IMG/VR virus record: IMGVR_UViG_3300032038_000011
Span: 1 to 64,000 of that record
DNA: 64,000 bases
Strand: one strand, 5' to 3'
Source: a virus
Lineage: Duplodnaviria; Caudoviricetes
Shown: positions 1 through 64,000 of the stretch, one piece after another
How positions within the stretch are numbered: position 1 is the stretch's first letter
Layout of the letters: each line of letters opens with the position of its first letter
The notes under the pieces: generated by a model
Told to the model about the DNA's origin: nothing
Database searches by the model: none
Seen by the model: only the letters and a program-made list of their open reading frames with translations
Program-made: the position numbers and the translations under genes

Positions 1-28
1 TACTCCTTTATCTCCTTTTAAATTATAG

Positions 29-104
29 TGGAGCGTCCTAGCGGTGCTGCCCCGCTTAACAATGGTTTTGCAGACCACGCCGTTTGCTGATTCGGTAAGG
101 ACGC
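29..104 (-). tRNA. tRNA-Cys(GCA), atypical T loop
   Basis: Cloverleaf GCGTCCT...AGGACGC-T-CCA, anticodon loop CT-GCA-AA, U73; T loop GGCAGCA. Confidence 0.8.
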
Positions 105-704
105 ATTAATGCATATCATTATAAATATTCAATAAACAACCTACAATAGCCAAAATATTTATTGGTACTACCCACCAATGTTGTGCATAAACATTAAGCC
201 CTAAACAAAAACTATTTAATATCATTAATATAACCCAAAGCATATATTATCTCCTTTCTCTAATCATATCTCTAATTGCGCACAATGATGAAAAAAGACA
301 AACAGCAAGATTAAGACCACGAATATAAATATTTCCATTTTGATTAATATAAAAGATAAAAAGATTAAGTGTTGCAAAAAGAATATTAATCATTACCATG
401 CTCCATATCTGTTATAAAAACCATAGCCCAAGCTAATACATATACAGCCCAATATTGCCAAGTTGTCGCACTAAAGCTAATGCTTTCCATAATAAAAAGT
501 ATTGCCATTCCACAAACAATTCGTGCGATAGAATATCTAGTCATTTACATTTATTCTCCTATAAATTTCTAACGTAACTGCTTCCATTGCTTTATCTGCA
601 TCAATAGCTTTTTCTGAAAAAGGATTTTCACAATAATCTAAATAAGCCCTAGTGTAATAATACATATCAAGTAAAACAAAAATACTATAATTTTCTAAAT
701 CCAT
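105..704 (-). CDS. Run of 3-4 short (about 45-55 aa), mostly hydrophobic hypothetical ORFs, e.g. 386..544
   Basis: Hand translation, GGAG RBS upstream, overlapping start/stop codons; below the ORF-track cutoff. Confidence 0.5.
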
Positions 705-724
705 ATTTATTATTCCTTTCTAAA

Positions 725-801
725 TGGTGGGTGCCTTGGGATTCGAACCCAAGACCACTTGTTTATGAGACAAGAGCACTAACCAACTGTGCTAGACACC
801 C
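725..801 (-). tRNA. tRNA with CAT anticodon (elongator Met or Ile2)
   Basis: GGGTGTC...GGCACCC-A-CCA, loop CT-CAT-AA, TTCGAAT T loop; lacks the initiator three-GC anticodon stem. Confidence 0.9.
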
Positions 802-812
802 ATAAATCTCGC

Positions 813-1224
813 GGTTTCTTCTCCTATTGGCATCTTCTGGGCCTCAATCCATCGGAGCCGCCACTCGATTTCGCCGCGAGTCTCACGTGGGAATACCTAC
901 GCCCGCGAAGCGCACATCCCCTAAAACAATGTGCCTTTCTACTCTTGGTTCACATACCCTTCGGGTACCTCAACTCTCATTACGCAGGAATATCGCGGCT
1001 GACACTAACGAGTTCAACTTCCGTTAGACTGACACCTTATTGCCTTACGACGTAATCTAATCGCCGAGCGAATCTTATGCGTATTCCGGACTACCTTACG
1101 GAGTAAGAGAACTCCCGGCGTTCTTTGATGGCGAACACATAATATAAGTTCTGCTTTCCTTATATTATTAGCCACAACCACTCCTTTTTATTGTCGCGAC
1201 AAAAGGATTTTTACAGGAGGAACC
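813..1224 (-). ncRNA. Candidate large structured ncRNA (~410 nt) between tRNA-Trp and tRNA-CAT
   Basis: GC-rich, many hairpins, complementary ends (GGTT-C-CTCCTGT / ATAGGAG-AAG-AAACC), no credible ORF. Confidence 0.6.
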
Positions 1225-1229
1225 TAAAG

Positions 1230-1300
1230 CAGGAGTTTAAGGATTTGAACCCTAACTTTGAAGGTTGGAGCTTCACGTGCTACCGTTACACTAAACTCCT
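1230..1300 (-). tRNA. tRNA-Trp(CCA)
   Basis: AGGAGTT...AACTCCT-G, loop CT-CCA-AC, TTCAAAT T loop. Confidence 0.9.
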
Positions 1301-1339
1301 ATATTAGGTGAAGGTTTATTTCCCTCACCTTATGTATAT

Positions 1340-1368
1340 ATTATAGCAAAATTTTAGATAAAAGTCAA
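1340..1368 (-). promoter_or_regulatory. sigma-A type promoter driving tRNA-Trp, the ncRNA and tRNA-CAT
   Basis: TTGACT-N17-TATAAT. Confidence 0.85.
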
Positions 1369-3896
1369 GTCTTTTTACTTGTTAAAAACATAATAACTAA
1401 TATCGCAAAACCTATTAAAGCCATAAAATAATTTTCTATTGGAACTTCATCTCCAGTTTGAAACATGCCATATAATGGAGTTTCATAACCCCACATATCA
1501 AATAACTCTTCTAATTCTTCATCAGTAAATTGAGAAAAATCTGGTCGATTTGGAACTGGTTCAGGTAAGTTTCCTAAAATTTCCCCAATTATTTCCGGAG
1601 AAAGAGTTGGCTTTGGAGTCGGAGTAGGACTTGGAGTTGGAGTAGGTGTAGATAAATCTATTATAATAACTGATTCTTCAGTTGGAGTAGGTGTAGGTGT
1701 TGGAGTATTAGTTGGAGCAAGAGTTTCAGATATTGTTGGCGTAGGTGTAGGCGTTTCTGTTGGCTTTATTGTCCCAGTAGGAGTTGGCTCTGGAGACTTA
1801 CTTGGTTTAGCTGTAATAGTCGGCTGTGCTGTTGGAATTACAGTAGGTTTATCTGTTGGAATAATAGTAATAGTTGGTGTAGGACTTGGTTTTGTTGTAG
1901 GGCTTGGAGTTGGTGTCGGTTTTGTAGTAGGTTCATTTGTAGGTTTTATTGTTTCGGTAGGTGCGAGAGTAGGTCTTGGAGACTCACTAGGTTTTCCAGG
2001 GGTAACTGTGACAACTGGTGTATCAGTTGGTTGTATTGTAGGAACTGTGGTGGGTTCAACTGTTGGAGTGGATGTGGGATTGGGAGTAGGCGTTGTAGTC
2101 GGTGCTTCTGTTGGCTTATGTGTAGGTTCCTCCGTAGACGTTGTTGTTGGAGTTGTAGTTATCTCCGGCGTAGGAGAAGGAGTTGGAGTGACTGTTGGAA
2201 TAGGAGTTACTGTAGGCTTTATAGTAATAGTTGGGGTAGGAGTAGGTGTTTCTGTAGGCTTTATAGTTACCGTAGGCACAGTCGTTGGTAATGGAGGAGG
2301 AGTAGATGGCTGTGCAGTTGGTGGAGTAATTATCTCATTTACATATTCTACCTCTACCGTTTCTCCATCGACAATATTAACTATAGAAGTTGTGCCTTTA
2401 ACCTCACTGCTACCAAATACCGTAATAATATAATCATTAAGACTTACATCTTCTTTAATTTCATGTGCGCCGGGCAATACATCTTCTAATTCAAGATATT
2501 GTCCCGCTACAATAGGATATGGTTCTCCGTCAATATAAAATGTAAAAGTTGGCGGCGCAACATATGGAACACCACTGTGATACCATCTTTGATTACCATT
2601 CCAAGTAACCCAATAAATTCTTTCTCCTGGCTTTACTGTAGTAATATCTTTTTGAATTTTAAAGTTCTCTTTATATAATTCAACCTTATCAGTCATTTCT
2701 GGTTCTAATTCTCCCCAACCAGAGAATCCTAAATCTTGCGGCGAATATACTTCTTCGAATATCATGGTAGGAAGTGTGCCGCCAGTTGCGCCAGATTTTA
2801 TTTCGTCCATTCTAAATGGGGTACCATTATTATCGAGCCATATAATCCAATGGTCGGCATCGCCGCACTTATTAGACCTATGTCCTTCTCTACTTGTTTT
2901 TTTAGTTGGATTCATAATAACATCAGTTTTCCATATTCCGCCACCAGCATGAAAATCTGTGCCGTCCATAACATCACAACGAATATGCCAAACATCATTT
3001 ACTAATGTCTTTTGTAGAATAATTTTACCTGGCGCTGGTGTCGCTGTTACAGTTGGAACTGGTTTTGTAATTTTTGGTTCCCAATAGTTAATATGTGCTT
3101 CTCCATGTGCGGTAATGTTCCATCCTACAATAGTTCCGCTATGATTACATGAAGTAATATTTATATCTGCAAATGGAGCAATTAGATGACCGGCTAAGCC
3201 GCCCATATCTACTTTAGACGCATTCGTCCAATATATTTTTTCAATATGCTCTTGAGTTTCATCGCTGCCTTGAGCTTGATAATCCCATTTAGCTAAATTA
3301 ACATAGCCATTTTCGTCTGGCTCGACATAAATCCAATGTTCTCCATCGTTAGGAAATGAATTTATTATGCTAATCCAGTAATCTCTTGTAGATTTAACTG
3401 CGGCCGCACTTAATTTTTTATAAGCATCTTTGCTTTGATTTTCTGTACGACCTTGAAAATACATTTTAGATTCATTATTAAAAACGTAACTTTCCGTTCC
3501 TGAAGGAGTATGATTGATTGAACCGTCGTCTGTGCCACACCAATTATTACTTGTAAGTGTACCGCCAATCCACAAAGAACCTCGAATATGCATATCAATA
3601 AAAGCATCATTTAATGCTATTATTGAATAACCAACCATATTAGATAATTTAACATTAAAATCATGTTCTTCAATAGGTTTTATTTGCACGTCCACTTCTT
3701 CTGAATTGTTGGTTTGGATTTCTTCTGTAAAAACTAAATTTAAATCCAAATCTAAATTTAAATCTTCATCTTCATCTTCTATAGGAAGAATAATGTCTAT
3801 TGGCTCTTCTATTTCTAATTCAAGTTCTTCAGAAAAACTTGGAAATATAAAAAATAAAAAGGCCAATAGTATAAAACATACTATACCCTTTTTCAT
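1365..3896 (-). CDS. Secreted, cell-wall-anchored surface protein: signal peptide, choice-of-anchor-A-like domain, long Pro/Thr linker, QTGD + TM + basic tail
   Basis: MKK + hydrophobic N-terminus; GHLIAPFADI...GEAH motif; (TP)n repeats; C-terminal QTGDE...TM...KKT. Confidence 0.7.
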   Translation of the reverse strand: MKKGIVCFILLAFLFFIFPSFSEELELEIEEPIDIILPIEDEDEDLNLDLDLNLVFTEEIQTNNSEEVDVQIKPIEEHDFNVKLSNMVGYSIIALNDAFIDMHIRGSLWIGGTLTSNNWCGTDDGSINHTPSGTESYVFNNESKMYFQGRTENQSKDAYKKLSAAAVKSTRDYWISIINSFPNDGEHWIYVEPDENGYVNLAKWDYQAQGSDETQEHIEKIYWTNASKVDMGGLAGHLIAPFADINITSCNHSGTIVGWNITAHGEAHINYWEPKITKPVPTVTATPAPGKIILQKTLVNDVWHIRCDVMDGTDFHAGGGIWKTDVIMNPTKKTSREGHRSNKCGDADHWIIWLDNNGTPFRMDEIKSGATGGTLPTMIFEEVYSPQDLGFSGWGELEPEMTDKVELYKENFKIQKDITTVKPGERIYWVTWNGNQRWYHSGVPYVAPPTFTFYIDGEPYPIVAGQYLELEDVLPGAHEIKEDVSLNDYIITVFGSSEVKGTTSIVNIVDGETVEVEYVNEIITPPTAQPSTPPPLPTTVPTVTIKPTETPTPTPTITIKPTVTPIPTVTPTPSPTPEITTTPTTTSTEEPTHKPTEAPTTTPTPNPTSTPTVEPTTVPTIQPTDTPVVTVTPGKPSESPRPTLAPTETIKPTNEPTTKPTPTPSPTTKPSPTPTITIIPTDKPTVIPTAQPTITAKPSKSPEPTPTGTIKPTETPTPTPTISETLAPTNTPTPTPTPTEESVIIIDLSTPTPTPSPTPTPKPTLSPEIIGEILGNLPEPVPNRPDFSQFTDEELEELFDMWGYETPLYGMFQTGDEVPIENYFMALIGFAILVIMFLTSKKT

Positions 3897-3910
3897 ATTT
3901 ATCTCTCCTA

Positions 3911-3984
3911 TGGAGCCGTATACTTGATTCGAACAAGCATTTATATATTACGAATATATTGTTCTACCATTGAACTAATACGGC
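3911..3984 (-). tRNA. tRNA-Thr(CGT)
   Basis: GCCGTAT...ATACGGC-T-CCA, loop TT-CGT-AA. Confidence 0.85.
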
Positions 3985-3988
3985 AATT

Positions 3989-4064
3989 TGGTAGACCGGG
4001 TGGGATTTGAACCCACACTTGCTAGCTCCTTAGGCTAGTGCCTCTGCCATTGGGCTACCGGTCC
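3989..4064 (-). tRNA. tRNA-Leu(AAG), short variable arm
   Basis: GGACCGG...CCGGTCT-A-CCA, loop CT-AAG-GA, Leu-type D arm. Confidence 0.85.
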
Positions 4065-4138
4065 ATATTTGCTATAAGCAACCACTCCTAACTTATAGCT
4101 ATGCTCAACCCACAACGAATTGATTTGAGCTTCCGTTT

Positions 4139-4226
4139 TGGTGCGCCGGGTTGGAATCGAACCAACGGTGTTTCTAACGTGGAAGTTTTACAGACTTCTG
4201 ACATCGCCAACTAGTCGTACCGACGC
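4139..4226 (-). tRNA. tRNA-Tyr(GTA)
   Basis: Loop CT-GTA-AA, long variable arm, A73-CCA. Confidence 0.9.
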
Positions 4227-4230
4227 ATAA

Positions 4231-4392
4231 AGTGCGGAGTAGTCTATTATGGTATCAAGCCCCTCCGCCGAGCTACTCTTATCTCCCCGAGTCGGGCATA
4301 ATAGACTATTGCGAACTTGCGGTCTATTAGCGCGGCACCTTTAATTTCAGGTCTATAATCAGCCTTACGCCGCAGGTCTGTATCTGCGGAAA
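4231..4392 (-). ncRNA. Unassigned structured spacer RNA between tRNA-Arg and tRNA-Tyr
   Basis: 11-bp stem AGTCTATTATG/CATAATAGACT plus CCGCAG/CTGCGG hairpin, GC-rich. Confidence 0.35.
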
Positions 4393-4393
4393 A

Positions 4394-4468
4394 TGGCGCG
4401 CCGAGAAGGAATCGAACCCTCACTCTGGAGTCCGTAGCCCCATGGTCTATCCGTTAGCCTACCGGCGC
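4394..4468 (-). tRNA. tRNA-Arg(ACG)
   Basis: GCGCCGG...TCGGCGC-G-CCA, loop CT-ACG-GA. Confidence 0.9.
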
Positions 4469-4581
4469 ACGCGTCCTACCATCTTTATTTATCGTGTGGA
4501 AAGGTAGGATATTGACACGGGAAAGGAGTGCGGTCATGACTCCGCTTAATGTTGCTCCCCAGTCATCCTCTCAACATATTT

Positions 4582-4610
4582 ATTATAATATAATTTTAGA
4601 GAAAAGTCAA
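4582..4610 (-). promoter_or_regulatory. sigma-A type promoter for the tRNA block
   Basis: TTGACT-N17-TATAAT. Confidence 0.85.
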
Positions 4611-6301
4611 GTATTTTTCTTTACATAATTCCCACTTAGCCAACCAATTTTATCCATAATATAAATAGCATACCAACCATTTGAAGAAATAATTGGTTTA
4701 TTATTTTTATTAACTACTACATTAAGAGCTGTATTTTGGGGCAAATTAGTAATCTTTTCATAAGAAGTTCCATCACCCATTCTAACATTTACAGAATATT
4801 TAGTAACATATTCGCTTTCAATTTTTACAGGTTCTGGCACGACAATTTCTTCTTGTGGCTTTTCTTCTTCAGCAGTTAAATCAGAAAGAGCATTCATTAG
4901 AGCTTTATGAGTCTGTTCGCTATAAATACCATCCACTTCTAGATTGTATTCATTTTGGAAAGTTTTTACAGCAAGTTCTGTTTTTTTACCAAAAATACCA
5001 TCAACTTCTAAGTTAAGATTTAATAAAAGATTTAAATTTTTTTGAAGCTCTTTAACGGCATTTCCTTTAGAACCATTCTTTAAAGAAGTTTCACCAAGTA
5101 TTTCTGTCGCGGGAGCAGCTTGATTTTCTTGATAAATAATGCTTGGAATTTTAAACCAATGAAGCCATTTTCTATCTTTTATTTTAGTTTTAACACAACC
5201 ATACTTAAAGCCACGCTCTTCAACTGCTTCGCCATTTCCAATATAAACTCCAACGTGACCGTCCATATGGAGACCTAATCCTGGAATCTCAGGCAAAGTA
5301 TCAATATTACCCCAATCTAAACCTTGAGATTTCGCGTAAGAAAACATACCATTGGCAGATTTGTCTGGCATATTATTACTTTTATATTTATTTGTGAATA
5401 ATGGGTTTTCTTTTCCAATTGATTCTATAACGTCTTCGCCAGCATTAGTCCATGCGTAACCTTTCATAAGGCCAACGCAATCAGCACAAATTTTGTGTGC
5501 GGCAATATCTGCTTTATAACGAGACATCCTATCAGAAGTATAATGCTCTGGATAGCTTTTGGTCTTAGATTTTAATTTAGATTCTGTACAAGGATATATA
5601 CAAGTTGCATACCAATAGGGCATACCAACGAATTTCTTACAAAATTCTACAAAGTGCATATTACTAAATTTATCATACATAGGTTTTTCCTCCTCGTCTG
5701 GCTCCCAGCCTTCTAAAAACCATTCCAAAGGCTTATCACCATTTATAAGGTTTAAATCTACATCTTCGTTAAGTCCAGCTAGCGTGCCATTACTGGTATA
5801 TTGCCATAAATCATTATAATGCTTTGGTTTAGAAGAATCTGAAGGTATATTACCATCATCTTTACCCCAATGTGGTATCCACATTATATCGCACATTTCA
5901 ATAGCTTTCCCGGCATATTTATATTTTCTGTTGATATACATACCAATTTTTTGACAGCCTAATTTGCGTAATTCTTCTAAAAAGGCAACACAAACTGGTT
6001 CAGTATTAGTTGAATTAAATCTGTCTCCTTCGATATCAGCAATATAGAATAATGGTTTCTTATATGCTTTATTAGCATGTTCTACAAAAAAACGCGCTTG
6101 TTCGCGCGAATCTTTTGCTGTAGTAGCAGTTACATAGTGATATACACCATAAGGAACTTTACTATCTTTTGCATATTTAATATAACGTTTATCTTCTTTT
6201 AGTCCAACAGTTGCGCGAAAAATTACTAAATCAAGTTCAGTACGTGCTAAATCCCAATTAATAGGATAATCTCCTTCAAAAATATCAGCTATTTTACCCA
6301 T
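4607..6301 (-). CDS. Modular lysin: GH25 muramidase + NlpC/P60-like + PG-binding + SH3b
   Basis: ADIEG and LWQYTS...VDLN (GH25); DCVGL...GHVGVYIGNG (NlpC/P60); VDGIFGKKT (PG-binding); VNVRMG...GWLSG (SH3). Confidence 0.85.
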   Translation of the reverse strand: MGKIADIFEGDYPINWDLARTELDLVIFRATVGLKEDKRYIKYAKDSKVPYGVYHYVTATTAKDSREQARFFVEHANKAYKKPLFYIADIEGDRFNSTNTEPVCVAFLEELRKLGCQKIGMYINRKYKYAGKAIEMCDIMWIPHWGKDDGNIPSDSSKPKHYNDLWQYTSNGTLAGLNEDVDLNLINGDKPLEWFLEGWEPDEEEKPMYDKFSNMHFVEFCKKFVGMPYWYATCIYPCTESKLKSKTKSYPEHYTSDRMSRYKADIAAHKICADCVGLMKGYAWTNAGEDVIESIGKENPLFTNKYKSNNMPDKSANGMFSYAKSQGLDWGNIDTLPEIPGLGLHMDGHVGVYIGNGEAVEERGFKYGCVKTKIKDRKWLHWFKIPSIIYQENQAAPATEILGETSLKNGSKGNAVKELQKNLNLLLNLNLEVDGIFGKKTELAVKTFQNEYNLEVDGIYSEQTHKALMNALSDLTAEEEKPQEEIVVPEPVKIESEYVTKYSVNVRMGDGTSYEKITNLPQNTALNVVVNKNNKPIISSNGWYAIYIMDKIGWLSGNYVKKNT

Positions 6302-6326
6302 AATCTCACCTTCTTTTTTGAGGTAT

Positions 6327-6357
6327 AAAAAAAGAGTTTGATTAAAATCAAACTCTT
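6327..6357 (-). terminator. Rho-independent terminator ending the tRNA transcript
   Basis: AAGAGTTTGATT/AATCAAACTCTT hairpin followed by a T run on the minus strand. Confidence 0.7.
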
Positions 6358-6367
6358 ATAAAATATA

Positions 6368-6498
6368 ACAAGTCGCTTTAATAGAAGGATGTTTATTAGA
6401 CATCTGCCTAAACCATTTGGCTAACTACGCGATTTGGTGCGTGGTATGGGATTCGAACCCATATGTTCTATAAAGAACAATTGCTGTGAGCGACTTAT
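6368..6498 (-). ncRNA. Circularly permuted tRNA-like RNA (anticodon AAT) enclosed in an ACAGCAA stem element
   Basis: Order: variable arm, T arm, 3' acceptor + ACCA, AATC linker, 5' acceptor, D arm, anticodon arm; flanked by AAGTCGCT/AGCGACTT. Confidence 0.8.
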
Positions 6499-6501
6499 AA
6501 A

Positions 6502-6591
6502 TGGCGTAGGGTACAGGATTTGAACCTGTGTGCCGTATTTCAGACAACTCGCTTTCCAGGCGAGCACCATCAGCCTCTCGGTCAACCCTAC
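6502..6591 (-). tRNA. tRNA-Ser(GGA)
   Basis: Loop CT-GGA-AA, long variable arm, G73-CCA. Confidence 0.9.
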
Positions 6592-6595
6592 ATAT

Positions 6596-6686
6596 TGGCG
6601 CGGGCTAAGGGATTCGAACCCTTGCGACTTTTACATCCTATCTGATTTCGAATCAGACCTCTTAACCCAGACTTGAGTAAACCCGC
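6596..6686 (-). tRNA. tRNA-Ser(CGA)
   Basis: Loop TT-CGA-AA, long variable arm, G73-CCA. Confidence 0.9.
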
Positions 6687-6691
6687 ATAAG

Positions 6692-6764
6692 CACCGGCAT
6701 TGAGGGTCGAACTCAAATTACGAATTTAGAAGACTCGTGCTCTATCCTGTTAAGCTATACCGGC
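6692..6764 (-). tRNA. tRNA-Arg(TCT)
   Basis: GCCGGTA...TGCCGGT-G, loop CT-TCT-AA. Confidence 0.9.
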
Positions 6765-6776
6765 ATAAGTTAATAC

Positions 6777-6886
6777 AAGACAGTTTTTTTCGATTATGTC
6801 AGAGTCGAACTGACGTTTTTTAAATTGGAAGTTTAATGTATTATCCACTATACTAATAATCAAATTAAATTTGCTGTAACTGTCTT
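6777..6886 (-). ncRNA. ACAGCAA stem element enclosing a degenerate AT-rich tRNA-Gly(TCC) (6790..6862)
   Basis: AAGACAGTT/AACTGTCTT stem, TACAGCAA, cloverleaf TGATTAT...ATAATCG-A with loop CT-TCC-AA, no CCA. Confidence 0.75.
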
Positions 6887-6891
6887 AAAAG

Positions 6892-6965
6892 TGGGCCATC
6901 AGAGATTCGAACTCTGAACTCCTAGTTTAAGAGACTAGTACTCTGACCAATTGAGTTAATGGCCC
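6892..6965 (-). tRNA. tRNA-Lys(CTT)
   Basis: GGGCCAT...ATGGCCC-A, loop CT-CTT-AA. Confidence 0.9.
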
Positions 6966-7038
6966 ATGGTTAGCTGATTTTCGGTCATATCAGCCACAGT
7001 AATATTTATTTATAGTCGCTACTCAATATATTTTATGA

Positions 7039-7076
7039 CCTACGACATCCAGTTTTAAATTGCCGCGAATCATAGG
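7039..7076 (-). ncRNA. Empty variant of the stem element (CGCGGCAA)
   Basis: CCTATGAT/GTCGTAGG stem with GCGGCAA + AT-rich loop. Confidence 0.45.
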
Positions 7077-7092
7077 AAAACTATTAACCTTA

Positions 7093-7172
7093 TGGTGGCC
7101 AAGGTTGGAGTCGAACCAACATAACGGGTTTTTCTGACCTTAATAAAAAATAATATTTGCAGTAAAGGTCTA
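7093..7172 (-). pseudogene. Stem element (TACTGCAA) fused to a tRNA 3' half (Phe-like)
   Basis: GACCTT/AAGGTC stem, then GAAAA-ACCCG, T arm GTTGG-TTCGACT-CCAAC, CTTGGCC-A-CCA; no 5' half. Confidence 0.65.
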
Positions 7173-7248
7173 TGGAGCCACCACTGGGACTTGAACCCAG
7201 CCTCTCACGCTTACCAAGCGTGCGCTTTACCAACTAAGCTATGGCGGC
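7173..7248 (-). tRNA. tRNA-Thr(GGT)
   Basis: GCCGCCA...TGGTGGC-T-CCA, loop TT-GGT-AA. Confidence 0.9.
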
Positions 7249-7283
7249 ACATAAGGTGAGGTATCCCTCAACCTTACATAAAT

Positions 7284-7312
7284 ATTATACCAGAATTTTT
7301 ACTTAAAGTCAA
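7284..7312 (-). promoter_or_regulatory. sigma-A type promoter for tRNA block 6327-7250
   Basis: TTGACT-N17-TATAAT with extended TG. Confidence 0.85.
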
Positions 7313-7653
7313 AGAAATAAGGGGTTGAAAATATCAAATAGAGTAGGGATAATACCCTTTGCATCTTCACCAGTTAGAGTTTGATGAAAAGTTCCATAAT
7401 CTTTACAGAAAGCTTCAAGTACTTCACTATACTTATGTTGCGCTGTTACCATAGCTTTTCGAGCATCTTCTACTTCCTGCGCGCGAGTCTTACGTTCAGC
7501 AGCAAGAGCTTCTTGCTTTTCTTTGCGCTCACGTTCGGCCTTTTCACGTAAAATCTTTTGACGATTCTGCTCTTCCTTCACCTTAAATTCGGCTTCTAGA
7601 CAAGCCTTTTCCGTGTCATAAAACTGCTTTGTTACATCACTATAAAACTTCAT
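7309..7653 (-). CDS. Hypothetical coiled-coil protein
   Basis: ORF with GGAG RBS and its own promoter at 7729..7757. Confidence 0.7.
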   Translation of the reverse strand: MKFYSDVTKQFYDTEKACLEAEFKVKEEQNRQKILREKAERERKEKQEALAAERKTRAQEVEDARKAMVTAQHKYSEVLEAFCKDYGTFHQTLTGEDAKGIIPTLFDIFNPLFL

Positions 7654-7760
7654 AATAAAATCTCCTTATCGTTCCTATCCGATATTTTTTCTATGTCAAG
7701 GGGATTCCTCTCTCCCCTTGACATATTTATTATAACATAAAATTATATTGAAGTCAAATA

Positions 7761-8168
7761 TTAAGTTACTTCACGCCAAGATGTTGGATAGGTCGCAGGC
7801 GACCACACATTATTATCAATTAGATTTTCATATATTTTACCTTCGAATCTAACTTTATCTCCAATTTGATAAGCATTAGTAGAATCAGGTTGTTCCCAAT
7901 CTGGAATAATATTTTCATCCGGAATTAAAACTTTAGCCCATAGACTTGCGGCCGCGAGTGGAGTCCAAGATTCCTGAGAATTATGTGACTGTAAGCAACG
8001 ATATAAAATATTTTCATATCTTACTCTATCATCTTTCTCATATTGAATATTAGGTTCCCATTTAGGAAATAATTGAACGGCTTCAAGTGCGTCTGTATCA
8101 TCTAAATTTGCGGCAGCTTTTTCAATATATGGGCGAAGTTTGACTGCTAAATCAACTAACTTTCCCAT
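7761..8168 (-). CDS. Carbohydrate-binding (CBM5/12-like) tail-associated protein
   Basis: W...Y..DD.V.Y...LY.C and WEQPDSTNAY..GDKV repeats. Confidence 0.7.
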   Translation of the reverse strand: MGKLVDLAVKLRPYIEKAAANLDDTDALEAVQLFPKWEPNIQYEKDDRVRYENILYRCLQSHNSQESWTPLAAASLWAKVLIPDENIIPDWEQPDSTNAYQIGDKVRFEGKIYENLIDNNVWSPATYPTSWREVT

Positions 8169-8169
8169 A

Positions 8170-8424
8170 TTACTCTACCCCCAATAAAATTTTCGCGGCT
8201 TGAAGCTCCTCTTGTAATGCAGCAATATCAGTTTGTTGTTTGAATAGAATATCTAAATATTCATCTTTATCATATTCTACTAAAGTGTAACAAAAACAAT
8301 TAACTGTATTTTCTTCTACTTCTACAGACATTTCCTTAACATCTGTTGAAACAAAAACTTTTGTTGAAGTAGTTTCAATTTCTGGTGGCTTATTCATAGA
8401 ATAAGTATGCTCGTAAATTTTCAT
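8170..8424 (-). CDS. Small tail-associated hypothetical protein
   Basis: ORF translationally coupled within the structural operon. Confidence 0.6.
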   Translation of the reverse strand: MKIYEHTYSMNKPPEIETTSTKVFVSTDVKEMSVEVEENTVNCFCYTLVEYDKDEYLDILFKQQTDIAALQEELQAAKILLGVE

Positions 8425-10350
8425 TTAAACCACCTCATACCATAAATTATAATTATGGTTATCAATTAAAGTATTTGGAGTTGGAATATACATTATTCGT
8501 GCAGTATCATGTTGGAAGTGGAAATTTTTTTTAACGTTAAAGCCGTAATAAAAAATTCCGCTATTAGATTGAGAAACAGAGTGACCACCGATAACACCAA
8601 TGTAATTAGTATTTTCATTAACTGGAGGATAGTAATAATCTCCAATTGGAAGATTACTATTTGCGTTGGAAGAGGCTTCTATTGGTAAAAATACCCAAAG
8701 ATGATTTTCATCATAACCAAAAGCATTAATCCAATTTTCTTGAGACGCTAATTTAAAATCTATAACTTTATCTTTATAAGTCATAACATTATTTACGATA
8801 GAAATACCATCAATAAATCTCCATATATTACCGAAAGGATTTTCCAGACCCCTATAAGAAATAGCACATTGTCCTGTAGTAGTATATGTAGAAGAATTTC
8901 CATTACGGACATTTATTGTAGCAACTGCTTGGCCTGAACTATTTCCTAAAGATAAAGTAGAACCTGTATTGCAAGCATAATTTAATCCTGCTGTTGCAGT
9001 TAATTGAGTTATGCCAACATTAAAAGCAGCTTGAATATTTGGTCGTCCATATTCAACCATCATCAGCATTTGATTAGCAGATTCAAATTCAAGATTTGTC
9101 ATCTTCCAGCCCTCGCCATTGTTTTCACACATACGTTTTGCCGCGGCAGCAGTAAAATCTTGAGATTGACCACTAATTGGTTTAGCATTAATAATAGAAA
9201 CGAGACAATCATTTTCTAAATCAACATCTTGAGTATCATTTAATTCATAAGAATTAGAATTTACACGATAAGTTCCACTTTCAAAAGCAGGTAATAAAAC
9301 ATAACGTAAAGCTTTTCCTTCTTCATCTCTAAATAATGGATGTAAAATAAAGCCAGCATATTTTTGGTCGGCTAAATATAATTGCTCTTTATTAATTTTA
9401 AAACCATTAGAAATTTTAGAAATAGAGAGAGGTACTCGTAGATAATAGAAAGCTGGCTGATAAACCATAATACGCTGATTAGTCAAAGAATCTAGATCTT
9501 CTTCTCCAGTTAAGAATTGCTGAATATTTCCTTCTCTATCTACTACACAACGTTTGCGGCCGCCATACATCTTAAATTTATCAAAGTCTTGACCTGCTGT
9601 TAAATCTTTTGCTCCTTGTAAACGAGTAAAGGTTTTATTAGCATAATCTAATTCAAGGCCAACTATATTATTATTTTTATAAGTTCCAGAAATAATTTGC
9701 GTTAAAATAACATCTGCTTCTGTAATAGAACTTGGGATAATGTTACCATTTTCATCTACAGAAATAATAGAACCTTCGTCTGCGGCTGAAATATTACCTG
9801 AAATATTTCCAGAACCACCACCAGAAATTGGAATATTTTTAATTTTATTTTCTAAATCAGTTTTTTGATTATTTAAAGCATTTGTTATTGCTTTTTGAGT
9901 CATACTTCCATCTTCATTGGAGCCTGTAGAAGTATAATTCTTCATAATATTAAAAGAATTTAAAAGACCCTTTTTCCGCACTTTTGCTTTCTTACTTTTA
10001 TAAGAAGAAGTATTTTCATCTTCTACTGTTACATCAGTAACTGCGTTATCTATTTCGGATTGTAAAGCTGAAGTAGATTGGATAATTTTTTCATCAACTA
10101 CTTCTTCTGCGGCAGAAGTTACTTCTTCTTTCATATTCTCTAAATTAGAAGCGATTTCTTGTGCTCGCGTGTTTGCAGTTTCAGCCGCAGATTGGGCTTC
10201 TTGTGCGGCAGTAAGAGCTTCTTCGGCTTGGTCTAATTTTGCTGCGACTTCGTTGGCTTTTGCCATAGCTTCATTAGCTTGACGAGTTAATTTCTCCGTT
10301 TCTCCTGTAAAGGATTTCTTCTTGGCTACTAGAATGTCTAAAATATCCAT
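8425..10350 (-). CDS. Tail fibre/adhesin with coiled coil and C-terminal C-type-lectin (Mtd/FGE-like) domain
   Basis: SYRGLENPFGNIWRFIDG motif; N-terminal Ala/Glu coiled coil. Confidence 0.6.
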   Translation of the reverse strand: MDILDILVAKKKSFTGETEKLTRQANEAMAKANEVAAKLDQAEEALTAAQEAQSAAETANTRAQEIASNLENMKEEVTSAAEEVVDEKIIQSTSALQSEIDNAVTDVTVEDENTSSYKSKKAKVRKKGLLNSFNIMKNYTSTGSNEDGSMTQKAITNALNNQKTDLENKIKNIPISGGGSGNISGNISAADEGSIISVDENGNIIPSSITEADVILTQIISGTYKNNNIVGLELDYANKTFTRLQGAKDLTAGQDFDKFKMYGGRKRCVVDREGNIQQFLTGEEDLDSLTNQRIMVYQPAFYYLRVPLSISKISNGFKINKEQLYLADQKYAGFILHPLFRDEEGKALRYVLLPAFESGTYRVNSNSYELNDTQDVDLENDCLVSIINAKPISGQSQDFTAAAAKRMCENNGEGWKMTNLEFESANQMLMMVEYGRPNIQAAFNVGITQLTATAGLNYACNTGSTLSLGNSSGQAVATINVRNGNSSTYTTTGQCAISYRGLENPFGNIWRFIDGISIVNNVMTYKDKVIDFKLASQENWINAFGYDENHLWVFLPIEASSNANSNLPIGDYYYPPVNENTNYIGVIGGHSVSQSNSGIFYYGFNVKKNFHFQHDTARIMYIPTPNTLIDNHNYNLWYEVV

Positions 10351-10362
10351 AAGTTACCTCCT

Positions 10363-10560
10363 TTAGATTTCTTTCCACTCTTTGTGACTATTAGCCACAT
10401 AAGCTTCAAGACCTCCACTTTCTCCTTCTACAACAATACATACCGAACCTAAAGTAATTTCATTAGGATTAATATTTGCTCGGTCTTCCATTGTATCACA
10501 ATAATGTTCGTAAGTAATAATATTGTCTTGCGAACCACGTTTTGTCATTATATGTGCCAT
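10363..10560 (-). CDS. Small hypothetical structural protein
   Basis: ATG at 10560 behind a GGAAGTGAG RBS; the longer ORF-track start overlaps a hairpin. Confidence 0.6.
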   Translation of the reverse strand: MAHIMTKRGSQDNIITYEHYCDTMEDRANINPNEITLGSVCIVVEGESGGLEAYVANSHKEWKEI

Positions 10561-10586
10561 AAACTCACTTCCTTTTAAAAATAATA

Positions 10587-10649
10587 AGCCAGAATAGCGA
10601 CTTATGCTTCTTAAAAGAAGTGAGTTTATTAGTACGTTATTCTGGCTTT
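10587..10649 (-). terminator. Long intergenic hairpin/terminator
   Basis: AAGCCAGAATAGCG/CGTTATTCTGGCTT inverted repeat, T-rich downstream. Confidence 0.55.
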
Positions 10650-10657
10650 TATTTTCG

Positions 10658-11428
10658 TTATTCAATTAAAGACCAACCATATGCGTCAGGAGCCCATACG
10701 TTATTATCTACAATAGATTCATAAGTATGGCCATTGTAAGTTACTTTATCTCCTGTTTGATATGGATTAGTTGAATCAGGTTGCTGCCATTCTGAAATTG
10801 TTGGTTCTTCAGGTTCTTGCTCGTCTGTGTCTGATTCTACTAATTCCCAACCAGCAGGATAAGCGTCTGGCGCCCAGGTATTATTATCAATTAATGATTT
10901 ATAAATTTTTCCATTATAAATAACTTTATCTCCGGTTAAATATGGATTAGTAGAAGATGGCTGCTGCCACTCTTGTGGCTCTTCATCCTCGCTAGTAAGA
11001 ATTTCCGCGAATAGACTTGGAGCACGAGAAGGTGTCCAATCATCTTGAGAAGTATGATTTTGAAGAACTTTAAATATACGTCCTCCATAACGAACACGTT
11101 CATTAATTGTATATTCTTTTCCAGATTTCCAATTTGGAAAAAGAATTGGGCGTTCTACCGCTTCTTCGTCAGTCATTTCACCAATAATCTCGTTAAGTTC
11201 TTGACGAAGTTGTTCTGCTTCTGCGATAGTTGAAATACCTGCTTCTGATAAAGCGAGTTCTTCATTTGTTTTTATGTAAATTTGGTTATCTTTAATATAC
11301 ATATTAAAGTAATTTAAGGCATCTTGTATACTATCTCCATTAAAGTAATTTTCAGAATTTTCATTTTGGGAGAAAGAAACAGTAAGACCGCCTTGATTAT
11401 TTAAATAATTTTCACGTATAAAGCCCAT
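10658..11428 (-). CDS. CBM5/12-like repeat protein
   Basis: Three W-Y-GDKV-Y-G-Y-S-DNN-WAP type repeats. Confidence 0.7.
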   Translation of the reverse strand: MGFIRENYLNNQGGLTVSFSQNENSENYFNGDSIQDALNYFNMYIKDNQIYIKTNEELALSEAGISTIAEAEQLRQELNEIIGEMTDEEAVERPILFPNWKSGKEYTINERVRYGGRIFKVLQNHTSQDDWTPSRAPSLFAEILTSEDEEPQEWQQPSSTNPYLTGDKVIYNGKIYKSLIDNNTWAPDAYPAGWELVESDTDEQEPEEPTISEWQQPDSTNPYQTGDKVTYNGHTYESIVDNNVWAPDAYGWSLIE

Positions 11429-11450
11429 AAAATCACTCCATTTTAATTAA

Positions 11451-13886
11451 TTAAATTCTCCAAGTCATTCCATTGGTTTGATCATGTAATCCTATTTTAT
11501 AAGAAGCACCAGTATAAATAATTAAATCATACCAATGTCCATTTCGACCTTTAAAAGTAAAATAAGCTACTTGGCCATCATTGCTTCCAGTACTTGTTTG
11601 TGGTACTTGAAGATTTGCTCTTGCATCTATTGCATTGGTTGCTCCAGTGCCGCCGTTACCCACGGCCACCGTGCCGGTAACATTAGAAGCAGTACCTGTG
11701 CAATTACCATTAACAGTAATATTTCCGCCTTGTCCACGAACAATCATCCACTTACCATTTTTTACATACGATGATCCATTCCAGTATCCGCTACTATAAA
11801 TACCGTGATTACCACCACTAGCCTTTGAATCGCTGTCTAGATAAATACGACAGTTGGTATCTGTATTTGTTGCTGCAAAAGCTCTTTCACCTGCACCGGA
11901 TGAATAAACACTTCCAGTAAAAGTATCTCCTTCGATACGTGCCCATTTATGTTCGTTATCTACCCATGCGGCGGTATTTGCACGATTAATGGCTCTAAAT
12001 AATACACCACCATTCGTTCCAGTTTCATTATTGTAAATCAGCATCCATGATCCAGTTGAATATGAGCCAGACCAAGTAAATGCTATGTTTGTCAAATTAT
12101 CAGAAGCACAGCTTCCAGAACTTCCCGAACAGTTTCCTGTTACATTTCCAGTTAGCGGTCCGGAGAATGCGGGAGCCGTCAACGTGCCATTAGAACCAAA
12201 TGTAAATGTCTTTCTGCTGCCCCAGCCATCTTGCATGTTGGTGAATATATTTACATCGCTATCGTTGCAGAGGTATAAAACTTCGTTCCCTCCGGCTACT
12301 TGTGCCACAGCTTCATTGGTGGATTCTCCACCACCTATAATTGTTGCGCCGCCACCGCCGATAGAAATGCCATCTCCGTTTCCATCGCCCGTATTGTCGA
12401 TGAATTTAATCATATCATGCGAAGCGTTTGTTCCGGTATAGGCAATGGCGTTTTGGACTTTATTAAAGGTAAGTTTACCAGTCATTGTCCCTCCACTTAA
12501 TTTTAAGTAAGTAGAAGAAATAGTATTTCCATCCGCGTCTTGAGTGGCTTTAGTCGCAGAGTATGCATTTCCATTAAGAATTACATTACCGTTAGCATCT
12601 CTATAAACTAACCATGTTTCATCTCCAGTCCAAACTAGTCCGTCGTCGTTTCGTCCATAACCACTTGATTTTAACCCATGCATACCGCTATCTAAATCAC
12701 TACTTAATGAAAGCGTCCAAGCAGAATTTTTTCTTATATTAAGATCTCCAGTCATTGTGTCGCCAGACTTCTTTAAGTAAGTAGAAGAAATAGTATTTCC
12801 ATCCGCGTCTTGAGTGGCTTTAGTTGCAGTTGTCGCGTTACCTGTTAAATTACCGGAAAATGTACCAGTAGTAGTTCCACTTATTGTTAGACCAGAGGTT
12901 GCTGCTTGAATACGAACATCATAATTAGCTGTGTTTTTATCTGTAGTATGAAAATCAATATATTTTCCAACTTCCATTACTCCATCTGAGGCACCAATTA
13001 CAGGAACCAATCCCCAAGTGTCTGTAGTACCAGCAGTTGCAGCACCATAAGTAGCAATGCTTCCTAAACCTAAATTAGTTCTTGCATCTGCAGCAGTTGT
13101 TGCACCTGTACCACCTTGTGCAACCGGTAATGTTCCAAAAGTAAGTGCTCCATTCACACTAGTTGTATAGGCTGCTCCGTTTGCTGTTGCTTTCCATGTT
13201 GGTGCAGAAGTGCCACCGGCTGAAACTAAAATTTGATTAGCTGTTCCAGCACTAGTTGGAGCATAAATACCTGTTGCTCTGGTTTGAGAGGCATTATTTA
13301 CAGTTACTAAACCATAATATACTGAGCGTTCTGTGGTCAAACCAGTTCCAGTGCCTAATGCCCCATTTGCGGTTGTGTCATCTACTCCATACGTTACAGC
13401 ATCACCAAATACTCCTTTAACACAATAAGTTAAATTTGAAGAAGTACCAGAATAACTTCCATCCCAATAAGCAAGTGTATTTTTAGTAATAATGTGAGTA
13501 TCTGTTGCGTTTGCAGTCCATTCTAAATTACCTTTTGATGTACGATTATAAATTGCACGAGTAGTTAAAGCCGCGGTAGTAGTACTTCCAGATATAATAA
13601 CACTATTTGCTGTAAAGGATGCTGCCCCGGTACCACCTCTTGCAACTCCTAATGTACCAGAAGTTAATTTATCAGTACTTAAACTTGGTATATCACTTGC
13701 CACAAGTGTAGTCCAATATACACTAGTTCCATTTGATTTTAATAAATTATTTGCACTACCTGGCCCAAAAGTAGTTCCATTGGATGAGGTAGGTACACGC
13801 AAAATTTGAAATTGCGCAGTTGTTGAAAATAAAGTATCCGTCGCGCGCAAACTGCCTGCGACAACTGTATCTTTTAAAGAGGCCGT
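11451..13886 (-). CDS. Tail fibre protein (likely ACG start at 13886)
   Basis: GGTGAT..ARTNLG, GNATTAT, GDTMTG fibre motifs; AGGAGG RBS 8 nt before an in-frame ACG. Confidence 0.75.
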   Translation of the reverse strand, partial: TASLKDTVVAGSLRATDTLFSTTAQFQILRVPTSSNGTTFGPGSANNLLKSNGTSVYWTTLVASDIPSLSTDKLTSGTLGVARGGTGAASFTANSVIISGSTTTAALTTRAIYNRTSKGNLEWTANATDTHIITKNTLAYWDGSYSGTSSNLTYCVKGVFGDAVTYGVDDTTANGALGTGTGLTTERSVYYGLVTVNNASQTRATGIYAPTSAGTANQILVSAGGTSAPTWKATANGAAYTTSVNGALTFGTLPVAQGGTGATTAADARTNLGLGSIATYGAATAGTTDTWGLVPVIGASDGVMEVGKYIDFHTTDKNTANYDVRIQAATSGLTISGTTTGTFSGNLTGNATTATKATQDADGNTISSTYLKKSGDTMTGDLNIRKNSAWTLSLSSDLDSGMHGLKSSGYGRNDDGLVWTGDETWLVYRDANGNVILNGNAYSATKATQDADGNTISSTYLKLSGGTMTGKLTFNKVQNAIAYTGTNASHDMIKFIDNTGDGNGDGISIGGGGATIIGGGESTNEAVAQVAGGNEVLYLCNDSDVNIFTNMQDGWGSRKTFTFGSNGTLTAPAFSGPLTGNVTGNCSGSSGSCASDNLTNIAFTWSGSYSTGSWMLIYNNETGTNGGVLFRAINRANTAAWVDNEHKWARIEGDTFTGSVYSSGAGERAFAATNTDTNCRIYLDSDSKASGGNHGIYSSGYWNGSSYVKNGKWMIVRGQGGNITVNGNCTGTASNVTGTVAVGNGGTGATNAIDARANLQVPQTSTGSNDGQVAYFTFKGRNGHWYDLIIYTGASYKIGLHDQTNGMTWRI

Positions 13887-13921
13887 AAGTCATCCCTCCT
13901 ATTATTGAGGCGTGTGCCTCT

Positions 13922-15829
13922 TTAGATTTCTATAAATTCAGATGATAGCCATCCTTTATCTTTTTGAAGTCTTGCTAATTGAGTAGAGGTTTCTTCAAGT
14001 TCGTTAGTTTGAAGAATCCCTGTTTTAAGGAGTTTTTCATTAGAAATTTCATTAAATTCAAAAGCATGAACTCCTCCCAAATTATCCACTTTCATACCTA
14101 CATTATATAGCATTTTTATGTCATTGTCAAGTAATGGAGTACAGTAGATGCGGAAGTCGCTATAATTTCCTAATGTTTTTCTTCTTACCCCACCTGCTTG
14201 AGAATAACCAATATACAATTGAGAAAATGTTGCTAATGTTTTATTAGTGCCTACTGATATGTTGGTTTGTAAAACCCCGTCTTTATAAGATTTTGCAGTA
14301 GTACCATCATAAGTAATAGCATAATGATGCCATTCATTTCTTATGTAAGTAAAAGAAAGTCGCTTAACACCAGAACCGTCACTAGGATAAATATCAAATC
14401 CTGCATCACGGTGGTGTAATGCTGTTGTATTATAATCAGTTGGACGGGAGGTACTATTTGAAGTACAAAAAGCTGCGTGGTTAGTACTACTTCCATAACC
14501 GTTTTCTGGTTTTGCCCACCATGCTACTGTAAGTTGTAATGGGGTAGTTAAAGTAAAAGGAGTTTGAATATAACAAATTCCTGTTTCAGAACTCTCTGTT
14601 GGAGCGCTACTATTCCATTTTGTACTAAATAAATAACGTTTAGTTTCTTTATTGATTATTAAATCACCAATAATTGTCCCATTATGTCCATAACCGCTGC
14701 TATCTTGTATAATATTAGAGGAATAAATAAAAATTGGAGAACAAGTTTCAGTATTATTTTCTAGATAACATTCTGATACATAAATTTTATATCCAGATTT
14801 TACATAAATACCAATTAAATCATTTGAACCGTCTTGGCTTGCTCCTTCACAACAACAATAATAAAAACCGTCTCCTAAAGATTTAATTGAAGTCCATTTA
14901 TCGTTTGGTACTCCTCCATTTCGTGCATTCCAAGTTGGGCAACAAATTGATTCTGTAATAGGAAGACCATTTTCTTCTTTTATAATTGCTTGTAAACTTC
15001 TATAACCGCCTTCAAAAGTAGGACTTTGAAATAATAAAATATACGAATTAGTTCCTGCTTTTTCTGAAATCCAATGGCTATAAGTATTATTTTTATTATA
15101 AATATATTTTTTATTTGTATTTTGACCATGATCCCCAGAATGCCCTGAAGGCCCCCAATGACTCCAACCACCACTTTTTGAAGTTGTATTAAAAGTTGGA
15201 TAAGAATAAACATTAGTAGAAGGAATAATTGTTATTTTTTCTTCAGAACTTGCGTCTAACTTATAATGCAAAACCAATCCCATCGCAATCTCACGAACTT
15301 CCGCGGCGGAAAGACAGTGGTCGTAGATGCGGACATCGTTTAAAAAAATAGATGTTCCTACTCCTAAGCGTAATCTTCCAATAGTATCATTAGTTACTGC
15401 TTCACTAGAAGTTGTTTGTAATACTCCGTCACGATAACAACAACTTTTTCCATCTTTTACAACGAAAGCATAATGGTGCCAAGAGCCTATTTCAGCATTA
15501 TATATGTTTAAAGATGGATTATATTCAAGTTTAAGTCTGGAAGAATCAGCAATATAAATACCATGTATTTGAGAATTATCACTATTATCAATACCTATTA
15601 TTAATTGCCAACTTGCTGTTGAATTAGTTTTAGCCCAAAAACAATAACTACTATTATTAAAAGATAAATTATTTAAATTAGTTAATGTAATTGTTGCAGG
15701 ACTATAACATTTTCCAATTTTTCCCGCACTATTAACTGTTGCCCCATTATTAGTAACCGTAACATCACTACATCCTAAATTCCTCAAATCCCCATCTAAG
15801 GGGAGCCATACTTTAAGCAAATTAATCAA
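13922..15829 (-). CDS. LamG/concanavalin-A-like domain tail protein (two domains)
   Basis: VWLPLDG, WHHYA, DVRIYDHCLS / DFRIYCTPL motifs. Confidence 0.75.
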   Translation of the reverse strand: MINLLKVWLPLDGDLRNLGCSDVTVTNNGATVNSAGKIGKCYSPATITLTNLNNLSFNNSSYCFWAKTNSTASWQLIIGIDNSDNSQIHGIYIADSSRLKLEYNPSLNIYNAEIGSWHHYAFVVKDGKSCCYRDGVLQTTSSEAVTNDTIGRLRLGVGTSIFLNDVRIYDHCLSAAEVREIAMGLVLHYKLDASSEEKITIIPSTNVYSYPTFNTTSKSGGWSHWGPSGHSGDHGQNTNKKYIYNKNNTYSHWISEKAGTNSYILLFQSPTFEGGYRSLQAIIKEENGLPITESICCPTWNARNGGVPNDKWTSIKSLGDGFYYCCCEGASQDGSNDLIGIYVKSGYKIYVSECYLENNTETCSPIFIYSSNIIQDSSGYGHNGTIIGDLIINKETKRYLFSTKWNSSAPTESSETGICYIQTPFTLTTPLQLTVAWWAKPENGYGSSTNHAAFCTSNSTSRPTDYNTTALHHRDAGFDIYPSDGSGVKRLSFTYIRNEWHHYAITYDGTTAKSYKDGVLQTNISVGTNKTLATFSQLYIGYSQAGGVRRKTLGNYSDFRIYCTPLLDNDIKMLYNVGMKVDNLGGVHAFEFNEISNEKLLKTGILQTNELEETSTQLARLQKDKGWLSSEFIEI

Positions 15830-15835
15830 CTCCCC

Positions 15836-18800
15836 TTATTCAAATATAAAGTCGATGGATTGGTCGGTATCATTCCATTCTAAATGGGCTTTTTCTGTGC
15901 CATTTAAATTTAAACCTAATTTTAAAGCACTTAATAGGCCATCTTTTGTATAAGTATATCGAAATGAATAACTATCAATACCTGTAGTACTTTGACTTGT
16001 TGCTCCAACTAAATATAATTTAGAAGTGCTATTAGAAGAAGCGACTTTTTTCGCGGCAATAAGTGCAGAATTCGCGGTTGCCGCGAGAACTGTTGAACTT
16101 GAACTAATACCATCATTTAATTTTGTAACACCATATATACTAGTAGAAGCAGTTGTAATTGATTGTGCGGTTCCTGACTGTCCTAATACAGTTACATTAA
16201 CAGTAGGTGCATCAGAATCTGTTCCTGCTCCAATTGTAATACTTGGACTAATATTAGCCCATTTTGGTGCGGCAGTTGCTCCATTGCCAACTAGAGCTTG
16301 TGTATTTGCTGTGCCACCAGTAGTTGGGGCATAGAACGAAGCAGTAGAAGATGCTTTACTACTATTATTAAGTGTTACTGCGGTACCACCTGCGTAAGTA
16401 GAATTAGCTACATTACCTAAACCGACATCACTTTTTGTTAGTGCAAGGGCAGTTTTAATAGTATCAATAGTGACAACATCCGCGGCGGTTCCATTAATTG
16501 TTCTAGTTAGTTTTTTGTTTGTAGAATCCCAAGTAACTGCGGTTACACCTGCGGAAGTAGGTACATACGAAGGTAGAGTTTTTTTCGTAGCAGTAATTAC
16601 ACCGTTAGCATCTTGGCTTATAGTGTCAATAAATGTTGTAGAAGTTGAAGTTGAAGCTGTTGGGTCAGACTTGGCGGTTTGTTTTACTTTATAAGAACTC
16701 TCATCACCAAGTAAATTCCATTTACTATTGCCCCATACATATTCCTGCGAACCATATAACACAACATCGCCTGCGACCGCGGTTACATTTGAACCACTTA
16801 TTGTTACGGTAGCAGTTGTATTTGCTGTGCCAGTGGATACATTTGTAGTTGTAACGCCTAGAAAATGCATTGCGTTTGAAAGACCTAAATCTGCGAGAGT
16901 AACTGCACCAGTCTTTCCTGCAACACTAGTTACACCAGTACTAGAAGTTAAATATGTATTAGTGTCTAAACTCCAGGTATTAGCCGCGGTTTTCTTTAAA
17001 AAGCCGGAAGTTCCAGAAAGAGCTTCTATTGCTTTTAAATCATCGGCTCCAGTTACGCCTGATAAAGCTACAGCACTCGCTGTATTGGCATTACCATTTA
17101 AAATAACATTTCCACTCGCATCAGAATATACAATCCATTTGCTATGTTTACGAGAATAAATACCACCATTACCAGAAGTACCAACAATAAAAGCAACTTG
17201 GTTAGGATTAGTAGATTGAGTATTATTTACTTCAACTCCACATTCTCCTGCTTTTGTAATAGTAAGAGAATTAGTCATTGTATCTCCGCTCTTACTAACT
17301 TTTCCGCTAATATCTTGGTGACTTGTTAGAGCAGTAGCCCATTCGCCTTTATTATTTAAAAATTTAGTTGCGTCAGTTCCTAATTGCGGTCCATTTGTAA
17401 TAGTATGGGCTCCATTAAATTTAGCTAAATACCCACTAGTACCAGAACCTGTTACATTATTTGTAATACTAGGAGTAACAGTTACAGTTTGAGCTGTACC
17501 GCCTAATGGAGTTACTTTAAATCCATTAGTTCCGTTTTCAAAAGTATAAGTTGTATTATTATCAGTAAACTTAGCATCGCTAGGAACATCTTTATTTACA
17601 GTATGACCATTAACAGTAACGGCATCACCAATATATTCTTGAAACTTACCATTATGATACCAGAATAGCTTATTTTCCAAATAGAAATTTAATTGGTAGC
17701 CGCCTGCGTAAGAACTATTGTAATAAGGAAAACCTAAAAACCAATATACATAACTATCAGCACTAGTAGGAATATCTTGTGTCCAAGCACGCTTATAGTT
17801 TTGATTATTGTAACTAACTGTAAGTGGTGCTAGATAAAATAATCCATCAGCCCCTATTGTGCCTCTTAAATATACGGCTTTATATCTTTCTAATCCTAAT
17901 GTAGTTAAAGTGCTAGAAACTACACAGTTATCTGTATATCTAAAGTCTATACCGTGAATAGATTGGTCTATACCGGGCGTTACTTCTGCACCAGTAGCAA
18001 AATTACTGCTAGTATTATAAAATAATCCTTTAGTCAAGTCAAACCCTGCTGTATTATATACTCTACTAACATTGATACTAGTGGTAGTACTAGTATAACC
18101 ATTACTATATAGAGAAATACCTTGTGCGTGATTATCTCTATCAAAACCGAATATAGCTGAACCTGGAAGTCGGAAATTAGAACTAACTATCATACTATTA
18201 TTACCTGCATATAAACGGGCAATCGTATCAGAATCTCCTGTTTCCTGCAATCCGTTTGAAGTAGCATTAAAAGTACGCCATACATAATTAGATGGTGTAG
18301 CTGATGTGTAAGCTTTCGGAGGATTAAAAAAAGCAGCAGTACAATTTCTAGTTTCTATAATATCAATGTGAATATTTTTATTTACTGTTGTATCACCATA
18401 TGAACTAGCTAATCTATAACCAAATTCATGTGGATAAGAACTAGAAGCACCTTCTAAAATAACATGTTGATAAATGGGATATTTATTATAATATGAATTA
18501 AATATTTTATAAGCCCCATAAGTATTACGTACGCCATAAATTTCAACGTCTGCTCTATAAGTATAAGTTGTATCACTTGGAACTTCTATGGTAATTATAT
18601 AATGTAATAACCACATTTGTTCAAAAGAAGTAGGGGTTATAGAACCAAGCATTTCATAATAATGTGTTCCACTACCATCTTGCCCATATTTTCCCGTACT
18701 AAAAGAAGCGCTTTTAATTGGCTTAATATTATCAGTTTTAATATCCGCCATAGTTGCAGCTTTATTTGTAGTTGCGTTATAAGCAGTATTAAAATTATAA

Positions 18801-18874
18801 GTCGTATCTTTTATATTACAAACATCACCATTAGGTAATTCAATTTTACTTATTGTATATTCATTATTCGCCAT
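15836..18874 (-). CDS. Large tail fibre/structural protein
   Basis: Thr/Ser/Gly-rich; HTVNKDVP.DAKFTD, HQDISGK, VTSVAGKTGAV, DVGLGNV fibre motifs. Confidence 0.7.
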   Translation of the reverse strand: MANNEYTISKIELPNGDVCNIKDTTYNFNTAYNATTNKAATMADIKTDNIKPIKSASFSTGKYGQDGSGTHYYEMLGSITPTSFEQMWLLHYIITIEVPSDTTYTYRADVEIYGVRNTYGAYKIFNSYYNKYPIYQHVILEGASSSYPHEFGYRLASSYGDTTVNKNIHIDIIETRNCTAAFFNPPKAYTSATPSNYVWRTFNATSNGLQETGDSDTIARLYAGNNSMIVSSNFRLPGSAIFGFDRDNHAQGISLYSNGYTSTTTSINVSRVYNTAGFDLTKGLFYNTSSNFATGAEVTPGIDQSIHGIDFRYTDNCVVSSTLTTLGLERYKAVYLRGTIGADGLFYLAPLTVSYNNQNYKRAWTQDIPTSADSYVYWFLGFPYYNSSYAGGYQLNFYLENKLFWYHNGKFQEYIGDAVTVNGHTVNKDVPSDAKFTDNNTTYTFENGTNGFKVTPLGGTAQTVTVTPSITNNVTGSGTSGYLAKFNGAHTITNGPQLGTDATKFLNNKGEWATALTSHQDISGKVSKSGDTMTNSLTITKAGECGVEVNNTQSTNPNQVAFIVGTSGNGGIYSRKHSKWIVYSDASGNVILNGNANTASAVALSGVTGADDLKAIEALSGTSGFLKKTAANTWSLDTNTYLTSSTGVTSVAGKTGAVTLADLGLSNAMHFLGVTTTNVSTGTANTTATVTISGSNVTAVAGDVVLYGSQEYVWGNSKWNLLGDESSYKVKQTAKSDPTASTSTSTTFIDTISQDANGVITATKKTLPSYVPTSAGVTAVTWDSTNKKLTRTINGTAADVVTIDTIKTALALTKSDVGLGNVANSTYAGGTAVTLNNSSKASSTASFYAPTTGGTANTQALVGNGATAAPKWANISPSITIGAGTDSDAPTVNVTVLGQSGTAQSITTASTSIYGVTKLNDGISSSSTVLAATANSALIAAKKVASSNSTSKLYLVGATSQSTTGIDSYSFRYTYTKDGLLSALKLGLNLNGTEKAHLEWNDTDQSIDFIFE

Positions 18875-18922
18875 TTTCTCACCCCTTCAATAAAAGTAAA
18901 TGGTATAAATACCATTTACTTT

Positions 18923-20458
18923 TTATTGACCATGAGTTAGTGTTAATCCAGTAGAATTTGTTAATACAGTAACACTATCTTTATTATTCCACTGAGTATT
19001 TGCTCCAGAAGCAGTAGCTTTAATATTTGTTGTTGTAGGAGTAACTGTAATTGTACTACCAGTACCAAGTACTTCATCCGTAACAATATTTGGATAACCA
19101 GTAACTGCGTTAGCAGTACCATTAGCTCCTACAGCAGTTCCAGAAGCTGAACCACCAATATATTTAGTTGTTTTACTAATATCTGTTGCTACAGAAATAA
19201 TACCAGAGTCTTCATCATCCGCACCAGTAGCAAGAGTTACAGTTGGTTGAGTAACAGAGAAAGTTGAATCTGCTCCTATAACATTACTTGCGGCAGGAGT
19301 TCCAGAACCACTTAAAGCAGAAACAGTAGTTCCACTTGCAACAGATTCAACAATTGTTGCTCCAACATTTGTTGTAGTAGATGTGGCAACAGTAGAACCA
19401 GTTGCTACAGTAGTCGCGGAATCAGCTTTTTTAGCCGCAGTTACATCTGAAAAAGTAAATTGAGTAGTAGTTTGTGTATTTAATTTTTTTGCTCCAATAA
19501 CTAAAGTTTCATTGCTTACACTAACATTAGCTAGGAAATCTGCATTAGAAGTAGAATTAGCTGCTCCACTTACTGTTGTTTGACTTGTAGCAGCAGTTGC
19601 TTTTGATGCTGTAACAGTACCATTACATCCAGTGATACTGGTTGTAGATAATTTTTTACTAGTTGGAGAAACAGTTTTCAATACTGTTTCAAATTTAGGA
19701 CTAGTAATTCCAGTTACAGCACTTTTAGAGTCTTTAGAATTCCAAGAGGTATTTGCACCACTTGCAGTTGCTTTTACATTAGTCTTAGTTGCAGTTGCGT
19801 TAGTTAATACACCAACTTTTCCTGTCGCAGTAGTATCTGCGGCGGAAAGAGAAATTGTTGGTTGAGCAGTAACTTTAACTCCTGTTAAAACTGTTGAAGT
19901 AGATGGAGAACCAAGACCAGTCATCGCAGATACGTTATCTCCGCTAGCTGAAGTGCTTTTAATACCAGTTGCAACACTAATAACTCCAGTTCCTGCTGTA
20001 GCTCCTGTTGCTAAAGAAATAGTTGGCTGAGTGATAGTAAAAGTTGAGCCTGTACCGATAACAGTATCAGTTTTCTTATCAATAGCTACATCAGTTAAAA
20101 TATTAGCTAAATTTAATCTCGTATCTCCAATTTTTTCCCAAAACCAAGTTGTATCATCATTTACATTTGGTTTTATTACTACATATTCATCATATACATC
20201 TAAAGTTTGTTCTGAAGGAGTAGTTGAAGATTTTACTAAATAAAAAGCTCCTGGAGTCGCATCTTTTGCCGCTAAAGTTCCTGTTACAGAGCCAGCTTTC
20301 ACGCCAGCCGGGATATTTGCCGCGGTAGCTGTACCAGTTCCATTCCAAGCAACAATAAAAGAACCACCATTTATAAAATTTCTTGCAACTTCGTCTTTTA
20401 TATTATACGTAGTACCAGAAGGTAACGTTATTTTACTAATATCTGCCATAATTTCCAC
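18923..20458 (-). CDS. Thr/Ala-rich structural (fibre-like) protein
   Basis: ISKITLP.G.TYNIKD N-terminus shared with its neighbour; internal repeats. Confidence 0.65.
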   Translation of the reverse strand: MEIMADISKITLPSGTTYNIKDEVARNFINGGSFIVAWNGTGTATAANIPAGVKAGSVTGTLAAKDATPGAFYLVKSSTTPSEQTLDVYDEYVVIKPNVNDDTTWFWEKIGDTRLNLANILTDVAIDKKTDTVIGTGSTFTITQPTISLATGATAGTGVISVATGIKSTSASGDNVSAMTGLGSPSTSTVLTGVKVTAQPTISLSAADTTATGKVGVLTNATATKTNVKATASGANTSWNSKDSKSAVTGITSPKFETVLKTVSPTSKKLSTTSITGCNGTVTASKATAATSQTTVSGAANSTSNADFLANVSVSNETLVIGAKKLNTQTTTQFTFSDVTAAKKADSATTVATGSTVATSTTTNVGATIVESVASGTTVSALSGSGTPAASNVIGADSTFSVTQPTVTLATGADDEDSGIISVATDISKTTKYIGGSASGTAVGANGTANAVTGYPNIVTDEVLGTGSTITVTPTTTNIKATASGANTQWNNKDSVTVLTNSTGLTLTHGQ

Positions 20459-20461
20459 CTC

Positions 20462-20983
20462 TTAATTGCGGTTTAATATTAAAGTTTCACCATTTACAGA
20501 ATCTTCACAATTTAATTTATTATTCCATTTATTGCGTTCTTCTGCTGTAATATGCCGTATTGTATCATTAATATGATTTAATAAATCTTCAGCTATATCA
20601 TCTCCAACAAAAGGCAAATCAACGCAATAAGCAAGACCATCTCCAATTTTAATTCCTGCTATTGTTGTGTTATTTCGTAAAGTTGACTTATCTGTATAAA
20701 GAATTATATCTCCTTTATTCGGAATATAAGTTAAATTATTGCTCCAATCTGCGGTTGAACCAATTTTTATTTCTTTACCATTTATTGTAGCTGCGTCAAT
20801 AAAAGGTAAATTTATAACTTTTGTACTTCCATCTCCTACCTTTAAACGAGAAAAAGGGTGAGTATCATCAGCTGAATAAATGATGACCTCACCCTGTTTT
20901 GGCACAAAATTTGTCGCCAAGTTCCAATGTGCTTCAGTATCATTTTTCAACTGAATTCTCGTTTTTATGGTGTTTGTTGCCAT
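20462..20983 (-). CDS. Mtd_N/hyaluronidase N-terminal-like structural protein
   Basis: RIQLKNDTEAHW...GEVIIY...LKVGDG motif, twice. Confidence 0.7.
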   Translation of the reverse strand: MATNTIKTRIQLKNDTEAHWNLATNFVPKQGEVIIYSADDTHPFSRLKVGDGSTKVINLPFIDAATINGKEIKIGSTADWSNNLTYIPNKGDIILYTDKSTLRNNTTIAGIKIGDGLAYCVDLPFVGDDIAEDLLNHINDTIRHITAEERNKWNNKLNCEDSVNGETLILNRN

Positions 20984-21017
20984 AAAATCACCTACTTGGC
21001 ATCATTTCAGCCAATTA

Positions 21018-22622
21018 TTAATTCATTAAGAACCATTTTATATCTTTATTCTTACTTATAATAATGTTCATATCAACATTACCTTTAATACCAGCAATTT
21101 TTCCGGTACTAGTATACTGCCATAAATCACATTCAAAAGCAGGTTTTTTACTGCCTTCTATAGTTCCATCATTTTTATTATACCGCGGAATCCACGTAAA
21201 GTCAAATAAATCACTAATAGATGAATAATTATAATCATTATAATGATTATGTGCTACATAACAACCAATTTTTTTAATACCTTGCGTGCGAAGTTCCTTT
21301 GCGAAAGTTTTAATAGCCAAATTAGTTATTTTAGCTTCTTCCGCATCCATTACATAAAATAATGGATTATATTTTGAAGAGTATTCAACCATTTTTCTTA
21401 CTTCATCTTTAGCTTTTTCAGTTGTGCTAGCGTAAGAATAACAATATACTCCAAATGGAATATTATATTTAATCATTTCTTTTGCGTATTCATCTAATTT
21501 AATGTCTTTATCAGAACCACAAGACGCACGAACAATAACAAGAGAAACTTCATCCTTTAATTTATTAAAATCTATTTTCCCTTGCCATTTTGAAATGTCA
21601 ATTATTTTTCCATCTAAATTATAAGTAGTTTCTTTTTTAATTGGTTCTACTTTTTTGTCATTTTCTGGACTAGAATTTTTTTTTATAGGCCAAAAAATAA
21701 ATGCTTGTTTTAAACATTTTTTAAATTTACTTTTTTCTTGTTTTCTTGGAGTAGTATCTTTATTTGGGTCATTAGCATAAAAATATGTATTATCTACTCC
21801 ACGAGCAACAATAAAATGACCTTGAGAAGTCCAAAACTTATTATCATTTGAATTCATACTACAAACCGCGAGAGCACCTTCACGAAGTGCGGCTTCAAGA
21901 GTAGCAATACTAGACGTTGCAATATATTTTTCAAAGCAATCAAATTTTTTGAAAATCCATTTAAAAAAATCCCAATCAGTTCCCTTATTATATGTTCTAT
22001 AACCATTATCTACTGCCCATTTACTTGTTTCAATGGGTGTAATTTTAGGATCTTCCCAAGTAGCAAGAATCATTGCCATAGAGGTAGTCCCGCAGCCACT
22101 ATTGCCAATTGTTTGCTTACTTGTGTGAGTGCTATATTTAACATTCTTCCATTTTGAATCCCACTGTAAATATTTAACACACTTATTTAATATTTTATCT
22201 GTTGATGGAGTTATAGTTTTACCAACAATTAATGCGGCCCAAGTCTTTGGTCCACAAATGCCATCTGCTTCAAGACCACAAGCACTTTGAAATGCTGCAA
22301 CTGCCTTTTTGGTTTTAGAACCATATTCTCCATCTACATTTAATCCGCCAATCAAAATTTGAATTGCACAAGTATACACACTCTTTTTATTTTTACTAGT
22401 AGAACAAGTTGGCAGTTCTTTTCCCATCGCAATCCAATCATCATCATTAATAATTCCATTGGCGGTTAAATTATGTTCTTTTTGCCATTTTATAATAAAA
22501 GTTTTAAAGGCGTCGTCAAATGTTTCAGACGCCTTTAAAATTTTTGCATATTTAGTTAAATATTGGGCTACGGCAACTAGTTTATCAGTATCTTTAACTT
22601 GAATAGTTTTTAGCATAATCAT
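21018..22622 (-). CDS. Second modular lysin: PG-binding x2 + C39-like peptidase + GH25
   Basis: DGICGPKTW; YLQWD...SGCG.TSMAM...GHFIV...NDP; IDISKWQG...LWQYTS...VDMN. Confidence 0.85.
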   Translation of the reverse strand: MIMLKTIQVKDTDKLVAVAQYLTKYAKILKASETFDDAFKTFIIKWQKEHNLTANGIINDDDWIAMGKELPTCSTSKNKKSVYTCAIQILIGGLNVDGEYGSKTKKAVAAFQSACGLEADGICGPKTWAALIVGKTITPSTDKILNKCVKYLQWDSKWKNVKYSTHTSKQTIGNSGCGTTSMAMILATWEDPKITPIETSKWAVDNGYRTYNKGTDWDFFKWIFKKFDCFEKYIATSSIATLEAALREGALAVCSMNSNDNKFWTSQGHFIVARGVDNTYFYANDPNKDTTPRKQEKSKFKKCLKQAFIFWPIKKNSSPENDKKVEPIKKETTYNLDGKIIDISKWQGKIDFNKLKDEVSLVIVRASCGSDKDIKLDEYAKEMIKYNIPFGVYCYSYASTTEKAKDEVRKMVEYSSKYNPLFYVMDAEEAKITNLAIKTFAKELRTQGIKKIGCYVAHNHYNDYNYSSISDLFDFTWIPRYNKNDGTIEGSKKPAFECDLWQYTSTGKIAGIKGNVDMNIIISKNKDIKWFLMN

Positions 22623-22753
22623 TCCTCCTCTATATCATCAGGAATTTCACGCTCTATAATATTGCCTTTACCATCTCTAATTAAAATTATATTAGATTCC
22701 CAATCTTCGGGAATATCACATTCTTGCTCATAAAATAAAATTTCTTCTTTCAT
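22619..22753 (-). CDS. 44-aa acidic hypothetical protein
   Basis: Hand translation, GGAG RBS, overlaps the lysin start. Confidence 0.5.
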   Translation of the reverse strand: MKEEILFYEQECDIPEDWESNIILIRDGKGNIIEREIPDDIEEE

Positions 22754-22764
22754 ATTAGCTCTCC

Positions 22765-24123
22765 TTAATTAATTATTTCAGTAGCAGAGCCACAATTAAA
22801 AATTAAAATAGTATTATCAGTTTGTTTTAAATTTCTTACTTCTCCATTAAAAGCAATTTCATTAAAATTAATTGCATTATTAGTTGGAGTTACTTCTGTT
22901 ATGGCTCCTGTTTTATCTACACTATTAATAGTAGTAATAGGAATAAGAACATTTACTCCTTTATTAGAAATTGTTAATTCAGTTCCATTAACAGAAACTT
23001 TCTCTAAAACGTTAACTTGAGCGTTTTCTTCAATCGCAGCAAGTTTAGAATCTTGAGCGTCGGTAATTAAATGATCTGTGCCATTTTTAGGGACATAAGT
23101 GCTTGCCGCGGTTGTAGAATCCAATTTATTACTAATTTCATTTTGTAAATCTTGTACTAAATCAGATTTTTTTATATTACCTCGAATAGCATAGCTTCCT
23201 TCGTCACCAATTAATTCCCAACCAATATTATCATCAGTCCAAACAAATTCTAAATCACTAGTAATAGTTTCTGAGCCAACTATTTTAGAAGTACGGTATA
23301 AAACTACATCACCAACGGCTAAATTAGTTTTAAGAGTACCATTAATAGTTGGATAAGTATAATTTTCAACTTTACCTTCTTTAATTTCAGTAGAAGATAC
23401 GCCAATAAAAGTCATAGCTTTACTTAACTTATCTGTTACATAAGTAGTAATATCTGCCATTGTTGCGGCTTTATTAGTGTCTTTATTATAAGTGGTATTA
23501 AATTCTAAATCTGAAATTTTATTTAAATGAATATCTGGTAAATCTTCTTCTATCAAAGCAGAACTTGTCGCAGAAATATTTAATCCATCTTGTGTTAAAG
23601 TTCTAATAATTTTAGTAGGATAAGTAACTACAGGAGGATCGTCTTCAGAAAGAGGATTAGAATTAAAAACTTCTCTAGTTTGTCCAGTTAATTGAGATTG
23701 TAATTGATTTAATGCACTACTTAAAGCATCGGCACTAATACCTGAAGAAACAATACCACCAATAGAAGTTTTAATATCAGAGATAGCTTGTTGAATAGTT
23801 TTATCATTTGTTGTATTATAGGTTACATAAATATTATCTGCACTAGGTCTATCTGCCGCTTTGGCCCAGCCATAAACATCTCCTGCAATAGCTTGAATCC
23901 AAGGCAATTCACTAAATTTATGAGAACCATCACCAACTTTAATTCCTATAGCATAAGGTGATAATTGATCTGCTACTGGATCTCCAACAACAGTTGTTCC
24001 ATTAGTATTTGGAATAATAGCTACGCATAACTCTCCAGATAATGGTATAAAAGTACTAGCATTCCAATTAACTAAAGTGTCATACTTGGATTGTATTCTA
24101 GTTTTTAAAGTATTTATTGCCAT
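22765..24123 (-). CDS. Mtd_N-like structural protein
   Basis: TRIQSKYDT..NW...GE...IKVGDG motif. Confidence 0.65.
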   Translation of the reverse strand: MAINTLKTRIQSKYDTLVNWNASTFIPLSGELCVAIIPNTNGTTVVGDPVADQLSPYAIGIKVGDGSHKFSELPWIQAIAGDVYGWAKAADRPSADNIYVTYNTTNDKTIQQAISDIKTSIGGIVSSGISADALSSALNQLQSQLTGQTREVFNSNPLSEDDPPVVTYPTKIIRTLTQDGLNISATSSALIEEDLPDIHLNKISDLEFNTTYNKDTNKAATMADITTYVTDKLSKAMTFIGVSSTEIKEGKVENYTYPTINGTLKTNLAVGDVVLYRTSKIVGSETITSDLEFVWTDDNIGWELIGDEGSYAIRGNIKKSDLVQDLQNEISNKLDSTTAASTYVPKNGTDHLITDAQDSKLAAIEENAQVNVLEKVSVNGTELTISNKGVNVLIPITTINSVDKTGAITEVTPTNNAINFNEIAFNGEVRNLKQTDNTILIFNCGSATEIIN

Positions 24124-24136
24124 TTAAATCACCCCT

Positions 24137-25084
24137 TTATGCAGTTCCACCATTTAAAATAAATTCACTTCCATCAGGGACGAATAATTTATCTGTAGAA
24201 ACTCTATTAACTTCCATAATGCCAAGAGCACTAACTGAAATTTTATTATCTAAATTAGAAGAATAAACTCCTCCTAGTACTGTAGAAGTAGCAATTGGAA
24301 TTTTATTAATATCAGAAGCAAGAACTCCACTATCAATAATAGAACCGTCCGCGGCAAAAGCAGGAACATGTCCTTCAGTATAATTTCCAGTCGTAGGTTT
24401 TTGCAAATAATTTGATAAATCAACTGAAGTATCTCCAATTTGAACTAATTGATTATCAATTACTATATATTCTTTATATTTATCAGGGCCACTAGAAGTG
24501 GTGTCTAAAATCATATAAATAGTATTAGGGTCAATAGCTTCTGAAGGTAATTCTGTAACTACTTGTCTTTTTAAATGTGGAGCTCTAACAATTGCATCAG
24601 TAATTGCGTTATCAACGTAATTTTTTGTTGAGGCTTCTGTAGAATATATAGGATCTCGTGCGAGAGTAATTAAAGCTCCATCTAATTTACCTTCAATTCT
24701 ATTATAATTAATTTTAGGAACAACCCAACGAGCTACATGATTTTTAATTTCTAGTTCTAATGTTGCGGGCCATTTTGATAAATCTTCTTCAATAATTTCT
24801 ACTTCTTGAGCATTTTCACTATCATAAGTCCAATAACTATAGCCATAACCTGCTATAGTAAATTGATTATTATTATTAGTAGTGATTAAAGCTCCATCTC
24901 CTGCTTTGCCTAAATTAATATAATTTAATTCATTAAAATGTTTTGAACCGTCGCCAATTTTTAATAAACCAGTATCAATTTCTGCTCCAAGTTCTCCTTT
25001 AGATAAAACAGGATTCCGAGAGGCCCAAGTTGCGGCTAAATCATTTCTAAGAATAAGAGTTGCTCTTACATTATTTTGTGCCAT
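24137..25084 (-). CDS. Mtd_N-like structural protein
   Basis: LRND.AA.W...NPVL.KGE.G.E.DTG..KIGDG. Confidence 0.7.
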   Translation of the reverse strand: MAQNNVRATLILRNDLAATWASRNPVLSKGELGAEIDTGLLKIGDGSKHFNELNYINLGKAGDGALITTNNNNQFTIAGYGYSYWTYDSENAQEVEIIEEDLSKWPATLELEIKNHVARWVVPKINYNRIEGKLDGALITLARDPIYSTEASTKNYVDNAITDAIVRAPHLKRQVVTELPSEAIDPNTIYMILDTTSSGPDKYKEYIVIDNQLVQIGDTSVDLSNYLQKPTTGNYTEGHVPAFAADGSIIDSGVLASDINKIPIATSTVLGGVYSSNLDNKISVSALGIMEVNRVSTDKLFVPDGSEFILNGGTA

Positions 25085-25467
25085 TATGCTTCGCCTCCAT
25101 TTATTATAGTATTAGTAATTAGCATTGCATTAACTGGAATATATTTGTTATCCCAATAATATAAAATTTTTTCAACCAAATCAAAATAAAATTTATCTAT
25201 TTCACCAATTGTTGGGAAATCATTATAATTAGCATAAATAATTTGTTTATCTTGCAGATAAGAACCAAATTTTTTCTTAAAGTCAGATTCTGTTCCTTCA
25301 AATCCACTATCCGCGGCTAATTTGAATAGTTGTTGAGAAAAAAAAGAAATCGACCAATCTTCCCAAGGATATATGCTTCCTAAACCTGCGGCGTGAGGTT
25401 TAGGAGGCATAATAGCTTTATCATATTCAAGTAATAAATCTCTTGTTTTAGCTCTTGCTTCAGACAT
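25084..25467 (-). CDS. Hypothetical structural protein
   Basis: ORF coupled to its neighbours; start taken at MSEAR. Confidence 0.6.
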   Translation of the reverse strand: MSEARAKTRDLLLEYDKAIMPPKPHAAGLGSIYPWEDWSISFFSQQLFKLAADSGFEGTESDFKKKFGSYLQDKQIIYANYNDFPTIGEIDKFYFDLVEKILYYWDNKYIPVNAMLITNTIINGGEA

Positions 25468-25822
25468 TTTGAGCCACTTCCTTAATTTCACAAATTGGAA
25501 GAGAAAAAGCCGCATAATAAGAATTTATTTCATCTCCTCCAATTAATAAGTTATCTTCATCATATTGAGGATTTCGATAAATTTTTATGTCCCAAAGATA
25601 TTTTTTTGGCTCTAAATTTACTGTGTCTTGATGATTAAAAGGAATGGTTAAAACTTCTTCAGTTAATTCAACCTCTTTTTCAAATACAGTAGTATGAGTC
25701 ATGGGATCGTAAATAGAAAATACCGCTATATCTCCATCCTCTACTGTTCCTTGAACAGGAATTGTAAAAGAACCAGTATCGCCGCGAGGAATGATTAAAC
25801 GTCGTTGAATTAACCTAATCAT
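25460..25822 (-). CDS. BppU-N-like baseplate/structural protein
   Basis: RGDT...F...DT..L....Y.WDI motif. Confidence 0.55.
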   Translation of the reverse strand: MIRLIQRRLIIPRGDTGSFTIPVQGTVEDGDIAVFSIYDPMTHTTVFEKEVELTEEVLTIPFNHQDTVNLEPKKYLWDIKIYRNPQYDEDNLLIGGDEINSYYAAFSLPICEIKEVAQNV

Positions 25823-25835
25823 TTAAATCACCTAC

Positions 25836-26426
25836 TTAACGATAATATCTGCGATAATACTGAGGATATTCATGGGTATAACGCATAAATTCCTCTTCTT
25901 CTTCATCACTATAATCACTTAAATTATAATTCGCATAATTACCTTCGCCGCGACGACGGAATTGTAAATTCTTGTCATTCATGGTGCGAATTTTTTCTGC
26001 ATAATGATGCTGTAATTCATTTTGTTGTTGTAAGATATAAGACATATCATAACCAGTACTTTCTAAATCCATCATCTTATTTTCAGCAGTTTGAATTTCT
26101 TTTTCAACATGCTCTATTAGATGGTCTAGCTTGCGTGCAGCTTCACGCTCATTCATTTGCTCTAAACGTCTTGCCATTTCAGATAAATATTGACGAGTTT
26201 CTTTTTCATATTCTAACCACTTTTTAAATCCATCTTTTACAGCAGTACGTTTAGTTCCTGCGTCAACATCATAACGAGTATAATTATACCAATTTTGTGG
26301 AATAACGTTATTAGCGTAATTTTTACCAGAATTGGCCATACTTGTCATTCCATTATTAAATAATCCATTATTATATAAGCCGTTATTTGGAATATTTTGA
26401 TTAAGATTATTCATAGCAACCTCCAA
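25836..26426 (-). CDS. Hypothetical protein (helical bundle)
   Basis: ORF track. Confidence 0.6.
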   Translation of the reverse strand: MEVAMNNLNQNIPNNGLYNNGLFNNGMTSMANSGKNYANNVIPQNWYNYTRYDVDAGTKRTAVKDGFKKWLEYEKETRQYLSEMARRLEQMNEREAARKLDHLIEHVEKEIQTAENKMMDLESTGYDMSYILQQQNELQHHYAEKIRTMNDKNLQFRRRGEGNYANYNLSDYSDEEEEEFMRYTHEYPQYYRRYYR

Positions 26427-26518
26427 GATTGAAAATATCTTTCACAAGAAAGGTATGTAACCAGAAAGAAGATTTTTCTATTTTCTTCTTTTAACAAAAA
26501 GAAGAGTAAGATAGAATC

Positions 26519-26716
26519 TTACTCTTCATTATATTTTCTTCCACAAAATGGGCAATAATTGCAAATTCTCATATTATTTGCCGCGTCTAAAAAGAATAGT
26601 TCTTTTTCTTTCTTCTTCTTTCGATCCCAACAAAAACCACAGCCAAATTCTTCTTCAGTTACAATAGTTTCTGGTTCTTGAGAAGCACGATAAGATTCTT
26701 CACTGTAAAATTTCAT
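26519..26716 (-). CDS. Small Zn-ribbon protein
   Basis: CGFC...YCPFCGRK. Confidence 0.6.
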   Translation of the reverse strand: MKFYSEESYRASQEPETIVTEEEFGCGFCWDRKKKKEKELFFLDAANNMRICNYCPFCGRKYNEE

Positions 26717-26783
26717 ACTTTTCCTCTTTACTATATTTTTAAAGATAATTTCTTATCTTGGTTTTACTATATCATAAAATTAC

Positions 26784-27356
26784 TTAAAAGTCAAGTAATT
26801 GATTATCATTTGTTAAACCATAGTCAATTATTCGCAAACCAAGTACAGGATGATAACCAATATTAGATGGATTTAAAAAAATATCATCCTCACGCAAATT
26901 AAATTCTTCACACAAATTAACTACACCATCAACAAACTTTTTATATTCGTCAAAATTAATTCCAAACCATTGAAGCCGCGAACCAAGTTTAACACTTAAA
27001 TCTCGTTCACTTAAAGACCAAACTTCTTTTTCATTCATTAGTGGATAAAACTTTGGATAATAAATATCTGGAAGATTTAATAAAGAATAAACAACTTTAA
27101 CTTGTGGAGCTAAAATAGCTCTTTCTTCCGATGAAGCTTCATTATAAATATATAATTCATTATATTGTTGCATAATTGCTTGTTGAGTTATAGTATTTAC
27201 ATTGCATTCTTCAAAAATTTTATGAATAATATCAGGATTTCCATCCTTTGGAAAATTTGGCATTTTTTGTGTTCGCCAAGGAAAGTCATCAAGATTAATT
27301 TCTTTTATAATATAACCTTCCCTGGCATATCTATCATTAATTTTTCTACAAGACAT
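26784..27356 (-). CDS. Protein-kinase-like fold protein (partial motifs)
   Basis: DDIFLNPSNIG...IIDYG resembles the catalytic loop and DFG motif. Confidence 0.5.
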   Translation of the reverse strand: MSCRKINDRYAREGYIIKEINLDDFPWRTQKMPNFPKDGNPDIIHKIFEECNVNTITQQAIMQQYNELYIYNEASSEERAILAPQVKVVYSLLNLPDIYYPKFYPLMNEKEVWSLSERDLSVKLGSRLQWFGINFDEYKKFVDGVVNLCEEFNLREDDIFLNPSNIGYHPVLGLRIIDYGLTNDNQLLDF

Positions 27357-27805
27357 TAATCTTCTCCTAGAAGAGCCTCAAGCTTATTATGGCGATGGTC
27401 AGTACTAGTGTTTAACTTAAAGCAAACATCATTAAGCATTTCAACCGCACGATCAAGATATTTGTCAAAAGTCTGAACGTATAGATTCGCGCGCTTAACA
27501 AAGCTATTATTTAGCTTATCCTTCGCCTTAGAAAAAGCAAGCTTCTTGCCAATTTCTTCATTCCATACATCACTTTCGTCACAAGTAGCTACGCCCCAAA
27601 AACGCTTTGGCATTAAAAGCCTTGGACGTAGATTATTCTTATTACCAAAATAAGTATCGGTACAATCATAAGGAATTTCAAAATTTTTATTGGCAAAATT
27701 TATAAAAAGCTTTTCAGTGTCATCAATAATACAAATAATCTTTCGCTTATCTTCATTTACAATATAGCGGCAATCTTCTGGATGAATATTAAACTTATAC
27801 TTCAT
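27356..27805 (-). CDS. Hypothetical phage protein
   Basis: G.A.C...D.WNEE.GKKLA..KA motif; start at MKYKF behind a GAGGAG RBS. Confidence 0.6.
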   Translation of the reverse strand: MKYKFNIHPEDCRYIVNEDKRKIICIIDDTEKLFINFANKNFEIPYDCTDTYFGNKNNLRPRLLMPKRFWGVATCDESDVWNEEIGKKLAFSKAKDKLNNSFVKRANLYVQTFDKYLDRAVEMLNDVCFKLNTSTDHRHNKLEALLGED

Positions 27806-27963
27806 TTTACTTATTCTCCTCATTCTTAATATTTCTTGCTTCACGAATTAGGGCATTAATTAGATGTTCATTTACAGTTTCACTTCTTGCACGAAGTAAA
27901 TTAATTCGATATTCAATTCGCTTTAACATAGTTTCTTTACTTAAAAACATATTTTATTACTCC

Positions 27964-28689
27964 TTAATAACCATTTGATACTAATTCTTCAACTAAATTA
28001 CCAAAAACAAATTGTTCCATTCGTTTTTGAAGTTCTTTTGCCATAGTTCTATAAGTCCGAACTTGAGTAGAATTTAAATTATGATAAACTTCTTCAGCAT
28101 GACATAAAGCCTGCTTTTCAAGAGAAGCAAACATTCTTTCAAAATCTTCTAAGGCAGGAAGATATACTTTTTCATCAAAACGCATTTTTCGTGCTGGTTC
28201 ATCTTTCCAGAAAGAATCAATTACTTTAAAATCATTGCTCATTAGTTTAAGAACAAAATTCATCCAAAAAGTTGCACGTGAAGCACTTTTACGATTTACT
28301 CCATAACGTTCAAAAGAATTAAAAACTGTTCCTTTAACGGCCCTAAGAAATTGCGGGAAAACCATTACAAGATAACCTTGTTTAAATAAATCTTGTGCGA
28401 GACTCATATACAAGTCAAAATCAACAAATAATTCTTCAGTTTCTCTACTCCAAAGCATTTCCAAACAATTGGGATTTCCTACCTGAAGATTTCTATCAAA
28501 AGCTCGCACATCCATAGGAGAATAATGTTCTTTATCTAAACCTTTTGGAACATCATTTTTTTCTACTCTTTTATAATGATAAAAATCTTCTGCTTCAGGG
28601 CAAAGAAAAACTTTATAATCTTTATCAGAATCTGGACCATCCAATCCATAATTCTGGGAACCATACAACACGTGACCAACATCTAACAT
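27964..28689 (-). CDS. Pol-beta superfamily nucleotidyltransferase (RlaP/Nuc-transf-like)
   Basis: YGSQNYGL...SDKD and GNPN.LE.L motifs. Confidence 0.75.
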   Translation of the reverse strand: MLDVGHVLYGSQNYGLDGPDSDKDYKVFLCPEAEDFYHYKRVEKNDVPKGLDKEHYSPMDVRAFDRNLQVGNPNCLEMLWSRETEELFVDFDLYMSLAQDLFKQGYLVMVFPQFLRAVKGTVFNSFERYGVNRKSASRATFWMNFVLKLMSNDFKVIDSFWKDEPARKMRFDEKVYLPALEDFERMFASLEKQALCHAEEVYHNLNSTQVRTYRTMAKELQKRMEQFVFGNLVEELVSNGY

Positions 28690-28940
28690 TAATTATCCTC
28701 TAACTTTCTGCCGCAAAAAGGGCAATACTCAAAATGAACAATATAAGCCAAAGCTAAATGTTGAAGTTCTCCATTCTCTTTAGTTAATCTATCATCAGTA
28801 AAAGTAATTACTGTATAACCATCGCCATCTAAAGAAATACTATCTACATTAATACCAGTAGGACTAATTGGTGTTTGCTTTTCTATTGGAAGTATATATC
28901 TATCTCTTTCTTTAAAATCTAAAGTACAATATTTACACAT
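28689..28940 (-). CDS. Small Zn-binding protein
   Basis: MCKYC...YCPFCGRKL. Confidence 0.6.
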   Translation of the reverse strand: MCKYCTLDFKERDRYILPIEKQTPISPTGINVDSISLDGDGYTVITFTDDRLTKENGELQHLALAYIVHFEYCPFCGRKLEDN

Positions 28941-29129
28941 TTCAATTTACCAACCTTTCTCCACAAATAGGACAATAATTTATATTTATATTTCTATGAA
29001 AAGAATCTACTCCATTATAATCGCCAAATACTATTTGAGGAGGAATATGTTTATTATTCATAATATAAAGATAAATAATATCATCATTTAAAACATATTG
29101 AGTATTTTCTTTTTCACAATATTTACATA

Positions 29130-29555
29130 TTACTTAAACTTCTCCTCTACAAAACCTCTAGTGGTAGTATAGAAAATTCGCTTCACGCCCAAGTCTCGCA
29201 AAAGACGGTAGCAGGATTCACAACACCTGCTATTTGCCAGAGAACCATCTTTATATTCTCTATACAAATAAATATCTACCTTTGCCCAATTCAAGTTATC
29301 ACCAAACTTCCAACGCAATCGCTGCACGAGAGAAGTTTCGCAATGAGTTTTGGGCGGGAGAGAAGGATTATTATAACGATAAATATTATAACGAGCTTGA
29401 AGTGGAGAGGTTTTATCAGTATTCCACGCTTCGGCTACGATACTGCCTTTATATACCGCAACCGCGCCAATCGCAGGAGAATTACTAGTGCCTTTATTTT
29501 TGTAATCTGCTTTCTTAGATGCTTCGCGTGCGAATTTGAAAAACCTCTCGTTCAC
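29130..29555 (-). CDS. Zn-dependent nucleoside/nucleotide deaminase (CDA/TadA fold)
   Basis: IGAVAV...HCE...SRCCESC...GVKRIFYTT. Confidence 0.75.
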   Translation of the reverse strand: MNERFFKFAREASKKADYKNKGTSNSPAIGAVAVYKGSIVAEAWNTDKTSPLQARYNIYRYNNPSLPPKTHCETSLVQRLRWKFGDNLNWAKVDIYLYREYKDGSLANSRCCESCYRLLRDLGVKRIFYTTTRGFVEEKFK

Positions 29556-29609
29556 TTCAAAATATCCCCTTTCCTTGCTTACATATTTATTATACTATAA
29601 TTTAGGGAA

Positions 29610-30409
29610 TTAGTCAAATATAACCCATTTATTGATGAAATCAGGATTTTGAGAAACCATTGGCATTTCTAGATCAATAGTAAACTTATCACGCATAATA
29701 GAAGACTGTGTGCCATCTTCGTTGTTATGATAAATTTCGTGCGGCTGCTTATAAATAGCAATACCATTTTTAAACCAAGTGGGGTATTTAGACCAATTTA
29801 CCTGATGCTCTTGCCAAAGCATTTCTTGAATCTGGTCGCAATTCTTATTTTGAAGTTGTTTTTGCGAAAAATAAGCTTGACCTGCGAGTTGAATAGAATT
29901 ACGAACGCAGTCTAGTTGTCGCCAATAAATATAATTAGCAACCTCTTCTCGTGGGATAATAAATGCACGAGCATCAAATACGCAAAGTTTTTCACTATAA
30001 GCTTTATAATGAGCTGATCCATTTGATTGCTCTTTTGAAGATAAGATAGCTGTGAAAAAGTTTTGCCTAAAAAAGAAAGTAGCCATACTTGCGGAAATAC
30101 TTACAATCTTTTGTAGATTATTTCCAAACCAAGGCTCGGTATTAATATTCTTATAATCTACTAGAACCAGAGAAATCTCGTCGCTTTGCGTATAGCCTAG
30201 TACACAACCGCTAATGTTTTCGCAAAGTTGCTTTGCGGTTTCCCGCATACATTGGGCAAATAAAGCATCGTATGGTCGATTAAAACCTTTTGTAAAGCTA
30301 TGAAACGCACGGCCATCAATACGCACAATTACAGCTTGCCGCTTCGGTAAATAAATACGATAACAATTTTCGTATGCCTTCATACGAGCGCCTAAATCTG
30401 AATGATCCA
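29610..30409 (-). CDS. Thg1-like tRNA(His) guanylyltransferase / 3'-5' polymerase
   Basis: RIDGRAFHSFT, YTQSDEISL, FDARAF, WRQ.D..RNS. Confidence 0.9.
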
Positions 30410-31207
30410 TTAATATTCTGAATCTCCTTTCTTCCACTTTTCTTCACTACTATCTTCATAATATGGATCATGATAACCACTATAATCAATTATAGCAAAA
30501 TGACCATCAATATCTCCAATATTATTTAAATGTAAATCATTAATATCCCATTCAAGACTAAATTGAGAAAAAGCTTTATATTCATCCATTCCATACTCTC
30601 GAATAAAAGCAGTAGCTACTGCTATATTACGAGAACGAAGAGGGCTTGCGACTTTTTTCGCAAGATTAGATGTCGCACGATCCGCAGGACCGCAATCATA
30701 ACTTTCTGCTTTACGATATGCGTAAAGAGGAATAGAAATGGTTATAGGACAAACTGGTCCGAATTTTTCTTCATTTTCTAAAAATTTTTTTTCAAAACAG
30801 TCTGGGTCATAATCGTAAAAATCGCCTATATTTTCTTCAATATCATTAAAATTATAAAAATTAATTGTACGAATATAAGTTCCAAGATATATTACTTCAG
30901 CAAAATAACGTTCAAGAGCATACGCCTTTGAAGCATTATAGATTTCAACTTCTCGCTCACAAGGGCTTCCAAAAGCGTCCTCTTCTACATCAAATTTTAC
31001 TACCCAATCATAATCCTGGTCAATAAGACAAGTTCGAGTAGCTCCGCTACTAATAAGAAGCCTCGCGGGAAGTTCTTCATAATCATTTCCATCTATAATA
31101 TCAGAAAAACCATAGGGCCTCTGAAAATACATATCAAAAAACAAAGAATTTTCCAACATTTCATCAATTATTGTAGAAAAATGATTGAAGATTTCTTGCT
31201 TACTCAT
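30410..31207 (-). CDS. Protein-kinase-like protein
   Basis: SSGATR, VVKF, E, DLHLNNIG, IIDYSG; start at MSKQE downstream of promoter 31236..31264. Confidence 0.65.
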   Translation of the reverse strand: MSKQEIFNHFSTIIDEMLENSLFFDMYFQRPYGFSDIIDGNDYEELPARLLISSGATRTCLIDQDYDWVVKFDVEEDAFGSPCEREVEIYNASKAYALERYFAEVIYLGTYIRTINFYNFNDIEENIGDFYDYDPDCFEKKFLENEEKFGPVCPITISIPLYAYRKAESYDCGPADRATSNLAKKVASPLRSRNIAVATAFIREYGMDEYKAFSQFSLEWDINDLHLNNIGDIDGHFAIIDYSGYHDPYYEDSSEEKWKKGDSEY

Positions 31208-31346
31208 AATATTCTCCTTTTCACTTTCTGTAATAATTATATCATATTTTTTATTTGAAGTCAATTAATTAAACTGTTAAAACCACCTATACGAAAAATG
31301 CTATAATTAAAATGATAATAGTAATTGGTGATATAATTTTCTCCTT

Positions 31347-31616
31347 TTACCATAAATCTTCACTATATAAAGTTCCAATAGCTTCATTACTCTTAATTTG
31401 CCCGCATTCACACGCATGAAGCCAAGCATCTACACGATTTACAAATTCTTCTTTTCCTGTTTTAGGGTCATAAGCAATAAAACCTTGTTCTACCTCATTT
31501 TTATTATACTGACAATGAAGCATTTTCATCCAATCAAAAAAATCTGCATGCCTATGAACTGGAAAGATATTTTCTTCACCATTGACAATAGCGCGACAAG
31601 CTGCGGAAATAATCAT
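31347..31616 (-). CDS. Conserved hypothetical phage protein
   Basis: HRH...EQGF...FV.R..A...GQ...LYSEDLW. Confidence 0.6.
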   Translation of the reverse strand: MIISAACRAIVNGEENIFPVHRHADFFDWMKMLHCQYNKNEVEQGFIAYDPKTGKEEFVNRVDAWLHACECGQIKSNEAIGTLYSEDLW

Positions 31617-31621
31617 TTTTC

Positions 31622-32799
31622 TTACTCCTTAAAATCAATTAAATAATCTTCTATAGGATAGAAACAAATCTTTTTCTTATATCGTTTCTCTAAATAATCT
31701 TTAAATTCTTCCTCATTATAATAATTGAAAACTTCTGTTTCCAATTCCGAAGGAAGTTCTATTTCATTTTCATGACAATATTCTTCTATTGCTCCCATCA
31801 TATCTCCTAATTTGGCATATTGTTTCAAGAAAGGAATAAAATCAATAGTGTCTAAAAATTCTTTATTAATTTGAAATTGCTTAGTAAAATCTACTATATT
31901 CATATTAAGCCACCCTAAAAAATAATTTCCAAAGTAGTGGATGTTTTTTGATTTTATAATAAATATCTTCAATAAGAGTTTTATTAACAACTTGATAATT
32001 TCCAGTATCTATAACCCATCCTTCAGGAGAAATAAAAGCACCTTGAATAAAACGACTAAATTGAAGGTATTCTTCTTCTAAATTAAAACTAAAATAAGCT
32101 TTATTAAACTTAGACATAGCATCTTCCATTCTTTCTTTATCCATTTACCAATAATTCTCCTTTTAATTTTGAAAATGTTTTATAAATTCGTCTAAATAAT
32201 CGTAATCATAATAACTTTCTAATGGCTTTCTATGTGAGATAATTGCCTTACTTGAAGTTGTTTCAACTCCACCAAAGCAACTTTTTTCATATTTATCACA
32301 AATTTCACATTTTTGTGGGCAAGTTGTACTATTATTCTTTAATTCATTTTCTGCATTTACAGAAGTAGTAAATTGCTTCCAAGTTTGTTCTAGTGATTTT
32401 GCGTCACCACTAGTGCCTCTTTGATAATTATCCCACCATCCTTTGTCATCAAATGGTATTACAGTTGTTTTATCTGTTTGAATTGTAGTTTCTTTATTAC
32501 TGCAATAAAAACACATAGGTGTAGTAGGGCTATATACTCTGCCGCACTCAGGACAACGCCAACCTTGAGGACCCCAACTTTGATAATTTGGATTATACAT
32601 TTTTATTTTCCTCCTTCTGGCTTATCGCACAGCACATTTGAGCATAGTTTGGTTGTGCTATTTGATTACTTTGTATCATATCGCGCAAACACATTTGCAT
32701 ATTAGAATAAAATGGATAAGCACACGAACCTAAAGTTCCACTTGAAACTTGTAGCATTGTGCCACAACAAGGGCACATAATAATACAACTATTCTCCAT
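31622..32799 (-). CDS. Run of small hypothetical ORFs (31622, 31905, 32163, 32593)
   Basis: ORF track, coupled start/stop codons; two have CxxC motifs. Confidence 0.55.
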
Positions 32800-33007
32800 C
32801 TCGTAACCTCTTAATTTCTCTATTAATATACCATATTGCCTTTTCTAAATCTTCAATTTCTTTATCAGGATTTTTAATACCTGCTCGCGCGATATATTTT
32901 ACTGCATTGCCTCTATTGAAATTAAGATTCCATGCTTCAATAGCATCAATAACTTCTATTCCGCTATCTGCGAAATAATGATTAGGATGATTTACATTTT
33001 CAGACAT
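32789..33007 (-). CDS. DUF3310 (SaV-like) protein
   Basis: VNHPNHY...IEVID...GNAVKY..RAG.K...EDL.KA.WY. Confidence 0.8.
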   Translation of the reverse strand: MSENVNHPNHYFADSGIEVIDAIEAWNLNFNRGNAVKYIARAGIKNPDKEIEDLEKAIWYINREIKRLRDGE

Positions 33008-33136
33008 ACATTTCTCCTTTAAAAATATTCAAACAATATAAAATCTCCAATATACATAAAACGTAAAATTAAAGCAAAAAATAATATGATAAAAATAATT
33101 GTAAAGCAATCTAAATTATTATAAAAATTTTTCATT

Positions 33137-33523
33137 TTAATTTTTCCAAATAATATAACCACATTCACTTAAATCTCCAGGATAAAACCAATTTAACCAA
33201 GGAGATTGCTGTTTCGCGCGGAAACTTTTTAATTCAGCATTATATTTATTTATGCTTTCTACTAAAGTTCTTTCTTTATATTTTTCTTGATGTGTAACAT
33301 AATATTCAAGATTTGCATAATCAATATTTAATTGCGTTGCTTTTTCACGGCTTTCTACTCCGCAACAAATCATTGTAATTATTAATGCAAATAAAATAAT
33401 ACAAGCAAGCGTACAAAAAGCAAAACCGCCCATATTTATATCTTCATCATTTTTTTCTTTCCCATACCACATTAAAAAAATAGATAAAGCGAGAATATTT
33501 AAGCAAATAAGAAAAATTAGCAT
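33137..33523 (-). CDS. Membrane protein (2 TM)
   Basis: Two hydrophobic segments. Confidence 0.6.
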   Translation of the reverse strand: MLIFLICLNILALSIFLMWYGKEKNDEDINMGGFAFCTLACIILFALIITMICCGVESREKATQLNIDYANLEYYVTHQEKYKERTLVESINKYNAELKSFRAKQQSPWLNWFYPGDLSECGYIIWKN

Positions 33524-33532
33524 ATTAAACTC

Positions 33533-34270
33533 CTATTTAGTTAATTTTAATAAATATTTATTACTTAAAATATCTTCAATAGTTAATTCATCAAGAACCC
33601 AATATGGAATACGTTTTAATGGAATATTATTATTATAACACCATTGATTTTTAAAATTGTCTCGTTCTTGAGTTTTTTGAAAAACTTCTATAGTATTCCA
33701 ATTACCAGTAATTTGAAAATGTTGTATTCCATCATACTCTAATAAAAAACTATTTTCAATATAAAAATCAAATTTTGCTAAAGCATTAGTATTTGGAAAA
33801 ATACAAGTGCTAAATGTTTTTTGTGTTTCAAAATAAATATTATTTTCTTGTAAAAGTTGTATAATTTTATATTCACCATAAGATTTTAAACATCCACAAC
33901 TTTTAATATGCCCGTTAAGTAAATCACGTCCAGATACTAAAGTTTCATTTCCACAATTACAACGACATTTATATAATATATGTCTATCATTTGTTCGTCC
34001 AGCATTTTCTAATACTGTTAAATTATAAAAAGTTAAACCAATTAAATCTTTTATTTTACTTTTATTTCCACATTCAACACATCTTCTAGTAGGATTATTT
34101 TTCCTAGTTAAACTACCTCCACAAACAGTAAAAATTTTTCCACATGAACATTGACATTTCCAATATGGACGGTTATTTTTTATATTATGCTCATTAACAT
34201 AATTAAAATCTCGTTCTAATACTTTTAAACCATCAAAATCTTTACCAGTTAAATCTTTTACACTGGCCAT
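33533..34270 (-). CDS. Putative homing endonuclease (Zn-ribbon repeats + PD-(D/E)XK/Vsr-like domain)
   Basis: W.C.C.CG...SCGC repeats; FDFY...EYDG.QHF...D..KN..C...I.L.RI.Y. Confidence 0.7.
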   Translation of the reverse strand: MASVKDLTGKDFDGLKVLERDFNYVNEHNIKNNRPYWKCQCSCGKIFTVCGGSLTRKNNPTRRCVECGNKSKIKDLIGLTFYNLTVLENAGRTNDRHILYKCRCNCGNETLVSGRDLLNGHIKSCGCLKSYGEYKIIQLLQENNIYFETQKTFSTCIFPNTNALAKFDFYIENSFLLEYDGIQHFQITGNWNTIEVFQKTQERDNFKNQWCYNNNIPLKRIPYWVLDELTIEDILSNKYLLKLTK

Positions 34271-34276
34271 TTTTTA

Positions 34277-34474
34277 TCACTCCATAATTTGCCAAAATTG
34301 AGAGGCAATATTTTGAAGAGTATAATATAATTTTTCTTCATTTTTAGTAGATAAGCCTTTTTGATTATGCAACCATTTACTTAATGTAGTTAAATCGACT
34401 TTCATAATTTTAGCAATATAACTAAGTGACATACCATTATCTACAAAAAATTGTAATTTTTCTTTTAAAGTCAT
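34277..34474 (-). CDS. Small HTH protein upstream of the endonuclease
   Basis: GMSLSYIAKIMKVDLTTLSKWL. Confidence 0.6.
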   Translation of the reverse strand: MTLKEKLQFFVDNGMSLSYIAKIMKVDLTTLSKWLHNQKGLSTKNEEKLYYTLQNIASQFWQIME

Positions 34475-34511
34475 AATATACCCTCCTTTCATTTTGAAAA
34501 TGATAATATTA

Positions 34512-35373
34512 TCAAGATTCTTTGGCATTTTCTGCCAAATTTTTTTGATTTATAACTATTCCGTTATAAGATTTATTATACTCTAATTTTTGTTTATTTT
34601 TACAAATTGGACAATAAACATATGAATTTTCATATATTTCATTATCTTTTACATCAACGATTAATGCAGAACAATTTTCACAAATAAACCATAGGCCAGG
34701 ATGTTTTGCTGATAATACTTTCATTAAATAAAACCACTTCCATTATCATCATCTATAAAGAGAATAAAAATAGAAAGAAGAATGATTAGTAAATATGCGC
34801 TAATATGCATCTTCATCACCTAATGTATTTTCATCACAAAAACTATTTTTAGAAGTAAAATACCAATGAATTGGTTCATCATCAAGAACAGCAAAATCAG
34901 TTTTATACGCGCAATAACCAAAATCTCCATCAGTGTTTATGGTTGGATGCTCTTGCTCAAAATATTCACAATTGCGACAACATCGCACATTTATTTGAGC
35001 TGGAACAGTTTTGTTTTCTGTAATTTCTGGCTCAATATCATCAATTATATCTAAAATTTTATTTAAATGAGTATCTTTTAAATATTGTTCTAAAATTTCC
35101 CTACTATAGTATTTCAATGTCGTCTCCCCTAGAAGCATGATCATCATTACAAAAGCTATTTGTATCTACACGAATATAATGAGGAGTATACTTACCTTCT
35201 CCTTCAAAAGAAAGTCTCCTACACCAACCACGTGTGACATCTTGAAAAGGTTGAACGCCATCAATTTCAAAGAACGGACAATCGCGGCAAAACCTTACAT
35301 TGATTGTATATCCTTGGCCTTCAGCAGAAGCAATATCATCATCATCAACAAATGCGTTATAAATATATTCCAT
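34512..35373 (-). CDS. Three small Cys-rich hypothetical ORFs (34512, 34800, 35104)
   Basis: CxxC motifs; 34800 and 35104 share INVR.C..C..F...NSFC. Confidence 0.55.
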
Positions 35374-35388
35374 ATTAAAAATCTCCTA

Positions 35389-36264
35389 TTAATGCGCTGC
35401 TAAATCTGCTTCATGAAGAAGCATTAATTCATTCCAAAGTTCTTCACCTAAACGCTCTCGCCAAGTAGCTTGTGCGCGCGAATCCATATAAGGAATCATA
35501 TGATAATTTATTAATGTAGCACAATGGTAAGAATCGCCCAGATTTAAAGAAAGATAAGCACTAACATTTTCGTGATTAGGGTAATGAGCATTTTTACCAT
35601 TATCTTTCTTCCAATATTCTTGCGTCCAAGCTTTACCAAAATCATGCCCTAATGCTGCTTCACAAATATAAGTCTTAAAATTATTTTTAAGAGTATAATC
35701 ATAGGCGTTAACACAATGCTCAAATAAAGTTAAAGTATGATGTTCATTTTTTTGATCGCCAAAATTAAGAACTTGATTAAGAATTTTATGGTATACTTCT
35801 CGTCTTTCTTCATAAGTACAATTGTGAACTACATCAATAATATCAAAACCCTCATTATAAACCGGAAGCTGTAGGGTCTTTAACTGCTTCATAAAAAGCC
35901 AATCCGGAACTTGACGTTCACGCATCTTATTCTGCTTCTGGCATACTTCTATCGGAGTATTAAAAACAACTGCGCGAATAATAGCATCCGGCCGCACGCT
36001 CTTCATCTGACGAATAGCATGAAGTCGATACTTCATAGTAAGATTGGTAGAACAGAAAATAACAGACTTATCCGCGCGCAGAGCATCTTTTGCGCGCTTA
36101 TAGATAAGATTAAAAACCTTATCCGGATTATCCTGGCAGGTAGCATCGCCATAAAGCTCTTCGCGCACAGCATCAGAATCTAGTACAACATAACCTTTCT
36201 GCTTATAAGCCCAAGTGGTCTTACCCGAAGCAGCAATGCCTACACAAAATACAACCTCTACCAT
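35389..36264 (-). CDS. Polynucleotide kinase-like (P-loop) + HD-domain protein
   Basis: GIAASGKTT, DSD.VR, R.R.VP; HH.LTL.EH...HDFGK...HE...HM...H.AD. Confidence 0.8.
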   Translation of the reverse strand: MVEVVFCVGIAASGKTTWAYKQKGYVVLDSDAVREELYGDATCQDNPDKVFNLIYKRAKDALRADKSVIFCSTNLTMKYRLHAIRQMKSVRPDAIIRAVVFNTPIEVCQKQNKMRERQVPDWLFMKQLKTLQLPVYNEGFDIIDVVHNCTYEERREVYHKILNQVLNFGDQKNEHHTLTLFEHCVNAYDYTLKNNFKTYICEAALGHDFGKAWTQEYWKKDNGKNAHYPNHENVSAYLSLNLGDSYHCATLINYHMIPYMDSRAQATWRERLGEELWNELMLLHEADLAAH

Positions 36265-36277
36265 AAGTTCTCCTTTC

Positions 36278-36628
36278 TTAATGCGCGATAAATTTAGCGT
36301 TATCTGGAAAGTCATGAATTAATCGTTTTGGCAAATCTCCTATAAACCAAAGAGAATGAGTTTTTACAATTACTCCATCGTTAAATTGGATTTCCCAATA
36401 TTTTCCACCCATTCCATGAGGTTCATCTTTTTCGCTACCAATTTGATAAGCTTTTCTATCAATAATAACGTATTCATGATTTCTATCATTTATTACTCTT
36501 GCGGCAAATTTATCCCAGTGATAAAATTCATAACAGTTATTTTTGCCACAAATATAACTATTTGGGCCAATATTATAATAAAAATCACCTTGAATCTTTT
36601 GGCCGCAAACATAACAATACTTATCCAT
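36278..36628 (-). CDS. Hypothetical protein
   Basis: ORF with promoter at 36659..36687. Confidence 0.6.
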   Translation of the reverse strand: MDKYCYVCGQKIQGDFYYNIGPNSYICGKNNCYEFYHWDKFAARVINDRNHEYVIIDRKAYQIGSEKDEPHGMGGKYWEIQFNDGVIVKTHSLWFIGDLPKRLIHDFPDNAKFIAH

Positions 36629-36709
36629 AAACCTCTTCCCTTTCTTTTTTCTATATATATTATAGCAAAAAATAAAAAGGAAGTCAAGTATTGACTTGAC
36701 TTCCTTATT

Positions 36710-37348
36710 TTATTGAATTAATTTCCAAACATCTGGAAAATCACGTGGAGCCCACATATTATTATCTATTAAAGATTCGTAAATGTGTTCACCAATACGT
36801 GTTCTATCGCCTATATTATAATTTTCTTTATTAATCTCATTCCATTCTTCAACCAAATCTGGAGGAGTTTTAATTTTTTCATAACAATCAGTATTTAATA
36901 CTGGATTTGCGTCATTAATAGGAGTTTGAATTACATTATATAATTTTCCATTATATAATACTTTATCTCCTTTTTGATATTTATTATTATAAGACCACTC
37001 TTCATATAAAAATTTTATTTTATAAGCATCATCATTTGAAAGCAAATTTAGTGCTTTAGATAATATTTTTCTGGAATTTAAGATTTGTTTCTGAGTGATA
37101 TTTTGAAAATCTCCAATTAGAGTTTGACAAATAAAATGTTCGTCAGCAATTGGTGCAGGAATAGCCACATTAGTTTCTGAAAATTTTTCAGCTTCTTTTT
37201 CATTTGCTACAATTATTTCTGAATATATTTGGCCTTGATACTCAAGAAAGAAATTTTTATCTGAATAAACTTTAATTAAAGGAGTTGAAGAGTTTGGACT
37301 AATATATCTTTCTTTTATTATCATTATTATACCCTCCTTTAAATACAA
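36710..37348 (-). CDS. CBM5/12-like repeat tail-associated protein
   Basis: Y..GDKV.Y.G.LY; YESLIDNN.WAP. Confidence 0.65.
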   Translation of the reverse strand: MYLKEGIIMIIKERYISPNSSTPLIKVYSDKNFFLEYQGQIYSEIIVANEKEAEKFSETNVAIPAPIADEHFICQTLIGDFQNITQKQILNSRKILSKALNLLSNDDAYKIKFLYEEWSYNNKYQKGDKVLYNGKLYNVIQTPINDANPVLNTDCYEKIKTPPDLVEEWNEINKENYNIGDRTRIGEHIYESLIDNNMWAPRDFPDVWKLIQ

Positions 37349-38787
37349 AATCCTACTATTATATAAGGACGAGTAGTTGAATTACCTGTAACTACTTCCA
37401 TAGGATGTTCTGCATTATTTATAGATCTTAATTGATCAGGATAATTAGAATTATTATTAGTATAATCTCTTAAAGCTACACAAATTTTTTGTCCATCAAT
37501 TTCATTAATATTTGTTTCACCTAAACGATAATCAATTTTACTCCAAGGATCGCTTTTAAAATAATTATAAGTAAACGCACCTGCTTGGATTGATGTTTTA
37601 ATGCCTAATTCAACTGCTGAAGGTGGCCAACAACCAGTTTCAATTGAAGAGTAATCATTTGCGTCGCCATTAGTATTAAATCCTTTACTAAATTTTTTTA
37701 CTGCTTTAATATTATTTTTAACTATATCTTCAAAACCTTCATATATTCTTGTTACAGCTTCTCGAAATTCTAAAGCATTTGCATATTGACGAGGAGTTGA
37801 ATTATCAAAATTACTACTTCCAACAGATTTTAATGTAAAATCTGATATAGTGACCCCTAGCCAAGAAGAATGTGCTGTTTTAGTATTATCTTCTGCTAAT
37901 ATATCTTGATTTTTCCCCACAAGATAAAACTCTACTGGCACTTCATTAATTTTTACTAGCATTTTTTTCCCTAATTCATATTCTGGCCCCAATTGACTAC
38001 TTTTATTACAATCTGATAAAATTTGTTCCCAAGTTTTATTTAAAAAATTATTTTTATCAGCTAATAAATCTCTTTCATAGTCTTCTAAAGAAAAAATTTT
38101 ATCTTTAAAAGAACCCCAATTATCCGCTGTTTTATAAGCAGATACTAAATCTTTTGGAACATAAATCCGCCCTTTGTCTCCACTACCGATAGGAGTAGTA
38201 TTAAACCCTGCTGTTCTTATTAAAGGAATTACATATGGATAATTTAAACGTAAATACTTTAAAAAATAATTATTTCTAAACCAAAAACCATTAAATTTAT
38301 AACTACTATTATCTGTTTCATTCATATAAAAATTCCCCAAAGATACGTCTGAAAGCCAATAATTATTCCAAAAACTTACTTTAATATTGTTTGCCACAGC
38401 AATATCATCGCTTCCCGCAGGTAATGGTTTTGTAGTTCCTTTAAAATTTGGTAAATTTAAAGTTTGAATTTTTGTATCTCTTAAAATAGAAGTTAATAAA
38501 TTATTATTACTATCAGGAAAATAAGAACGCTCAAATTCAATCGCTTGTAAATTATCTAAATTAATATTTAATAAATTATCTCCTTCTAAAATATATGGAG
38601 ATTGTTGCATATTTGGCAAATTAATTGTGGTTAAATTTGGATTACTTATAATTAATCTATTCCATAAAGGTTCACCAGTATCAGAATCTATTCTAATCAA
38701 CTCTGGTAAATTTAATTCTGTAAAACTTGACTCATTCTTAAAGAATGAGTCAAGTTTTGCTAAACTTTGCTGAGGATTTGTTATCAT
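37339..38787 (-). CDS. LRR(BspA)-like structural protein
   Basis: L..LNLP repeats; IYVP..LV.AYKTA.NW. Confidence 0.6.
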   Translation of the reverse strand: MITNPQQSLAKLDSFFKNESSFTELNLPELIRIDSDTGEPLWNRLIISNPNLTTINLPNMQQSPYILEGDNLLNINLDNLQAIEFERSYFPDSNNNLLTSILRDTKIQTLNLPNFKGTTKPLPAGSDDIAVANNIKVSFWNNYWLSDVSLGNFYMNETDNSSYKFNGFWFRNNYFLKYLRLNYPYVIPLIRTAGFNTTPIGSGDKGRIYVPKDLVSAYKTADNWGSFKDKIFSLEDYERDLLADKNNFLNKTWEQILSDCNKSSQLGPEYELGKKMLVKINEVPVEFYLVGKNQDILAEDNTKTAHSSWLGVTISDFTLKSVGSSNFDNSTPRQYANALEFREAVTRIYEGFEDIVKNNIKAVKKFSKGFNTNGDANDYSSIETGCWPPSAVELGIKTSIQAGAFTYNYFKSDPWSKIDYRLGETNINEIDGQKICVALRDYTNNNSNYPDQLRSINNAEHPMEVVTGNSTTRPYIIVGFCI

Positions 38788-41700
38788 AGTGGCCCTACCT
38801 CCTCCATTAGAGCTTGATATGTAGTATTAGTTGCGTCAACAATTCTAATATTACTTCTTTCAGATTCTATTAAACTATAAGGAACATTAGCATATCCTGA
38901 AGAATTAATAGAATTTGGATATAAATCTCTAACAACTGAATTTTTAACATATAAATAATTATTTCCAGCAATAAAACCAGAAAAACCTGAGTTTCTGTCT
39001 CTTTTAGATATAATTGGTAATTCAGAATTTAAAATAATTAAATTACAATTTTGCATATTATTAAAACTAAAATTATCTATTCTAATTTGGCCAGAACCAG
39101 TAAAAACAATAATACCATTATTTAAAGAATTAAAGCAATATTGTTCAAAATCAATATTAGTTCCAGTAAAAATATAAATTTTTCTATTTAATGTATTAGC
39201 ATAAGAAAACGCATAAGAATCTACAAAAGTTGCTTCAGTTTTTAATCTTTTAAGATTTGTACTATGGAAAAACGCAGCTTTAGGTATAGTAGTTATAGAA
39301 CCTAAATCGCAAGATACAATCTTATTTAAGAAATAATTTGTAAATATATCATCTTTATGATAATAAGTAATTAATAAATCCATATTACCAGTAACTCGTA
39401 ACCCTGAAGTTCCTGTTGGAACAAAAGGTTTTACGCTTAAATATCTATAAATACGTTCTTCATCATCAACTTCTCTTTCACTTTCATCGCCTATCATAGT
39501 TATTTGATTATTTTTTACTGGAAGATAATTTTCTATATCAGTATATAAAATTTTATTTGGTATACCTCCAGCAACAACAGTTCTTTCTAATTCTAATAAT
39601 GGTTCGCCTTGCTTTAAGCCATTAATATCTGTATTATAAAGTTTAACTTTATAAGTTTGAGGGCTTCTACTATATACGGCATACCAAGTTTGAGTAGTAT
39701 TAGTTTTAATTTGATCGGTTATTTCTTCACGATTGTCGCCAGTTTGAATACTATCTGCTATTTGATTTCCATCTGTAGTCCAATAATTTGGTCTATACTG
39801 ATAATAATTTCTTTCAAAAACATAATCGTCAGTATTCAAATTTTCCATAAATTCCCCTTCAAAATAATATCGAGTAATTGTGTTATATTTATTAATATCA
39901 GCAGTTTGTAAAATATAATCTATTTTGTATTCAATATCTTCAACGGGGAAAACATCTAAATTATCTTGAATATTTATTAATGGTTTATCCCATTCTTTCA
40001 AATTCCATCGTGTTGGTGCACCCCAAACCCAATTTGGGTCTTTAGCTAAATTGTAAGCTAGTAATTCTTCTTCATTAAATACTGTTTTAATATCATAAAT
40101 TACTTGGCTTCCTTGTCCACCAATAGTATATAATGTTTTAAGAAGTTTTCCATTTGGATCAAAAAATCTTATATTATAATACTCATGGTCTATATTTTCT
40201 TCATCAGTATAAAAGAATTTTAAATCATTTGTAAAATAATTTTGAAGTTCTTCTATATCGAAATCTCCCATATTTTCAGTTAATTTTATTGTTCCTGTAA
40301 TAGCATAATTAGGAATAGTTTTAACCTTTTCAAATAATTGTTTAAAATCTATACCTTGAACTTTCCAATTTACATTTAATAAATTTAATAATAATAAATT
40401 ATCTAAAGATAAAGTTCTATTAAAAGTATCAATTTGAGCACAATTATCTATAGTTAAATATTTTAAATTACTTAAATCATTAATAATAAAATTAGAATCT
40501 TTTAAATAATTTAAATTTTTCATAACAATAGCATTTGGATAACCCAAATAAGCTGTTTCTAATAGGCCACCATCTGCAAAAGAATAGCCAGAAAATGAAG
40601 AGCCAGAAGCATCTAAATATTTGAGTGCAGGACAACCTTCGAGAGATAATGGCGCACTTACTGCTTTTAAATTTTGAATTTCTAATCTTTCTAGCATACT
40701 ATTTGTTGAAAAATCAAATGTTCCTTGTTCTGTATCACTAATATTTAAATTTTGATAACCTTCTATATTTGAGCCTATTTTTATGGAGCGTAATCTATAA
40801 GCTGCACCAAATGAACTTTGGCCTGGATATAATGGAGATAAATCTCCTATTTCTTGAATCATTGAGGCAGTATCAATATTAATTACAGTATCATTTAACC
40901 CCAAATAATTGCCATTTTTTTCTCTAAAAACTAAAGTTTTCAATTCTCCTTTTTGGGCTTTTTCATGCAAATGATTATTACCCATATGTACTGTTACATA
41001 ACATTTATTATACATTTTTACACTTACTTCAGATTTAGAAGGAACTACAGAAAGAGAGGTTCTAATTATTTCTTTTGTTTCTTCATCCATATCATTTGTA
41101 ATTGTAGGAGTATATCCACGTAAAGTAACAATATTACCAACACTTCTAGGACTCATATATTTAGAAGCTAAATATAATTCTTGAAAAGTTTCATAATGTT
41201 GTCTTTGATGAATTTTTTGTCCTCCATCTAAGAAGCTTAACCATCCAGTATTAATACCTCTTTCGTAAGGTCTTAAATAATCATATCTATAACATTCATT
41301 CCAAACTCTTTCTGGGATTTTTTGTTGTTCATTTAATAAGAAATTATGGTAAGTTAATGAATTCCAAGCATTACTAAATTTTCCATCTTTAGAGCGTGCG
41401 GATTCTCTATTAATAAACATAGTTGCACAAGCTTCTGTTAAGTTACTTATAAAAATAAACCATACAGAATCTGCAGCATTAAAAACCATTTTACCATTTA
41501 TAGAATCATCTGCTTCATTACCATAATCAAAAACTAATTGTCCTTCATTATTATTACCATCACTAGTGTCGTTATCATAATTTTTACTTAAATCCCAAAT
41601 CCAATAACCTTCTTGATCTTCTCCATCAATATTTTTTATAGTTTTTGCTGCAGACCAGAAAGTATTTTTAGCAACATTATCAACCATTGTATGACGTTCA

Positions 41701-44700
41701 ATATAGCAAAAATGATAAACAACAGAATCCATAGCCATATAATCTTCACATTCAGATAACATTTTCGCCATACGACGTTCAAAACTGTCAATAGTATAAG
41801 TTCCTGCATATTCCGAAACTGTAGAACCCCTTAATACTTGAGTTCCTTCTCGTTCATGCCCTCTGAAAGTATAAGTTTCATAAGTTTCTGGACTTTCTAA
41901 TGGTTCATTTGTTGCGGCTTTTGGATTTCGACTTGCCATCCATTTAACAAAACGTTCCCATCCATCTGTAATCATTTTATCTGGAGTTTTAGTATTTGGG
42001 AAACGCATTCCGTAAGAATGATCCATATTTTTTACTTTTCCTGTCCAATCTAAATCTTCAGGCCAAGTAATCATACGTTGCCCTTCAGTAGTATTATCAT
42101 TTACTTCAATACAACACTCATTATCATTATGGAAAATATGAGTATTCTTTTTACTATTTCCTAAATTACCAATAGAATACATATAATATTTTTCTGACTG
42201 ACGAAGAGGTTTTTCAGAAAATAAAGGAACCTCTAATACAGATTCATGAGTTACAGGATCTTCTATAGTAGGCTCATCTATACCCCTATCTAAGATAAAT
42301 TGTACACCCATAACAAATTCCATACAATCTCTTTCAGATAAAGAGGGATAAGGTTGGAAATTTTGATACCACATAGCATTACACATATTATTAACTTGCT
42401 CACAAGAAGCAAAATTAACTTTCATATTAGCATATGTAATTGGAATTGAAGTATCAGTAAGTTTTATCCCTTTATGTTCAAGACCTTCAGCTAATAAATT
42501 TTCTCCACTTGCAGAAGCTAATTCAGCATTACTATATTTAGTAAAATTAATATCTGTATTTGCCGCGCCTTTTCGATAATTAACAGAAGAAGTTCCTTGA
42601 ACTGTTAAAGCTGCATTTTTTGCTGTTAAACCATCATAATATTCTTTTCCACCATTTAACCACATTTGAGTAAATTTATTAACTAATACTGGATCATCTT
42701 TTGCGGTTGTCATACGAGAAATATCATATAGCCAAATTCGACAATCTGGCGCAGCTTTATATAATAAATTATAATCTATTTCTCCATCATCACCAAGAAT
42801 ATTATTACGATTATATCTTGCTTTCATTGTTGTGGCGTTTGGAGCATCAGAAATAAAGTTGGCAATATGTTCGTCAATAGATAATTTTTTATAATAACTT
42901 TTAACTAGATATATATAAACATCACAGTTTGTAGAGCCAATTATAATATTAGATTTATCTGTTTGTTCAAATAAATCAGTAGAATTGCATACACGAACAG
43001 TAGACATAACTCCATCTACCCAACACATTATATAGCGTGGATTATTATTAGTTCCATAAACTTCAAATTCTAATTCAATATAAACATTTTCACCATATTG
43101 AGTAGATACACTTTGACCAGAAGATTTTAAAAATCCTCTATGGGCAAATAATTGAATGCCAATTTCATTTGAATAGCAATCTAAAATTTTTGCGTCATAA
43201 TCACTACAATTTGCTGTTTTTAAAATAATTTTAAAATTTAATCCATTTGTTAAATTAGAATTAAATAATTGTTTATTTATTGTTAATGTAGTTCCTGCTT
43301 TTATACAAATATATTGCTGAATATTTCTATTAGCATCTCTTTCTGTTTTAAGGCCACCATTAATCCAATCAAAATTATCCGAGAAAGTTAAAAGTTCATT
43401 ATTCCGTAAATCAGAATTGCTGACTATATCACTTGCTTTAATTTTAAAGTCATAATCACCAATTTCTTCGTTATCTATTTCAACACTTTTAACAGAAATA
43501 TGAATCTTTTTTATTACAGAGCCAACAGAAATTGTTAAAATTTTTTCTCCAATAGTAGTAGGAGAATAATTCCAATATTGAATTGACCTATTAATATTAT
43601 TCCAAATATCAACAGTTTCTCCATTTACTGCTAAAACAATATTACTAGTTAAAGTAGAATTTGGTGTATAAATAACAATAGGAAGAGCAACTGTATCATA
43701 TTGTTCCATTTCTTGAATAAAAATTCCATCTTCATCTTTAATAAAATTACCTTCTTCATCTTTTTTCATAATTTCAATTAAAGGTGAACTAGAAATAATA
43801 GGAGTTATATTAGAAGGTTCTAATACTATTATATCATGAAATTGAGAATCTGTAGTTTCATTTTTATTATCAATAGTTGCAGTTAAAAATATCTCACAAG
43901 TATGAGTTCCATGAGATAAATTATGCTCAAAAGTATATGTTTGTGTAATACCAGACTGTAATGTTGTTCTTGTTAAATAAATTTCATGGTCCGTTCCTTT
44001 ATCAATATAAATATGTGTAGTCTTATTAAGGTTAGCACCATAAGGAATCCATTCTAAAGTAATTACTCCAGTATTAAAAATAGTTTCTTCATTATAATCC
44101 CAAGTAAAAGAAAAATTGACAACATTAATTGTCCAAGTTTTTCTTACAATGGTATTATATTCTCCACCGGTATTTACAGAAACTTGTAAAATAATATTAT
44201 TTGTTCCAACAGATAAATAAGGTGAAATATTAAAATCATTATTTATAGTCGTAGTATCAGTATCAGATTTTAAGTTTTTTGCACTACTTGTCGCAACCTG
44301 AACTCCTCCTACGAACCATGTTGCAGTACCATCACCAACTAATTCTCCACTTGAGTCTCTTGCTTCTAATTTATATTCTATAAAACAAGGTTTCCCAGTT
44401 AAAATTTGTACAGAAGCTTCGGTAACACGAGTTATACTAGCAGTACCACTGATAGTAGTTCCTCCACTTCCACCACCTTTAGGTAATGGTATATAAGTAT
44501 TTTTAATATCCGCGTTCATTCCCTCAACATTTGTTGGCTTTTCGGTTTCTTCACGTTTTAAACGTAAATAGGTAGTTTCATCATCTTCTAGATCAACAAT
44601 ATCTGCATCTGTATAAACATCATCAATAGTATTTTTCCATCCTTCTACAGTAGTAATACGTGTTGAAAGTTGAGTATTTGCTGTTTCCGTAGCTGTAACT

Positions 44701-45773
44701 TTAGTATTTAAAGTAGCAATAGTACCGGGAATAGTTTTTAAAGTATCTATTAATGGATGCTCATCGCGCGAATAAGTACCATCTTCTTTTTGAGTTAATT
44801 CTCCATATAAATCAATTAATACATCAGAGAAAGTATAATCATTTGTAGATTCTCCAGACATACCTAAAGTTTCTAAAATATTAGAAACTAAATTATCTAA
44901 AGTATTAATTTTAGAAATTAAAGAATCTGTTAAAAATCCTGATTCAGGAATATCTTCTGCTTCAGGAAGCTCTCGACCTAATACTGCTATAATTTTATCA
45001 ATACGTGAACCACTTGAGTCTCCTCCATCACTAGAACCAAAAATTGCAGTATTTAAATCATTTATTTGTTCAATAATTGTTCTATTAGAACCAGAACTAC
45101 TATTTCCAAAAATGGCATTATAAATTTCAGTAATTCTAGTATCAATATCAGTATAATTATCTAACCAAGTATTATTAGAATAATAAGCAGAACCTAATCT
45201 TGGCCCAATAATAGCTGAAATATTGGTTGGTAAATCGGAAACATTATTTGTTAATGCTTGTAGACGAGCATTTAAAGAGTTAGAAGAAGTACTTCCACTA
45301 GAGCCTTCCCCAAATACTTCGTTATATAATTGCGTTATACGAACATCTATTGGATTAATATTATTTGGTCTTGTGTATGGTATAGATTGTATATCATAAT
45401 CAGTAGTACCAATAATTTGTTGAAGAGTTGTTTTTAAATCATTATTCTGTGCTGATAATCTATTATCAACACTATTATTTATTTGATTTTCAAAACCATC
45501 AATTCTTCCATTAATTTCTTCTACTTCATTATTAAAATTTTGTAAATCTGTTCTAATTGTTGTTATAAATTCATCTTTTATATTTTCCATTGTAGAACGA
45601 GATTCTAAAGCAATTTGAATACCTTGCTCTAAATTATTCATCTCAATTCTCTCAATTATTTCATTATCTTCCCATTTTTTAGGAGCGTATACTTTACTTT
45701 CATCTAAAGAATAAAATGCTCCAGAGGCTTGATAACGACTATCATCCATAAGATAATTAGTTTCATTTGCCAT
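38784..45773 (-). CDS. Giant 2329-aa structural protein (coiled coil, beta-sandwich/LamG-like, CotH-kinase-like, LRR)
   Basis: VQGTSS..Y, VDN.AKN.F...YDNDT..G.NN.G; C-terminal LRR-like pattern. Confidence 0.6.
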   Translation of the reverse strand: MANETNYLMDDSRYQASGAFYSLDESKVYAPKKWEDNEIIERIEMNNLEQGIQIALESRSTMENIKDEFITTIRTDLQNFNNEVEEINGRIDGFENQINNSVDNRLSAQNNDLKTTLQQIIGTTDYDIQSIPYTRPNNINPIDVRITQLYNEVFGEGSSGSTSSNSLNARLQALTNNVSDLPTNISAIIGPRLGSAYYSNNTWLDNYTDIDTRITEIYNAIFGNSSSGSNRTIIEQINDLNTAIFGSSDGGDSSGSRIDKIIAVLGRELPEAEDIPESGFLTDSLISKINTLDNLVSNILETLGMSGESTNDYTFSDVLIDLYGELTQKEDGTYSRDEHPLIDTLKTIPGTIATLNTKVTATETANTQLSTRITTVEGWKNTIDDVYTDADIVDLEDDETTYLRLKREETEKPTNVEGMNADIKNTYIPLPKGGGSGGTTISGTASITRVTEASVQILTGKPCFIEYKLEARDSSGELVGDGTATWFVGGVQVATSSAKNLKSDTDTTTINNDFNISPYLSVGTNNIILQVSVNTGGEYNTIVRKTWTINVVNFSFTWDYNEETIFNTGVITLEWIPYGANLNKTTHIYIDKGTDHEIYLTRTTLQSGITQTYTFEHNLSHGTHTCEIFLTATIDNKNETTDSQFHDIIVLEPSNITPIISSSPLIEIMKKDEEGNFIKDEDGIFIQEMEQYDTVALPIVIYTPNSTLTSNIVLAVNGETVDIWNNINRSIQYWNYSPTTIGEKILTISVGSVIKKIHISVKSVEIDNEEIGDYDFKIKASDIVSNSDLRNNELLTFSDNFDWINGGLKTERDANRNIQQYICIKAGTTLTINKQLFNSNLTNGLNFKIILKTANCSDYDAKILDCYSNEIGIQLFAHRGFLKSSGQSVSTQYGENVYIELEFEVYGTNNNPRYIMCWVDGVMSTVRVCNSTDLFEQTDKSNIIIGSTNCDVYIYLVKSYYKKLSIDEHIANFISDAPNATTMKARYNRNNILGDDGEIDYNLLYKAAPDCRIWLYDISRMTTAKDDPVLVNKFTQMWLNGGKEYYDGLTAKNAALTVQGTSSVNYRKGAANTDINFTKYSNAELASASGENLLAEGLEHKGIKLTDTSIPITYANMKVNFASCEQVNNMCNAMWYQNFQPYPSLSERDCMEFVMGVQFILDRGIDEPTIEDPVTHESVLEVPLFSEKPLRQSEKYYMYSIGNLGNSKKNTHIFHNDNECCIEVNDNTTEGQRMITWPEDLDWTGKVKNMDHSYGMRFPNTKTPDKMITDGWERFVKWMASRNPKAATNEPLESPETYETYTFRGHEREGTQVLRGSTVSEYAGTYTIDSFERRMAKMLSECEDYMAMDSVVYHFCYIERHTMVDNVAKNTFWSAAKTIKNIDGEDQEGYWIWDLSKNYDNDTSDGNNNEGQLVFDYGNEADDSINGKMVFNAADSVWFIFISNLTEACATMFINRESARSKDGKFSNAWNSLTYHNFLLNEQQKIPERVWNECYRYDYLRPYERGINTGWLSFLDGGQKIHQRQHYETFQELYLASKYMSPRSVGNIVTLRGYTPTITNDMDEETKEIIRTSLSVVPSKSEVSVKMYNKCYVTVHMGNNHLHEKAQKGELKTLVFREKNGNYLGLNDTVINIDTASMIQEIGDLSPLYPGQSSFGAAYRLRSIKIGSNIEGYQNLNISDTEQGTFDFSTNSMLERLEIQNLKAVSAPLSLEGCPALKYLDASGSSFSGYSFADGGLLETAYLGYPNAIVMKNLNYLKDSNFIINDLSNLKYLTIDNCAQIDTFNRTLSLDNLLLLNLLNVNWKVQGIDFKQLFEKVKTIPNYAITGTIKLTENMGDFDIEELQNYFTNDLKFFYTDEENIDHEYYNIRFFDPNGKLLKTLYTIGGQGSQVIYDIKTVFNEEELLAYNLAKDPNWVWGAPTRWNLKEWDKPLINIQDNLDVFPVEDIEYKIDYILQTADINKYNTITRYYFEGEFMENLNTDDYVFERNYYQYRPNYWTTDGNQIADSIQTGDNREEITDQIKTNTTQTWYAVYSRSPQTYKVKLYNTDINGLKQGEPLLELERTVVAGGIPNKILYTDIENYLPVKNNQITMIGDESEREVDDEERIYRYLSVKPFVPTGTSGLRVTGNMDLLITYYHKDDIFTNYFLNKIVSCDLGSITTIPKAAFFHSTNLKRLKTEATFVDSYAFSYANTLNRKIYIFTGTNIDFEQYCFNSLNNGIIVFTGSGQIRIDNFSFNNMQNCNLIILNSELPIISKRDRNSGFSGFIAGNNYLYVKNSVVRDLYPNSINSSGYANVPYSLIESERSNIRIVDATNTTYQALMEEVGPL

Positions 45774-45888
45774 TTTATTCCCTCCTTCTTAGGATAGGTT
45801 AAAGTATATTCTTCTTAAATTAAGTAGTAAGTCTTTTAAGAAAATTTAGTTTTTTATAACAAAAAAGAAGAAAGTTATCTTTCTTCTT

Positions 45889-47123
45889 TTAATAAGGAGT
45901 TTTTGTCCAAATTTTATAAACCCCATTATTTAATCTTTCTTTAAAATCAGTAGGGTGTTTTAAGCATTCATTTCGTAATAAAGAATATCGTTCAATTTCA
46001 TTATAATCTGGATTATTAGAATTATATTCGATTATCCAAAATAAAGTTTCTTTGCCAATAATTGTTAAATTTCCAGTATAAGTAAGTAAATCATTATAAT
46101 TGGTTATTATATCAGGCATAATAAATCCCTCCTTAGTCCCAAAGACAATCAAAATGCTTAAAAAATTCTTTTCCAAAATCTTCTAACACTTGTCCTCGAG
46201 TTTTATGAATTTCTTCACAACGTTTATAGTATTGTTCTCTTATTTCTTCTTTAGTTGAAGAGCCATAAGAAGTTGTTGTTAAAAAAGGCCCATTTGGATG
46301 TTCTTTTTTATAAAGGTCATCTTCAAAAGTTTTTTCATAATCTTTACTATATTCATTTTGATCTTCTAGCCAATCATCATATTGTAACCGTTCAATTGTA
46401 TTAGCCATTTTATGAAGCCAATCGTGCCATTTTTCAGAAGTTTCAAATGGTTCCTTACCTGGATAAGCCATACCTTTATCAGCCATATATCTAAGCATTG
46501 ATGGTGTTGTAGAACAAAACCAAGAATCCCAATCCCAAACATCCCAAGAACACCAACCATATCGAATACGATGATAAGCTGCTTTAATATTTCTCCATAA
46601 TTGAGAAAACCATTTCCAAGGATGTGTTAAATAATAATGATTAGTATAAGGCCATTGAAATACATTTAAATTCATAAATTTGCTCCTTCCAGATGTTTAA
46701 TTTTTCTTACATATTCGCGTGCTTCATCTTCTGTTTCGTAAAGATGATATGGAATAGAATCTTCTTCAATTTTAGATAATTGAGGCTCACCCCATTCTAA
46801 AGGTACTTCTTTTATGGCCCACCATCTATCATTTATTCTAAATTTAGAAATTACTTTATCAGGAGAAAATTTGTCATATAAATCTAAAACAAAAACAGTT
46901 TGATTCATTAAAATTTAAATTTATAGAAAATATTCCCATTAGTTTGGTGGTCCATTTCCATATAAACACTATTTTTCTGACACCATTTTCCAGCCAAATC
47001 TCTTTCATTATCATATAGTAAATGAAAAAAATAATTTTTTCCTTGCTTTTTCGCGCGATTAAATTCATCATCAAGCAAAGAAAAAAGTGCTGGCGCGGCA
47101 TTTTTCTTTTTAAATAAACTCAT
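45889..47123 (-). CDS. Four small hypothetical ORFs (45889, 46133, 46672, 46908)
   Basis: ORF track, coupled. Confidence 0.55.
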
Positions 47124-47231
47124 AATTTTCTCCTTATCTACAAATAGTAATGATAAAACTAGTTATAATTATTAAAATTCCAAACCAAAAACCAATTGCT
47201 ACTGGATGCTTATAAAAAAAATCTTTCATTA

Positions 47232-47705
47232 TTATAATCTCCAAAGTATTAAATTATATTCTTTAAATTGTTCTTCTAATATTTTAAAAACTATATTCCA
47301 ATCTCCGCCACCAAGACCACAACCAATTTTATACGGCATATTTATCGGATAATTACGCCAATCTTCAGAGACATTATGTACGTGAAGGCAAATACGTTCA
47401 CAGCAAACTTTAAAAGCTTCGTAATCAGTATTACATTTATTATGTCCGCGCCAATCGTCTTGAGCAAACATACAACATGAACTACCATTTTCTTCATCTA
47501 CAAAAAGACAATGGCCTAATAATACTGTTGTATCCTCTTTAGCAATATTACAAAATTTTAAATATGACTTATAAGCTGCTGGAAAGTAATTTGGAAAAAT
47601 CGCGGCAACTCCTCGCCCCATTTTCCCTTTACAATTTACTTGATGACAAATAATACCTTCTGTAGCAGAAAACAAATCTCCTTCTTTAATTGTAATCATT
47701 TTCAA
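47232..47705 (-). CDS. Macro domain (ADP-ribose binding/hydrolase) protein
   Basis: GDLF...ICHQVNC.G.MG.GVA...MPYKIGCGLGGGDW. Confidence 0.85.
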   Translation of the reverse strand: MKMITIKEGDLFSATEGIICHQVNCKGKMGRGVAAIFPNYFPAAYKSYLKFCNIAKEDTTVLLGHCLFVDEENGSSCCMFAQDDWRGHNKCNTDYEAFKVCCERICLHVHNVSEDWRNYPINMPYKIGCGLGGGDWNIVFKILEEQFKEYNLILWRL

Positions 47706-48405
47706 ATTCCTCTATAACAGAAGTAAAACCATTAATATAAGAATAATTATCTGTATTTTTAATTCTTTCACGAACTTGTATACTACCTAGTGCGGCACAC
47801 ATTGCTTCAAAATGGGAATAATTCCAAGGGTCTTTCATCCAACTAAAATATTCAAAAAGAATAGAAACAGGATTTAAATTATAACGAACAGCCTCTAACA
47901 TAGTGTGTTCCATAATTTGGTCAATTATACCATTAGTATAATATTCTTTTGGAGTAGAAGTATATTTATGTAAAAAATTTATAATGGCTTCGCGCGAATG
48001 CCCACAATGTTTAATTACCCAAATAATACCCTGATACATTTTATCCATTTTTATTATCCTCATTTTCTTTAAAAATTTTAATTAATTCTTCTTCATAATT
48101 GGTAAAATCTGCTCCACAAAAATCACAATAAGGTTGTAATTTTTGTTTCATACGACATTCACTACAGTAATAATAATCATTTTTATGAATTAATTTTGCT
48201 ATCATATATAAAAATACCTCATTATAGAAAAAACAAAAACGAAAACTGCTATACAAATTGCATAAAAGCCTTTCATACCTTCTCCAGTAACAATGTCTAA
48301 AATACCTATTGCTATTATAAGAAAACAAACGATTCCTTCTATAATCATATTATTCTCCTTTATTTTTACTATAATAATTATATCAAAATTCGCGCGAAAA
48401 GTCAA
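47686..48405 (-). CDS. Small hypothetical ORFs (47686, 48041, 48202)
   Basis: ORF track; promoter at 48377..48405. Confidence 0.5.
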
Positions 48406-48426
48406 ATAAAAAGAGTAGGATTTCTC

Positions 48427-49146
48427 CTACTCATTTGTTACATTTCTCTTATTTAGCTTAATCCAGTTAATTAGACCAATAATAGCCATAATTAGATAGA
48501 TAGATTTCTTAGTAAGATAAACGGGATCAAAATGCTGAATGTACATTGCTACAGCAACAATATCAGTAATAATCCACCATACATACTGCTCGCGGAATCG
48601 GAATAGCTCAAGAATAACAGCTACAATACCAATAGCTAGTGTCGCAGCGTCAAGCCAAGCTACGTTCCCGCCGACTTTGACAAGAATAGCGTGATAAATT
48701 ACAGTACCTGCGACAATTACGCCTGCGACCAGAGCATTCTGCCACCAAGTCATCTTTCTACTCTTAGTTAGCTCATTCTGCTGCTCGTCACGATGTCGTG
48801 CCCAATACCACCAAGAAATGATATTCATCGGGGCATAGAAGAAAATTTCAAGACACATCGTGCCGTAAATCTTCCAATACCAAAGATAAATAATATAAAC
48901 AAAGGTATTGATACAGGCGAACGGGAAATTAGAAATAGAGCCTTTCGCGCAAAGGAAAATACAAAACACACCAGCAATAGCACTGATAAAATTAATTACC
49001 GTTAGCCAAGGCGGGTTCATACTTTCTGCGGGATTCATAAAACTAAGAACCATTGCTCTTGCCGCAATAAAAATCATAATTGCGGCCATAAGCCATTCGT
49101 AAGGCTTCATTGCTTTCAACGACTTCTTCAGATTTTTAAACTTCAT
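48427..49146 (-). CDS. pnuC: Nicotinamide riboside transporter PnuC
   Basis: Multi-TM; KG...NF, WLDA, REQY..W..TD. Confidence 0.8.
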   Translation of the reverse strand: MKFKNLKKSLKAMKPYEWLMAAIMIFIAARAMVLSFMNPAESMNPPWLTVINFISAIAGVFCIFLCAKGSISNFPFACINTFVYIIYLWYWKIYGTMCLEIFFYAPMNIISWWYWARHRDEQQNELTKSRKMTWWQNALVAGVIVAGTVIYHAILVKVGGNVAWLDAATLAIGIVAVILELFRFREQYVWWIITDIVAVAMYIQHFDPVYLTKKSIYLIMAIIGLINWIKLNKRNVTNE

Positions 49147-49166
49147 AATAAATATATTCCTTTCTA

Positions 49167-49697
49167 TTATTTACAAAACCATTTTCTTGCTTCTTCTTCT
49201 GTCATACCACGAAGCATTGTAGCACTAATAGGGAAATTTTCTCTTGGAGGATCAACTAATACGTGTTCTGCCCACGGATAGGCACGTCTGAAATATTCGT
49301 CATAAGAAATTTCGCTACTAAAAGCCGCATTTAATTTCCCACAAGCATTAAGAACAAGTGGAGTTTCTGCATCCCAATCTTCTTTACCCTCGGCTGTCTT
49401 ACAATTTGTAACATCAATAAAAACTGGTGTTACATTACTAAATTTAGAACAAATACGTCGGAGTTCTTCTTTTCTAGCTTCTACACTAAGATACTTTTTG
49501 TCAAGAGTGGTATCATTTTTAATAATTTCTAACTCTTGATCGCCGCCATAGAATAGAATACAATATACTTTATCGCAAAGTAAAGCGGCAGTATTCAAAC
49601 AAAAGAAATGACCTCGATGAAATGGAATAAATTTTCCACCATACATTCCTATCTTATAGTGAAGATTAGCCTGAAAAGCATCTTCCCATTTAATCAA
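49167..49697 (-). CDS. NadR-type NMN adenylyltransferase domain (no kinase domain)
   Basis: GMYGGKFIPFHRGH, FSSE..Y, VD..R..PISAT..R; next to pnuC. Confidence 0.8.
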   Translation of the reverse strand: MIKWEDAFQANLHYKIGMYGGKFIPFHRGHFFCLNTAALLCDKVYCILFYGGDQELEIIKNDTTLDKKYLSVEARKEELRRICSKFSNVTPVFIDVTNCKTAEGKEDWDAETPLVLNACGKLNAAFSSEISYDEYFRRAYPWAEHVLVDPPRENFPISATMLRGMTEEEARKWFCK

Positions 49698-49790
49698 AAT
49701 ATCTTCTCTCCTTTCTTATGTATATATTATACCAGAAATTCAAGTTGAAGTCAATCTTTTTTAATAATTAAATCTCGCCATTTTTCGCAC

Positions 49791-52320
49791 TTAATTGTTC
49801 ACTGATACTTCGCATTTACTTTTTTCCTTTGAAATAAATATAAAATCTTCTGGTTTGGCTTTTGACAAATCCATTTCAATAATTATATTTTCTGGTTTTT
49901 TTGAGCCTAAAATTGTTTTTTCAAAATCTTCTCTATTAGAATTATTTTCATATGAAAATGTATAATTACAATTTAAACAATCGCAATATACTGTTTCAGA
50001 ATTCTTATCAGGATTTATATTTATCCCATCTTTATATATTGGAGGATAATATACCGCAGTAACAGTTGAATATTTTACTTGATAATAACTTTTGCCGCAA
50101 TTTGGACACTTAATCATACGAGCCTCCCAGTCCTGCCATAGACATATGCCAAGCACTTTCTTCATCATCTACATTTTCATAAACTTCTTGCCAAGGACAC
50201 CATTTTGGTTTAAGCCAATTAGCCCAAATATCAGGAACTGATTCAGAAGTATTCCATTCAATAACAACCATTTCCTGTTTTGCGGCCGCGCAATATCGAA
50301 TTAGATATTGAACTCCTTGTACATTTTCTTTGTCTATAGCGTAAGTTTGCATACAAGGACATTCTATACATTTTTGCGGCATTCTTCTATTTAAAGCAAT
50401 CATTAATCATCAATCCTCATATAAGTTTCTTCAAAAATATCTTCTCTACAAGGATAATATTCACCCTTTGGTCCACGAATAATCCAACTACCAGGAATAG
50501 CTTTCATTTCTCCTTCTAAAGTATGAATAAAAAGATTATTTGAACCGTCAATAACTGGATGATTATCTCCCATAAAATTAGCGATTTGATCAAAATTATG
50601 TCCGGTCCACTGAAAAGCATCAATTGGAATAGGCTTCTTTACAAACTTCATATTAGTCCTCCTTAATTTCTTTAGTAATATAAACGGGTGTACTTTTTTC
50701 TTCTTCTAAAGGAGTATTTTGCCATAAATAAACTCCCATATTTATGATAATACTAATATTTAGAACAATAATGAAAAGAATAAAAATTTCCATAATACCT
50801 CTTAATGATAGTTTTTACCATAAATACCAATTTCACCATTGGAAAGATAATACGGTGAGACGCCAAAAGCATAGCTACCTTCCGAGCCAATTATATAATA
50901 CATAACCTTTGTGTCTGGGTCATAACCGAGTCTAACAGAATATTCGCCTATAGCGCGCGAATAAAGCGTTTTAATTACATAAAAATTAGCAATAGTTTCA
51001 ACCGTTTGTCCGTTATCAAGAGCAATTCGCTTTGAGCAACCTGTTAGTGCGAGAAGTATACCTAAAATTAAAATAAAAATTAAAACTTTCTTCATATTAT
51101 CTCCTTAAAACTTATCTGCCATCCAAATACCAAGTTTCGCGCCTAAAAACGCCCCAATAATATAACCAATAAGCCAGTAGAAAAATCTCATTTAAAACAT
51201 CTCCGTCATAAGTATATCAAGATAATCGGATTCTAATCCAAGATAAGAAGCAAGAATATCTTCTGCTTCTTGCCAATATCCTTGTGCAACTGCTTCTTCC
51301 ATTTCTTCCATACATTCACTAACGAGATTGGTTGCTTCTAAAACAGAAATATTATCTCTATGCATAATTAAGTTAATAACATCATTCACTGAATTCATTT
51401 ACATACTCCCATTCATTACATTCTTCTCGTATTTTATCATCTGGTTTAGTATCCCACCAACGATAACGTTTATCGCGCCATTTTTCCGCAAATAACTCGT
51501 CAATAGCTTCTCTTACTTCATTTTCCCAATTATTACAAAAATAATGATTCCCATTTATCATTATAGGCTGTTGAGTAAAGCCAATGTCAAACATATAAGG
51601 CTGAAGAGAGGTATGACCATCAAAATAACATTCAAGCCATACTACCTCTCCAATTTCACCTATAGAACAAATGTCAGAAGTTGTAAGAAGTTTACTCATA
51701 ACGTGGCTCCAGTCCAAGTGCGGTGGCAATTTCAGCAGGAATAGGTTGGTCGGCCTTTTCATTTAAACGATCTTCAAGTCTAGCTCCTGCACTATATTCA
51801 TCAATGAAATAAACGCTCTTTGGTGTAGTTAAACCCATTTTCTTTAAGTATTCGCGCCAAGTAGGATATTTAGGCTCGGGGTGCTCTGCAGCCCAAGTAT
51901 TAACTACTTCTTCAATCTTTCCCCAATCGGTTGCTTCATCCATCGCCCAAATAGCGTCGCAATTGTGAATAGGGCAAATATGACAACAATCTTCTTGATA
52001 ATGTTCGTCATAATACTTACACATGCGTTGCCAATCGCGCATGATTTGAGCGAAATTTGTCATTCCCATGTATATTTGTCTCCCTTATATTCTTCAATTT
52101 CCATAACAGGTGTTTCAATCATGTGCGCGCCGCAGTGATGACAAAATTTTTCAGCAGAAGGAAAAGCAGAACTGCCATTAAAAGCCATAGTTTTACAATT
52201 GCTACAATGGAAAATTCCTCCGTGCCAAGAGCCATCCGCATCAGTGTATAAATCATAAATCCAATGAGCTGTAATTTCCATAATAATCTCCTTATTCATC
52301 TTCATTAATTCCAATTTCAT
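49791..52320 (-). CDS. Run of small hypothetical ORFs (49791, 50110, 50403, 50802 lipoprotein-like, 51192, 51382, 51692, 52060)
   Basis: ORF track; several CxxC motifs; LTGC lipobox in 50802..51095. Confidence 0.55.
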
Positions 52321-53467
52321 TTTTACTTACAAGAGTTTGGAGATGCGCGGAAAGACTCTTCGCGCGCATCTCTTTATAAAATTCGTTCGCATTCTGCACC
52401 TTATTATCAAGCCGCGCGAAAAGAAAAGACTTTAGTGGCCCGATATAAGTACAAGCATAACGAGCAAAATCTGCACGAGTAGCAGGAGAATGCGACATTA
52501 TAGTAGAGAAAGCTAAGTCAGCAATATCAATTAAATGTTGCAACTGATGAATAACTTCATCAACAAAAGAACGAAATTCCGGATAATAGGCAATAAAATC
52601 ATCAAGAGAATCATTTTGCCACATTTCCACAACTCGTAGAACAGTTAAAGCTCCATTACCACGCAGCTTATGTAGCCGCAAGTATTCGTCGCCTTTAACC
52701 TTTATACGCAGAACAGAACCATTTTCTTTTTGATTATACGCAGTAACTACATAGCCTTCTTCATCTACGCCCATCTTATGCGCGGCTTCAATACATTCTG
52801 CAAGAGAAGTATAATGAAAATGGCGCGGACGCTTAACCCAAGAAGAATTCCAAAATAAGAAATCTTCGATTCCCATTCCAGTATCTTCTTCCATATTCAT
52901 CATCTTACGCATACCAAGAAAATAAATCGCAGCTTCATTGTAATGAATAACAATACGGTTCATCGGAGATACCATTTCAAACCAGTAGGTATACAAAGGA
53001 GATAGAGTAGAAAGAAATTCACCCCAAGAAACATGCTGCTGGATGATAGACTTAAAGATAGCACCAAAAGTAGTATCGCCGCATTCAGCCTTGAAAGCAT
53101 CAATAGTTCCATTAGTAGAAATATGCCATTCATTCCGGTCATACCATACTTTAATAATAGAACCATCAATCTTTTCCTGTACGTCTACGCCAAGAGTCCA
53201 ATCTATACGATTAGTAGAAGCATAAGATTCTCCATAGTTACCAAATTTATCCATTGCGCGGCAAATACAAAACCATTCACCCGCATCATTTTGACGAAAG
53301 ATAGACCCGCGCGCTTCAATAACTTCAGGTAGGTTAAAATCAGACTGAATCATATTATACTTTAAGATATAATAATCTCCATCCTGCTTGGTTTCAATAA
53401 AATACGGAGCAACAGCTAATTTAGCTTGCCAATCCGAATTTTCATTCATAAACTTAGTCAAATACAT
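52292..53467 (-). CDS. T4 Rnl1-like RNA ligase
   Basis: EARG.IF, KF.N, EKIDGS (motif I), FEM..P.NRIV, EGYVV, IKVK..Y. Confidence 0.85.
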   Translation of the reverse strand: MYLTKFMNENSDWQAKLAVAPYFIETKQDGDYYILKYNMIQSDFNLPEVIEARGSIFRQNDAGEWFCICRAMDKFGNYGESYASTNRIDWTLGVDVQEKIDGSIIKVWYDRNEWHISTNGTIDAFKAECGDTTFGAIFKSIIQQHVSWGEFLSTLSPLYTYWFEMVSPMNRIVIHYNEAAIYFLGMRKMMNMEEDTGMGIEDFLFWNSSWVKRPRHFHYTSLAECIEAAHKMGVDEEGYVVTAYNQKENGSVLRIKVKGDEYLRLHKLRGNGALTVLRVVEMWQNDSLDDFIAYYPEFRSFVDEVIHQLQHLIDIADLAFSTIMSHSPATRADFARYACTYIGPLKSFLFARLDNKVQNANEFYKEMRAKSLSAHLQTLVSKNEIGINEDE

Positions 53468-53498
53468 ATTGTTGTTGCTCCTTTCCTTTTATGTATAT

Positions 53499-53527
53499 AT
53501 TATAATATAATTTTATATTAAAGTCAA
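53499..53527 (-). promoter_or_regulatory. sigma-A type promoter of the RNA ligase operon
   Basis: TTGACT-N17-TATAAT. Confidence 0.8.
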
Positions 53528-53669
53528 GGAGTAGGTTTATAGGATTTTTTATATAGTAAAAAATCTGGGAAATTAATCCCAGAAATGAAAATGAAATTAG
53601 GGGGGTTGGTTTAAGGGCTATAGAGTTTAAAAATAAAATTAAAACTTAATTGCGCGAATCAAAATGAAA

Positions 53670-54793
53670 TTACCAACATTCATCATGTGGAGCCCAAATG
53701 TTGCCCCAAATAGCTTCTTCTTGCTTATCATAAAAATTTTGTAAAGTTTCTAAGTCATGCTGCTGCTCTAAAATTAATTTTCTAGCTTCAACAATCATTC
53801 TATCACAACCATGAATAAAATTTTTATGATATTCACAATTTTCGCAATCTTCTCTAATACAAGCTTCTAAACCTTTAATAACTCTATCAAATAAATCCTT
53901 AGTCATCTTCAATCACCGTATCATTCCAACAAACATTTAGACCGCTATTATTCGTAAATGTGCTAAAACCTAAATCATATAGCCAATCTCTAGTATCTTG
54001 ACTAATAGTTGGTAGTACTGCAGAAAAACAACCTTTGTATGCCGCATTTAAAATTATCTCAGCAACAAATTCTCTTTCTCGTGCGGCAATAGCTTCGTGT
54101 GCAATTTTATTACATTGCTTCACATTTAACTCTACTTTCTCAAGCAGAACACCATTCATATCATAAGTATTTTCCATATCATTCACCATTCTATATAATG
54201 TTCAAAAAGAAGTGAAGCTTCACTAACTTTAAAGCCTTCTGCGCGCAAAGCTTCAATTTGTTCAGGGGTTAATTGCATATAACAACCATGACTGCCTCGT
54301 GAAGCACTTTTTTCAATAGCTTTAGCAACTGAGGGATAAGCATGCTCAATGTCTTTTGCTTCTTTAGTTAATTTTCTTATCTTATCAATAAATCTCATTA
54401 CCAATTACTCTCCATTCCACTTATATAAAAATCATTTAATAGTTCAATTAAATATTTGGCTTCTTGATATGGCTTTTTATTAATATAATCAATCCAATAA
54501 TTATACCATTCATTACTATAATTAAAATTCTTTTGGACTAATTGTAAATTTTTAATAAAGACTTGATAACTTTCAGAATCATAAATATGTTTTGATTTAA
54601 TCGCGCGAATAACTTCAACTTGCATCATACAGGGATAATTCATATATTCTGTATAAAAAGAGCGCATAATAAGTTTTTCATCTTTCTTTAACTTAAAGCG
54701 TTCCATTTCTTCTTTACTTTCAAAATAATAATTGTAACGTATTATTTCAAAATTTTCTTCTTTACGAATAACCGATTCAGTACCTTTTTTCAC
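53670..54793 (-). CDS. Four small hypothetical ORFs (53670, 53899, 54183, 54398)
   Basis: ORF track; promoter at 54824..54852. Confidence 0.55.
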
Positions 54794-54852
54794 TTAACTC
54801 AACCTCTCTTACTTTATATAAATATTATACACCAAAATTTCCTAAAAGTCAA

Positions 54853-55392
54853 CAAACGGGTCCCCTTGGGGACCGGTGACTCAAAAAGCGCGAAGCGCTT
54901 TTTGAGGAACGGGAAGGGGGACATAAGGTTTTCGCGCGGTTGTAAGAAAAGGAAAAATATAGCATTTTAAGTATTTAATATATGGTACATCCTTGTTGTA
55001 AAGAAAAGAAGAGATATGAATTTCTAGTATGTATAAGGTTAAATATAGAGAAGAGATAAGGAAGTTGTGAATTTGGGAGGGAAGGGTTGGTTTTAAAGTG
55101 AGGAGAATTTTGGGGTGTAGAAATTATAGTAGTGCGCCAAATTTTAACTCTTGTCAAGTATCTAACTCTATAAAATTTTTATCGAAAAAAAATGAATCCG
55201 GGGTTCTAGAGAATCTCGGATAAAAATTTTTTCTGACAAAATTTTTACCCCACCTCTTATAAATAGGTGGGGTAAATTTCTCGTCAGCATTTTAGAAAAA
55301 GTCAAATACTTGACTGTAGTAATTTTTTATCGAAAAAAAATGAGTCCGGGGGTGTCTATATAGACCCCCGGACCCAAATTTTTTCGATTTTT
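54853..55392. repeat. Non-coding region with five inverted repeats and a ~30-bp direct repeat (origin-like)
   Basis: Hairpins at 54859, 54880, 55197, 55233, 55329; AATTTTTATCGAAAAAAAATGARTCCGGGG twice. Confidence 0.65.
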
Positions 55393-56634
55393 CTACCTTT
55401 TAGAAATTATATGTCCATAATAAGCACCAGTTCCAACTTGTTCGATATTATAATTTTTAGAAATATCTTTTTTAAAAGAAGTCCATTTCTTAGGATAACC
55501 AATTTCTTGAATTAATTGTTCTTTATCTTCCTTTCCTAATTTACGGTTTAAATAATTATCTGGTATAATCCATTGAGTGTTTGCTATATCAGCTCTTACA
55601 GCTTGTTTTCTATTTAAACGTTTTTCATTAGCAGCCAATTGACTGTTATAATTATATTGTACTTGCCAATCTCCACGTTTTCTACCTGGGAATTGAATTT
55701 GTATATCCTTATTCCCACTATGTACAATTACAATTTGTACATTGTCGTCAATTAAATTCCAGCCTGTAGCATATGCTTCTGTGAGTATTATATCATCTAT
55801 GTCATCTGGATACTTATGATTATGTTGCAAGTGATTGACAATGTCTAACTGATTATTTGTCATTGGCTTTAAGGCTCGTCTAGACCATAAACAAACAACT
55901 TTACGTCCTGTATTTTCTTGAATTTCGCGCGCAAATTGTTCACCTTGTTCTATTGTAGGAACAAATATTAAACGTTTGACTTCTGGATTTGCGCGAAGTA
56001 GGACGTGAATATCTGAGTACTCATATTTCTGAAATACTTCATAGGCTATTAGCTGTTCTTGAATTTGAATTTCATTTATATATGATTTTAAACGTGCCCA
56101 TTTTTCTAAGTTATCCGCGGTTGCCGTTAAGCCAAACCACCACACTCCTTTCAGCTCTGCCCAGTGAAGTAAAGTGTCTATGGCTATATAGGAAAATGAT
56201 TCTTGTGAAAGTATAAGACAAATAACTTCTCGTGAGCTTTCTGGATTGCGCTTCCATATATTAGCTTCGTCTATTCTCACATACTTGATTAAATTATGAA
56301 TTTCGTCACAGCATATATAATCAAACATTTCAGCTACCAGTTCTCCACGCTTAACCATTGCGCCAAATTTTTGATAGTTTAATATATAGGGCTTATCCAG
56401 CTTCTCGCCCCACATTTGACATTCTTCGAGGGCTATTTTCTCTTCCTCACCCATTGTTGTGTCAATTAAAATAAGGCATCGCTGCGGCGCGACACCCAAT
56501 TGTTTTGGTATAGTATTTATTGCCGCTGTGGTTTTACCTTGACCAGTTTGCGCGACAATTAGGTTCAAACGCCCGCGCTCGTAATTTGGGCACTCTAAAT
56601 CAAGTGCTTCGGATAAATGTAATCCTTCTCTCAT
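55393..56634 (-). CDS. SF2 (DExH) helicase-like protein
   Basis: AQTGQGKT, CDEIH, GLTAT, TGWN, QFPGR.R. Confidence 0.75.
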   Translation of the reverse strand: MREGLHLSEALDLECPNYERGRLNLIVAQTGQGKTTAAINTIPKQLGVAPQRCLILIDTTMGEEEKIALEECQMWGEKLDKPYILNYQKFGAMVKRGELVAEMFDYICCDEIHNLIKYVRIDEANIWKRNPESSREVICLILSQESFSYIAIDTLLHWAELKGVWWFGLTATADNLEKWARLKSYINEIQIQEQLIAYEVFQKYEYSDIHVLLRANPEVKRLIFVPTIEQGEQFAREIQENTGRKVVCLWSRRALKPMTNNQLDIVNHLQHNHKYPDDIDDIILTEAYATGWNLIDDNVQIVIVHSGNKDIQIQFPGRKRGDWQVQYNYNSQLAANEKRLNRKQAVRADIANTQWIIPDNYLNRKLGKEDKEQLIQEIGYPKKWTSFKKDISKNYNIEQVGTGAYYGHIISKR

Positions 56635-56718
56635 TTTTTTACACTCCTTTTTTGAAATTTTCTTTCAAAATTAAGGTATTTTTATTTATTTTTAAATTAT
56701 TTTAAATTATTTTATCAA

Positions 56719-56820
56719 ATTTCCAGCTTTTTTCTTGTTGACTATGAGAAAAATTTCCAGCTCCTTTTCCAGCTTATTTCCAGCTCCTTACGGGGAAAAT
56801 ATGCGCGCGAAAACTCAGCT
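56719..56820. repeat. Dispersed short repeats TTTCCAGCT (4 copies + 1 partial)
   Basis: Seen directly. Confidence 0.7.
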
Positions 56821-56953
56821 TGAACACACAACTTCCCTCCCCTCTTTCTAATACTATTATAACATAATTTTATATCCAAGTCAAGAAGTAGGTTTTAGTA
56901 TGGTAGCACTTTACTATGGTACTATGGTACCACTTTACCAGGGTGAAGTATTG

Positions 56954-57005
56954 TTAGGGGTTTGTAAATTAGAATGGCCGTTTAGTCTAATTTACGTAGG
57001 TTTAA
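56954..57005. repeat. 52-bp palindromic site 1
   Basis: TTAG-N6-GTAAATTAGA-ATGG-CCGT-TTAG-TCTAATTTAC-N6-TTAA. Confidence 0.85.
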
Positions 57006-57006
57006 C

Positions 57007-57035
57007 TTGACTTCTTGCGTGGTCTGTGCTATACT
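57007..57035 (+). promoter_or_regulatory. sigma-A promoter abutting site 1
   Basis: TTGACT-N17-TATACT. Confidence 0.8.
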
Positions 57036-57065
57036 TATATCATCAAATGAAAGGAGATTTCAGAT

Positions 57066-57281
57066 ATGCCTTATAAGATGATTAAATGCCCGAAGTGTGG
57101 AGTTGAGGGAAGTTTTGAGATTGTCGCGGATTCTGCGCTTGGTTGGAACTATAACTATAATTGTTATAGTAAGATAGTTTTCTGTACTTGTCAGAATTGT
57201 AATACTTCCTTCTCTGCGGAAGAACTTTACGACATTATCGGATATGATGAAGATAGTGTTAAGATTGTGGAGGTAGTATAA
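57066..57281 (+). CDS. Zn-ribbon protein
   Basis: CPKC...CQNC; AAAGGAG RBS. Confidence 0.7.
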   Translation: MPYKMIKCPKCGVEGSFEIVADSALGWNYNYNCYSKIVFCTCQNCNTSFSAEELYDIIGYDEDSVKIVEVV

Positions 57282-57282
57282 T

Positions 57283-57663
57283 ATGCGAAAGAATCATACT
57301 CATCGTGGATTTTATGTTAATCTGAAAAAGAAAAAAGTTACTGGAACTCTTTTGAAGGGTCGGACAGGGAAAAATATGAGTGTCCTTAAAATATATGAAT
57401 ACCGAGATTTTTTGTGGTATCTACATTTTAATGAATTTCAAGAGTATGGTTTGTTACTTCCTATCTATAGACTTCGTAAAAATTTGAAGTATCGAAAACC
57501 TATTATTAAAAGATGGGAAAAAGAATCGCGACACTTAAAGTGTCGTTTTATTTTTGTGTTAATTAAATTGTACGTACACTCTATTTTACCATACTTTAAC
57601 TTGACATATTACATACTATCTGCTATAATTGATTTATCAAATGAAGGGAGCGCAAGCGAATGA
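57283..57663 (+). CDS. Basic hypothetical protein (3' end runs through a terminator and site 2)
   Basis: ORF with GGAGG RBS. Confidence 0.5.
   Translation: MRKNHTHRGFYVNLKKKKVTGTLLKGRTGKNMSVLKIYEYRDFLWYLHFNEFQEYGLLLPIYRLRKNLKYRKPIIKRWEKESRHLKCRFIFVLIKLYVHSILPYFNLTYYILSAIIDLSNEGSASE
57548..57599. repeat. 52-bp palindromic site 2
   Basis: TTAT-N6-GTTAATTAAA-TTGT-ACGT-ACAC-TCTATTTTAC-N6-TTAA, then TTGACA. Confidence 0.75.
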
Positions 57664-58209
57664 TTAGTGGAATTTTAACGGATATTTTGGGATATATTCT
57701 GTTTACAAGTTTTATTTTTTGTTTCTTTGGCGGCTGTGTTTACCTAATTATATATGGTGTTCGGCAATATTTAGAAGAAGAAGATGGGTTCTTTATTTTC
57801 GCAACTGTTATAGGATGTGTTGGCGCTATGATTGTTATAATTATCGTCTTAAAAGCTTTTGGACTATAATTGGAGGATATGTAATATGAAGAAAATTAGT
57901 TATAATGATGCTGCTTATATTTGCCGCTACAAAGAAAAGCATTTTTTTGAGAAGTATTTTTGTAATCATTATATTTGGATGAATAATCCAAATGAAGGAA
58001 TAATAAAAAAAGATATGAAAATTTGGTTTTATATCTTAACATTTATTCCTATCTGTATTCTTCAATTTATTTGTCTCTTGTGGGATGGTGGTATAAAGCA
58101 TTTTGAGATTCCTTCTATTAACATAATGGCTTATAACGTCACCGGACTAACTTCTGATAATGATGATACCACTATGTTTGGTAGGTTTAAGCAAGTATAT
58201 AATAAATAG
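57660..58209 (+). CDS. Two small membrane-associated hypothetical proteins (57660..57869 and ~57886..58209)
   Basis: ORF track, hydrophobic segments; terminator at 58204..58230. Confidence 0.6.
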
Positions 58210-58228
58210 CGGCAAAACCGCTATTTTT

Positions 58229-58280
58229 TTAATTATATGTAAATTAGATGTCACGTGTAATCTAATTCACGCAATTTTAA
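58229..58280. repeat. 52-bp palindromic site 3
   Basis: TTAA-N6-GTAAATTAGA-TGTC-ACGT-GTAA-TCTAATTCAC-N6-TTAA. Confidence 0.9.
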
Positions 58281-58357
58281 CTTGACTATTCTAACTTTAT
58301 ATGTTATACTTATTTCAACAGATGAAGGAAAACATCTCAAACCAGAAAGGCATTAGA

Positions 58358-59008
58358 ATGTTTAAGTATGAGTGGGAAATTCAGGAAGCAAACAAAGAGT
58401 ATCTCGAACAGAGACAAATGTGCTTGGATGCTTATCAATCCATAGCAGAATGGGTTGGAGAAAAAGAAATTCAAACCGAAGTTAAAGGCACTGATGAAAA
58501 TATGTGCCGTTATATAGCCTTTGGTGACGTTGAACCGGAAATAGACGGTTACGAAAAAGGAATACTTTCAATTAATGCTCGTGTAGCTATTAAAAAGTAT
58601 TATACTTTTATCGAAGGTCAAGGTTATATACGGACGAAAGAATCTAATTTCATTGACCGTAGCGATCGCGACAAGTTCGAGAAAAATAATATTGAATATC
58701 CTAAAACTTGCGGTCTTTACATGATAGGGCAGACGTTTGTTAATCCTATCACTAATGAAAAGTTTTATTGGATTAAGGTTGGAGAAGCGCAAAATCTGGC
58801 ACGTCGTAGACATGATTACAATTCTATGACCGCTATGATTTGGGATATTGGATATTATACTAAAGATGATTTGACTGAATCTGAATGTCACGATAAATTG
58901 AAAGATATTGCCCTTCATCGTCATGCGGACGAATGGTTTTCTGTATCGCGCGAAAACTATTTGAAAATTTGCGAACAGGGCTTTGAATGGTTCAAAGAGG
59001 ATGAATAA
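58358..59008 (+). CDS. GIY-YIG-like (T5orf172/MUG113) domain protein
   Basis: GLYMIG...IKVG...NL.RR..Y...E..CH..L...EWF; start at ATG after CAGAAAGG. Confidence 0.6.
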   Translation: MFKYEWEIQEANKEYLEQRQMCLDAYQSIAEWVGEKEIQTEVKGTDENMCRYIAFGDVEPEIDGYEKGILSINARVAIKKYYTFIEGQGYIRTKESNFIDRSDRDKFEKNNIEYPKTCGLYMIGQTFVNPITNEKFYWIKVGEAQNLARRRHDYNSMTAMIWDIGYYTKDDLTESECHDKLKDIALHRHADEWFSVSRENYLKICEQGFEWFKEDE

Positions 59009-59017
59009 TCCTCTTTT

Positions 59018-59069
59018 TTAATTTAGTGTAAATTAGACTATACGTATTGTTTAATTTACATTCGCTTAA
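59018..59069. repeat. 52-bp palindromic site 4 (between two convergent terminators)
   Basis: TTAA-N6-GTAAATTAGA-CTAT-ACGT-ATTG-TTTAATTTAC-N6-TTAA. Confidence 0.9.
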
Positions 59070-59089
59070 AATTAAGGCGCTTTCGCGCC

Positions 59090-59269
59090 TTAATCTTTCA
59101 TTTCCTGAATATCTTCATCCCTTGTGTAAACAAGAACTTCCGTCCATCCCCAAGTTTTATTGCATTTAGGGCAAGTTCCATAACCAATATCATAATATGC
59201 GTGATTATGGTATTCGGTATCTACTACATCCTCAAAAGTAACTGTTTCGCCGCAATTAGGACATTTCAA
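59090..59269 (-). CDS. 59-aa Zn-ribbon protein (not in ORF track)
   Basis: Hand translation MKCPNCGE...CPKC...; AAGGAAG RBS, TTG start. Confidence 0.65.
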   Translation of the reverse strand: MKCPNCGETVTFEDVVDTEYHNHAYYDIGYGTCPKCNKTWGWTEVLVYTRDEDIQEMKD

Positions 59270-59270
59270 A

Positions 59271-59939
59271 TTAATCGACTTCCTTTATATCAGTTTCGTC
59301 ACTATAGATATAATTGACTTCATTCTGATAGGTACGTCCGCAAGTGGGACAGTGCCAAGTGTTGAATTGCGTCATAGTGGATGAACCACCAAAGTCCTGA
59401 TAGGTTTCAATCTCAACAAGCTCAAGTTCAGTATCGCAATGAGGGCAAATGTAATCCATAATTATATATATTCCTTTCTTAAATTTTAGCTATTCTATAA
59501 TCGGGGCAATCTTGTTTATGTAATTTACATAAACGGTTATATGCTTCTTCATAAGAAGGCCAAGCCCATTTATAATTATCATCCGCTGGCGTCCAAAAAC
59601 TTCCACACATATCAACCCAAAGGATTTGAATTTGATACATAAAATTGCTCCCCTTTCGTTTTCTTGAATATATTATAGCATGAGATGGAATGAAAGTCAA
59701 GTTAATTTTCTGATATTTTCTATTTTTTCTTCAATCTGATATGAAACATATAGTTCTTTTTCAGAACGTATTTTCTTAATATATGCTTCTGCCTCGTCTT
59801 TGGTGTCAAAAGTTGCTATCAAAGTGTAAGTATCGCGGAAACCTTGACCGCCATAAACAACCTTATACACATGGTAATACATATCGGCTATAATTCTCAT
59901 TGACTTTCTCCTTTGCTTTTCTTGAATATAGTATATCAT
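59271..59939 (-). CDS. Three small ORFs (59271 Zn-ribbon, 59479, 59697)
   Basis: ORF track; promoters at ~59673..59700 and ~59930..59958. Confidence 0.6.
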
Positions 59940-59959
59940 AGAAATACTTTGAAGTCAAG

Positions 59960-60011
59960 TTAATTATTAATTAATTAAAATGTACGTACCATTTAATTTA
60001 CATTTGCTTAA
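59960..60011. repeat. 52-bp palindromic site 5
   Basis: TTAA-N6-ATTAATTAAA-ATGT-ACGT-ACCA-TTTAATTTAC-N6-TTAA. Confidence 0.8.
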
Positions 60012-60036
60012 AAAGAAAAGGGCTTACGCCCTTTTC

Positions 60037-60438
60037 TTAACAGTGAGGACAATGAAGGCAATCATCACGGCATCCATAACAATAATCATCATCATCATAG
60101 TCATCATCATAGTCATCATCATCGTCGTCCTCGTCGTCCCAATCGTCGTCCTCGTCCTCGTCGTCATCCCAATAATCCTCGTCCTCGTCATAATCGACGG
60201 TCAGAAGGTCAGGATTCAGAGGACAACCATTGAGATTAACCATATAGCCCTCGTCATTTGCCGCGTCAATCGCGGAAATGATGTCGGTCAGAAGGCGGTC
60301 AGAATCAGCCTTGCGGGAATTGCGAATCGCATCATCCACCGCGTCACGCAGGGCAACCAGGGTCTTGATAGGCATATCAGTCAGAACCACGCCGCCGTTG
60401 ATGGAAGTGCCGCACTTGATGTTAGAGTTCATATTCAT
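60037..60438 (-). CDS. Highly acidic protein with Asp-rich tail and terminal Cys cluster
   Basis: ~35-aa D/E/Y/W tract, CYGC...CLHCPHC; GAAAGGA RBS. Confidence 0.75.
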   Translation of the reverse strand: MNMNSNIKCGTSINGGVVLTDMPIKTLVALRDAVDDAIRNSRKADSDRLLTDIISAIDAANDEGYMVNLNGCPLNPDLLTVDYDEDEDYWDDDEDEDDDWDDEDDDDDDYDDDYDDDDYCYGCRDDCLHCPHC

Positions 60439-60534
60439 ATTGAATCCTTTCTCACTTGGGTTTGTTAAGTGTTTTCCTTCACTTGATGTTATTATTATAT
60501 CAGATGGAGTGGAGTTTGTCAAGTTAAGAGTTTG

Positions 60535-60693
60535 TTACTGTCTGCTTACCCACGCGGTAAGCATATCTACCGCGCAGCCAAAACCAACTGGAATTGCCCA
60601 TACCGCCCAATGATGGGGAACTTTACCCATCGTCCAAAGAATGAACACAATCGCACCAGTTACCTTAAACAAATTGATGTTTCTTGCTTGCAT
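60535..60693 (-). CDS. 52-aa membrane peptide
   Basis: MQARN... two hydrophobic segments, own promoter and leader. Confidence 0.55.
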   Translation of the reverse strand: MQARNINLFKVTGAIVFILWTMGKVPHHWAVWAIPVGFGCAVDMLTAWVSRQ

Positions 60694-60770
60694 CTTAAAT
60701 TTCCTTTGGTTTGAAGTGTTGTCCTTCACTTGATGTATATATTATAGCATGGGTTTGGCTATTTGTCAAA

Positions 60771-60822
60771 TTAAGAGTTGGTAAATTAAAATTGACGTAT
60801 GCTTTAATTAAATAGCACTTAA
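60771..60822. repeat. 52-bp palindromic site 6
   Basis: TTAA-N6-GTAAATTAAA-ATTG-ACGT-ATGC-TTTAATTAAA-N6-TTAA. Confidence 0.8.
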
Positions 60823-60826
60823 CGTG

Positions 60827-61255
60827 CTACTTAATAAAGGTATCAATATCTGTTACTATTCGCGCGGAAACATAATGTTTCTTACAAGTTAAGGTTTCAT
60901 AGAAAGCCATATCTTTTTCATAGTTCTTATCAAAATCTAATATGGCATTCATGTTAGCTTGTATGGGATTAATATTGTATCTAAACTCCAAACGATTACG
61001 CCATGCTTTTGCGTTCTGTTCGGGAATGAGAAGTTCAAATTCAATATTCTGCTCCATAAGTCGGTTAATAACTGCTTGATGCGCGGAAATAAAGACATTG
61101 TATCCCGCAACACTAAGGTTATGAGCTAAAGCAACATAAAGATATTCCCATTTGTCTTTCTTGACAAAGTTAGAAGAATCTAAATCTATGGTAGTGTCAG
61201 GATTGTTACGACAATAGGTAGACTTTCCACAACCTTGATAGCCACAATAAATCAT
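60827..61255 (-). CDS. Small P-loop NTPase/kinase-like protein
   Basis: GYQGCGKST, IDLDSS.F. Confidence 0.7.
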   Translation of the reverse strand: MIYCGYQGCGKSTYCRNNPDTTIDLDSSNFVKKDKWEYLYVALAHNLSVAGYNVFISAHQAVINRLMEQNIEFELLIPEQNAKAWRNRLEFRYNINPIQANMNAILDFDKNYEKDMAFYETLTCKKHYVSARIVTDIDTFIK

Positions 61256-61309
61256 ACAATATCGCCCCTTTCATTATCTATTATACACATTTAGGGGCAA
61301 ATTGTCAAG

Positions 61310-61361
61310 TTAAACTTATGTAAATTAGAATCTACGTTAGGTGTAATTTACATAAACTTAA
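61310..61361. repeat. 52-bp palindromic site 7
   Basis: TTAA-N6-GTAAATTAGA-ATCT-ACGT-TAGG-TGTAATTTAC-N6-TTAA. Confidence 0.9.
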
Positions 61362-61373
61362 AAAGAAGGAGGA

Positions 61374-61733
61374 TTACTCCTCCTCCTTCTCCTTGGCTTC
61401 CTTTTCGGCCTTGGCCTTGGCCTTTTCGCGCTTGGCCTTGTCCTTAGCGGCCTTTTCGGCACGCTCGGCGGCCTTCGCGGCCTTCTTAGCCTGCTTGTCC
61501 TCATAGTCCGCAATCTCAGCGGCCATGAGTTCGGCGGCGGTCATGTCCTCGCGTTCCTCGGCCACGATGACGCCGATGCGGGCGTAGCGTTCCACGCCGT
61601 TGGAATCGGTCACAAGGCAACCGTACTGGCGGTCGTTAATCTTGTGAATACCTTCGACCTCGGAAATGTGCAGGGTGTTGAAGATAACGGTGCGGATGTT
61701 GGAATCGACAAGAGCCTTAGAAATCTTCGCCAT
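61374..61733 (-). CDS. Hypothetical protein with Lys/Ala/Glu-rich tail, GC-rich codons
   Basis: ORF, CAGAAAGG RBS, terminator overlapping the stop. Confidence 0.75.
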   Translation of the reverse strand: MAKISKALVDSNIRTVIFNTLHISEVEGIHKINDRQYGCLVTDSNGVERYARIGVIVAEEREDMTAAELMAAEIADYEDKQAKKAAKAAERAEKAAKDKAKREKAKAKAEKEAKEKEEE

Positions 61734-61824
61734 AGTAGGAAAATCCTTTCTGGTTTTTTAGTGTTTTCCTTCACTTGATGTATTCATTATAGCACGTTGT
61801 GTGCCTAATGTCAAGTTAAAAGTT

Positions 61825-61904
61825 TGTTACAAGAGCGTGGGTCTTACTGCGAATTTCGCGTAGCGCTCCGCGGTTATCGGCTTACTGCCCTCGCCCTTGG
61901 AACA
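61825..61904 (-). ncRNA. Candidate ~80-nt sRNA with its own promoter
   Basis: TTGACT-N17-TATAAT at 61910..61938; terminal stem; two GCAGTAAG copies; no ORF. Confidence 0.55.
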
Positions 61905-61939
61905 ATTATATTATAGCAGAAAATCCCACATAAGTCAAG

Positions 61940-61991
61940 TTAAAACATAGTAAATTACATTTGACGTTCTATCTAATTTACACTTGCTTAA
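61940..61991. repeat. 52-bp palindromic site 8
   Basis: TTAA-N6-GTAAATTACA-TTTG-ACGT-TCTA-TCTAATTTAC-N6-TTAA. Confidence 0.9.
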
Positions 61992-62018
61992 CAAGAAAAG
62001 ACCCTTGCGGGTCTTAAC

Positions 62019-63038
62019 TTAATATTTACAATCCAGTCCGGCATATTCGGCAAGCCGCCTCATGCGATTGACTAATCCTACGCAATAGGTAGACAAGGCT
62101 TTTTCCTGCTCTGCTGCTTCATCCTGTTTTGCGTCAACATAGCAAGCCATAGCATAATAAACGGTTTCACATTCGCGCTTGTCTGCCTTTTTCCTTCTCA
62201 TACAAAATTCATCAGTAGCGCCCAAGTCACGAAAAGGGAAAAACTTAATGCCTGGCGTTATGGCGTGGCGCTGTGCTATCTTGTGAAGTATGTAAGATTC
62301 AATGATAGCATCGTCAAGCGCGGTATGGCTTTCTTCAAAGTCGTATACATCGCAAAGGTATCTAAAAGTCGATTCGGCGGAAGTTTTGAAAAATGTTCCC
62401 GAATTAGTCAAAAGGCCATTTTCCAAACACTTGTTTTTATAGTTCACATTGTTTAACAAATGCGTTGTGGCAAGTCCCCACAAATCAAACATGGAATAAG
62501 TGTTGCCACGAAAACGAAAAATTTCCGCTTCAAAGTCGGGGTTACGCTGGTTTTTTTCGCCTTCCGCAATTCGCGCCGCACTTGCGCGTTGTATCTGTTC
62601 CCATTCATTATAGTTAGGACTATACAATTCCCGAATGTAAAGTTCAGTAAAAGGAATAGCCTTTTTGAAGTCGAACATTGCGTTAAATGCGCCGATTCCA
62701 TCCACCGAGGACATATCAGAAATGAAAATTTCCATAACTTCATCCCACGGTTTTATGCTGGTTTCGCCCTCTTTAAGCATATTAAGGTAAATCGGGCGTT
62801 TTTCCGCATAATACGCGGTATTGAAAATGGCAGGAACGGCGAAAGTTTCCGCAATCAGAAATTGCTTGCGCTCATAGATATTTCCTGCGCGGTCACAGAT
62901 AGTCCAGCCAATGTCATAAATCAAAGGTTTGGCAATGGCTATGCGCTTTTTGCGCTCAGGGTCGCCATTTGTGATTTCATCCGCAAAGGGCAAAGTTGCC
63001 GTTTCCGTATCGACTACCATAAATTTCAATTTCTTCAT
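62019..63038 (-). CDS. DEDDh 3'-5' exonuclease family protein
   Basis: VVDTET, AFNAMFD, HTALDDA..E. Confidence 0.8.
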   Translation of the reverse strand: MKKLKFMVVDTETATLPFADEITNGDPERKKRIAIAKPLIYDIGWTICDRAGNIYERKQFLIAETFAVPAIFNTAYYAEKRPIYLNMLKEGETSIKPWDEVMEIFISDMSSVDGIGAFNAMFDFKKAIPFTELYIRELYSPNYNEWEQIQRASAARIAEGEKNQRNPDFEAEIFRFRGNTYSMFDLWGLATTHLLNNVNYKNKCLENGLLTNSGTFFKTSAESTFRYLCDVYDFEESHTALDDAIIESYILHKIAQRHAITPGIKFFPFRDLGATDEFCMRRKKADKRECETVYYAMACYVDAKQDEAAEQEKALSTYCVGLVNRMRRLAEYAGLDCKY

Positions 63039-63115
63039 AAAAAGCCCTTTCTGGTTTGTCGTTGTTTTCCTTCAACTGTAAGTATATTATAGCACACCCA
63101 CCGTAGAATTGCAAG

Positions 63116-63167
63116 TTAAACTTTTGTAAATTAGACCTAACGTTCTATCTAATTTACATTAGCTTAA
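63116..63167. repeat. 52-bp palindromic site 9
   Basis: TTAA-N6-GTAAATTAGA-CCTA-ACGT-TCTA-TCTAATTTAC-N6-TTAA. Confidence 0.9.
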
Positions 63168-63189
63168 AAAAGAAATTAACCCTTGCGGG

Positions 63190-64000
63190 TTAATTCTTTT
63201 CGCGGATTGAATTAAGATGCTGCTGGTATTCCTTTTTGAAATTCTTTGCCGCTTCGTCCTTCGGCGTTGAATTACCAAAGGCAAGATACTGATAAATAAG
63301 ACCGTTGTTAGTAACTTCACAAGTTATATAAGACTTATCGGGGTCGTTTTTAAGGCGAACGGTTACAACGTGGGTATGGCCTTTATAAACCTTTTCCATA
63401 TACAGACGTTCAACGCAATTCCTTTGCGCTTCGCCCTCTTTGTGGAAATCCTCTTTTGTCAACAAGGGCTTGACAACAAAAGTATCATTTTCATAATAAA
63501 GCCATTCTTTATCATTATACTTTGCCAGTTCTTCGTTATAATGCGCATCCCTATATTCTTTTTCAAGATATTTAAGAACGGCATATTTAGTCAAAAAGTT
63601 CTTTTCGACTTCTACTTTACCAAACATTTTCATAGAAGTCTTGTAATACCAAGCTAACATATCCCTAATATAGCTTGCCTGATTATAACCTTCATACATT
63701 GCTTCCATGTGTTCACTAATAACACGATTCAAAGCAGTTTTAATATAATCAACAGGGAAATCAGCATTAAGCAAGGAAGAAAAAACTTCTTTCGCCCAAT
63801 CAGGCAAAGTATTAACGTACTGTTCATACTGTATCATGATAAGATACTTGTTAATTCTATAAGCATCATAATAATCATTGCAGTTTTCCTTAACATAATC
63901 TACAACCTTTTTAGTAAGGTTAAGTTTATTGTTAAGAGTTTCGGGTTCACTCGGAAACAGGCCCAAGCTCAAAAGCTGCTCAAAACGCGCGCCCTTTTCT
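63190..64000 (-). CDS. PcfJ-like domain protein (5' end probably outside the window)
   Basis: EG..Q.NCV...Y...V..G...VV..R...P.KSY.T.EV...Q...N. Confidence 0.65.
   Translation of the reverse strand, partial: EKGARFEQLLSLGLFPSEPETLNNKLNLTKKVVDYVKENCNDYYDAYRINKYLIMIQYEQYVNTLPDWAKEVFSSLLNADFPVDYIKTALNRVISEHMEAMYEGYNQASYIRDMLAWYYKTSMKMFGKVEVEKNFLTKYAVLKYLEKEYRDAHYNEELAKYNDKEWLYYENDTFVVKPLLTKEDFHKEGEAQRNCVERLYMEKVYKGHTHVVTVRLKNDPDKSYITCEVTNNGLIYQYLAFGNSTPKDEAAKNFKKEYQQHLNSIREKN

Follow-up and report, generated by a model that had tools for sequence, protein, structure and literature searches.

What is the GC-rich, apparently non-coding stretch that lies between a tRNA-Trp gene and a tRNA-Met gene near the start of an uncultivated phage genome record? 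Stable non-tRNA RNAs encoded inside phage tRNA clusters have a precedent in the species 1 and 2 RNAs (rnaC/rnaD) of phage T4, which are about 120-140 nt long, have simple folds, are transcribed together with the tRNAs and are processed from tRNA precursors. To our knowledge, large and intricately folded bacterial or phage RNAs without an assigned function are few, namely OLE, GOLLD, ROOL and raiA. The source named for GOLLD RNA is reportedly Weinberg et al. 2009. GOLLD is a large ornate phage RNA that occurs beside tRNAs, sometimes embedding a tRNA, and that assembles through kissing loops, its role being not established (bioRxiv 10.1101/2024.12.08.627333). By cryo-EM, OLE, ROOL and GOLLD were found to assemble from RNA alone, for a purpose that is not yet established (bioRxiv 10.1101/2024.12.08.627333). 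A preliminary description of the present locus had suggested either a short relative of GOLLD and ROOL or a new class of RNA released by tRNA processing, and the analysis reported here bears on both suggestions.

Results

Locus and transcription unit

The window is the whole 64,000-nt stretch of DNA that was analysed; it begins at the first base of a source record of 136,935 bp that is estimated to be 80% complete (IMG/VR). Within its first 7.3 kb, 12 tRNA genes lie on the minus strand (ARAGORN and Rfam). The RNA element is 427 nt long and is numbered such that RNA position p = 1229 - window coordinate. Its G+C content is 47.1%, compared to 33.2% across the window, and it fills the gap between the tRNA-Trp and tRNA-Met genes called by ARAGORN exactly, with 0 nt of spacer on either side. 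A GC-rich non-coding stretch exactly between two tRNAs, as noticed in the preliminary description, is thus borne out. The unit had been placed at 813-1224; its existence stands, whereas its boundaries are now 802-1228 and its functional strand is the minus strand. The minus strand is taken as functional because it carries both tRNAs and the promoter, and because the G-U pairs conserved at fixed positions (UG in 24/27, GU in 23/27 and GU in 21/27 homologs) would read A-C on the plus strand.

The order on the minus strand is promoter, hairpin, tRNA-Trp, RNA, tRNA-Met and small ORFs (Table 1). The promoter was scored against a sigma-70-type consensus. It had been described as perfect; it is indeed upstream, yet it matches 11 of 12 consensus positions and sits before tRNA-Trp. 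No terminator-like site was seen 3' of tRNA-Met, where small reading frames start about 20 nt later. The phage genome encodes a Thg1-like enzyme, a PNK-like protein, an Rnl1-like RNA ligase and a nucleotidyltransferase. For the Thg1-like gene, the nearest cultured carriers are Bacillus phages of about 155 kb (44% protein identity); the phage has no close cultured relative.

Table 1. Features of the locus and elements of the predicted fold. Percentages give the share of paired cells among the aligned homologs.
Feature	Window position	RNA position	Strand	Remarks
Promoter, TTGACT-17-(TG)TATAAT	1340-1368		-	11/12 sigma-70-like consensus matches; TG extension before the -10 hexamer
Leader hairpin between promoter and tRNA-Trp	1306-1330		-	-13.7 kcal/mol, z = -4.3
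tRNA-Trp(CCA)	1229-1300		-	CCA not encoded; discriminator base adjoins the first base of the RNA (ARAGORN)
Whole RNA	802-1228		-	5' end UUUAGG, 3' end GAUUUAU; kept end to end in 27 homologs; no Rfam match
tRNA-Met/Ile2(CAU)	725-801		-	CCA encoded; +1 base adjoins the last U of the RNA (ARAGORN)
P1/P1a hairpin	1182-1207		-	Stem covaries: UUG/CAA, CUG/CAG, CCUU/AAGG, CUUG/CAAG
P1a apical loop UCGCGA	1194-1199		-	6-nt palindrome; (U/G)CGCGA core in 27/27 homologs
PK1, linker UGGU with P3 loop GCCA	1177-1180 / 1129-1132	49-52 / 97-100	-	96% paired
P2 hairpin, 10 bp	1139-1168	61-70 / 81-90	-	97.8% paired; 8/10 pairs covary
P3 hairpin	1118-1138	91-96 / 106-111	-	94% paired; loop is the PK1 partner
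P4 hairpin, loop UUCUCUU	1099-1117	112-118 / 125-130	-	99% paired; CG-to-UA and other compensatory changes
J4/5, UAAGGUAGUCCGGAAUAC..CA.AAGA.UCGCU	1067-1098		-	Most conserved stretch; invariant columns; contains P4b
P4b hairpin, 3-bp covarying stem	1081-1094	135-137 / 146-148	-	Closes the invariant 8-nt loop GUCCGGAA
P5 hairpin	1048-1066	163-167 / 177-181	-	99% paired; loop is the PK2 partner
PK2, P5 loop UUAGAU with GUCUAA (strand before P6)	1055-1060 / 1024-1029	169-174 / 200-205	-	90% paired
P6 hairpin	1009-1023	206-208 / 218-220	-	99% paired; loop is the PK3 partner
PK3, P6 loop GUUGA with 3' flank UCAGC	1014-1018 / 998-1002	211-215 / 227-231	-	99% paired; 5/5 pairs covary
P7 hairpin	983-997		-	Loop is the PK4 partner
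PK4, P7 loop with 3' flank	988-991 / 973-976	238-241 / 253-256 (in window)	-	94% paired in the 10-sequence sub-alignment A4
P8 hairpin	955-967		-	TACC-CGAA-GGTA of the preliminary description
P9 hairpin	930-954	275-278 / 296-299	-	Conserved 17-nt loop AACCAAGAGUAGAAAGG
P10 hairpin	889-921	315-319 / 327-331 (inner part)	-	Inner part 93% paired; 5/5 pairs covary
P10 loop UUCGCGG, 7 nt	903-909		-	Palindromic core CGCG in 26/27 homologs, CUAG in L015
P11, CUCGCGG with CCGCGAG	874-880 / 808-814	349-355 / 415-421	-	98% paired; encloses the 3' domain
19-mer AUGGAUUGAGGCCC(A/G)GA(A/G)G	834-852		-	In all four versions of the 3' domain

A family of homologs in phage tRNA arrays

IMG/VR and JGI metagenome contigs were scanned with the motif AAGGTAGTCCGG and a second block, ATGGATTGAGGCCC(R)GA(R)G, followed by an nhmmer filter. 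This yielded 27 distinct full-length homologs of 401-452 nt, together with several truncated ones. Identity among the homologs ranges from 53 to 97% (median 68%), and 81 alignment columns are invariant. Every homolog comes from an uncultivated phage or a metagenome contig, and all lie within tRNA arrays. Their 3' ends adjoin a tRNA, usually tRNA-Ile(UAU) or tRNA(CAU) and in some cases an intron-bearing or suppressor tRNA, and in most of them the 5' end adjoins tRNA-Trp, tRNA-Thr or tRNA-Ile(GAU) with 0 nt of spacer; zero-nt junctions with tRNAs are therefore the rule in most homologs. A previously uncatalogued family of non-coding RNAs of 400-450 nt, residing within phage tRNA arrays, is well supported by these sequence comparisons.

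Further searches delimited its distribution. Blastn against 50,697 deposited phage genomes (INPHARED) gave no match to the RNA, and a search for the 19-mer across 185,579 prokaryote species, with one genome per species, returned chance matches only. A second structural pattern scanned in IMG/VR gave two chance matches and no further homologs, and none of the 80 loci retrieved through a neighbouring HNH-like protein carried a homolog of the RNA. Likewise, a covariance model of the 5' core (R1, 127 positions) recovered both positive controls but no homolog among 17 other large phage records. The family seems restricted to a single lineage of uncultivated phages with genomes of about 170-185 kb. 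The family is shallow, and recent common ancestry within this one phage lineage may account for part of the invariance.

Coding capacity

The sense frames of the homologs contain a median of 9 stops per frame, and the longest open stretch in the window's element is antisense (plus strand 789-1055, 88 codons). A protein-coding gene, be it this plus-strand frame or a sense-strand peptide, would find some support in the open stretches of 51-129 codons that are common to all 27 homologs (antisense in 24). However, substitutions per column in the antisense frame are even over the three codon positions (1.33, 1.27 and 1.39; p = 0.84), giving no codon periodicity, every homolog, compared with the window, has 1-9 indels whose length is not divisible by three, and stop-poor frames are expected for a GC-rich island in an AT-rich genome. 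Coding ORFs were thus rejected on either strand by stops, codon positions and indels, and a coding function is extremely improbable.

Predicted fold

The fold was derived by a covariation scan over all column pairs and then by formal counting on a 27-sequence alignment (A3). Standard pairs are formed in 87.4% of the cells of the 93 proposed pairs, as opposed to 38-46% when the 3' partners were slid by 1-3 columns. Changes on both sides were found for 55 pairs, compared to 36 +/- 2.7 in shuffled alignments (none of 500 shuffles reached 55) and 18-28 in the slid controls. The single-sequence fold was modestly better than that of shuffles (z = -3.1), the comparative evidence being the strong part. 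Together, the alignments support a predicted compact fold that combines at least 12 helices with four short-range pseudoknots, and in which RNA positions 232-300 and the 3' domain are only partly resolved. A conserved junction of 32 nt, a number of conserved loops and a conserved 19-mer are presented by this fold.

All four pseudoknots show compensatory changes. For PK1, three of four pairs changed on both sides (UGGU/GCCA, CUGU/GCAG, ACGU/GCGU and CAGA/UCUG), and for PK2 five of six pairs covary, for example as CCUAA/UUAGG in homolog L083. In PK4, four of five pairs changed on both sides in sub-alignment A4 (AGCAU/AUGCU, AGCCU/AGGCU, AGUGC/GCACU, GGCU/AGCC); this pseudoknot is weak in the window's own subtype. 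Within the conserved junction, the P4b stem varies at pair 136:147 (UA 22, CG 4, UG 1) and at pair 135:148 (GC 17, CG 3, AU 1, GU 3), and its loop GUCCGGAA holds the palindrome UCCGGA. P9 occurs with six differing stems, all of them Watson-Crick (AUGUG/CACAU, CUGCA/UGCAG, GUGCC/GGCAC, GUAUC/GAUAC, AUGCC/GGCAU, AUACU/AGUAU). P11 is nearly invariant, with a single compensatory swap from G:C to A:U in L202. The loop of P2 is A-rich and includes AG(C/U)AGAA, and the motif AG(U/C)AGAA is present in both the P2 and the P9 loops. Four differing versions of the 3' domain exist among the homologs, every one with the 19-mer; its presence in every member is in part a matter of ascertainment, as it served as a search pattern.

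The hairpins proposed in the preliminary description can be viewed against this fold. The pairing of TAATATAAG with CTTATATTA corresponds to P2, which is conserved and covarying. TACC-CGAA-GGTA is P8, although only about half of its cells are paired in the 27-sequence alignment; these poor counts are due to MAFFT misaligning its variable region. For CTAACG/CGTTAG, the inner pairs were retained as the conserved, covarying P6, while the outer pairs compete with PK2. The GCACAT/ATGTGC hairpin is not conserved: it is specific to the window and in conflict with the covarying P9 and P10, to which the same bases belong in the family. The ends of the element, said to pair, do so only in the minimum-energy fold of the window; three of the four 3'-domain variants have lost this pairing.

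Three long-distance pairings were also considered and discarded. An intramolecular kissing contact between the P1a loop (L1a, UCGCGA) and the P10 loop (L10, CGCG) has no covariation in its flanking bases and is broken by L015 with its CUAG. Pairing of UCCGG in the P4b loop with CCGGA of the 19-mer is contradicted by five sequences that have CCAGA, and pairing of CUCUU in the loop of P4 (Hd) with AAGAG of the P9 loop is inconsistent in register.

Comparison with known RNA classes

When all 4227 families of Rfam 15 were run on the window, only tRNAs were found at gathering thresholds. A scan of an 851-nt slice at E ≤ 10 gave nothing inside the element (tmRNA, group I and II introns, HEARO/omega RNAs, 6S and SRP included), and seven diverse homologs had no match inside the RNA at E ≤ 1. 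The same whole-library cmscan was without a match to GOLLD, both for the window (E ≤ 10) and for the seven homologs (E ≤ 1). A GOLLD profile is distributed by Rfam (bioRxiv 10.1101/2024.12.08.627333).

The RNaseP_bact_b model (RF00011) found nothing in the whole record at E ≤ 10, whereas the controls responded. Bacterial RNase P RNA had been a candidate on account of the CR-I-like sequence AAGGUAGUCCGG; it was rejected, as no model matched and the motif is a local hairpin loop. CR-I (GAGGAAAGUCC) pairs with CR-V in the long-range P4 helix, whereas the bases of the look-alike GGUAGUCCGG make up a local hairpin loop, closed by a covarying stem of 3 bp. There is no CR-V partner for GGUAGUCCGG, and the possible AGUCC/GGAUU pairing is invariant. 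For tmRNA, ARAGORN found none, no conserved short frame with a tag-like peptide end was seen, and the ends of the RNA are not acceptor-like. Regarding a group I intron, there was no Rfam match, the flanks are two complete tRNAs, and the last bases of the RNA are AUUUAU. ARAGORN and the Rfam scans therefore confirm that motifs of RNase P, tmRNA and group I introns are absent, as the preliminary description had it.

Coexistence with ROOL

Four complete relatives, with genomes of 169-184 kb, each carry a ROOL RNA that lies 13-16 kb downstream of the element and shares its strand, with scores of 298-331 bits (E 1e-71 to 1e-79) against a membership threshold of 99.1 bits for ROOL (RF03087). With these as the positive control, the ROOL model gave nothing at E ≤ 10 in the window and in the whole 137-kb record. 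ROOL is missing from the source record because its expected position falls beyond the contig start, the record being incomplete. In one relative (G001), the one island scanned in full, an island of about 30 kb contains at least 24 tRNA hits, the RNA, a drum RNA and ROOL.

A comparison of the RNA with the ROOL of the same phage lineage by nhmmer --max gave no similarity, and blastn gave chance words of 7-12 nt only. RNA-ROOL duplexes were predicted to be no better than those of shuffles. The P9 loop (GAACCAAG.G.AGAA) briefly resembles the start of ROOL; there, these bases form a helix strand and an internal loop, while here they form a hairpin loop.

Discussion

A companion of ROOL rather than a short ROOL

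A shortened homolog that has diverged very far from ROOL or GOLLD would share the habitat, the genomes and the association with phage tRNA islands that we observed, and the short resemblance of the P9 loop to the ROOL start points the same way. However, no model matched, nhmmer detected no similarity, the resembling bases lie in different structural elements, and the RNA coexists with ROOL in one genome; such a homolog is very improbable. As ROOL and the RNA coexist without similarity, and as the resemblance maps to different elements, a separate companion class is the better reading. Hence, the preliminary suggestion of a new class holds up (covariation, no ORF, no Rfam family and a fit to zero-nt tRNA junctions). 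Its other suggestion, a short GOLLD or ROOL relative, does not, with the ROOL model empty at E ≤ 10 here, yet scoring 298-331 bits in four relatives.

Both RNAs inhabit phage tRNA islands and occur in the same genomes. ROOL (RF03087; Weinberg et al. 2017, PMC5737381) is about 580 nt long, compared to 401-452 nt for the RNA, which consists mostly of serial hairpins and whose four pseudoknots are all local, loop-to-flank contacts. The RNA adjoins tRNAs without a spacer, whereas the ROOL of the relatives is about 650 nt from the nearest tRNA, and the RNA has a far narrower distribution than ROOL. GOLLD, at about 800 nt versus about 430 nt here, has an unrelated architecture and no Rfam match to the RNA.

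Proposed release from the tRNA transcript

CCA-less tRNA precursors are handled by RNase Z, and tRNA 5' ends are made by RNase P. From the gene layout, excision of the RNA by tRNA-processing enzymes is very probable. An endonuclease of the RNase Z type is proposed for the upstream cut since tRNA-Trp has no encoded CCA, and defined ends are proposed since the RNA adjoins the upstream discriminator base and the downstream +1 base. In this scheme, the strong host-type promoter would drive a minus-strand transcript comprising tRNA-Trp, the RNA and tRNA-Met(CAU). A cut of the RNase Z type 3' of tRNA-Trp would leave the 5' phosphate of the RNA on UUUAGG, and RNase P cleavage at the 5' end of tRNA-Met would leave a 3' hydroxyl on GAUUUAU. 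The released RNA would then fold compactly and most likely act in trans as a structured particle made beside the phage tRNAs.

Flanking tRNA structures also supply the RNase P and RNase Z sites that define RNA ends in the mitochondrial punctuation model and in MALAT1/mascRNA. Here, as judged from the layout, a pair of complete and probably functional phage tRNAs would define the two ends. Like T4 rnaC/rnaD, the element is a non-tRNA RNA encoded inside a phage tRNA cluster; it is larger and has a more complex fold, and the blastn search of 50,697 phage records gave no match.

Palindromic loops and possible self-association

Three conserved apical loops are self-complementary, namely UCGCGA in L1a (core in 27/27), UCCGGA in P4b (27/27) and CGCG in L10 (26/27), and the sole natural variant of the L10 core, CUAG in L015, is self-complementary too. 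None of these loops can pair internally, nor do any two of them pair together. Natural RNA homodimers (PMC12990946) and the assemblies of OLE, ROOL and GOLLD (bioRxiv 10.1101/2024.12.08.627333) are usually joined by palindromic and kissing-loop contacts. The OLE dimer, the HYER1/5 dimers and the phi29 prohead RNA ring likewise have conserved self-complementary sequences in apical loops (PMC12990946), although there is no homology to the RNA, which has no packaging-motor or intron context. Self-association is favoured by the conservation of the palindromic loops together with the use of such contacts as the glue of natural RNA homodimers, OLE, ROOL and GOLLD. Copies of the RNA might thus join through the UCGCGA, UCCGGA and CGCG loops into a dimer or higher oligomer, much as OLE, ROOL and GOLLD do. 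Such intermolecular pairing draws no support from covariation, the loops being invariant apart from one sequence. By a rough estimate over about 29 six-base free-loop windows, the chance of two 6-nt palindromes is about 7%, and the lone change from CGCG to CUAG had about a 1 in 5 chance of remaining palindromic. Homo-oligomerisation through the palindromic loops is accordingly put forward as a tentative suggestion. A bolder version, in which self-assembling phage RNAs would gain in this RNA a third class of independent origin (dimer, ring or cage), or in which the RNA would assemble jointly with the cage of the ROOL that is encoded at a distance of 13-16 kb, is speculative and rather unlikely. 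If true, these phages would build a multi-RNA, protein-free machine around the tRNA supply.

Alternative explanations

Among the functions that would do without self-association, the RNA could be a scaffold, sponge or decoy for a phage or host protein such as a tRNA-repair or -modification enzyme, a ribosomal protein or a defence nuclease. Long conserved unpaired segments, the repetition of AG(U/C)AGAA in the P2 and P9 loops, a genome rich in tRNA end-repair enzymes and the protein partners of OLE and drum RNAs all fit this explanation. However, no protein gene is consistently adjacent across the homologs, the neighbours being tRNAs and variable genes, and no known protein-binding RNA motif was recognised, so that we regard a protein scaffold as not very likely. 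It is improbable that the element is a ribozyme acting on tRNA precursors, on the split or permuted tRNAs of the island, or on itself, even though it has the size, the pseudoknotted core and the wealth of conserved junction nucleotides that large ribozymes typically show, and even though split, intron-bearing and oddly shaped tRNAs occur in the island. Models of RNase P, group I and group II introns and small ribozymes gave no match, the CR-I-like AGUCC is located in a hairpin loop rather than in a long-range helix of the P4 type, omega-G is absent at the 3' boundary, and the flanking tRNAs are complete, with ordinary host enzymes accounting for their processing.

There is also small probability in a spacer function in cis, by which the element would stabilise the polycistron or order the processing of the flanking tRNAs and small ORFs. 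Such a spacer would explain why a tRNA, in most cases tRNA-Ile(UAU) or tRNA(CAU), always follows immediately on the 3' side of the RNA, and the window does have small ORFs further on with no terminator before them. Four pseudoknots and 81 invariant columns, however, far exceed what a spacer needs, and the RNA is constant while the flanking tRNAs vary (Trp, Thr or Ile upstream; Ile, Met, suppressor or intron-bearing downstream). The best explanation for the whole, an excised, trans-acting and self-associating structured RNA of a new family, is on balance somewhat probable.

Significance

Ornate phage RNAs beside tRNAs were already known from ROOL and GOLLD; what is new is the RNA family, its fold and its coexistence with ROOL. 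The finding adds a class of about 430 nt with four pseudoknots to the tRNA island of ROOL, which in at least one relative is also that of drum. If the ends are confirmed, the RNA would be a clean natural case of a phage non-tRNA RNA excised by the tRNA-processing machinery. It is also a compact new target for structure determination, and it provides a second, independent handle on the role of tRNA islands during infection.

Genes and GC-rich stretches near the RNA in the window

No terminator separates tRNA-Met from the four tiny ORFs that follow it, and these ORFs seem to share a transcript with the tRNA/RNA unit. Three of the four are hydrophobic and resemble membrane peptides. The 843-aa protein carries a long Pro/Thr-rich repeat region together with an adhesin-like domain (PF20597).

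Other GC-rich stretches are present in the tRNA region. The interval between tRNA-Arg and tRNA-Tyr, which contains AUAGAC(C/U) four times, measures 167 nt in the window but only 5 nt in a relative (L014), and it showed no unusual degree of structure (z = -0.45). At the contig start, inspection by eye revealed a tRNA-Cys-like anticodon arm (CUGCAAA) and an acceptor-like stem, but the T loop departs from the standard form. This stretch was called as a tRNA by neither ARAGORN nor Rfam; relatives carry tRNA-Cys(GCA) at roughly the same place.

Features near the 427-nt RNA in the window and in loci (L-numbers) from related phage or metagenome contigs; L265 and L266 are pieces of the tRNA island of G001, a complete relative phage
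Feature	Location	Strand
Four tiny ORFs (45-55 aa), 3' of tRNA-Met	window 106-704	-
843-aa protein, inside tRNA region	window 1365-3896	-
GC-rich spacer, tRNA-Arg/tRNA-Tyr	window 4227-4393	-
GC-rich tRNA-Cys-like stretch, contig start (by eye)	window 28-104	-
T-arm/acceptor element	L015:2180-2219; also L236, L214, L235, L243, L084, L205	
Atypical tRNAs directly downstream of RNA	L214:1969-2062; L235:4340-4427; L213:2680-2766; L088 ~2659-2780; L152:991-1141	
Cys-rich 319-aa protein, G001	L265:14146-15105	+
ROOL, G001	L266:7120-7688	
drum, G001	L266:2098-2209	

Neighboring elements in related loci

In the more divergent homologs, a T-arm plus 3' acceptor strand, such as GAAGUUCAAAUCUUC-AGAGGG, lies just 5' of the RNA. 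ARAGORN called no tRNA at this element, which resembles either the 3' half of a tRNA or a tRNA-like element turned inside out. The tRNAs immediately 3' of the RNA are also frequently atypical among homolog loci: some, of the tRNA-Ile(UAU) type, have a long extra arm and measure 87-94 nt, and others have predicted introns (45 nt long in L088; in L152, the Rfam tRNA match spans 151 nt). An amber-suppressor-type tRNA(CUA) is present in L152.

In G001, the Cys-rich gene lies about 1.3 kb downstream of the tRNA flanking the RNA. Because the 191 relatives of its product are scattered among unrelated phage contigs, their distribution suggests a mobile, homing-endonuclease-like gene.

Bona fide ROOL RNA is present in all four complete relatives of the window phage (L261, L263, L264 and L266), and in G001, the one genome covered by the full island scan, drum RNA (RF02958, 70.8 bits) shares the tRNA island with ROOL. 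Phages of this lineage therefore gather several orphan structured RNAs.

What the first reader, a model, noticed from the sequence alone, without database searches (positions are those of the whole stretch)
6368..6498. Circularly permuted tRNA gene in a phage
Seen, minus strand 5' to 3': ATAAGTCGCT-CACAGCAA-TT, variable arm GTTC-TTTATA-GAAC, T arm ATGGG-TTCGAAT-CCCAT, 3' acceptor ACCACGC-A-CCA, linker AATC, 5' acceptor GCGTAGT, D arm, anticodon arm GATGT-CTAATAA-ACATC, then AGCGACTTGT. The 3' half precedes the 5' half, the acceptor pairs 6/7, the flanks form a 10-bp stem, and a terminator follows. Known: permuted tRNAs occur in some algae and archaea and mature via BHB cleavage and a circular intermediate; bacterial YrlA Y RNAs also run T-acceptor-D but lack an anticodon arm. 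Inference: it is either matured by cleavage, ligation (Rnl1/PNK are in this window) and opening of the CCA-AATC loop, or it is a tRNA-mimic decoy or tether. The Tyr/Leu-like body with an Ile (AAT) anticodon is also anomalous.
Basis: partly seen in the sequence, partly recalled or inferred. Interest (0 to 1): 0.85.

Follow-up and report, generated by a model that had tools for sequence, protein, structure and literature searches.

The report
Inside-out tRNA mimic, Y-RNA-like
The last gene of this phage's tRNA operon is a real "inside-out" tRNA look-alike held shut by a clamp helix. It belongs to a widespread, apparently undescribed family of phage small RNAs that travel with a Ro60-shaped protein, so it is most likely a Y-RNA-type partner RNA rather than a working tRNA.

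Summary
Window 6368-6498 (minus strand) reads: clamp helix, CACAGCAAU, variable hairpin, T arm, a 7-bp acceptor hairpin with A-CCA-AAUC in its loop, D arm, full anticodon arm, clamp helix. It lies between tRNA-Ser(GGA) and a terminator. Un-permuted in silico, ARAGORN calls it an 88-nt tRNA.

It is not a one-off. The same layout (clamp helix, ACAGCAA, V region, T arm, closed acceptor, D arm) recurs in many unrelated large IMG/VR phages, with strong covariation: 93.8% of cells pair against 64% in shuffles, and 31 of 35 pairs show compensatory changes. Only 3 of about 25 lineages carry an anticodon arm. In this element's orthologues the CCA loop is replaced by an ACA triloop and the "anticodon" changes from AAU to AAC. 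A decoding tRNA is therefore unlikely.

Family-bearing phages almost always encode a DUF2828/DUF7788-vWA protein on the same strand, 1-26 kb away. Its predicted fold matches only Ro60 structures. In this record, synteny places that gene 2.5-3.5 kb beyond the contig end.

My reading is a Y-RNA-like (YrlA-like) tRNA mimic with a new protein-binding handle. It fails Rfam YrlA membership. This scan has noted the same family on other DNA, and I found no published description. RNA-protein binding, processing and function are inferred, not shown.

The parts
6489..6498 (-). Clamp (closing) helix, 5' strand AUAAGUCGCU. The family consensus for the outer part is U-W-A-G-R.
   Evidence: Family covariation: all 7 inner pairs show double changes and 93.9% of cells pair.
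6480..6488 (-). Single-stranded handle motif CACAGCAAU (family core CAGCAA).
   Evidence: The core is also kept in paralogues found by the covariance model alone (CCAGCAAU, UGCAGCAAC, CGCAGCAAU).
6464..6479 (-). Variable-arm hairpin UGUUC-UUUAUA-GAACA.
   Evidence: Length and sequence vary across the family.
6446..6462 (-). T arm AUGGG-UUCGAAU-CCCAU.
   Evidence: 100% of cells pair in 28 family members.
6424..6445 (-). Closed acceptor hairpin: 3' strand ACCACGC, loop A-CCA-AAUC, 5' strand GCGUAGU.
   Evidence: Orthologues show the compensatory pair and an ACA loop. In the family 29/38 pair 7/7 with 37 distinct sequences, and 13/38 loops start N-CCA.
6405..6423 (-). U8, A9, D arm (GCC...GGC with G18 G19 in the loop) and A26.
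   Evidence: Rfam tRNA alignment. The D-loop changes in orthologues break the alternative MFE pairing but fall in the loop of the D-arm fold.
6388..6404 (-). Anticodon-arm mimic GAUGU-CUAAUAA-ACAUC ('anticodon' AAU at 6397-6395).
   Evidence: The loop reads AAC in four orthologues. A complete arm is present in only 3 lineages of the family.
6368..6387 (-). A/U-rich linker CUUCUAUUAA and clamp helix 3' strand AGCGACUUGU.
6325..6357 (-). Intrinsic terminator that ends the tRNA operon.
   Evidence: 11-bp stem plus a U tract.
7284..7312 (-). Promoter of the operon that ends with the element (TTGACT, 17 nt, TATAAT, with TG).
   Evidence: 11 of 12 matches.
6777..6886 (-). Second handle in the same operon (AAGACAGU / UACAGCAAA / ACUGUCUU), enclosing a whole tRNA-Gly(UCC).
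   Evidence: It has orthologues in L075 and L079.
7136..7170 (-). Third handle-like hairpin (GACCUU / UACUGCAAA ... AAGGUC) with no cargo.

Best explanation
The element is a small structured RNA made as the last unit of a phage tRNA operon. It has two modules. The first is a 'handle': a 9-10 bp helix formed by its two ends, plus the single-stranded motif ACAGCAA just inside the 5' strand. The second is a circularly permuted, complete tRNA mimic (V hairpin, T arm, capped 7-bp acceptor, D arm, anticodon arm). It belongs to a widespread phage RNA family built on the same handle.

By analogy with Ro60/Y RNA particles, I infer that the handle docks onto a phage-encoded Ro60-fold ring protein (DUF2828/DUF7788-vWA). 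I also infer that the tRNA-shaped module recruits, gates or distracts a tRNA-recognising factor, such as a processing, repair or nuclease enzyme. In this copy the A-CCA-AAUC loop on a 7-bp acceptor makes RNase P cleavage and trimming to a CCA end plausible, as shown for M. smegmatis YrlA. That would give a nicked two-piece RNA held together by the clamp. It is not a decoding tRNA.

Shown here: the structure, family membership, covariation, the genomic link to the protein, and the protein's predicted Ro60-like fold. Inferred: RNA-protein binding, processing and biological role.
For: Structure and stability.

Orthologues keep the fold, with one compensatory pair.

Family: a covariance model built on the orthologues finds paralogues and distant members in related and unrelated IMG/VR phages. 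It finds only 3 in 80 pattern-matched bacterial loci.

Covariation: in 28 members 93.8% of cells pair, against 63.8% in shuffles and 31-42% in slid controls. 31 of 35 pairs have double changes, and 0 of 500 shuffles reach the observed score. A test that does not depend on the alignment gives acceptor pairing of 6.71/7 against 4.86 when strands are swapped between members.

Protein link: PF25043 (DUF7788) is present in 16 of 20 family-bearing records and 11 of 13 near-complete ones. It lies on the same strand as the RNA and 1-26 kb away. In the reverse test, 80 loci around the protein gene hold 124 strict handles on the sense strand, 16 on the antisense strand and 15 after shuffling. 37 of 44 loci over 15 kb have at least one.

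Fold: the AlphaFold model (pLDDT 76.8) has all 12 of its significant Foldseek matches in Ro60 structures (9KOP, 9L5Y, 1YVR, 2I91, 2NVO, 9NEN), aligned at full length with probability 1.00.

Precedent: YrlA is a T-acceptor-D mimic on a Ro60-binding stem. M. smegmatis YrlA, with a 7-bp acceptor, is cut by RNase P and gains CCA in vivo (PMC4201824). Phage phiLo Ro60 binds phage Y-like RNAs and host PNPase (PMC12135203).
Against: The protein gene is absent from this 137-kb record. Its presence is inferred only from synteny with two relatives, which places it 2.5-3.5 kb beyond window position 1.

There are no binding, transcript or processing data.

The handle motif ACAGCAA is not the GNCGAAN0-1G/CGAA Ro60-binding motif. 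Pfam TROVE does not detect the protein.

Both the RNA and the gene lie in or near tRNA-array regions, so part of the linkage could reflect a shared genome neighbourhood.

The same handle also wraps an ordinary tRNA-Gly. That could instead point to a processing or stability role.

The predicted fold aligns to Ro60 with only modest TM-scores (0.45-0.58).
Confidence: 0.68

Rival explanations
1. It is a genuine permuted tRNA gene. RNase P and 3' trimming open the CCA-AAUC loop. The two pieces, or a ligated product made by Rnl1/PNK, are then charged and decode Ile or Val codons after A34-to-I editing.
For: The un-permuted sequence is called a tRNA by ARAGORN. N-CCA sits exactly after the 7-nt acceptor 3' strand here and in 13 of 38 family members. 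The discriminator is A73. A dCMP/cytidine-deaminase-fold protein lies at 29130-29555. Rnl1, an AAA_33+HD kinase and a Thg1-like enzyme are in the window.
Against: Orthologues at 89% identity have an ACA triloop and no CCA. The anticodon switches between AAU and AAC on an otherwise unchanged body. L082 has an A.C mismatch in the anticodon stem. About 22 of 25 family lineages have no anticodon arm at all. I saw no bulge-helix-bulge, and I know of no bacterial splicing endonuclease (the latter from my own knowledge). The clamp and two long linkers would sit inside the tRNA core. The relatives already carry ordinary tRNA-Ile genes.
Confidence: 0.07
2. It is a free-standing decoy. The RNA soaks up a host tRNA-targeting defence enzyme (an anticodon nuclease or a CCA-end modifying toxin) without needing the Ro60-like protein.
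For: This copy mimics a complete tRNA, including the anticodon loop and a CCA. The phage carries a tRNA array and tRNA-repair enzymes. Phage tRNAs are known to counter tRNA-directed defences (from my own knowledge).
Against: It does not explain the conserved handle or its tight linkage to the Ro60-fold gene. Most family members lack the anticodon arm and many lack CCA.
Confidence: 0.12
3. The clamp plus ACAGCAA is a leader-trailer processing or stability signal of the polycistronic tRNA transcript. The permuted tRNA-like cargo is a by-product or a recruitment site for RNase P.
For: The same handle encloses an ordinary tRNA-Gly and also occurs empty. Elements abut tRNA genes, so their ends are set by tRNA processing.
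Against: The cargo itself is conserved and covaries over great evolutionary distance. The linkage to the Ro60-fold gene is not expected for a generic processing signal.
Confidence: 0.1
4. It is a non-functional remnant of a tandem tRNA duplication and deletion.
For: Tandem duplication automatically gives a 3' half followed by a complementary 5' half.
Against: No parent exists among the phage's tRNAs (68% identity at most). The clamp helix is not explained by this route. The element is conserved with compensatory change in orthologues and across a large family.
Confidence: 0.02

Closest known systems
YrlA (Y RNA-like A; Rfam RF02553; Chen et al. 2014, PMC4201824), the partner RNA of bacterial and mycobacteriophage Ro60/Rsr
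   Same: The terminal helix is formed by the 5' and 3' ends, with a conserved motif on the 5' side. The internal tRNA mimic runs V, T arm, capped acceptor-like stem, D arm, and the D arm is often the same UAGCUCAAUUGGUAGAGC. Several paralogues occur per genome, including cargo-less ones (like YrlB). It is co-transcribed with tRNAs. The 7-bp acceptor variant is cut by RNase P and carries CCA.
   Different: The handle motif is ACAGCAA, not GNCGAAN0-1G. The handle is a single short helix, not a bulged multi-helix stem. The partner is a DUF2828/DUF7788 protein that Pfam TROVE does not detect. This copy has a complete anticodon arm and an encoded CCA. Rfam scores are far below gathering: no hit for the window copy and 30-35 bits against 69 for relatives.
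Thermus phage phiLo Ro60 with Yrl1/Yrl2 (Hu et al. 2025, PMC12135203; PDB 9KOP, 9L5Y)
   Same: A phage-encoded Ro60-fold ring sits with phage-encoded Y-like RNAs nearby. 9KOP is the best structural match of the partner protein's model.
   Different: phiLo Ro60 was found as a UniProt Ro60 homologue, and its RNAs carry CGAA motifs and are hairpins. The paper does not describe them as tRNA-like (0 occurrences of 'tRNA-like').
Circularly permuted tRNA genes of Cyanidioschyzon merolae, other algae and Thermofilum pendens (from my own knowledge)
   Same: The 3' half (T arm, acceptor 3' strand) lies upstream of the 5' half, joined by a short linker, and the termini pair with each other.
   Different: Those genes mature through a bulge-helix-bulge, a splicing endonuclease, a circular intermediate and RNase P/Z into essential decoding tRNAs. 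Here I saw no BHB, the anticodon arm is dispensable in the family, CCA is lost in orthologues, and the setting is a bacterial virus.
Two-piece (permuted) tmRNA of alpha-proteobacteria and cyanobacteria (from my own knowledge)
   Same: The gene order is permuted, with T arm, acceptor 3' strand and CCA upstream of the acceptor 5' strand. The mature RNA is held together by pairing.
   Different: There is no tag reading frame or pseudoknots, the element is only about 130 nt, a real D arm and anticodon arm are present, and ARAGORN calls no tmRNA.
T4 species 1 and 2 RNAs (rnaC, rnaD)
   Same: They are stable small RNAs of unknown function embedded in a phage tRNA cluster, and rnaC ends in a T arm plus an acceptor-like strand.
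   Different: The family model does not match them beyond the T arm (9.5 bits). I saw no clamp helix with the ACAGCAA layout in them.

Membership tests
YrlA (Rfam RF02553) | Scores at or above the Rfam gathering threshold (69 bits). | tested here: not met
   The window element gives no YrlA hit even at E <= 10. Family relatives score 30.6-35.3 bits, aligned only over the T/AS/D core.
YrlA (Rfam RF02553) | tRNA-like domain in the order V, T arm, capped acceptor-like stem, D arm. | tested here: met
YrlA (Rfam RF02553) | GNCGAAN0-1G (Ro60-binding) motif near the 5' end (PMC4201824). | tested here: not met
   The 5' region reads AUAAGUCGCUCACAGCAAU. The family motif is (Y)ACAGCAA(W).
YrlA (Rfam RF02553) | Encoded within about 4 kb of a TROVE-domain Ro60 gene and on the same strand. 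| tested here: not met
   Pfam TROVE is absent from the own record, from 5 relatives and from 23 family-bearing records. A Ro60-fold DUF2828/DUF7788 gene lies on the same strand, but usually 5-12 kb away.
Stem-ACAGCAA handle RNAs of phages (not described in any paper I found; defined here and in earlier notes of this scan) | 9-10 bp terminal helix, with outer consensus U-W-A-G-R / Y-C-U-W-G, directly followed on the 5' side by N-A-CAGCAA. | tested here: met
   UAAGUCGCU / CACAGCAAU / AGCGACUUG. Family logo and covariation.
Stem-ACAGCAA handle RNAs of phages (not described in any paper I found; defined here and in earlier notes of this scan) | Lies in or beside a phage tRNA array and is co-oriented with the tRNAs. 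| tested here: met
   It is the last unit of the promoter-to-terminator operon 7312-6332.
Stem-ACAGCAA handle RNAs of phages (not described in any paper I found; defined here and in earlier notes of this scan) | The genome encodes a Ro60-fold DUF2828/DUF7788-vWA protein on the same strand. | tested here: inconclusive
   The gene is not in the 80%-complete record. Synteny with G002 and G017 places it 2.5-3.5 kb beyond the contig end.
Permuted tRNA genes (algal and archaeal type) | The 3' half precedes the 5' half, and the re-joined sequence is a canonical tRNA. | tested here: met
   ARAGORN calls the un-permuted sequence an 88-nt tRNA.
Permuted tRNA genes (algal and archaeal type) | The termini form a bulge-helix-bulge substrate for a splicing endonuclease. 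| tested here: not met
   By reading the sequence and the MFE fold, the termini form a plain 10-bp helix flanked by 9-10 nt single strands, not 3-nt bulges around a 4-bp helix. I ran no dedicated BHB scan.
Permuted tRNA genes (algal and archaeal type) | The anticodon and charging end are conserved, as expected of a decoding tRNA. | tested here: not met
   The anticodon reads AAU or AAC, CCA is deleted in 3 of 5 orthologues, and most family members lack the anticodon arm.
Two-piece tmRNA | A tag reading frame and pseudoknots lie between the acceptor 5' strand and the 3' end. | tested here: not met
   ARAGORN finds no tmRNA. Only a D arm and an anticodon arm follow the acceptor 5' strand.

The most novel reading that the evidence does not exclude
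Phages with tRNA arrays carry a large, undescribed branch of the Ro60/Y-RNA system: a DUF2828-type Ro60 ring plus a set of ACAGCAA-handle RNAs that display tRNA parts. In the rare members with a full anticodon arm and an encoded CCA, such as this one, the particle presents a complete, RNase P-opened tRNA. This tRNA would act as bait or template in the contest over tRNA cleavage and repair. For example, it could capture an anticodon nuclease, or bring broken tRNAs to the phage Rnl, PNK and Thg1-like enzymes.
Probability: 0.2. Interest if true: 0.85.

Novelty: new variant of a known kind. Interest (0 to 1): 0.66.

Why it matters
Y RNAs and Ro60 are conserved from bacteria to humans, yet their roles remain poorly understood. 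Known bacterial and phage Y RNAs (YrlA) were found only next to recognisable TROVE genes.

This element belongs to a much wider phage family with a different handle and a Ro60-fold partner that sequence models miss. The family sits inside tRNA arrays, and in this window it shares the phage with RNA-repair enzymes. That gives a tractable system of one small RNA and one protein for asking what tRNA mimicry by Y RNAs is for.

This copy is a complete tRNA written inside-out, with a genomically encoded CCA. That makes it a natural test case for whether such mimics are opened by RNase P, modified or charged.

It is also a caution for annotation. tRNA finders miss these genes, and a permuted tRNA reading is tempting but probably wrong.

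Tried and rejected
- blastn of the element against 50,697 GenBank phage records gave no match.
- Rfam at gathering threshold gave only ordinary tRNAs. Rfam at E <= 10 on the element gave only the tRNA 5' half plus chance hits.
- Searches for a recognisable Ro60 (Pfam TROVE), RtcB and a CCA-adding enzyme in the record found none. TROVE was also absent from 5 relatives and 23 family-bearing phages.
- Rnl1 as an obligate partner was rejected: it is present in only 4 of 10 near-complete family-bearing records.
- A recent origin from a neighbouring tRNA was rejected: identity to the phage's 13 tRNAs is at most 68%.
- T4 rnaC/rnaD as members was rejected.
- A PDB sequence search with the partner protein gave nothing. 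Only the fold search found Ro60.
- The same DNA pattern in 185,579 prokaryote genomes gave many matches, but only 3 of the 80 loci returned contain the RNA. The family is therefore essentially viral.
- Covariance-model hits that overlap two adjacent ordinary tRNAs score 23-41 bits. Examples are L040:1501, L047:2892, L089:971 and window 6529-6660. I identified these with ARAGORN and discarded them.
- The MFE alternative to the D arm was rejected because substitutions in the orthologues break it.
- Literature searches for permuted tRNAs in phages, phage tRNA-like RNAs in tRNA clusters, and DUF2828 found no description of this family.

Full report
**1. What is there**

On the minus strand, immediately after tRNA-Ser(GGA) (6502-6591), lies a non-coding stretch of about 131 nt. 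It reads, 5' to 3':
- clamp strand AUAAGUCGCU (6498-6489);
- CACAGCAAU (6488-6480);
- a hairpin, UGUUC-UUUAUA-GAACA;
- a canonical T arm, AUGGG-UUCGAAU-CCCAU;
- ACCACGC, then A, CCA, AAUC, then GCGUAGU, which form a 7-bp acceptor helix capped by an 8-nt loop, with 6 of 7 pairs;
- U, A and a D arm with GG in its loop;
- A26;
- a 5-bp, 7-nt-loop anticodon arm, GAUGU-CUAAUAA-ACAUC;
- CUUCUAUUAA;
- the complementary clamp strand AGCGACUUGU (6377-6368).

An intrinsic terminator follows at 6357-6332. A near-consensus promoter (11 of 12 matches, with TG) sits at 7312-7284. The element is therefore the last gene of a promoter-to-terminator tRNA operon.

The RNA folds far better than shuffles: -37.9 kcal/mol, z = -5.0, and 0 of 200 shuffles fold as well. 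ARAGORN and Rfam at gathering threshold do not call it. The Rfam tRNA model aligns only to the 5' half, at 18 bits. When the two halves are re-joined in silico without the clamp, ARAGORN calls an 88-nt class II tRNA, 'Ile(aat)'. The description 'circularly permuted tRNA' is thus literally accurate at the level of sequence.

**2. Orthologues**

The window is the first 64 kb of a 136,935-bp IMG/VR phage record estimated to be 80% complete. Four other phage contigs carry the orthologous element at 89-97% identity. These are L002/L038, L005/L039, L003/L037 and L082.

They keep every helix; 97% of cells pair, against 29-43% when partners are slid. Acceptor pair 6 changes from G:C to U:A, and the A.C mismatch becomes A-U.

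Three features argue against a decoding tRNA:
- In L039, L037 and L082 the loop is just ACA. Five bases, including CCA, are deleted.
- The 'anticodon' is AAU only in the window and AAC in the other four.
- L082 has an A.C mismatch in the anticodon stem.

In L038 the element is followed directly by tRNA-Arg rather than by a terminator. Its ends are therefore set by tRNA processing. No tRNA of the phage is a recent parent; identity is at most 68%.

**3. A family, not a singleton**

I built a covariance model on the orthologues (R1). It finds further full-length matches in related phages, which I reached through their portal protein. These share the clamp helix, the motif (C/U)ACAGCAA(U/A) or close variants, a V region, the T arm, a capped 7-bp acceptor and the D arm. 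Their helices have entirely different sequences.

R1 confirmed about 30 members in unrelated contigs of up to 424 kb. The same pattern in prokaryote genomes gave only 3 confirmed members in 80 loci. Matches that merely span two adjacent ordinary tRNAs score 23-41 bits. I removed them with ARAGORN.

On 28 members:
- 93.8% of cells pair, against 63.8% in shuffles and 31-42% in slid controls.
- 31 of 35 pairs show changes on both sides.
- No shuffle out of 500 reaches the observed covariation.
- All 7 inner clamp pairs and all 7 acceptor pairs covary.

That alignment is fitted to the model, so I also ran a geometric test that does not depend on it. I took the 7 nt after the T arm as the acceptor 3' strand and looked for the best complement downstream. 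The result was 6.71 of 7 pairs, with 29 of 38 members perfect and 37 distinct sequences. It dropped to 4.86 when strands were swapped between members. The located strand is followed by U-A-G in 32 of 38 members. The outer clamp is semi-conserved (UAAGAC...GUCUUG or UUAGAC...GUCUAG, where the W:W pair covaries).

**4. How this copy differs from the typical member**

Only three lineages have a complete anticodon arm: this one, L155 and L132 (the latter two with loop CUUGAAA). All others go from the D arm through a short A/U-rich linker straight to the clamp.

Thirteen of 38 loops begin N-CCA exactly after the acceptor 3' strand, followed by a U/A-rich linker of 1-13 nt. The rest are mostly 3-8 nt loops without CCA. 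This is far above the 1 in 64 expected by chance, so the CCA is maintained in part of the family. Yet it is dispensable between close orthologues.

The handle also occurs with other cargo:
- In this operon it encloses a whole tRNA-Gly(UCC) (6777-6886).
- It occurs empty at 7136-7170.
- In relatives it holds acceptor-less tRNA-like cargo or AT-rich cargo.

**5. The protein partner**

My first searches found no Ro60 (Pfam TROVE) in the record, in relatives, or in 23 family-bearing phages. Earlier notes of this scan on other genomes claimed a 'Ro60-shaped' partner, so I tested that claim.

In the complete relative G002, 8 kb downstream of the orthologous element and on the same strand, lies a 546-aa protein with DUF2828, DUF7788 and a weak VWA_2 match. 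An Rnl2-type RNA ligase follows it.

- DUF7788 is present in 16 of 20 family-bearing records, and in 11 of 13 near-complete ones. One near-complete record without it, G005, had no RNA match at E <= 1e-4. The other, G042, has only a weak match (27 bits).
- The gene is on the same strand as the RNA and 1-26 kb away.
- Conversely, 80 IMG/VR loci centred on homologues of this protein contain 124 strict handles on the sense strand. A strict handle is an 8-bp helix flanking N-N-CAGCAA. The antisense strand has 16 and shuffled sequence has 15. Of 44 loci longer than 15 kb, 37 have at least one.
- A sequence search of the PDB finds nothing.
- The AlphaFold model (27-sequence alignment, pLDDT 76.8, pTM 0.69) has all 12 of its significant Foldseek matches in Ro60 structures. 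These are phage phiLo, Xenopus, Deinococcus and human Ro60, at full length, with probability 1.00 and TM 0.45-0.58. Next come isolated vWA domains.

The protein is absent from the own record. But window 738-1703 aligns with G002 and G017 in such a way that the gene would lie 2.5-3.5 kb beyond window position 1, off the contig end.

**6. Mechanism**

Shown here: a stable, conserved, covarying RNA with a handle and a tRNA-mimic module; genomic coupling to a protein with a predicted Ro60 fold; and a position inside a tRNA operon.

Established elsewhere:
- Ro60 binds the terminal stem of Y RNAs, chiefly through conserved bases of the 5' strand.
- Bacterial YrlA carries a T, acceptor, D mimic that TruB and DusA modify.
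- M. smegmatis YrlA, the one with a 7-bp acceptor, is cut by RNase P and gains CCA in vivo, and both halves stay on Rsr (PMC4201824).
- Phage phiLo Ro60 binds its own Y-like RNAs, recruits host PNPase and damps its activity (PMC12135203).

Inferred:
- The clamp plus ACAGCAA is the docking site for the DUF2828-type ring.
- The tRNA-shaped module recruits, gates or diverts a tRNA-recognising factor.
- In this copy RNase P probably cuts before G+1, and the AAUC tail is trimmed to CCA. This would give a nicked mimic held together by the clamp.

The window also encodes a Thg1-like enzyme, an AAA_33+HD kinase/phosphoesterase and Rnl1. A role in the contest over tRNA damage and repair is therefore attractive, but it is untested. 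Rnl1 is not a constant companion.

**7. Comparison and novelty**

The closest known kind is YrlA/Ro60. Functionally and architecturally the resemblance is strong. Membership in Rfam YrlA fails on score, on the Ro-binding motif and on the TROVE neighbour (see the membership test).

Algal and archaeal permuted tRNAs share only the gene order. Two-piece tmRNA and T4 rnaC/rnaD are looser analogies.

I found no paper describing the ACAGCAA-handle family or a function for DUF2828. The library lacks many subscription journals, so this is not proof of absence. This scan has reported the same family on other genomes. My tests here agree with those notes.

I therefore class it as a new variant of a known kind (Y-RNA-like tRNA mimics). 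This copy is a rare sub-variant: a full cloverleaf with an encoded CCA.

**8. Caveats**

- The partner gene is not in this record.
- The co-occurrence statistics lack a matched control set of tRNA-array phages without the RNA.
- The pattern scan fixes the motif and the T loop by construction. Motif conservation is independent evidence only in the members found by the covariance model alone.
- There are no expression or binding data.

Noticed in passing
window 6777-6886 (-): A tRNA-Gly(UCC) that is AT-rich, has a U1.G72 pair and A73, and has no encoded CCA. It lies wholly inside a handle (AAGACAGU / UACAGCAAA ... ACUGUCUU). It is conserved in L075:5646-5754 and L079:11308-11415.
   Followed up: partly
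window 7093-7170 (-): An empty handle-like hairpin (7136-7170) is followed by an orphan tRNA 3' half: anticodon-stem 3' strand, T arm, CUUGGCC-A-CCA. No matching 5' half is nearby.
   Followed up: no
window 7016-7028 (-) and T4 rnaC (L317, about 1950-1965, -): The 13-nt string AUAUUGAGUAGCG is shared between the spacer upstream of tRNA-Lys and T4 species 1 RNA. I estimate roughly a 1-in-400 chance match. It could mark another conserved small RNA in the 6966-7092 spacer.
   Followed up: no
window 813-1224 (-): A non-coding stretch of about 410 nt between tRNA-Trp and tRNA-Met is conserved at 76-80% in G002 and G017. Rfam at gathering threshold gives no hit.
   Followed up: no
window 29130-31264, 35389-36315, 52292-53467 (-): An RNA-repair and editing toolkit: a dCMP/cytidine-deaminase-fold protein (29130-29555), a Thg1-like 3'-5' polymerase (29610-30437), an AAA_33 kinase fused to an HD domain (35389-36315) and Rnl1 (52292-53467).
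   Followed up: partly
L071:14116-17318 (relative G002): The Ro60-fold DUF2828/DUF7788 gene is followed about 0.9 kb downstream by an Rnl2-type RNA ligase (PF09414). HNH and GIY-YIG homing endonuclease genes are interspersed in the tRNA array.
   Followed up: partly
L048:1501-1636, L062:1501-1637, L042:2094-2221: Another element type lies between tRNA-Thr and tRNA-Ile in the relatives. ACAGCAAU comes first and pairs with a 3' GCUGU. An anticodon-arm-like hairpin (loop CUGUAAA) precedes the T arm. This suggests a different permutation point.
   Followed up: no
window 4607-6301 and 21018-22622 (-); 24137-25084 (-); 48427-49146 (-): Two GH25 lysins with PG_binding_1 (one also with SH3_3, the other with a C39-like peptidase), an Mtd_N-domain tail protein (possibly a target of a diversity-generating retroelement) and a PnuC-type NMN transporter.
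   Followed up: no

What the first reader, a model, noticed from the sequence alone, without database searches (positions are those of the whole stretch)
6368..7172. Family of four stem-(A/G)CNGCAA carrier elements with interchangeable tRNA cargo
Seen: four hairpins with different stem sequences, each followed on the 5' strand by the same motif and an A/U linker. CACAGCAA (6368-6498) carries the permuted tRNA, TACAGCAA (6777-6886) a whole tRNA-Gly, CGCGGCAA (7039-7076) is empty, and TACTGCAA (7136-7170) has an empty loop followed by a tRNA 3' half. Different stems with retained pairing amount to covariation within one genome. Inference: a protein-binding or processing handle, analogous to the Ro60-binding stem of Y RNAs, that presents tRNA-shaped modules, for example as decoys for anticodon nucleases or substrates for the phage repair enzymes. 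No partner protein is identifiable in the window.
Basis: partly seen in the sequence, partly recalled or inferred. Interest (0 to 1): 0.8.

Follow-up and report, generated by a model that had tools for sequence, protein, structure and literature searches.

The report
Phage tRNA-mimic RNAs with ACAGCAA handle
Two intact small RNA genes and one decayed one in this rumen phage's tRNA operon share a "handle" (a closing stem plus ACAGCAA) that clamps tRNA look-alikes; in related phages the handle goes with a gene for a Ro60-shaped RNA-binding protein, which suggests an undescribed relative of Ro/Y-RNA particles.

Summary
The window (the start of a 137-kb, 33% GC rumen phage contig) has two intact "closing stem + ACAGCAA" elements on the minus strand. 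E1 (6498-6368) holds a circularly permuted tRNA look-alike. E2 (6887-6776) holds a whole but non-canonical tRNA-Gly(UCC). "CGCGGCAA" is not a handle.

The family is real. Relatives keep E1 and E2, and they carry further classes with other stems and other cargo. One 10-bp stem carries at least eight different cargoes in unrelated phages. The closing stem covaries.

Rfam has no family for it. YrlA does not match. The Dictyostelium Class I RNA model (consensus CCUUACAGCAA) gives the only hit, below threshold.

The candidate partner is a DUF2828+vWA protein whose predicted fold matches Ro60. It lies in the same tRNA island in relatives. All 10 tested contigs with a stemmed handle encode it, and 0 of 9 controls do. 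It is absent from this 80%-complete contig, which probably ends about 2.6 kb short of it.

Binding is untested. The scan had already noted this handle and its pairing with DUF2828 in many other phage genomes; I tested that pairing again here. Most likely this is a Y-RNA-like particle of a new variant.

The parts
6368..6498 (-). E1, class (a) handle RNA. Parts in order: closing stem 6498-6489 with 6377-6368; C plus ACAGCAA 6488-6481; small hairpin 6478-6465; T arm 6462-6446; acceptor hairpin ACCACGC-ACCA-AAUC-GCGUAGU 6445-6424; D arm 6421-6406; anticodon-like arm 6404-6388 (loop CUAAUAA).
   Evidence: Fold at z = -5.7. ARAGORN calls tRNA(aat) after rotation. Conserved at 87% in 5 relatives, with compensatory changes in the acceptor and anticodon-like stems (A3).
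6776..6887 (-). E2, class (b) handle RNA. Parts: closing stem 6887-6878 with 6785-6776; ACAGCAA 6877-6871; 14-nt linker; tRNA-Gly(UCC) 6863-6789 with U1.G72, A73 and no CCA; A5 linker.
   Evidence: 94% identical in 4 relatives (A4). The same 10-bp stem plus motif holds other cargo in 8 unrelated phage contigs.
7037..7172 (-). Decayed class (c) handle RNA.
   Evidence: Alignment A1 with L008, L001, L003, L002, L013 and L014. Its fold is not better than shuffles, z = -1.5.
7284..7312 (-). Sigma-70-type promoter of the tRNA/handle-RNA operon (TTGACT, 17 nt, TATAAT), followed by a leader hairpin and tRNA-Thr(GGU) at 7248-7173.
   Evidence: Read from the sequence. Conserved in L003, L008 and L009.
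6327..6357 (-). Intrinsic terminator (11-bp stem plus a U run) directly after E1.
   Evidence: Read from the sequence. Conserved in L001 and L003.

Best explanation
E1 and E2 are genes for small stable RNAs of an uncatalogued phage family. The element at 7172-7037 is a decayed third copy.

Each RNA has a constant handle. Its 5' and 3' ends pair in a 7-11-bp stem that starts (U)AAG or UAG and ends CUUG or CUAG. An invariant G-C pair sits 7 nt before a single-stranded (U)ACAGCAA on the 5' strand.

The handle encloses a variable cargo. In this window the cargo is a tRNA look-alike with a sealed acceptor end (E1) and a tethered, non-canonical tRNA-Gly(UCC) (E2).

Inferred steps:
- The RNAs are cut out of the tRNA operon transcript by the RNase P and 3'-end cuts made at the neighbouring tRNAs, then trimmed back to the stem.
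- The handle docks a Ro60-shaped DUF2828+vWA protein, as the stem of a Y RNA docks Ro60.
- The tRNA-shaped cargo presents a tRNA surface to a tRNA-binding enzyme or nuclease, acting as a tether, gate or decoy.

Shown: the RNA family, its covariation, modular cargo, the Ro60-like predicted fold of the protein, and co-occurrence of the two.

Not shown: RNA ends, binding, and any function of the cargo.
For: Family and structure:
- E1 and E2 have 10-bp closing stems; no other ACAGCAA in the 137-kb contig has one.
- Both are conserved in relatives.
- In 360 kb of related and DUF2828 loci, the sense strand has 70 ACAGCAA sites, 38 of them with a stem of 7 bp or more. The antisense strand has 18 and 3. 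In shuffles 21% of sites get such a stem.
- On 13 short-cargo members, 86% of closing-stem cells pair, against 31-42% when the partner is slid. Six of 10 pairs change on both sides, and 0 of 500 shuffles reach the observed values.

Modular cargo:
- The cargo types seen are permuted tRNA-like, whole tRNA, non-tRNA, and tRNA without an acceptor stem.

Architecture:
- The layout equals YrlA: 5' motif, T arm, loop-closed acceptor, D arm, 3' strand (PMC4201824).

Partner protein:
- A 542-aa DUF2828+DUF7788/vWA protein lies in the same tRNA island of G001, G002 and G003.
- Its AlphaFold model has pLDDT 78.5 and pTM 0.78.
- The 13 best PDB matches are all Ro60, Rsr or phage phiLo Ro60, with E from 2.5e-9 to 1e-6 over about 530-590 columns.
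- Handles lie 135-475 nt upstream of the gene in distant homologues L051, L052 and L041.
- All 10 tested contigs with a stemmed copy of the E2 handle encode DUF2828. None of 9 contigs with a stemless 17-mer do.

This contig:
- Its left end is 88.8% identical to L027, where DUF2828 follows 2.7 kb further on.

Expression:
- Contigs from rumen RNA libraries of four studies cover E1 and E2. This is weak evidence.
Against: - No binding or end-mapping data exist.
- This contig has no DUF2828 or TROVE gene.
- The motif ACAGCAA differs from the known Ro60 contact motifs GNCGAA(N)G and GGUCCGA (PMC4201824) and CGAA (PMC12135203).
- Handles and DUF2828 both sit in tRNA islands of large phages, so co-location and co-occurrence may partly reflect shared genome type. 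The nine negative controls were mostly small, incomplete contigs.
- The RNA-library contigs cannot show strand, ends or exclusion of DNA.
Confidence: 0.55

Rival explanations
1. The handle is a processing and stability module with no dedicated protein. The closing stem blocks exonucleases and fixes the ends after RNase P and RNase Z cut the neighbouring tRNAs. ACAGCAA would be a site for a host RNase or chaperone. The cargo RNAs would act on their own.
For: Handles start 1-4 nt after an upstream tRNA 3' end and stop just before the next tRNA or the terminator. This contig has no DUF2828 gene.
Against: Seven invariant single-stranded bases plus a fixed G-C pair persist across phages whose DUF2828 proteins are only 35-50% identical. 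That fits a sequence-specific partner. Host nuclease sites are usually degenerate. Handle presence tracks the DUF2828 gene.
Confidence: 0.2
2. These are permuted or split tRNA genes, or intron-like elements. The handle would be cut and the ends joined, for example by the phage Rnl1 ligase. The acceptor loop would then be opened by RNase P and given CCA, producing working tRNAs.
For: E1 contains every tRNA part, and in the window and L010 it has ACCA in the acceptor loop. M. smegmatis YrlA is cut by RNase P and receives CCA (PMC4201824). The phage encodes Rnl1 at 52292-53467. The UCC anticodon of E2 is conserved.
Against: The E1 anticodon changes between AAU and AAC among close relatives, and class (c) changes between GUA and UAA. 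CCA is replaced by an ACA triloop in 4 of 6 E1 orthologues. Many handles hold non-tRNA cargo. E2 is not permuted and would not need a handle. Its acceptor (U1.G72 or A1/G72, A73) lacks the bacterial Gly identity set G1-C72, C2-G71, G3-C70, U73; that set is established knowledge, not tested here.
Confidence: 0.1
3. The shared motif is an accident of decaying tRNA genes and spacers.
For: The degenerate motif was defined after the fact.
Against: E1 and E2 are conserved. The handles are strand-specific, covarying and recurrent in unrelated phages.
Confidence: 0.03

Closest known systems
YrlA-type Y RNAs bound by Ro60/Rsr in bacteria and mycobacteriophages (Rfam RF02553; Chen et al. 2014, PMC4201824), and Yrl1/Yrl2 of Thermus phage phiLo (PMC12135203)
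   Same: The ends pair in a stem, and a short conserved motif sits on the 5' strand. The parts then run T arm, loop-closed acceptor stem, D arm. [quoted passage not shown] A ring-plus-vWA, Ro60-like protein is encoded nearby in relatives, with RNA ligase genes in the neighbourhood.
   Different: The motif is (U)ACAGCAA, not GNCGAA(N)G or CGAA. The RF02553 model does not hit the elements; its best own-genome hit, at 24 bits, is a tRNA dimer. The protein is DUF2828/DUF7788, not Pfam TROVE. E1 keeps a full anticodon-like arm and joins the handle through the variable region. The cargo can also be a whole tRNA or a non-tRNA sequence. The genes are scattered inside tRNA arrays.
Class I RNAs of dictyostelid social amoebae (Rfam RF01414; Kjellin et al. 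2021, PMC7919456)
   Same: A short stem joins the 5' and 3' ends. The RNA starts AAG, with a fully conserved G that pairs with the C of the 3' end CUGU; the phage handles have AAG...CUUG(U). A conserved single-stranded motif adjoins the 5' stem strand, and the Rfam consensus reads CCUUACAGCAA. The rest of the RNA is variable. RF01414 is the only Rfam family to hit a phage handle RNA (L036 93-139, 22.5 bits, E 0.12).
   Different: The hit is below the gathering score of 41.5. Class I RNAs are 42-65 nt, have no tRNA-like cargo, are eukaryotic and were reported as unique to Dictyostelia. Their known binder is the RRM protein Rnp1A/CIBP. Neither common descent nor a shared partner is shown.
Circularly permuted tRNA genes of the red alga Cyanidioschyzon merolae, and two-piece tmRNA from permuted genes (from my own knowledge, not checked here)
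   Same: The 3' half (T arm, acceptor 3' strand, CCA) precedes the 5' half in the gene.
   Different: Those genes give working, chargeable molecules after processing. Here the anticodons drift, CCA is not conserved, and the flanking stem carries a conserved motif.

Membership tests
ACAGCAA-handle RNAs (uncatalogued phage family, as defined here) | Closing stem of 7 bp or more between the RNA's two ends, ending 0-3 nt before ACAGCAA on the 5' strand | tested here: met
   E1 and E2 each have 10 bp. The third element has ACUGCAA and only 5 bp left, so it does not meet the feature and is decayed. CGCGGCAA does not meet it.
ACAGCAA-handle RNAs (uncatalogued phage family, as defined here) | Conserved G-C pair 7 nt before ACAGCAA, with (U)AAG or UAG at the start and CUUG or CUAG at the end | tested here: met
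   E1 reads UAAGUCGCUC|ACAGCAA ... AGCGACUUG. E2 reads UAAGACAGUU|ACAGCAA ... AACUGUCUUG. The G-C pair is kept in 11 of 11 aligned members.
ACAGCAA-handle RNAs (uncatalogued phage family, as defined here) | Genome also encodes a DUF2828+vWA (Ro60-like) protein | tested here: inconclusive
   The gene is absent from the 137-kb contig, which is 80% complete. It is present in relatives G001-G003 and in all 10 tested contigs with a stemmed E2-type handle. The best-matching relative for the contig's end has the gene 2.7 kb beyond it.
YrlA / Y RNA (RF02553) | Match to the Rfam covariance model at the gathering score (69 bits) | tested here: not met
   There is no hit on E1, E2 or the third element. 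The best own-genome hit, 24.4 bits at 3931-4044, is a Leu-Thr tRNA dimer.
YrlA / Y RNA (RF02553) | GNCGAA(N)G motif near the 5' end (the Ro60 contact) | tested here: not met
   The sequence shows (C/U)ACAGCAA instead. The motif definition comes from PMC4201824.
YrlA / Y RNA (RF02553) | tRNA-like domain ordered T arm, closed acceptor-like stem, D arm, between paired ends | tested here: met
   This holds for E1 and for class (c) in relatives.
YrlA / Y RNA (RF02553) | Encoded near, and bound by, a Ro60/TROVE protein | tested here: inconclusive
   No Pfam TROVE gene is found in this contig or in 5 relatives. Relatives do have a Ro60-fold DUF2828 protein in the same island. Binding cannot be tested with these tools.
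Dictyostelium Class I RNA (RF01414) | Match to the Rfam model at the gathering score (41.5 bits) | tested here: not met
   There is no hit in window 6300-7320. A relative's 47-nt handle RNA scores 22.5 bits.
Dictyostelium Class I RNA (RF01414) | Short terminal stem, AAG start, C...G closing pair, and an 11-nt motif ending ACAGCAA next to the 5' stem strand | tested here: met
   Compared the sequence of E1 and E2 with the Rfam consensus and the description in PMC7919456.
Dictyostelium Class I RNA (RF01414) | Length 42-65 nt, dictyostelid genome, DUSE promoter | tested here: not met
   E1 is 131 nt and E2 is 112 nt. Both lie in a phage genome behind a sigma-70-type promoter.
Functional (decoding) tRNA | Conserved anticodon and a free acceptor end with CCA or a site for its addition | tested here: not met
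   The E1 anticodon is AAU or AAC among orthologues, and the acceptor is sealed by a loop (ACA in 4 of 6). E2 keeps UCC but has U1.G72 or an A/G mismatch, A73 and no CCA.

The most novel reading that the evidence does not exclude
Large phages, and by earlier scan notes also giant viruses and some Bacillota, may carry an undescribed ribonucleoprotein system. A Ro60-shaped DUF2828+vWA protein would dock on a universal 'stem + ACAGCAA' handle that can be grafted onto any cargo: permuted tRNA mimics, whole tRNAs or other RNAs. The 20-year-old orphan Class I RNAs of Dictyostelium, reported as unique to social amoebae, would then be the eukaryotic branch of the same RNA family. That would give them a testable partner and origin.
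Probability: 0.3. Interest if true: 0.9.

Novelty: new variant of a known kind. Interest (0 to 1): 0.72.

Why it matters
Ro60/Y-RNA particles are known from animals, about 5% of bacteria and a few phages, and the job of the tRNA-like part of bacterial Y RNAs is still unknown.

A second, sequence-distinct branch of handle and protein would show three things:
- tRNA-mimic ribonucleoproteins are a common tool of large phages;
- there is a natural series of handles with swapped cargo that can be used to dissect what the cargo does;
- the handle is a compact, portable RNA tag of about 25 nt.

The resemblance to Dictyostelium Class I RNAs would also make their unexplained function directly testable.

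For genome annotation, such elements are currently read as odd tRNAs, tRNA fragments or nothing at all.

Tried and rejected
- Rfam at gathering and at E <= 10 on the window, and at E <= 1 on seven DUF2828 loci, gave only tRNAs, plus OLE and a weak hatchet hit elsewhere.
- YrlA RF02553 on the own genome and three relatives gave only sub-threshold tRNA dimers.
- blastn and megablast against 50,697 cultured-phage records matched only tRNA bodies and found no close relative.
- Pfam TROVE was absent in this contig and five relatives. RtcB was absent.
- A phmmer search of DUF2828 against PDB sequences found nothing useful. Only the fold comparison found Ro60.
- A full-text search for the bare motif ACAGCAA returned primer noise. 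A search for 'DUF2828' gave five unrelated plant or tardigrade papers.
- My first stem scanner (6 bp or more within 300 nt) was too permissive: about two thirds of control ACAGCAA sites passed. I raised the limit to 7 bp or more and added shuffle and antisense controls.
- The RNA-library runs were held only as contigs, so RNA ends, strand and abundance could not be read. Contig stops near 6886-6889 are not evidence of an RNA end.
- I considered and dropped K-turn, GNRA-loop, hammerhead, HDV-like and twister-like readings of ACAGCAA. Their defining core sequences are absent, and the proposed local ACA/UGU pairing around GCAA is not conserved in L009 and L010.
- The protein atlas showed DUF2828 clusters in Uroviricota, Nucleocytoviricota and Bacillota, but could not tell whether dictyostelids have the family.
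Full report
WHERE THE WINDOW LIES

The window is the first 64 kb of a single 136,935-bp viral contig with 33% G+C, estimated to be 80% complete. It encodes a GH25/PG-binding/SH3 endolysin. Its closest relatives are IMG/VR contigs. Sheep and bovine gut sequencing runs hold parts of the region. No cultured phage is close.

All tRNA genes lie on the minus strand. The finding sits in one operon that starts at a sigma-70-type promoter (TTGACT 7312-7307, TATAAT 7289-7284). Its order is:
- leader hairpin;
- tRNA-Thr(GGU), 7248-7173;
- a 207-nt gap;
- tRNA-Lys, tRNA-Gly(UCC), tRNA-Arg, tRNA-Ser, tRNA-Ser;
- a 131-nt element;
- an intrinsic terminator, 6357-6327;
- then the endolysin gene.

CHECKING THE OBSERVATION

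E1 (6498-6368) has a 10-bp closing stem followed by C and ACAGCAA. It then has a small hairpin, a T arm, an acceptor stem closed by ACCA-AAUC, a D arm and an anticodon-like arm. It folds far better than shuffled sequence (z = -5.7). After rotation, ARAGORN reads it as a complete tRNA(AAU).

E2 (6887-6776) has a 10-bp closing stem followed directly by ACAGCAA. This stem encloses tRNA-Gly(UCC) (62 bits to the Rfam tRNA model), held by a 14-nt linker and a 5-nt linker.

I aligned the 207-nt gap with the sequence after tRNA-Thr in six relatives (A1). There, UAGACCUGU-A-ACAGCAA opens a third handle class (c), which runs through a short hairpin, a T arm, a loop-closed acceptor and a D arm, and closes with GGGUCUA(G).

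The window's copy (7172-7037) is a decayed form of this class:
- ACAGCAA has become ACUGCAA, as in L008;
- the D arm is eroded;
- only AGGUC remains of the 3' closing strand.

The "CGCGGCAA carrier" lies in its eroded D-arm region and has no counterpart elsewhere. The window therefore holds two intact members and one decayed member.

Chance does not explain E1 and E2. Of the 32 ACAGCAA sites on both strands of the contig, only these two have a 10-bp closing stem. The post-hoc degenerate motif is about 14-fold enriched in the region.

IS IT A FAMILY?

Relatives carry larger tRNA arrays with the same elements. I found four classes:
- class (a), stem AGUCGCU, the E1 type, in L001, L003, L009, L010 and L014;
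- class (b), stem AAGACAGU, the E2 type, in L001, L002, L003 and L014;
- class (c), stem AGACCUGU;
- class (d), stem (U)AGGCAC with AA-ACAGCAA and a roughly 90-nt cargo that neither ARAGORN nor the Rfam tRNA model calls a tRNA, in L009, L010, L013 and L014.

G002 also has two 62-69-nt handle RNAs with short cargo behind their own promoter, at the head of another tRNA group.

I counted handles over 360 kb of related and DUF2828-bearing loci:

| Set | ACAGCAA sites | With closing stem of 7 bp or more |
|---|---|---|
| Sense strand | 70 distinct | 38 |
| Antisense strand | 18 | 3 |
| Shuffled downstream sequence | not applicable | 21% of sites |

An alignment of 13 short-cargo members (A5) keeps U-ACAGCAA invariant. 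On that alignment the 10-bp closing helix pairs in 86% of cells, against 31-42% when the partner is slid by 1-3 columns. Six of the 10 pairs change on both sides, one G-C pair is invariant, and no shuffle out of 500 reaches the observed values.

Within classes (a) and (c), the acceptor-like and anticodon-like stems show compensatory changes.

INTERCHANGEABLE CARGO

The exact 17-mer of the E2 handle occurs at 30 places in IMG/VR. Twelve of these have the matching 3' strand within 330 nt. Four are this lineage with tRNA-Gly(UCC). The other eight are other phages, with seven non-tRNA cargoes spanning roughly 20-180 nt and one permuted tRNA-like cargo of about 77 nt.

In L051 the handle takes the place of the acceptor stem of a tRNA body; the Rfam tRNA model matches positions 8-63 there.

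NOT WORKING tRNAs

The E1 anticodon is AAU in the window and L014 but AAC in four other orthologues. ACCA in the acceptor loop is replaced by an ACA triloop in four of six orthologues. The anticodon-like loop of class (c) changes from GUA to UAA.

E2 keeps UCC. However, it has U1.G72 (an A/G mismatch in relatives), A73 and no CCA. It therefore lacks the bacterial tRNA-Gly identity set; that set is established knowledge and was not tested here.

CANDIDATE PARTNER

Pfam TROVE is absent from this contig and from five relatives, one of them 100% complete.

DUF2828 (PF11443) is present in G001, G002 and G003 as a 542-aa protein that also carries DUF7788 and a weak vWA match. It lies inside the same tRNA island and on the same strand.

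I predicted its structure from a 17-sequence alignment (pLDDT 78.5, pTM 0.78). The 13 best PDB matches are all Ro60, Rsr or TROVE structures, including Thermus phage phiLo Ro60. Their E-values run from 2.5e-9 to 1e-6, and the alignments span about 530-590 columns. After these come only isolated vWA/MIDAS domains.

In more distant homologues (35-50% identity), handles lie 135-475 nt upstream of the gene (L051, L052, L041) or within the tRNA array 2-4 kb upstream (L036, L037, L047).

I also ran a genome-level test starting from the RNA. All 10 tested contigs that carry a stemmed E2-type handle encode DUF2828: G002, G003, G006-G010, G014, G015 and G021. None of 9 contigs where the 17-mer has no stem encodes it. 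The caveat is that the negative contigs are mostly small fragments.

This contig has no DUF2828 gene. However, its left end (positions 1400 down to 110) is 88.8% identical to L027 28-1333, and in L027 the gene follows 2.7 kb further on. The gene is therefore probably just beyond the contig's end. This is an inference.

An Rnl2-type ligase gene (PF09414) lies 1-1.7 kb downstream of DUF2828 in G001 and G002. This contig has an Rnl1-type ligase at 52292-53467. None of them has RtcB.

EXPRESSION

Contigs from four sheep or cattle gut RNA libraries, from four studies, cover E1 and E2 at 90-100% identity. These are assembled contigs from libraries that may contain DNA. They give only weak support for transcription and say nothing about RNA ends.

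COMPARISON WITH WHAT IS KNOWN

YrlA is described as having a GNCGAA(N)G motif near the 5' end, followed by a T arm, a closed acceptor-like stem, a D arm and a V region. M. smegmatis YrlA is cut by RNase P and receives CCA (PMC4201824). Phage phiLo Ro60 binds two Yrl RNAs that carry a CGAA motif (PMC12135203).

The layout here is the same. The differences are the motif, the protein family, the attachment point of the handle, and the range of cargo. The Rfam YrlA model does not match.

The only Rfam family that touches a handle RNA is the Dictyostelium Class I RNA model (RF01414), whose consensus reads CCUUACAGCAA. It scores 22.5 bits on L036 93-139, against a threshold of 41.5.

Class I RNAs are described as having a short stem that joins the ends, an AAG start, a CUGU end whose C pairs with the invariant G, and an 11-nt motif next to the 5' stem strand (PMC7919456). 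This is the same handle grammar as E1 and E2. Whether it reflects common descent is open.

I found no paper that links DUF2828 to RNA. Iyer et al. 2021 mention only ROT/TROVE proteins with a tRNA-like partner in some jumbo phages (PMC7824862).

EARLIER NOTES OF THIS SCAN

Other agents reported the same handle and its pairing with DUF2828 in many other phage and giant-virus genomes. I treated these notes as leads only. I then re-tested, on loci of this lineage and on independently fetched contigs, the Ro60-like fold, the co-occurrence and the Class I resemblance.

VERDICT

E1 and E2 are real members of a widespread, uncatalogued family of phage small RNAs, and there is a third, decayed copy. 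The most likely reading (about 0.55) is a Y-RNA-like particle in which the handle docks a Ro60-shaped DUF2828 protein and the tRNA-shaped cargo engages tRNA-binding factors.

The main rivals are a protein-independent processing and stability module (0.2) and true permuted tRNA genes (0.1).

Binding, RNA ends and the function of the cargo are all untested.

Noticed in passing
window 7251-7312 (minus strand): The promoter plus leader-hairpin module at the head of the tRNA operon appears in rumen RNA-library contigs with many different flanks, at summed depth up to 535. It looks like a reused promoter/leader cassette.
   Followed up: no
window 4469-4606 (minus strand); L002 1695-1803, L010 6705-6810, L013 3940-4045, L014 6140-6245: A conserved spacer of about 110 nt ('gaggaugacugggg...cuuucccg...') sits directly before a tRNA in this phage and in four relatives. 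It looks like another uncatalogued RNA of the tRNA island. Rfam gives no hit on the window copy.
   Followed up: no
window about 4296-4345 (minus strand), between tRNA-Arg(ACG) and tRNA-Tyr: UAUAGACCUG, then a hairpin UAAUAGAC-CGCAAGUUCGCAAUA-GUCUAUUA. This may be a further decayed handle with an ACCGCAA variant.
   Followed up: partly
L014 9454-9544; L049 4355-4357: Relatives show signs of amber recoding. L014 has a 91-nt tRNA with a CUA anticodon. The DUF2828 gene of L049 has an in-frame TAG where homologues mostly have W.
   Followed up: partly
L041 3238-3630: A match to OLE RNA (RF01071, 85 bits, above the gathering score) in a phage contig. It lies between tRNAs and a handle RNA, 370 nt upstream of DUF2828.
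   Followed up: no
G001 116782-117291, G002 85497-86009; window 52292-53467: A PF09414 RNA ligase gene lies 1-1.7 kb downstream of DUF2828 in two relatives. An Rnl1-type ligase (PF09511) is present in this contig and in all three relatives. None has RtcB.
   Followed up: partly
L001 4069-5038, L003 5473-5621, L009 7050-7226, L014 7502-8069: Small protein-coding inserts are wedged between tRNA genes of the arrays in relatives. The arrays are highly mosaic: Ile, Val, Gln, Gly(GCC) and Phe tRNAs are present in relatives but missing from the window's 207-nt gap.
   Followed up: no
L051 3856-3955: A handle RNA whose closing stem takes the place of the acceptor stem of a tRNA body (Rfam tRNA model positions 8-63, 43.6 bits). 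It lies 135 nt upstream of a DUF2828 gene.
   Followed up: partly

Follow-up and report, generated by a model that had tools for sequence, protein, structure and literature searches.

What is the function of the nine 52-bp palindromic sites that divide the right-hand part of this viral DNA into gene cassettes? The sites begin at positions 56954, 57548, 58229, 59018, 59960, 60771, 61310, 61940 and 63116 of the window, which is the whole stretch of 64,000 nucleotides that was analysed and the first part of a 136,935-bp viral contig (IMG/VR: IMGVR_UViG_3300032038_000011). A sequence-only reading had proposed an integron-like system, in which cassettes are captured and shuffled by site-specific recombination, and had named binding sites for a phage regulator or DNA-organising protein as the alternative.

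All nine sites are present at these positions, with identical internal spacing and zero indels. Seven of them match the 32-nt core GTAAATTAGA-N4-ACGT-N4-TCTAATTTAC with at most 3 mismatches (0.00 expected, from 100 shuffles), and the degenerate copies at 59960 and 60771 were found with a position weight matrix (PWM; scores 43.2 and 36.1). No position outside the array scored above 15, nor did any exceed -2.6 under the nine-site matrix, and it was correct that no site precedes site 1 in the window. The array extends past 63167, however, as far as 75261: there are 34 sites between 56,954 and 75,261, of which those in the window are the first nine, and a PWM scan of the whole genome placed every site within this one array. 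Related IMG/VR phages carry 30-43 copies per genome, always in one single region of 17-21 kb (188 sites in six genomes), and zero sites lie outside the array region in two complete genomes of 181-184 kb. In total, 448 sites were counted across 20 viral contigs. The features of the array within and at the edge of the displayed stretch (56954 to 63196) are the following, with sites listed without strand:

56954..57005: site 1, leftmost copy, CCGT at the centre, drives a plus-strand cassette (PWM 51.6)
57007..57035, plus strand: cassette 1 promoter, TTGACT-17-TATACT, -35 box begins 1 nt past site 1
57528..57546, plus strand: cassette 1 terminator hairpin, ends 1 nt short of site 2
57548..57599: site 2 (PWM 44.4)
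57601..57629, plus strand: cassette 2 promoter, TTGACA-17-TATAAT, TG-extended
58204..58226, plus strand: cassette 2 terminator
58229..58280: site 3 (PWM 46.3)
58282..58310, plus strand: cassette 3 promoter
58994..59016, plus strand: cassette 3 terminator
59018..59069: site 4, convergent junction with a terminator on each side, promoterless, among the best copies (PWM 56.3)
59071..59094, minus strand: terminator of c4, the first minus-strand cassette
59672..59700, minus strand: internal promoter without palindrome, TTAAC-TTGACT-17-TATAAT
59930..59958, minus strand: promoter adjoining site 5
59960..60011: site 5, degenerate (PWM 43.2)
60494..60522, minus strand: internal promoter without palindrome, upstream remnant only TTAA-N6-GTTAC
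60741..60769, minus strand: promoter adjoining site 6
60771..60822: site 6, the most degenerate of the window (PWM 36.1)
61280..61308, minus strand: promoter adjoining site 7
61310..61361: site 7 (PWM 56.0)
61360..61394, minus strand: cassette c7 terminator, touches site 7
61786..61814, minus strand: internal promoter without palindrome
61910..61938, minus strand: promoter adjoining site 8
61940..61991: site 8 (PWM 45.8)
61998..62015, minus strand: cassette c8 terminator
63086..63114, minus strand: promoter adjoining site 9, TTGCAA-17-TATAAT
63116..63167: site 9, perfect core match
63173..63196, minus strand: cassette c9 terminator

The description of self-contained cassettes with promoter, genes and terminator held. 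So did the spacing of one base between site and -35 box, the direct contact of terminators with sites, and the promoterless site 4 flanked by two terminators. The cargo consists of small, mostly uncharacterised genes of early type. Cassette 3, which is missing in the relative G004, encodes a protein of 216 aa that weakly matches T5orf172; the 339-aa product of c8 resembles a D-x-E exonuclease at its N-terminus, and c9 carries a PcfJ-like gene (63190-64236). The repeated unit is a module of about 110 bp at the head of nearly every cassette in the region, composed of an intrinsic terminator, the site, one base, a near-consensus promoter of the host sigma-A type (consensus TTGACA-17-TATAAT) and a conserved leader.

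Within the 52-bp element, the core is formed by two 10-bp arms with centres 22 bp apart, which flank an invariant CG. Positions G11, T12, A14, T17, C26 and G27 and their mirror positions are invariant or nearly so, and the N4 and N6 spacers vary freely. Such an alternation of invariant bases and free spacers is typical of recognition by a protein. An element that works without a protein, such as bent DNA, an AT-rich enhancer resembling an UP element, or a structure (hairpin or cruciform) of the DNA or of read-through RNA, would be in keeping with the AT-rich sequence directly upstream of the -35 box and with arms that could pair over 10 bp. However, the CG and the G/C at positions 11 and 42 are invariant amid an AT-rich background, the N4 spacers lack complementarity, and no compensatory covariation was seen at those arm positions that do vary (13/40 and 16/37), which argues that the arms are read independently and not paired in a hairpin. 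Moreover, the site is mostly untranscribed because it lies downstream of a terminator, and its centre depends on the genome, as described next. We regard this as the least probable of the readings considered here and as very improbable in itself.

The centre also differs between genomes. The sequence-only reading gave ACGT for all nine sites, but site 1 has CCGT and only the CG is invariant. Some genomes have ACGT (32 of 33, 24 of 25 and 10 of 10 sites) and others CCGG (29 of 29, 30 of 30 and 30 of 39 sites). On cargo-gene trees the two types are scattered and imply 3 or more changes. A centre that is specific to the genome points to a matching trans-acting reader and fits sites that track a reader encoded by the same genome.

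The position of the site relative to the promoter is fixed, and so is its helical phase. Among 131 one-sided sites, 111 have a -35 box that begins 1 nt past the site and 18 have one that begins 12-13 nt past it, and additional contigs gave offsets of +1 (202 cases), +12 to +14 (36) and +22 to +25 (10), which are steps of about one helical turn. The dyad thus lies near -62.5, or less often one or two turns further upstream at -73.5 or -84.5. The +12 class has an A-tract insert in common, so it may go back to few independent events, which weakens the argument from phasing. Where two promoters diverge, they share a single site, from which both stand at the same distance (1/1 or 12/12). The promoter-proximal outer TTAA is also seen at promoters without a palindrome (TTAAC-TTGACA), and the core site is therefore taken as about 34-36 bp. 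Not all promoters carry a site: three strong ones inside cassettes of the window (-35 at 59700, 60522 and 61814) have none. Across the array, 12 of the 32 strong promoters work without a site, which counts against an operator function, and 24 other strong sigma-A-like promoters of the genome also lack it, in line with a site confined to one promoter class.

This geometry resembles that of class I activators, since CRP activates from -61.5, -72.5 and -82.5, and the phi29 protein p4 also binds upstream of promoters, with half-sites two turns apart as here. There is no sequence relation to either system, and the core promoters of this phage are consensus already. The CRP-like position could mean that the phage borrows a regulator or nucleoid protein of the host to boost or time its early promoters, which have to fire ahead of any phage protein synthesis. 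We consider a host factor very unlikely, as the core promoters already match the consensus, phages that are closely related can differ in their centre (ACGT or CCGG), and the core motif is essentially missing from 185,579 bacterial and archaeal genomes. The one exception is a 2.2-kb MAG contig, itself array-like, and the site would on these grounds not be part of a host regulon.

The sites are tightly linked to terminators as well. In 153 of 155 cases, 0-8 nt separate the end of the terminator hairpin from the site, every convincing terminator of the array abuts a site, and internal promoters that follow a gene without terminator have no site. The 12 promoterless sites among the 188, which lie at convergent junctions, are fully conserved, with a PWM score of 46.1 vs about 45 for promoter-adjacent sites, and one of them has persisted in genomes that share only about 70% identity in their cargo DNA. 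Sites flanked by two promoters score lower (39.0). A protein bound to the palindrome might accordingly work mainly with the terminator, for example as a roadblock to read-through between strongly transcribed neighbouring cassettes, or bridge neighbouring sites to fold or silence the entire early region, instead of acting directly on the promoter next to it. Yet without an interaction with the polymerase it would be hard to account for the exact spacing of 1 nt to the -35 box and for the offset steps of about 11 bp, and 14 sites have a promoter on each side and a terminator on neither. An architectural or insulating function as the main one is unlikely. The conservation of promoterless sites and the low scores between two promoters are not predicted by a purely promoter-proximal operator, and insulation, cooperativity or a link to the terminator may also be part of how the site works.

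Cassettes do rearrange, as had been proposed. A comparison of gene order showed that relatives are mostly collinear, even over about 70% nucleotide divergence, yet cassettes are gained, lost, moved and flipped as units, including single cassettes inverted between adjacent sites. Every strand switch falls at a site, and there is exactly one site per junction, divergent and convergent ones included. Together with a palindrome of about 50 bp around an invariant central dinucleotide, these are the features that favoured dedicated site-specific recombination of the integron, shufflon or serine-invertase kind, with crossover at the central CG. This part of the proposal was not supported, and the mostly collinear gene order speaks against it too. 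Of 46 breakpoint classes, just 2 would allow a crossover at the CG (positions 26/27), and the exchange points are scattered over the whole module, in both arms, the TTAA/-35 block and the flanks. The absence of a recombinase from the window extends to the whole genome and to three relatives with the same array: Resolvase (Pfam: PF00239) and Phage_integrase (Pfam: PF00589) gave no match at E <= 1 in these four genomes (G000, G001, G005 and G002), two of which are 100% complete. Furthermore, a Pfam scan of 131 ORFs contained no recombinase or transposase family among the 25 of 27 matched families listed.

The likeness to integron attC sites with IntI, to the att sites of large serine recombinases and to Hin/Gin lies in imperfect palindromes that flank gene cassettes and, for the serine recombinases, in the central dinucleotide. 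In contrast to these systems, no recombinase gene was found here and crossovers are not central. An attC site is a folded hairpin whose structure is conserved and whose sequence varies, whereas here the sequence is conserved and the arms do not covary. Integron cassettes are promoterless, share one orientation and depend on a common Pc, whereas each cassette here has its own promoter and terminator and orientations are mixed; nor does the PF00589 search of the four genomes place a tyrosine recombinase IntI beside the array. We rate a dedicated recombination system as highly improbable.

The closest parallel for the cassettes is found in T4-type phages, where the same homology-driven shuffling is documented for promoter-early stem-loop (PeSL) cassettes (PMC2839356, PMC4122927). 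Both modules combine a terminator with a strong sigma-70-type early promoter and are repeated between small uncharacterised genes in plastic regions, and both show indels and replacements that end inside the module at a crossover point varying from event to event, as in homologous recombination. The present array is an analogue of PeSL cassettes and not a member, as judged by sequence comparison: it has a long conserved palindrome with an invariant CG where PeSLs have just an AT-rich stretch, and its phage is related to SPbeta-like phages, probably with a Firmicutes host, and not to a T4-like myovirus. A search for DNA matches to cultured phages found none, and the nearest DNA polymerase among cultured phages, at 36% identity, is that of SPbeta-like phages.

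As a whole, we read the palindromes as class-specific operators for one symmetric DNA-binding protein, set within PeSL-like cassettes that recombine by homology, and give this reading somewhat better than an even chance. The regulator or DNA-organising protein that the sequence-only reading had put second is a much better match to the fixed promoter geometry and the genome-specific centre than its first choice. The putative reader would recognise the palindrome in a sequence-specific manner and is most likely encoded by the phage. Since the dyad lies upstream of the -35 box in a constant helical phase, the bound protein would be positioned to contact RNA polymerase and could control together the entire promoter class heading the cassettes of this presumably early, host-takeover-type region. 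As the core promoters are consensus already, the likely effect would be shut-off or damping after an early burst, and repression by holding the polymerase is as likely as activation. As a by-product, the 30-40 dispersed copies of the module would provide portable homology. General recombination functions of the phage, which has genes for a Sak4-type AAA_24 protein and a RecJ-like nuclease, may use it to delete, insert or move whole cassettes and, owing to the palindromic site, to invert them.

Many near-identical copies of one repressor site across early intergenic regions, an arrangement like that of the present array, are known from the conserved inverted repeats of phiC31 and the stoperators of mycobacteriophage L5. 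These sites are 13-17 bp long and bind immunity repressors of temperate phages, and the L5 stoperators are asymmetric and act as roadblocks within operons. In SPbeta, early promoter regions contain repeated palindromic SPBRE elements, the operators of the master repressor MrpR (YopR), which has a recombinase fold and no recombinase activity (PMC10516654); an att-like site can thus be purely regulatory. The SPBRE palindromes read for comparison were TGTAATGCATTACA and GTAAACCATATGGTTTAC. Both systems repeat a palindrome in the early promoter regions of a large phage, but the SPBRE motif measures 15 bp and is repeated about 10 times in a temperate phage, whereas the present sites span 34-52 bp, occur in 30-43 copies, are locked to terminators and promoter phase, and stand in genomes with no detectable integrase or MrpR homologue (tblastn with YopR and YopP, best E = 0.1).

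Pfam and PHROGs searches gave no candidate for the reader. No helix-turn-helix, ribbon-helix-helix or AbrB family was among the 25 of 27 families listed for the 131 ORFs at E <= 0.001. Weak HTH_3 ORFs are present, but not common to all array-bearing genomes, and fold comparison of the conserved c7/c12/c14 protein family gave no clear match. The phage could still encode a relative of MrpR at the level of the fold.

It is conceivable, if quite unlikely, that one putative phage protein, beyond the reach of current sequence methods and perhaps derived from a recombinase like MrpR, both switches the early regulon and targets cassette exchange and inversion to the sites. If true, such a reader would explain why promoterless sites are kept and why each junction has exactly one site, and it would turn the array into a phage 'cassette platform', which fills the role of an integron through another mechanism.

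A position weight matrix (PWM) scan of the whole contig recovered all nine 52-bp palindromic sites where the sequence-only reading had placed them, with identical internal spacing. The array is larger than that reading had reported, with 34 sites between 56,954 and 75,261, and the scan found no comparable site elsewhere in the contig. The core also occurs in other IMG/VR contigs, five of which were inspected in full or large part. The two complete relatives (184 kb and 181 kb) carry 33 and 39 sites and the fragments 30, 43 and 9, and in each of the five the sites are restricted to one region of 17-21 kb. A looser pattern gave 448 sites in total, on 20 contigs that come from a dozen or more metagenomes. 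Two full sites 68 bp apart (7230 and 7298), at one end of the array of the relative G004, are the sole tandem pair observed. Among 185,579 bacterial and archaeal genomes searched, the motif was absent except for one 2.2-kb MAG contig with several sites, which argues against a regulon borrowed from the host.

The contig (G000) is linear, 136,935 bp long and about 80% complete according to CheckV; the window is its first 64 kb. About 45 kb common to both complete relatives (the equivalent of ~100-146 kb of the relative G001) is absent from it, consistent with this estimate. DNA similarity to cultured phages was searched and none was found; judged by polymerase, the cultured phages closest to it are the SPbeta-like ones of Bacillus, with 36% identity. 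The phage encodes a lysin with GH25, PG_binding and SH3 domains, a DNA polymerase III alpha-type replicase, DnaB, RecJ, a Sak4-type AAA_24 protein and GIY-YIG endonucleases. Its ribosome-binding sites are strong (GGAGG), and the host is likely a member of the Firmicutes. Two further genes of the contig are:

77553-78896, plus strand: sigma-factor-like gene, 447 aa, phrog_5767 match with E = 1e-20
92000-109987, plus strand: single ORF of 5,995 aa, downstream of tail-tube-like genes and beyond the window

The sigma-factor-like protein has a zinc-ribbon-like C-terminus, and its gene, just beyond the array, heads the terminase and structural block. The counterpart of the 5,995-aa ORF in the relative G005 is an open frame of 5,615 aa; should the ORF encode a tape measure protein, its length would be exceptional.

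Along the direction of transcription, each unit is ordered as terminator, site, promoter and leader. Counting its U-tract, the hairpin stops within 0-8 nt of the edge of the site on 153 of the 155 hairpin-flanked sides. On the promoter side, one base separates the site from TTGACA-17-TATAAT, often TG-extended. Of 131 one-sided sites, 111 have the first base of the -35 box at offset +1 and 18 have it at +12/13; further contigs show offsets of +1 (202 cases), +12 to +14 (36) and +22 to +25 (10). The dyad lies at -62.5, -73.5 or -84.5, assuming that transcription starts 7 nt past the -10 box. Divergent promoter pairs share one common site at equal offsets, for example 1/1 at 72722 and 12/12 at 65872. 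The outer TTAA adjoining the promoter is also found at promoters that have no palindrome and is thus part of the promoter; the functional core of the site is ~34-36 bp. A conserved leader containing CATCAAATGAAGGAG separates the -10 box from the start codon at ~57040-57060, 57635-57655 and in most other cassettes. The ORF at 57283-57663 (plus strand) has no in-frame stop ahead of its terminator; it runs on through that terminator, through site 2 and through the promoter beyond, and stops at the beginning of the following gene.

Across the array, 12 of 32 strong promoters have no site, three of them within the cassettes of the window, and these site-less promoters come straight after a gene with no terminator between. 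Outside the array, 24 strong promoters also lack the site and are of a different flavour, with TTGACT and an AAAATT-containing spacer, so the palindrome marks one promoter class. The second class was located as follows.

Window 1368, 4610, 7312, 7757, 29617 and 31264, minus strand: second-class promoters (TTGACT, AAAATT spacer block, TATAAT)
Window 36687, 48405, 49754, 53527, 54852 and 56884, minus strand: further promoters of this class
Genome 121617 and 130219: further promoters of this class

Promoters of the second class head the minus-strand gene blocks outside the array, never with the palindrome, and may represent a later temporal class.

The site is built of conserved positions interspersed with unconstrained N4 and N6 spacers. 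Where the arms vary, at positions 13/40 and 16/37, a change on one side is not compensated on the other, and the N4 spacers lack complementarity. Taken together, this argues against a hairpin, a cruciform or an attC-like folded substrate. The pattern favours two arms that would be read independently by a symmetric protein, a putative reader of the site.

Positions 25 and 28, which flank the invariant central CG, covary strongly overall, and the effect lies between genomes. Some genomes have an ACGT centre nearly exclusively (32/33, 24/25 and 10/10 sites), others CCGG (29/29, 30/30 and 30/39), and a few contain a mixture that includes half-switched CCGT or ACGG sites. On the trees of three cargo genes the centre type is scattered, and supported branches force at least three changes. 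Gene conversion alone would homogenise the spacers too, which is not observed. The simplest reading is that a genome would encode a trans-acting reader and that all of the genome's sites would track that protein's specificity. The switch from ACGT to CCGG, which affects whole arrays, offers a natural experiment on how a regulator and its many sites co-evolve. A role of the central ACGT/CCGG in restriction or methylation was dropped, as ACGT occurs elsewhere in the genome about as often as expected (observed/expected 0.97). Outside the arrays, G000, G001 and G005 are all strongly depleted in GATC and CATG (observed/expected 0.30-0.59), which suggests restriction avoidance.

There is a good functional precedent for such a reader in the nearest cultured relatives. 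In SPbeta, the master repressor MrpR, a protein of tyrosine-recombinase fold but without recombinase activity, uses as its operator the repeated palindrome SPBRE, which occurs in about ten early promoter regions (PMC10516654). SPBRE is, however, far shorter than the site described here, and tblastn with YopR and YopP detected no MrpR/YopR homologue. Pfam annotation of 131 ORFs and searches for HTH_3, HU/TF1 and ParB domains in three genomes gave no convincing or universal candidate. A Cro-like small HTH protein (G000 34277-34528) is missing from the complete G001, and another of this kind, at G001 134049-134276 and G005 142055-142249, falls in the part absent from G000; both were rejected. Comparing the G001 and G005 proteomes for outliers was uninformative, since the genomes are too divergent (median identity 64%). 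One paralogue family, encoded in cassettes c7, c12 and c14, is kept in all arrays:

Window 61374-61733, minus strand: c7 paralogue
G000 66020-66322, plus strand: c12 paralogue
G000 66840-67295, minus strand: c14 paralogue

Its predicted fold (pLDDT 88.7) combines a helix and a three-stranded sheet with a long C-terminal helix rich in Lys/Ala/Glu; searches gave no PDB sequence match and no fold match at E <= 0.001. These early proteins may bind DNA. Weak similarities to Acb4 of SPO1 and to the N-terminal domain of the Tn916 integrase were not counted as evidence.

The sequence-only reading had proposed an integron-like system of site-specific recombination, and this is not borne out. Resolvase and Phage_integrase domains were absent from the four genomes searched (this contig and three relatives, two of them complete), and no recombinase or transposase family is among the matches listed for the 131 ORFs (25 of 27 Pfam families). 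When all 448 sites were screened without bias, 67 junction pairs emerged, which fall into 32 flank groups and 46 group-by-breakpoint classes; in only two of the 46 did the first divergent base fall at positions 28-32, the range expected of a crossover at the CG. Among the chimeric sites checked by hand, similarity changes parent in the terminator-side arm (several independent cases), in the promoter-side arm, at the TTAA/-35 block or outside the site. The shuffling of gene order that had been envisaged holds in part: cassettes are mostly collinear in all relatives, yet cassette-sized gains and losses, inversions and some relocations (c12, c16 and c32) are found among them.

Each junction has exactly one site, promoter/promoter and terminator/terminator junctions included. 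Any two sites are at once direct and inverted repeats of each other, so exchange within such a palindromic repeat is expected to leave one site per junction. Recombination within the repeat also accounts for site 4 (59018), with terminators on both sides and no promoter, and needs no dedicated enzyme. In the promoter-early stem-loop (PeSL) cassettes of T4-type phages, crossovers occur at varying points of the module and homologous recombination has been inferred (PMC2839356, PMC4122927). The scattered crossover points found here follow the same pattern. The array extends the PeSL idea beyond the T4 group and contributes a palindromic joint, at which inversion is possible in addition to deletion.

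Our best reading is that the site is a putative class-specific operator inside PeSL-like regulatory cassettes that double as recombination joints. Promoterless sites at convergent junctions score 46.1 with the PWM, versus ~45 for promoter-adjacent sites, and promoter/promoter sites score lower (39.0). Furthermore, the promoterless convergent-junction site beside c27 is kept in genomes with largely randomised spacers. The site thus has a value beyond the neighbouring promoter, and its extra role may be that of a terminator insulator, a member of a cooperative set or the joint itself. For this reason we keep an architectural or insulator site as an alternative to the operator, though an unlikely one. 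That one phage protein both regulates the early genes and targets cassette recombination seems more doubtful still.

The cargo fits an early host-takeover region, for which we infer the early timing. In the window it comprises several CxxC zinc-ribbon miniproteins, one P-loop kinase-like, one D-x-E exonuclease-like and one PcfJ-like protein, a paralogue family with a Lys/Ala-rich C-terminal helix, and the following gene:

60037-60438, minus strand: very acidic protein, 133 aa, net charge -36

With its long Asp/Glu/Tyr/Trp tail and Cys-rich end, this protein is similar in composition to DNA-mimic proteins. The early genes that the site would control probably serve host takeover and anti-defence.

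If the operator reading is true, one protein and one 36-bp site would govern 30-40 early genes in large uncultivated phages of a widespread lineage. The site would be a handle for finding the regulator and for defining the early gene set in phages without a cultured host, and its insulated expression cassette (terminator, operator, consensus promoter and leader) could be used in Gram-positive synthetic biology. The repeated regulatory modules of such an array would serve as joints for the exchange of phage accessory genes.
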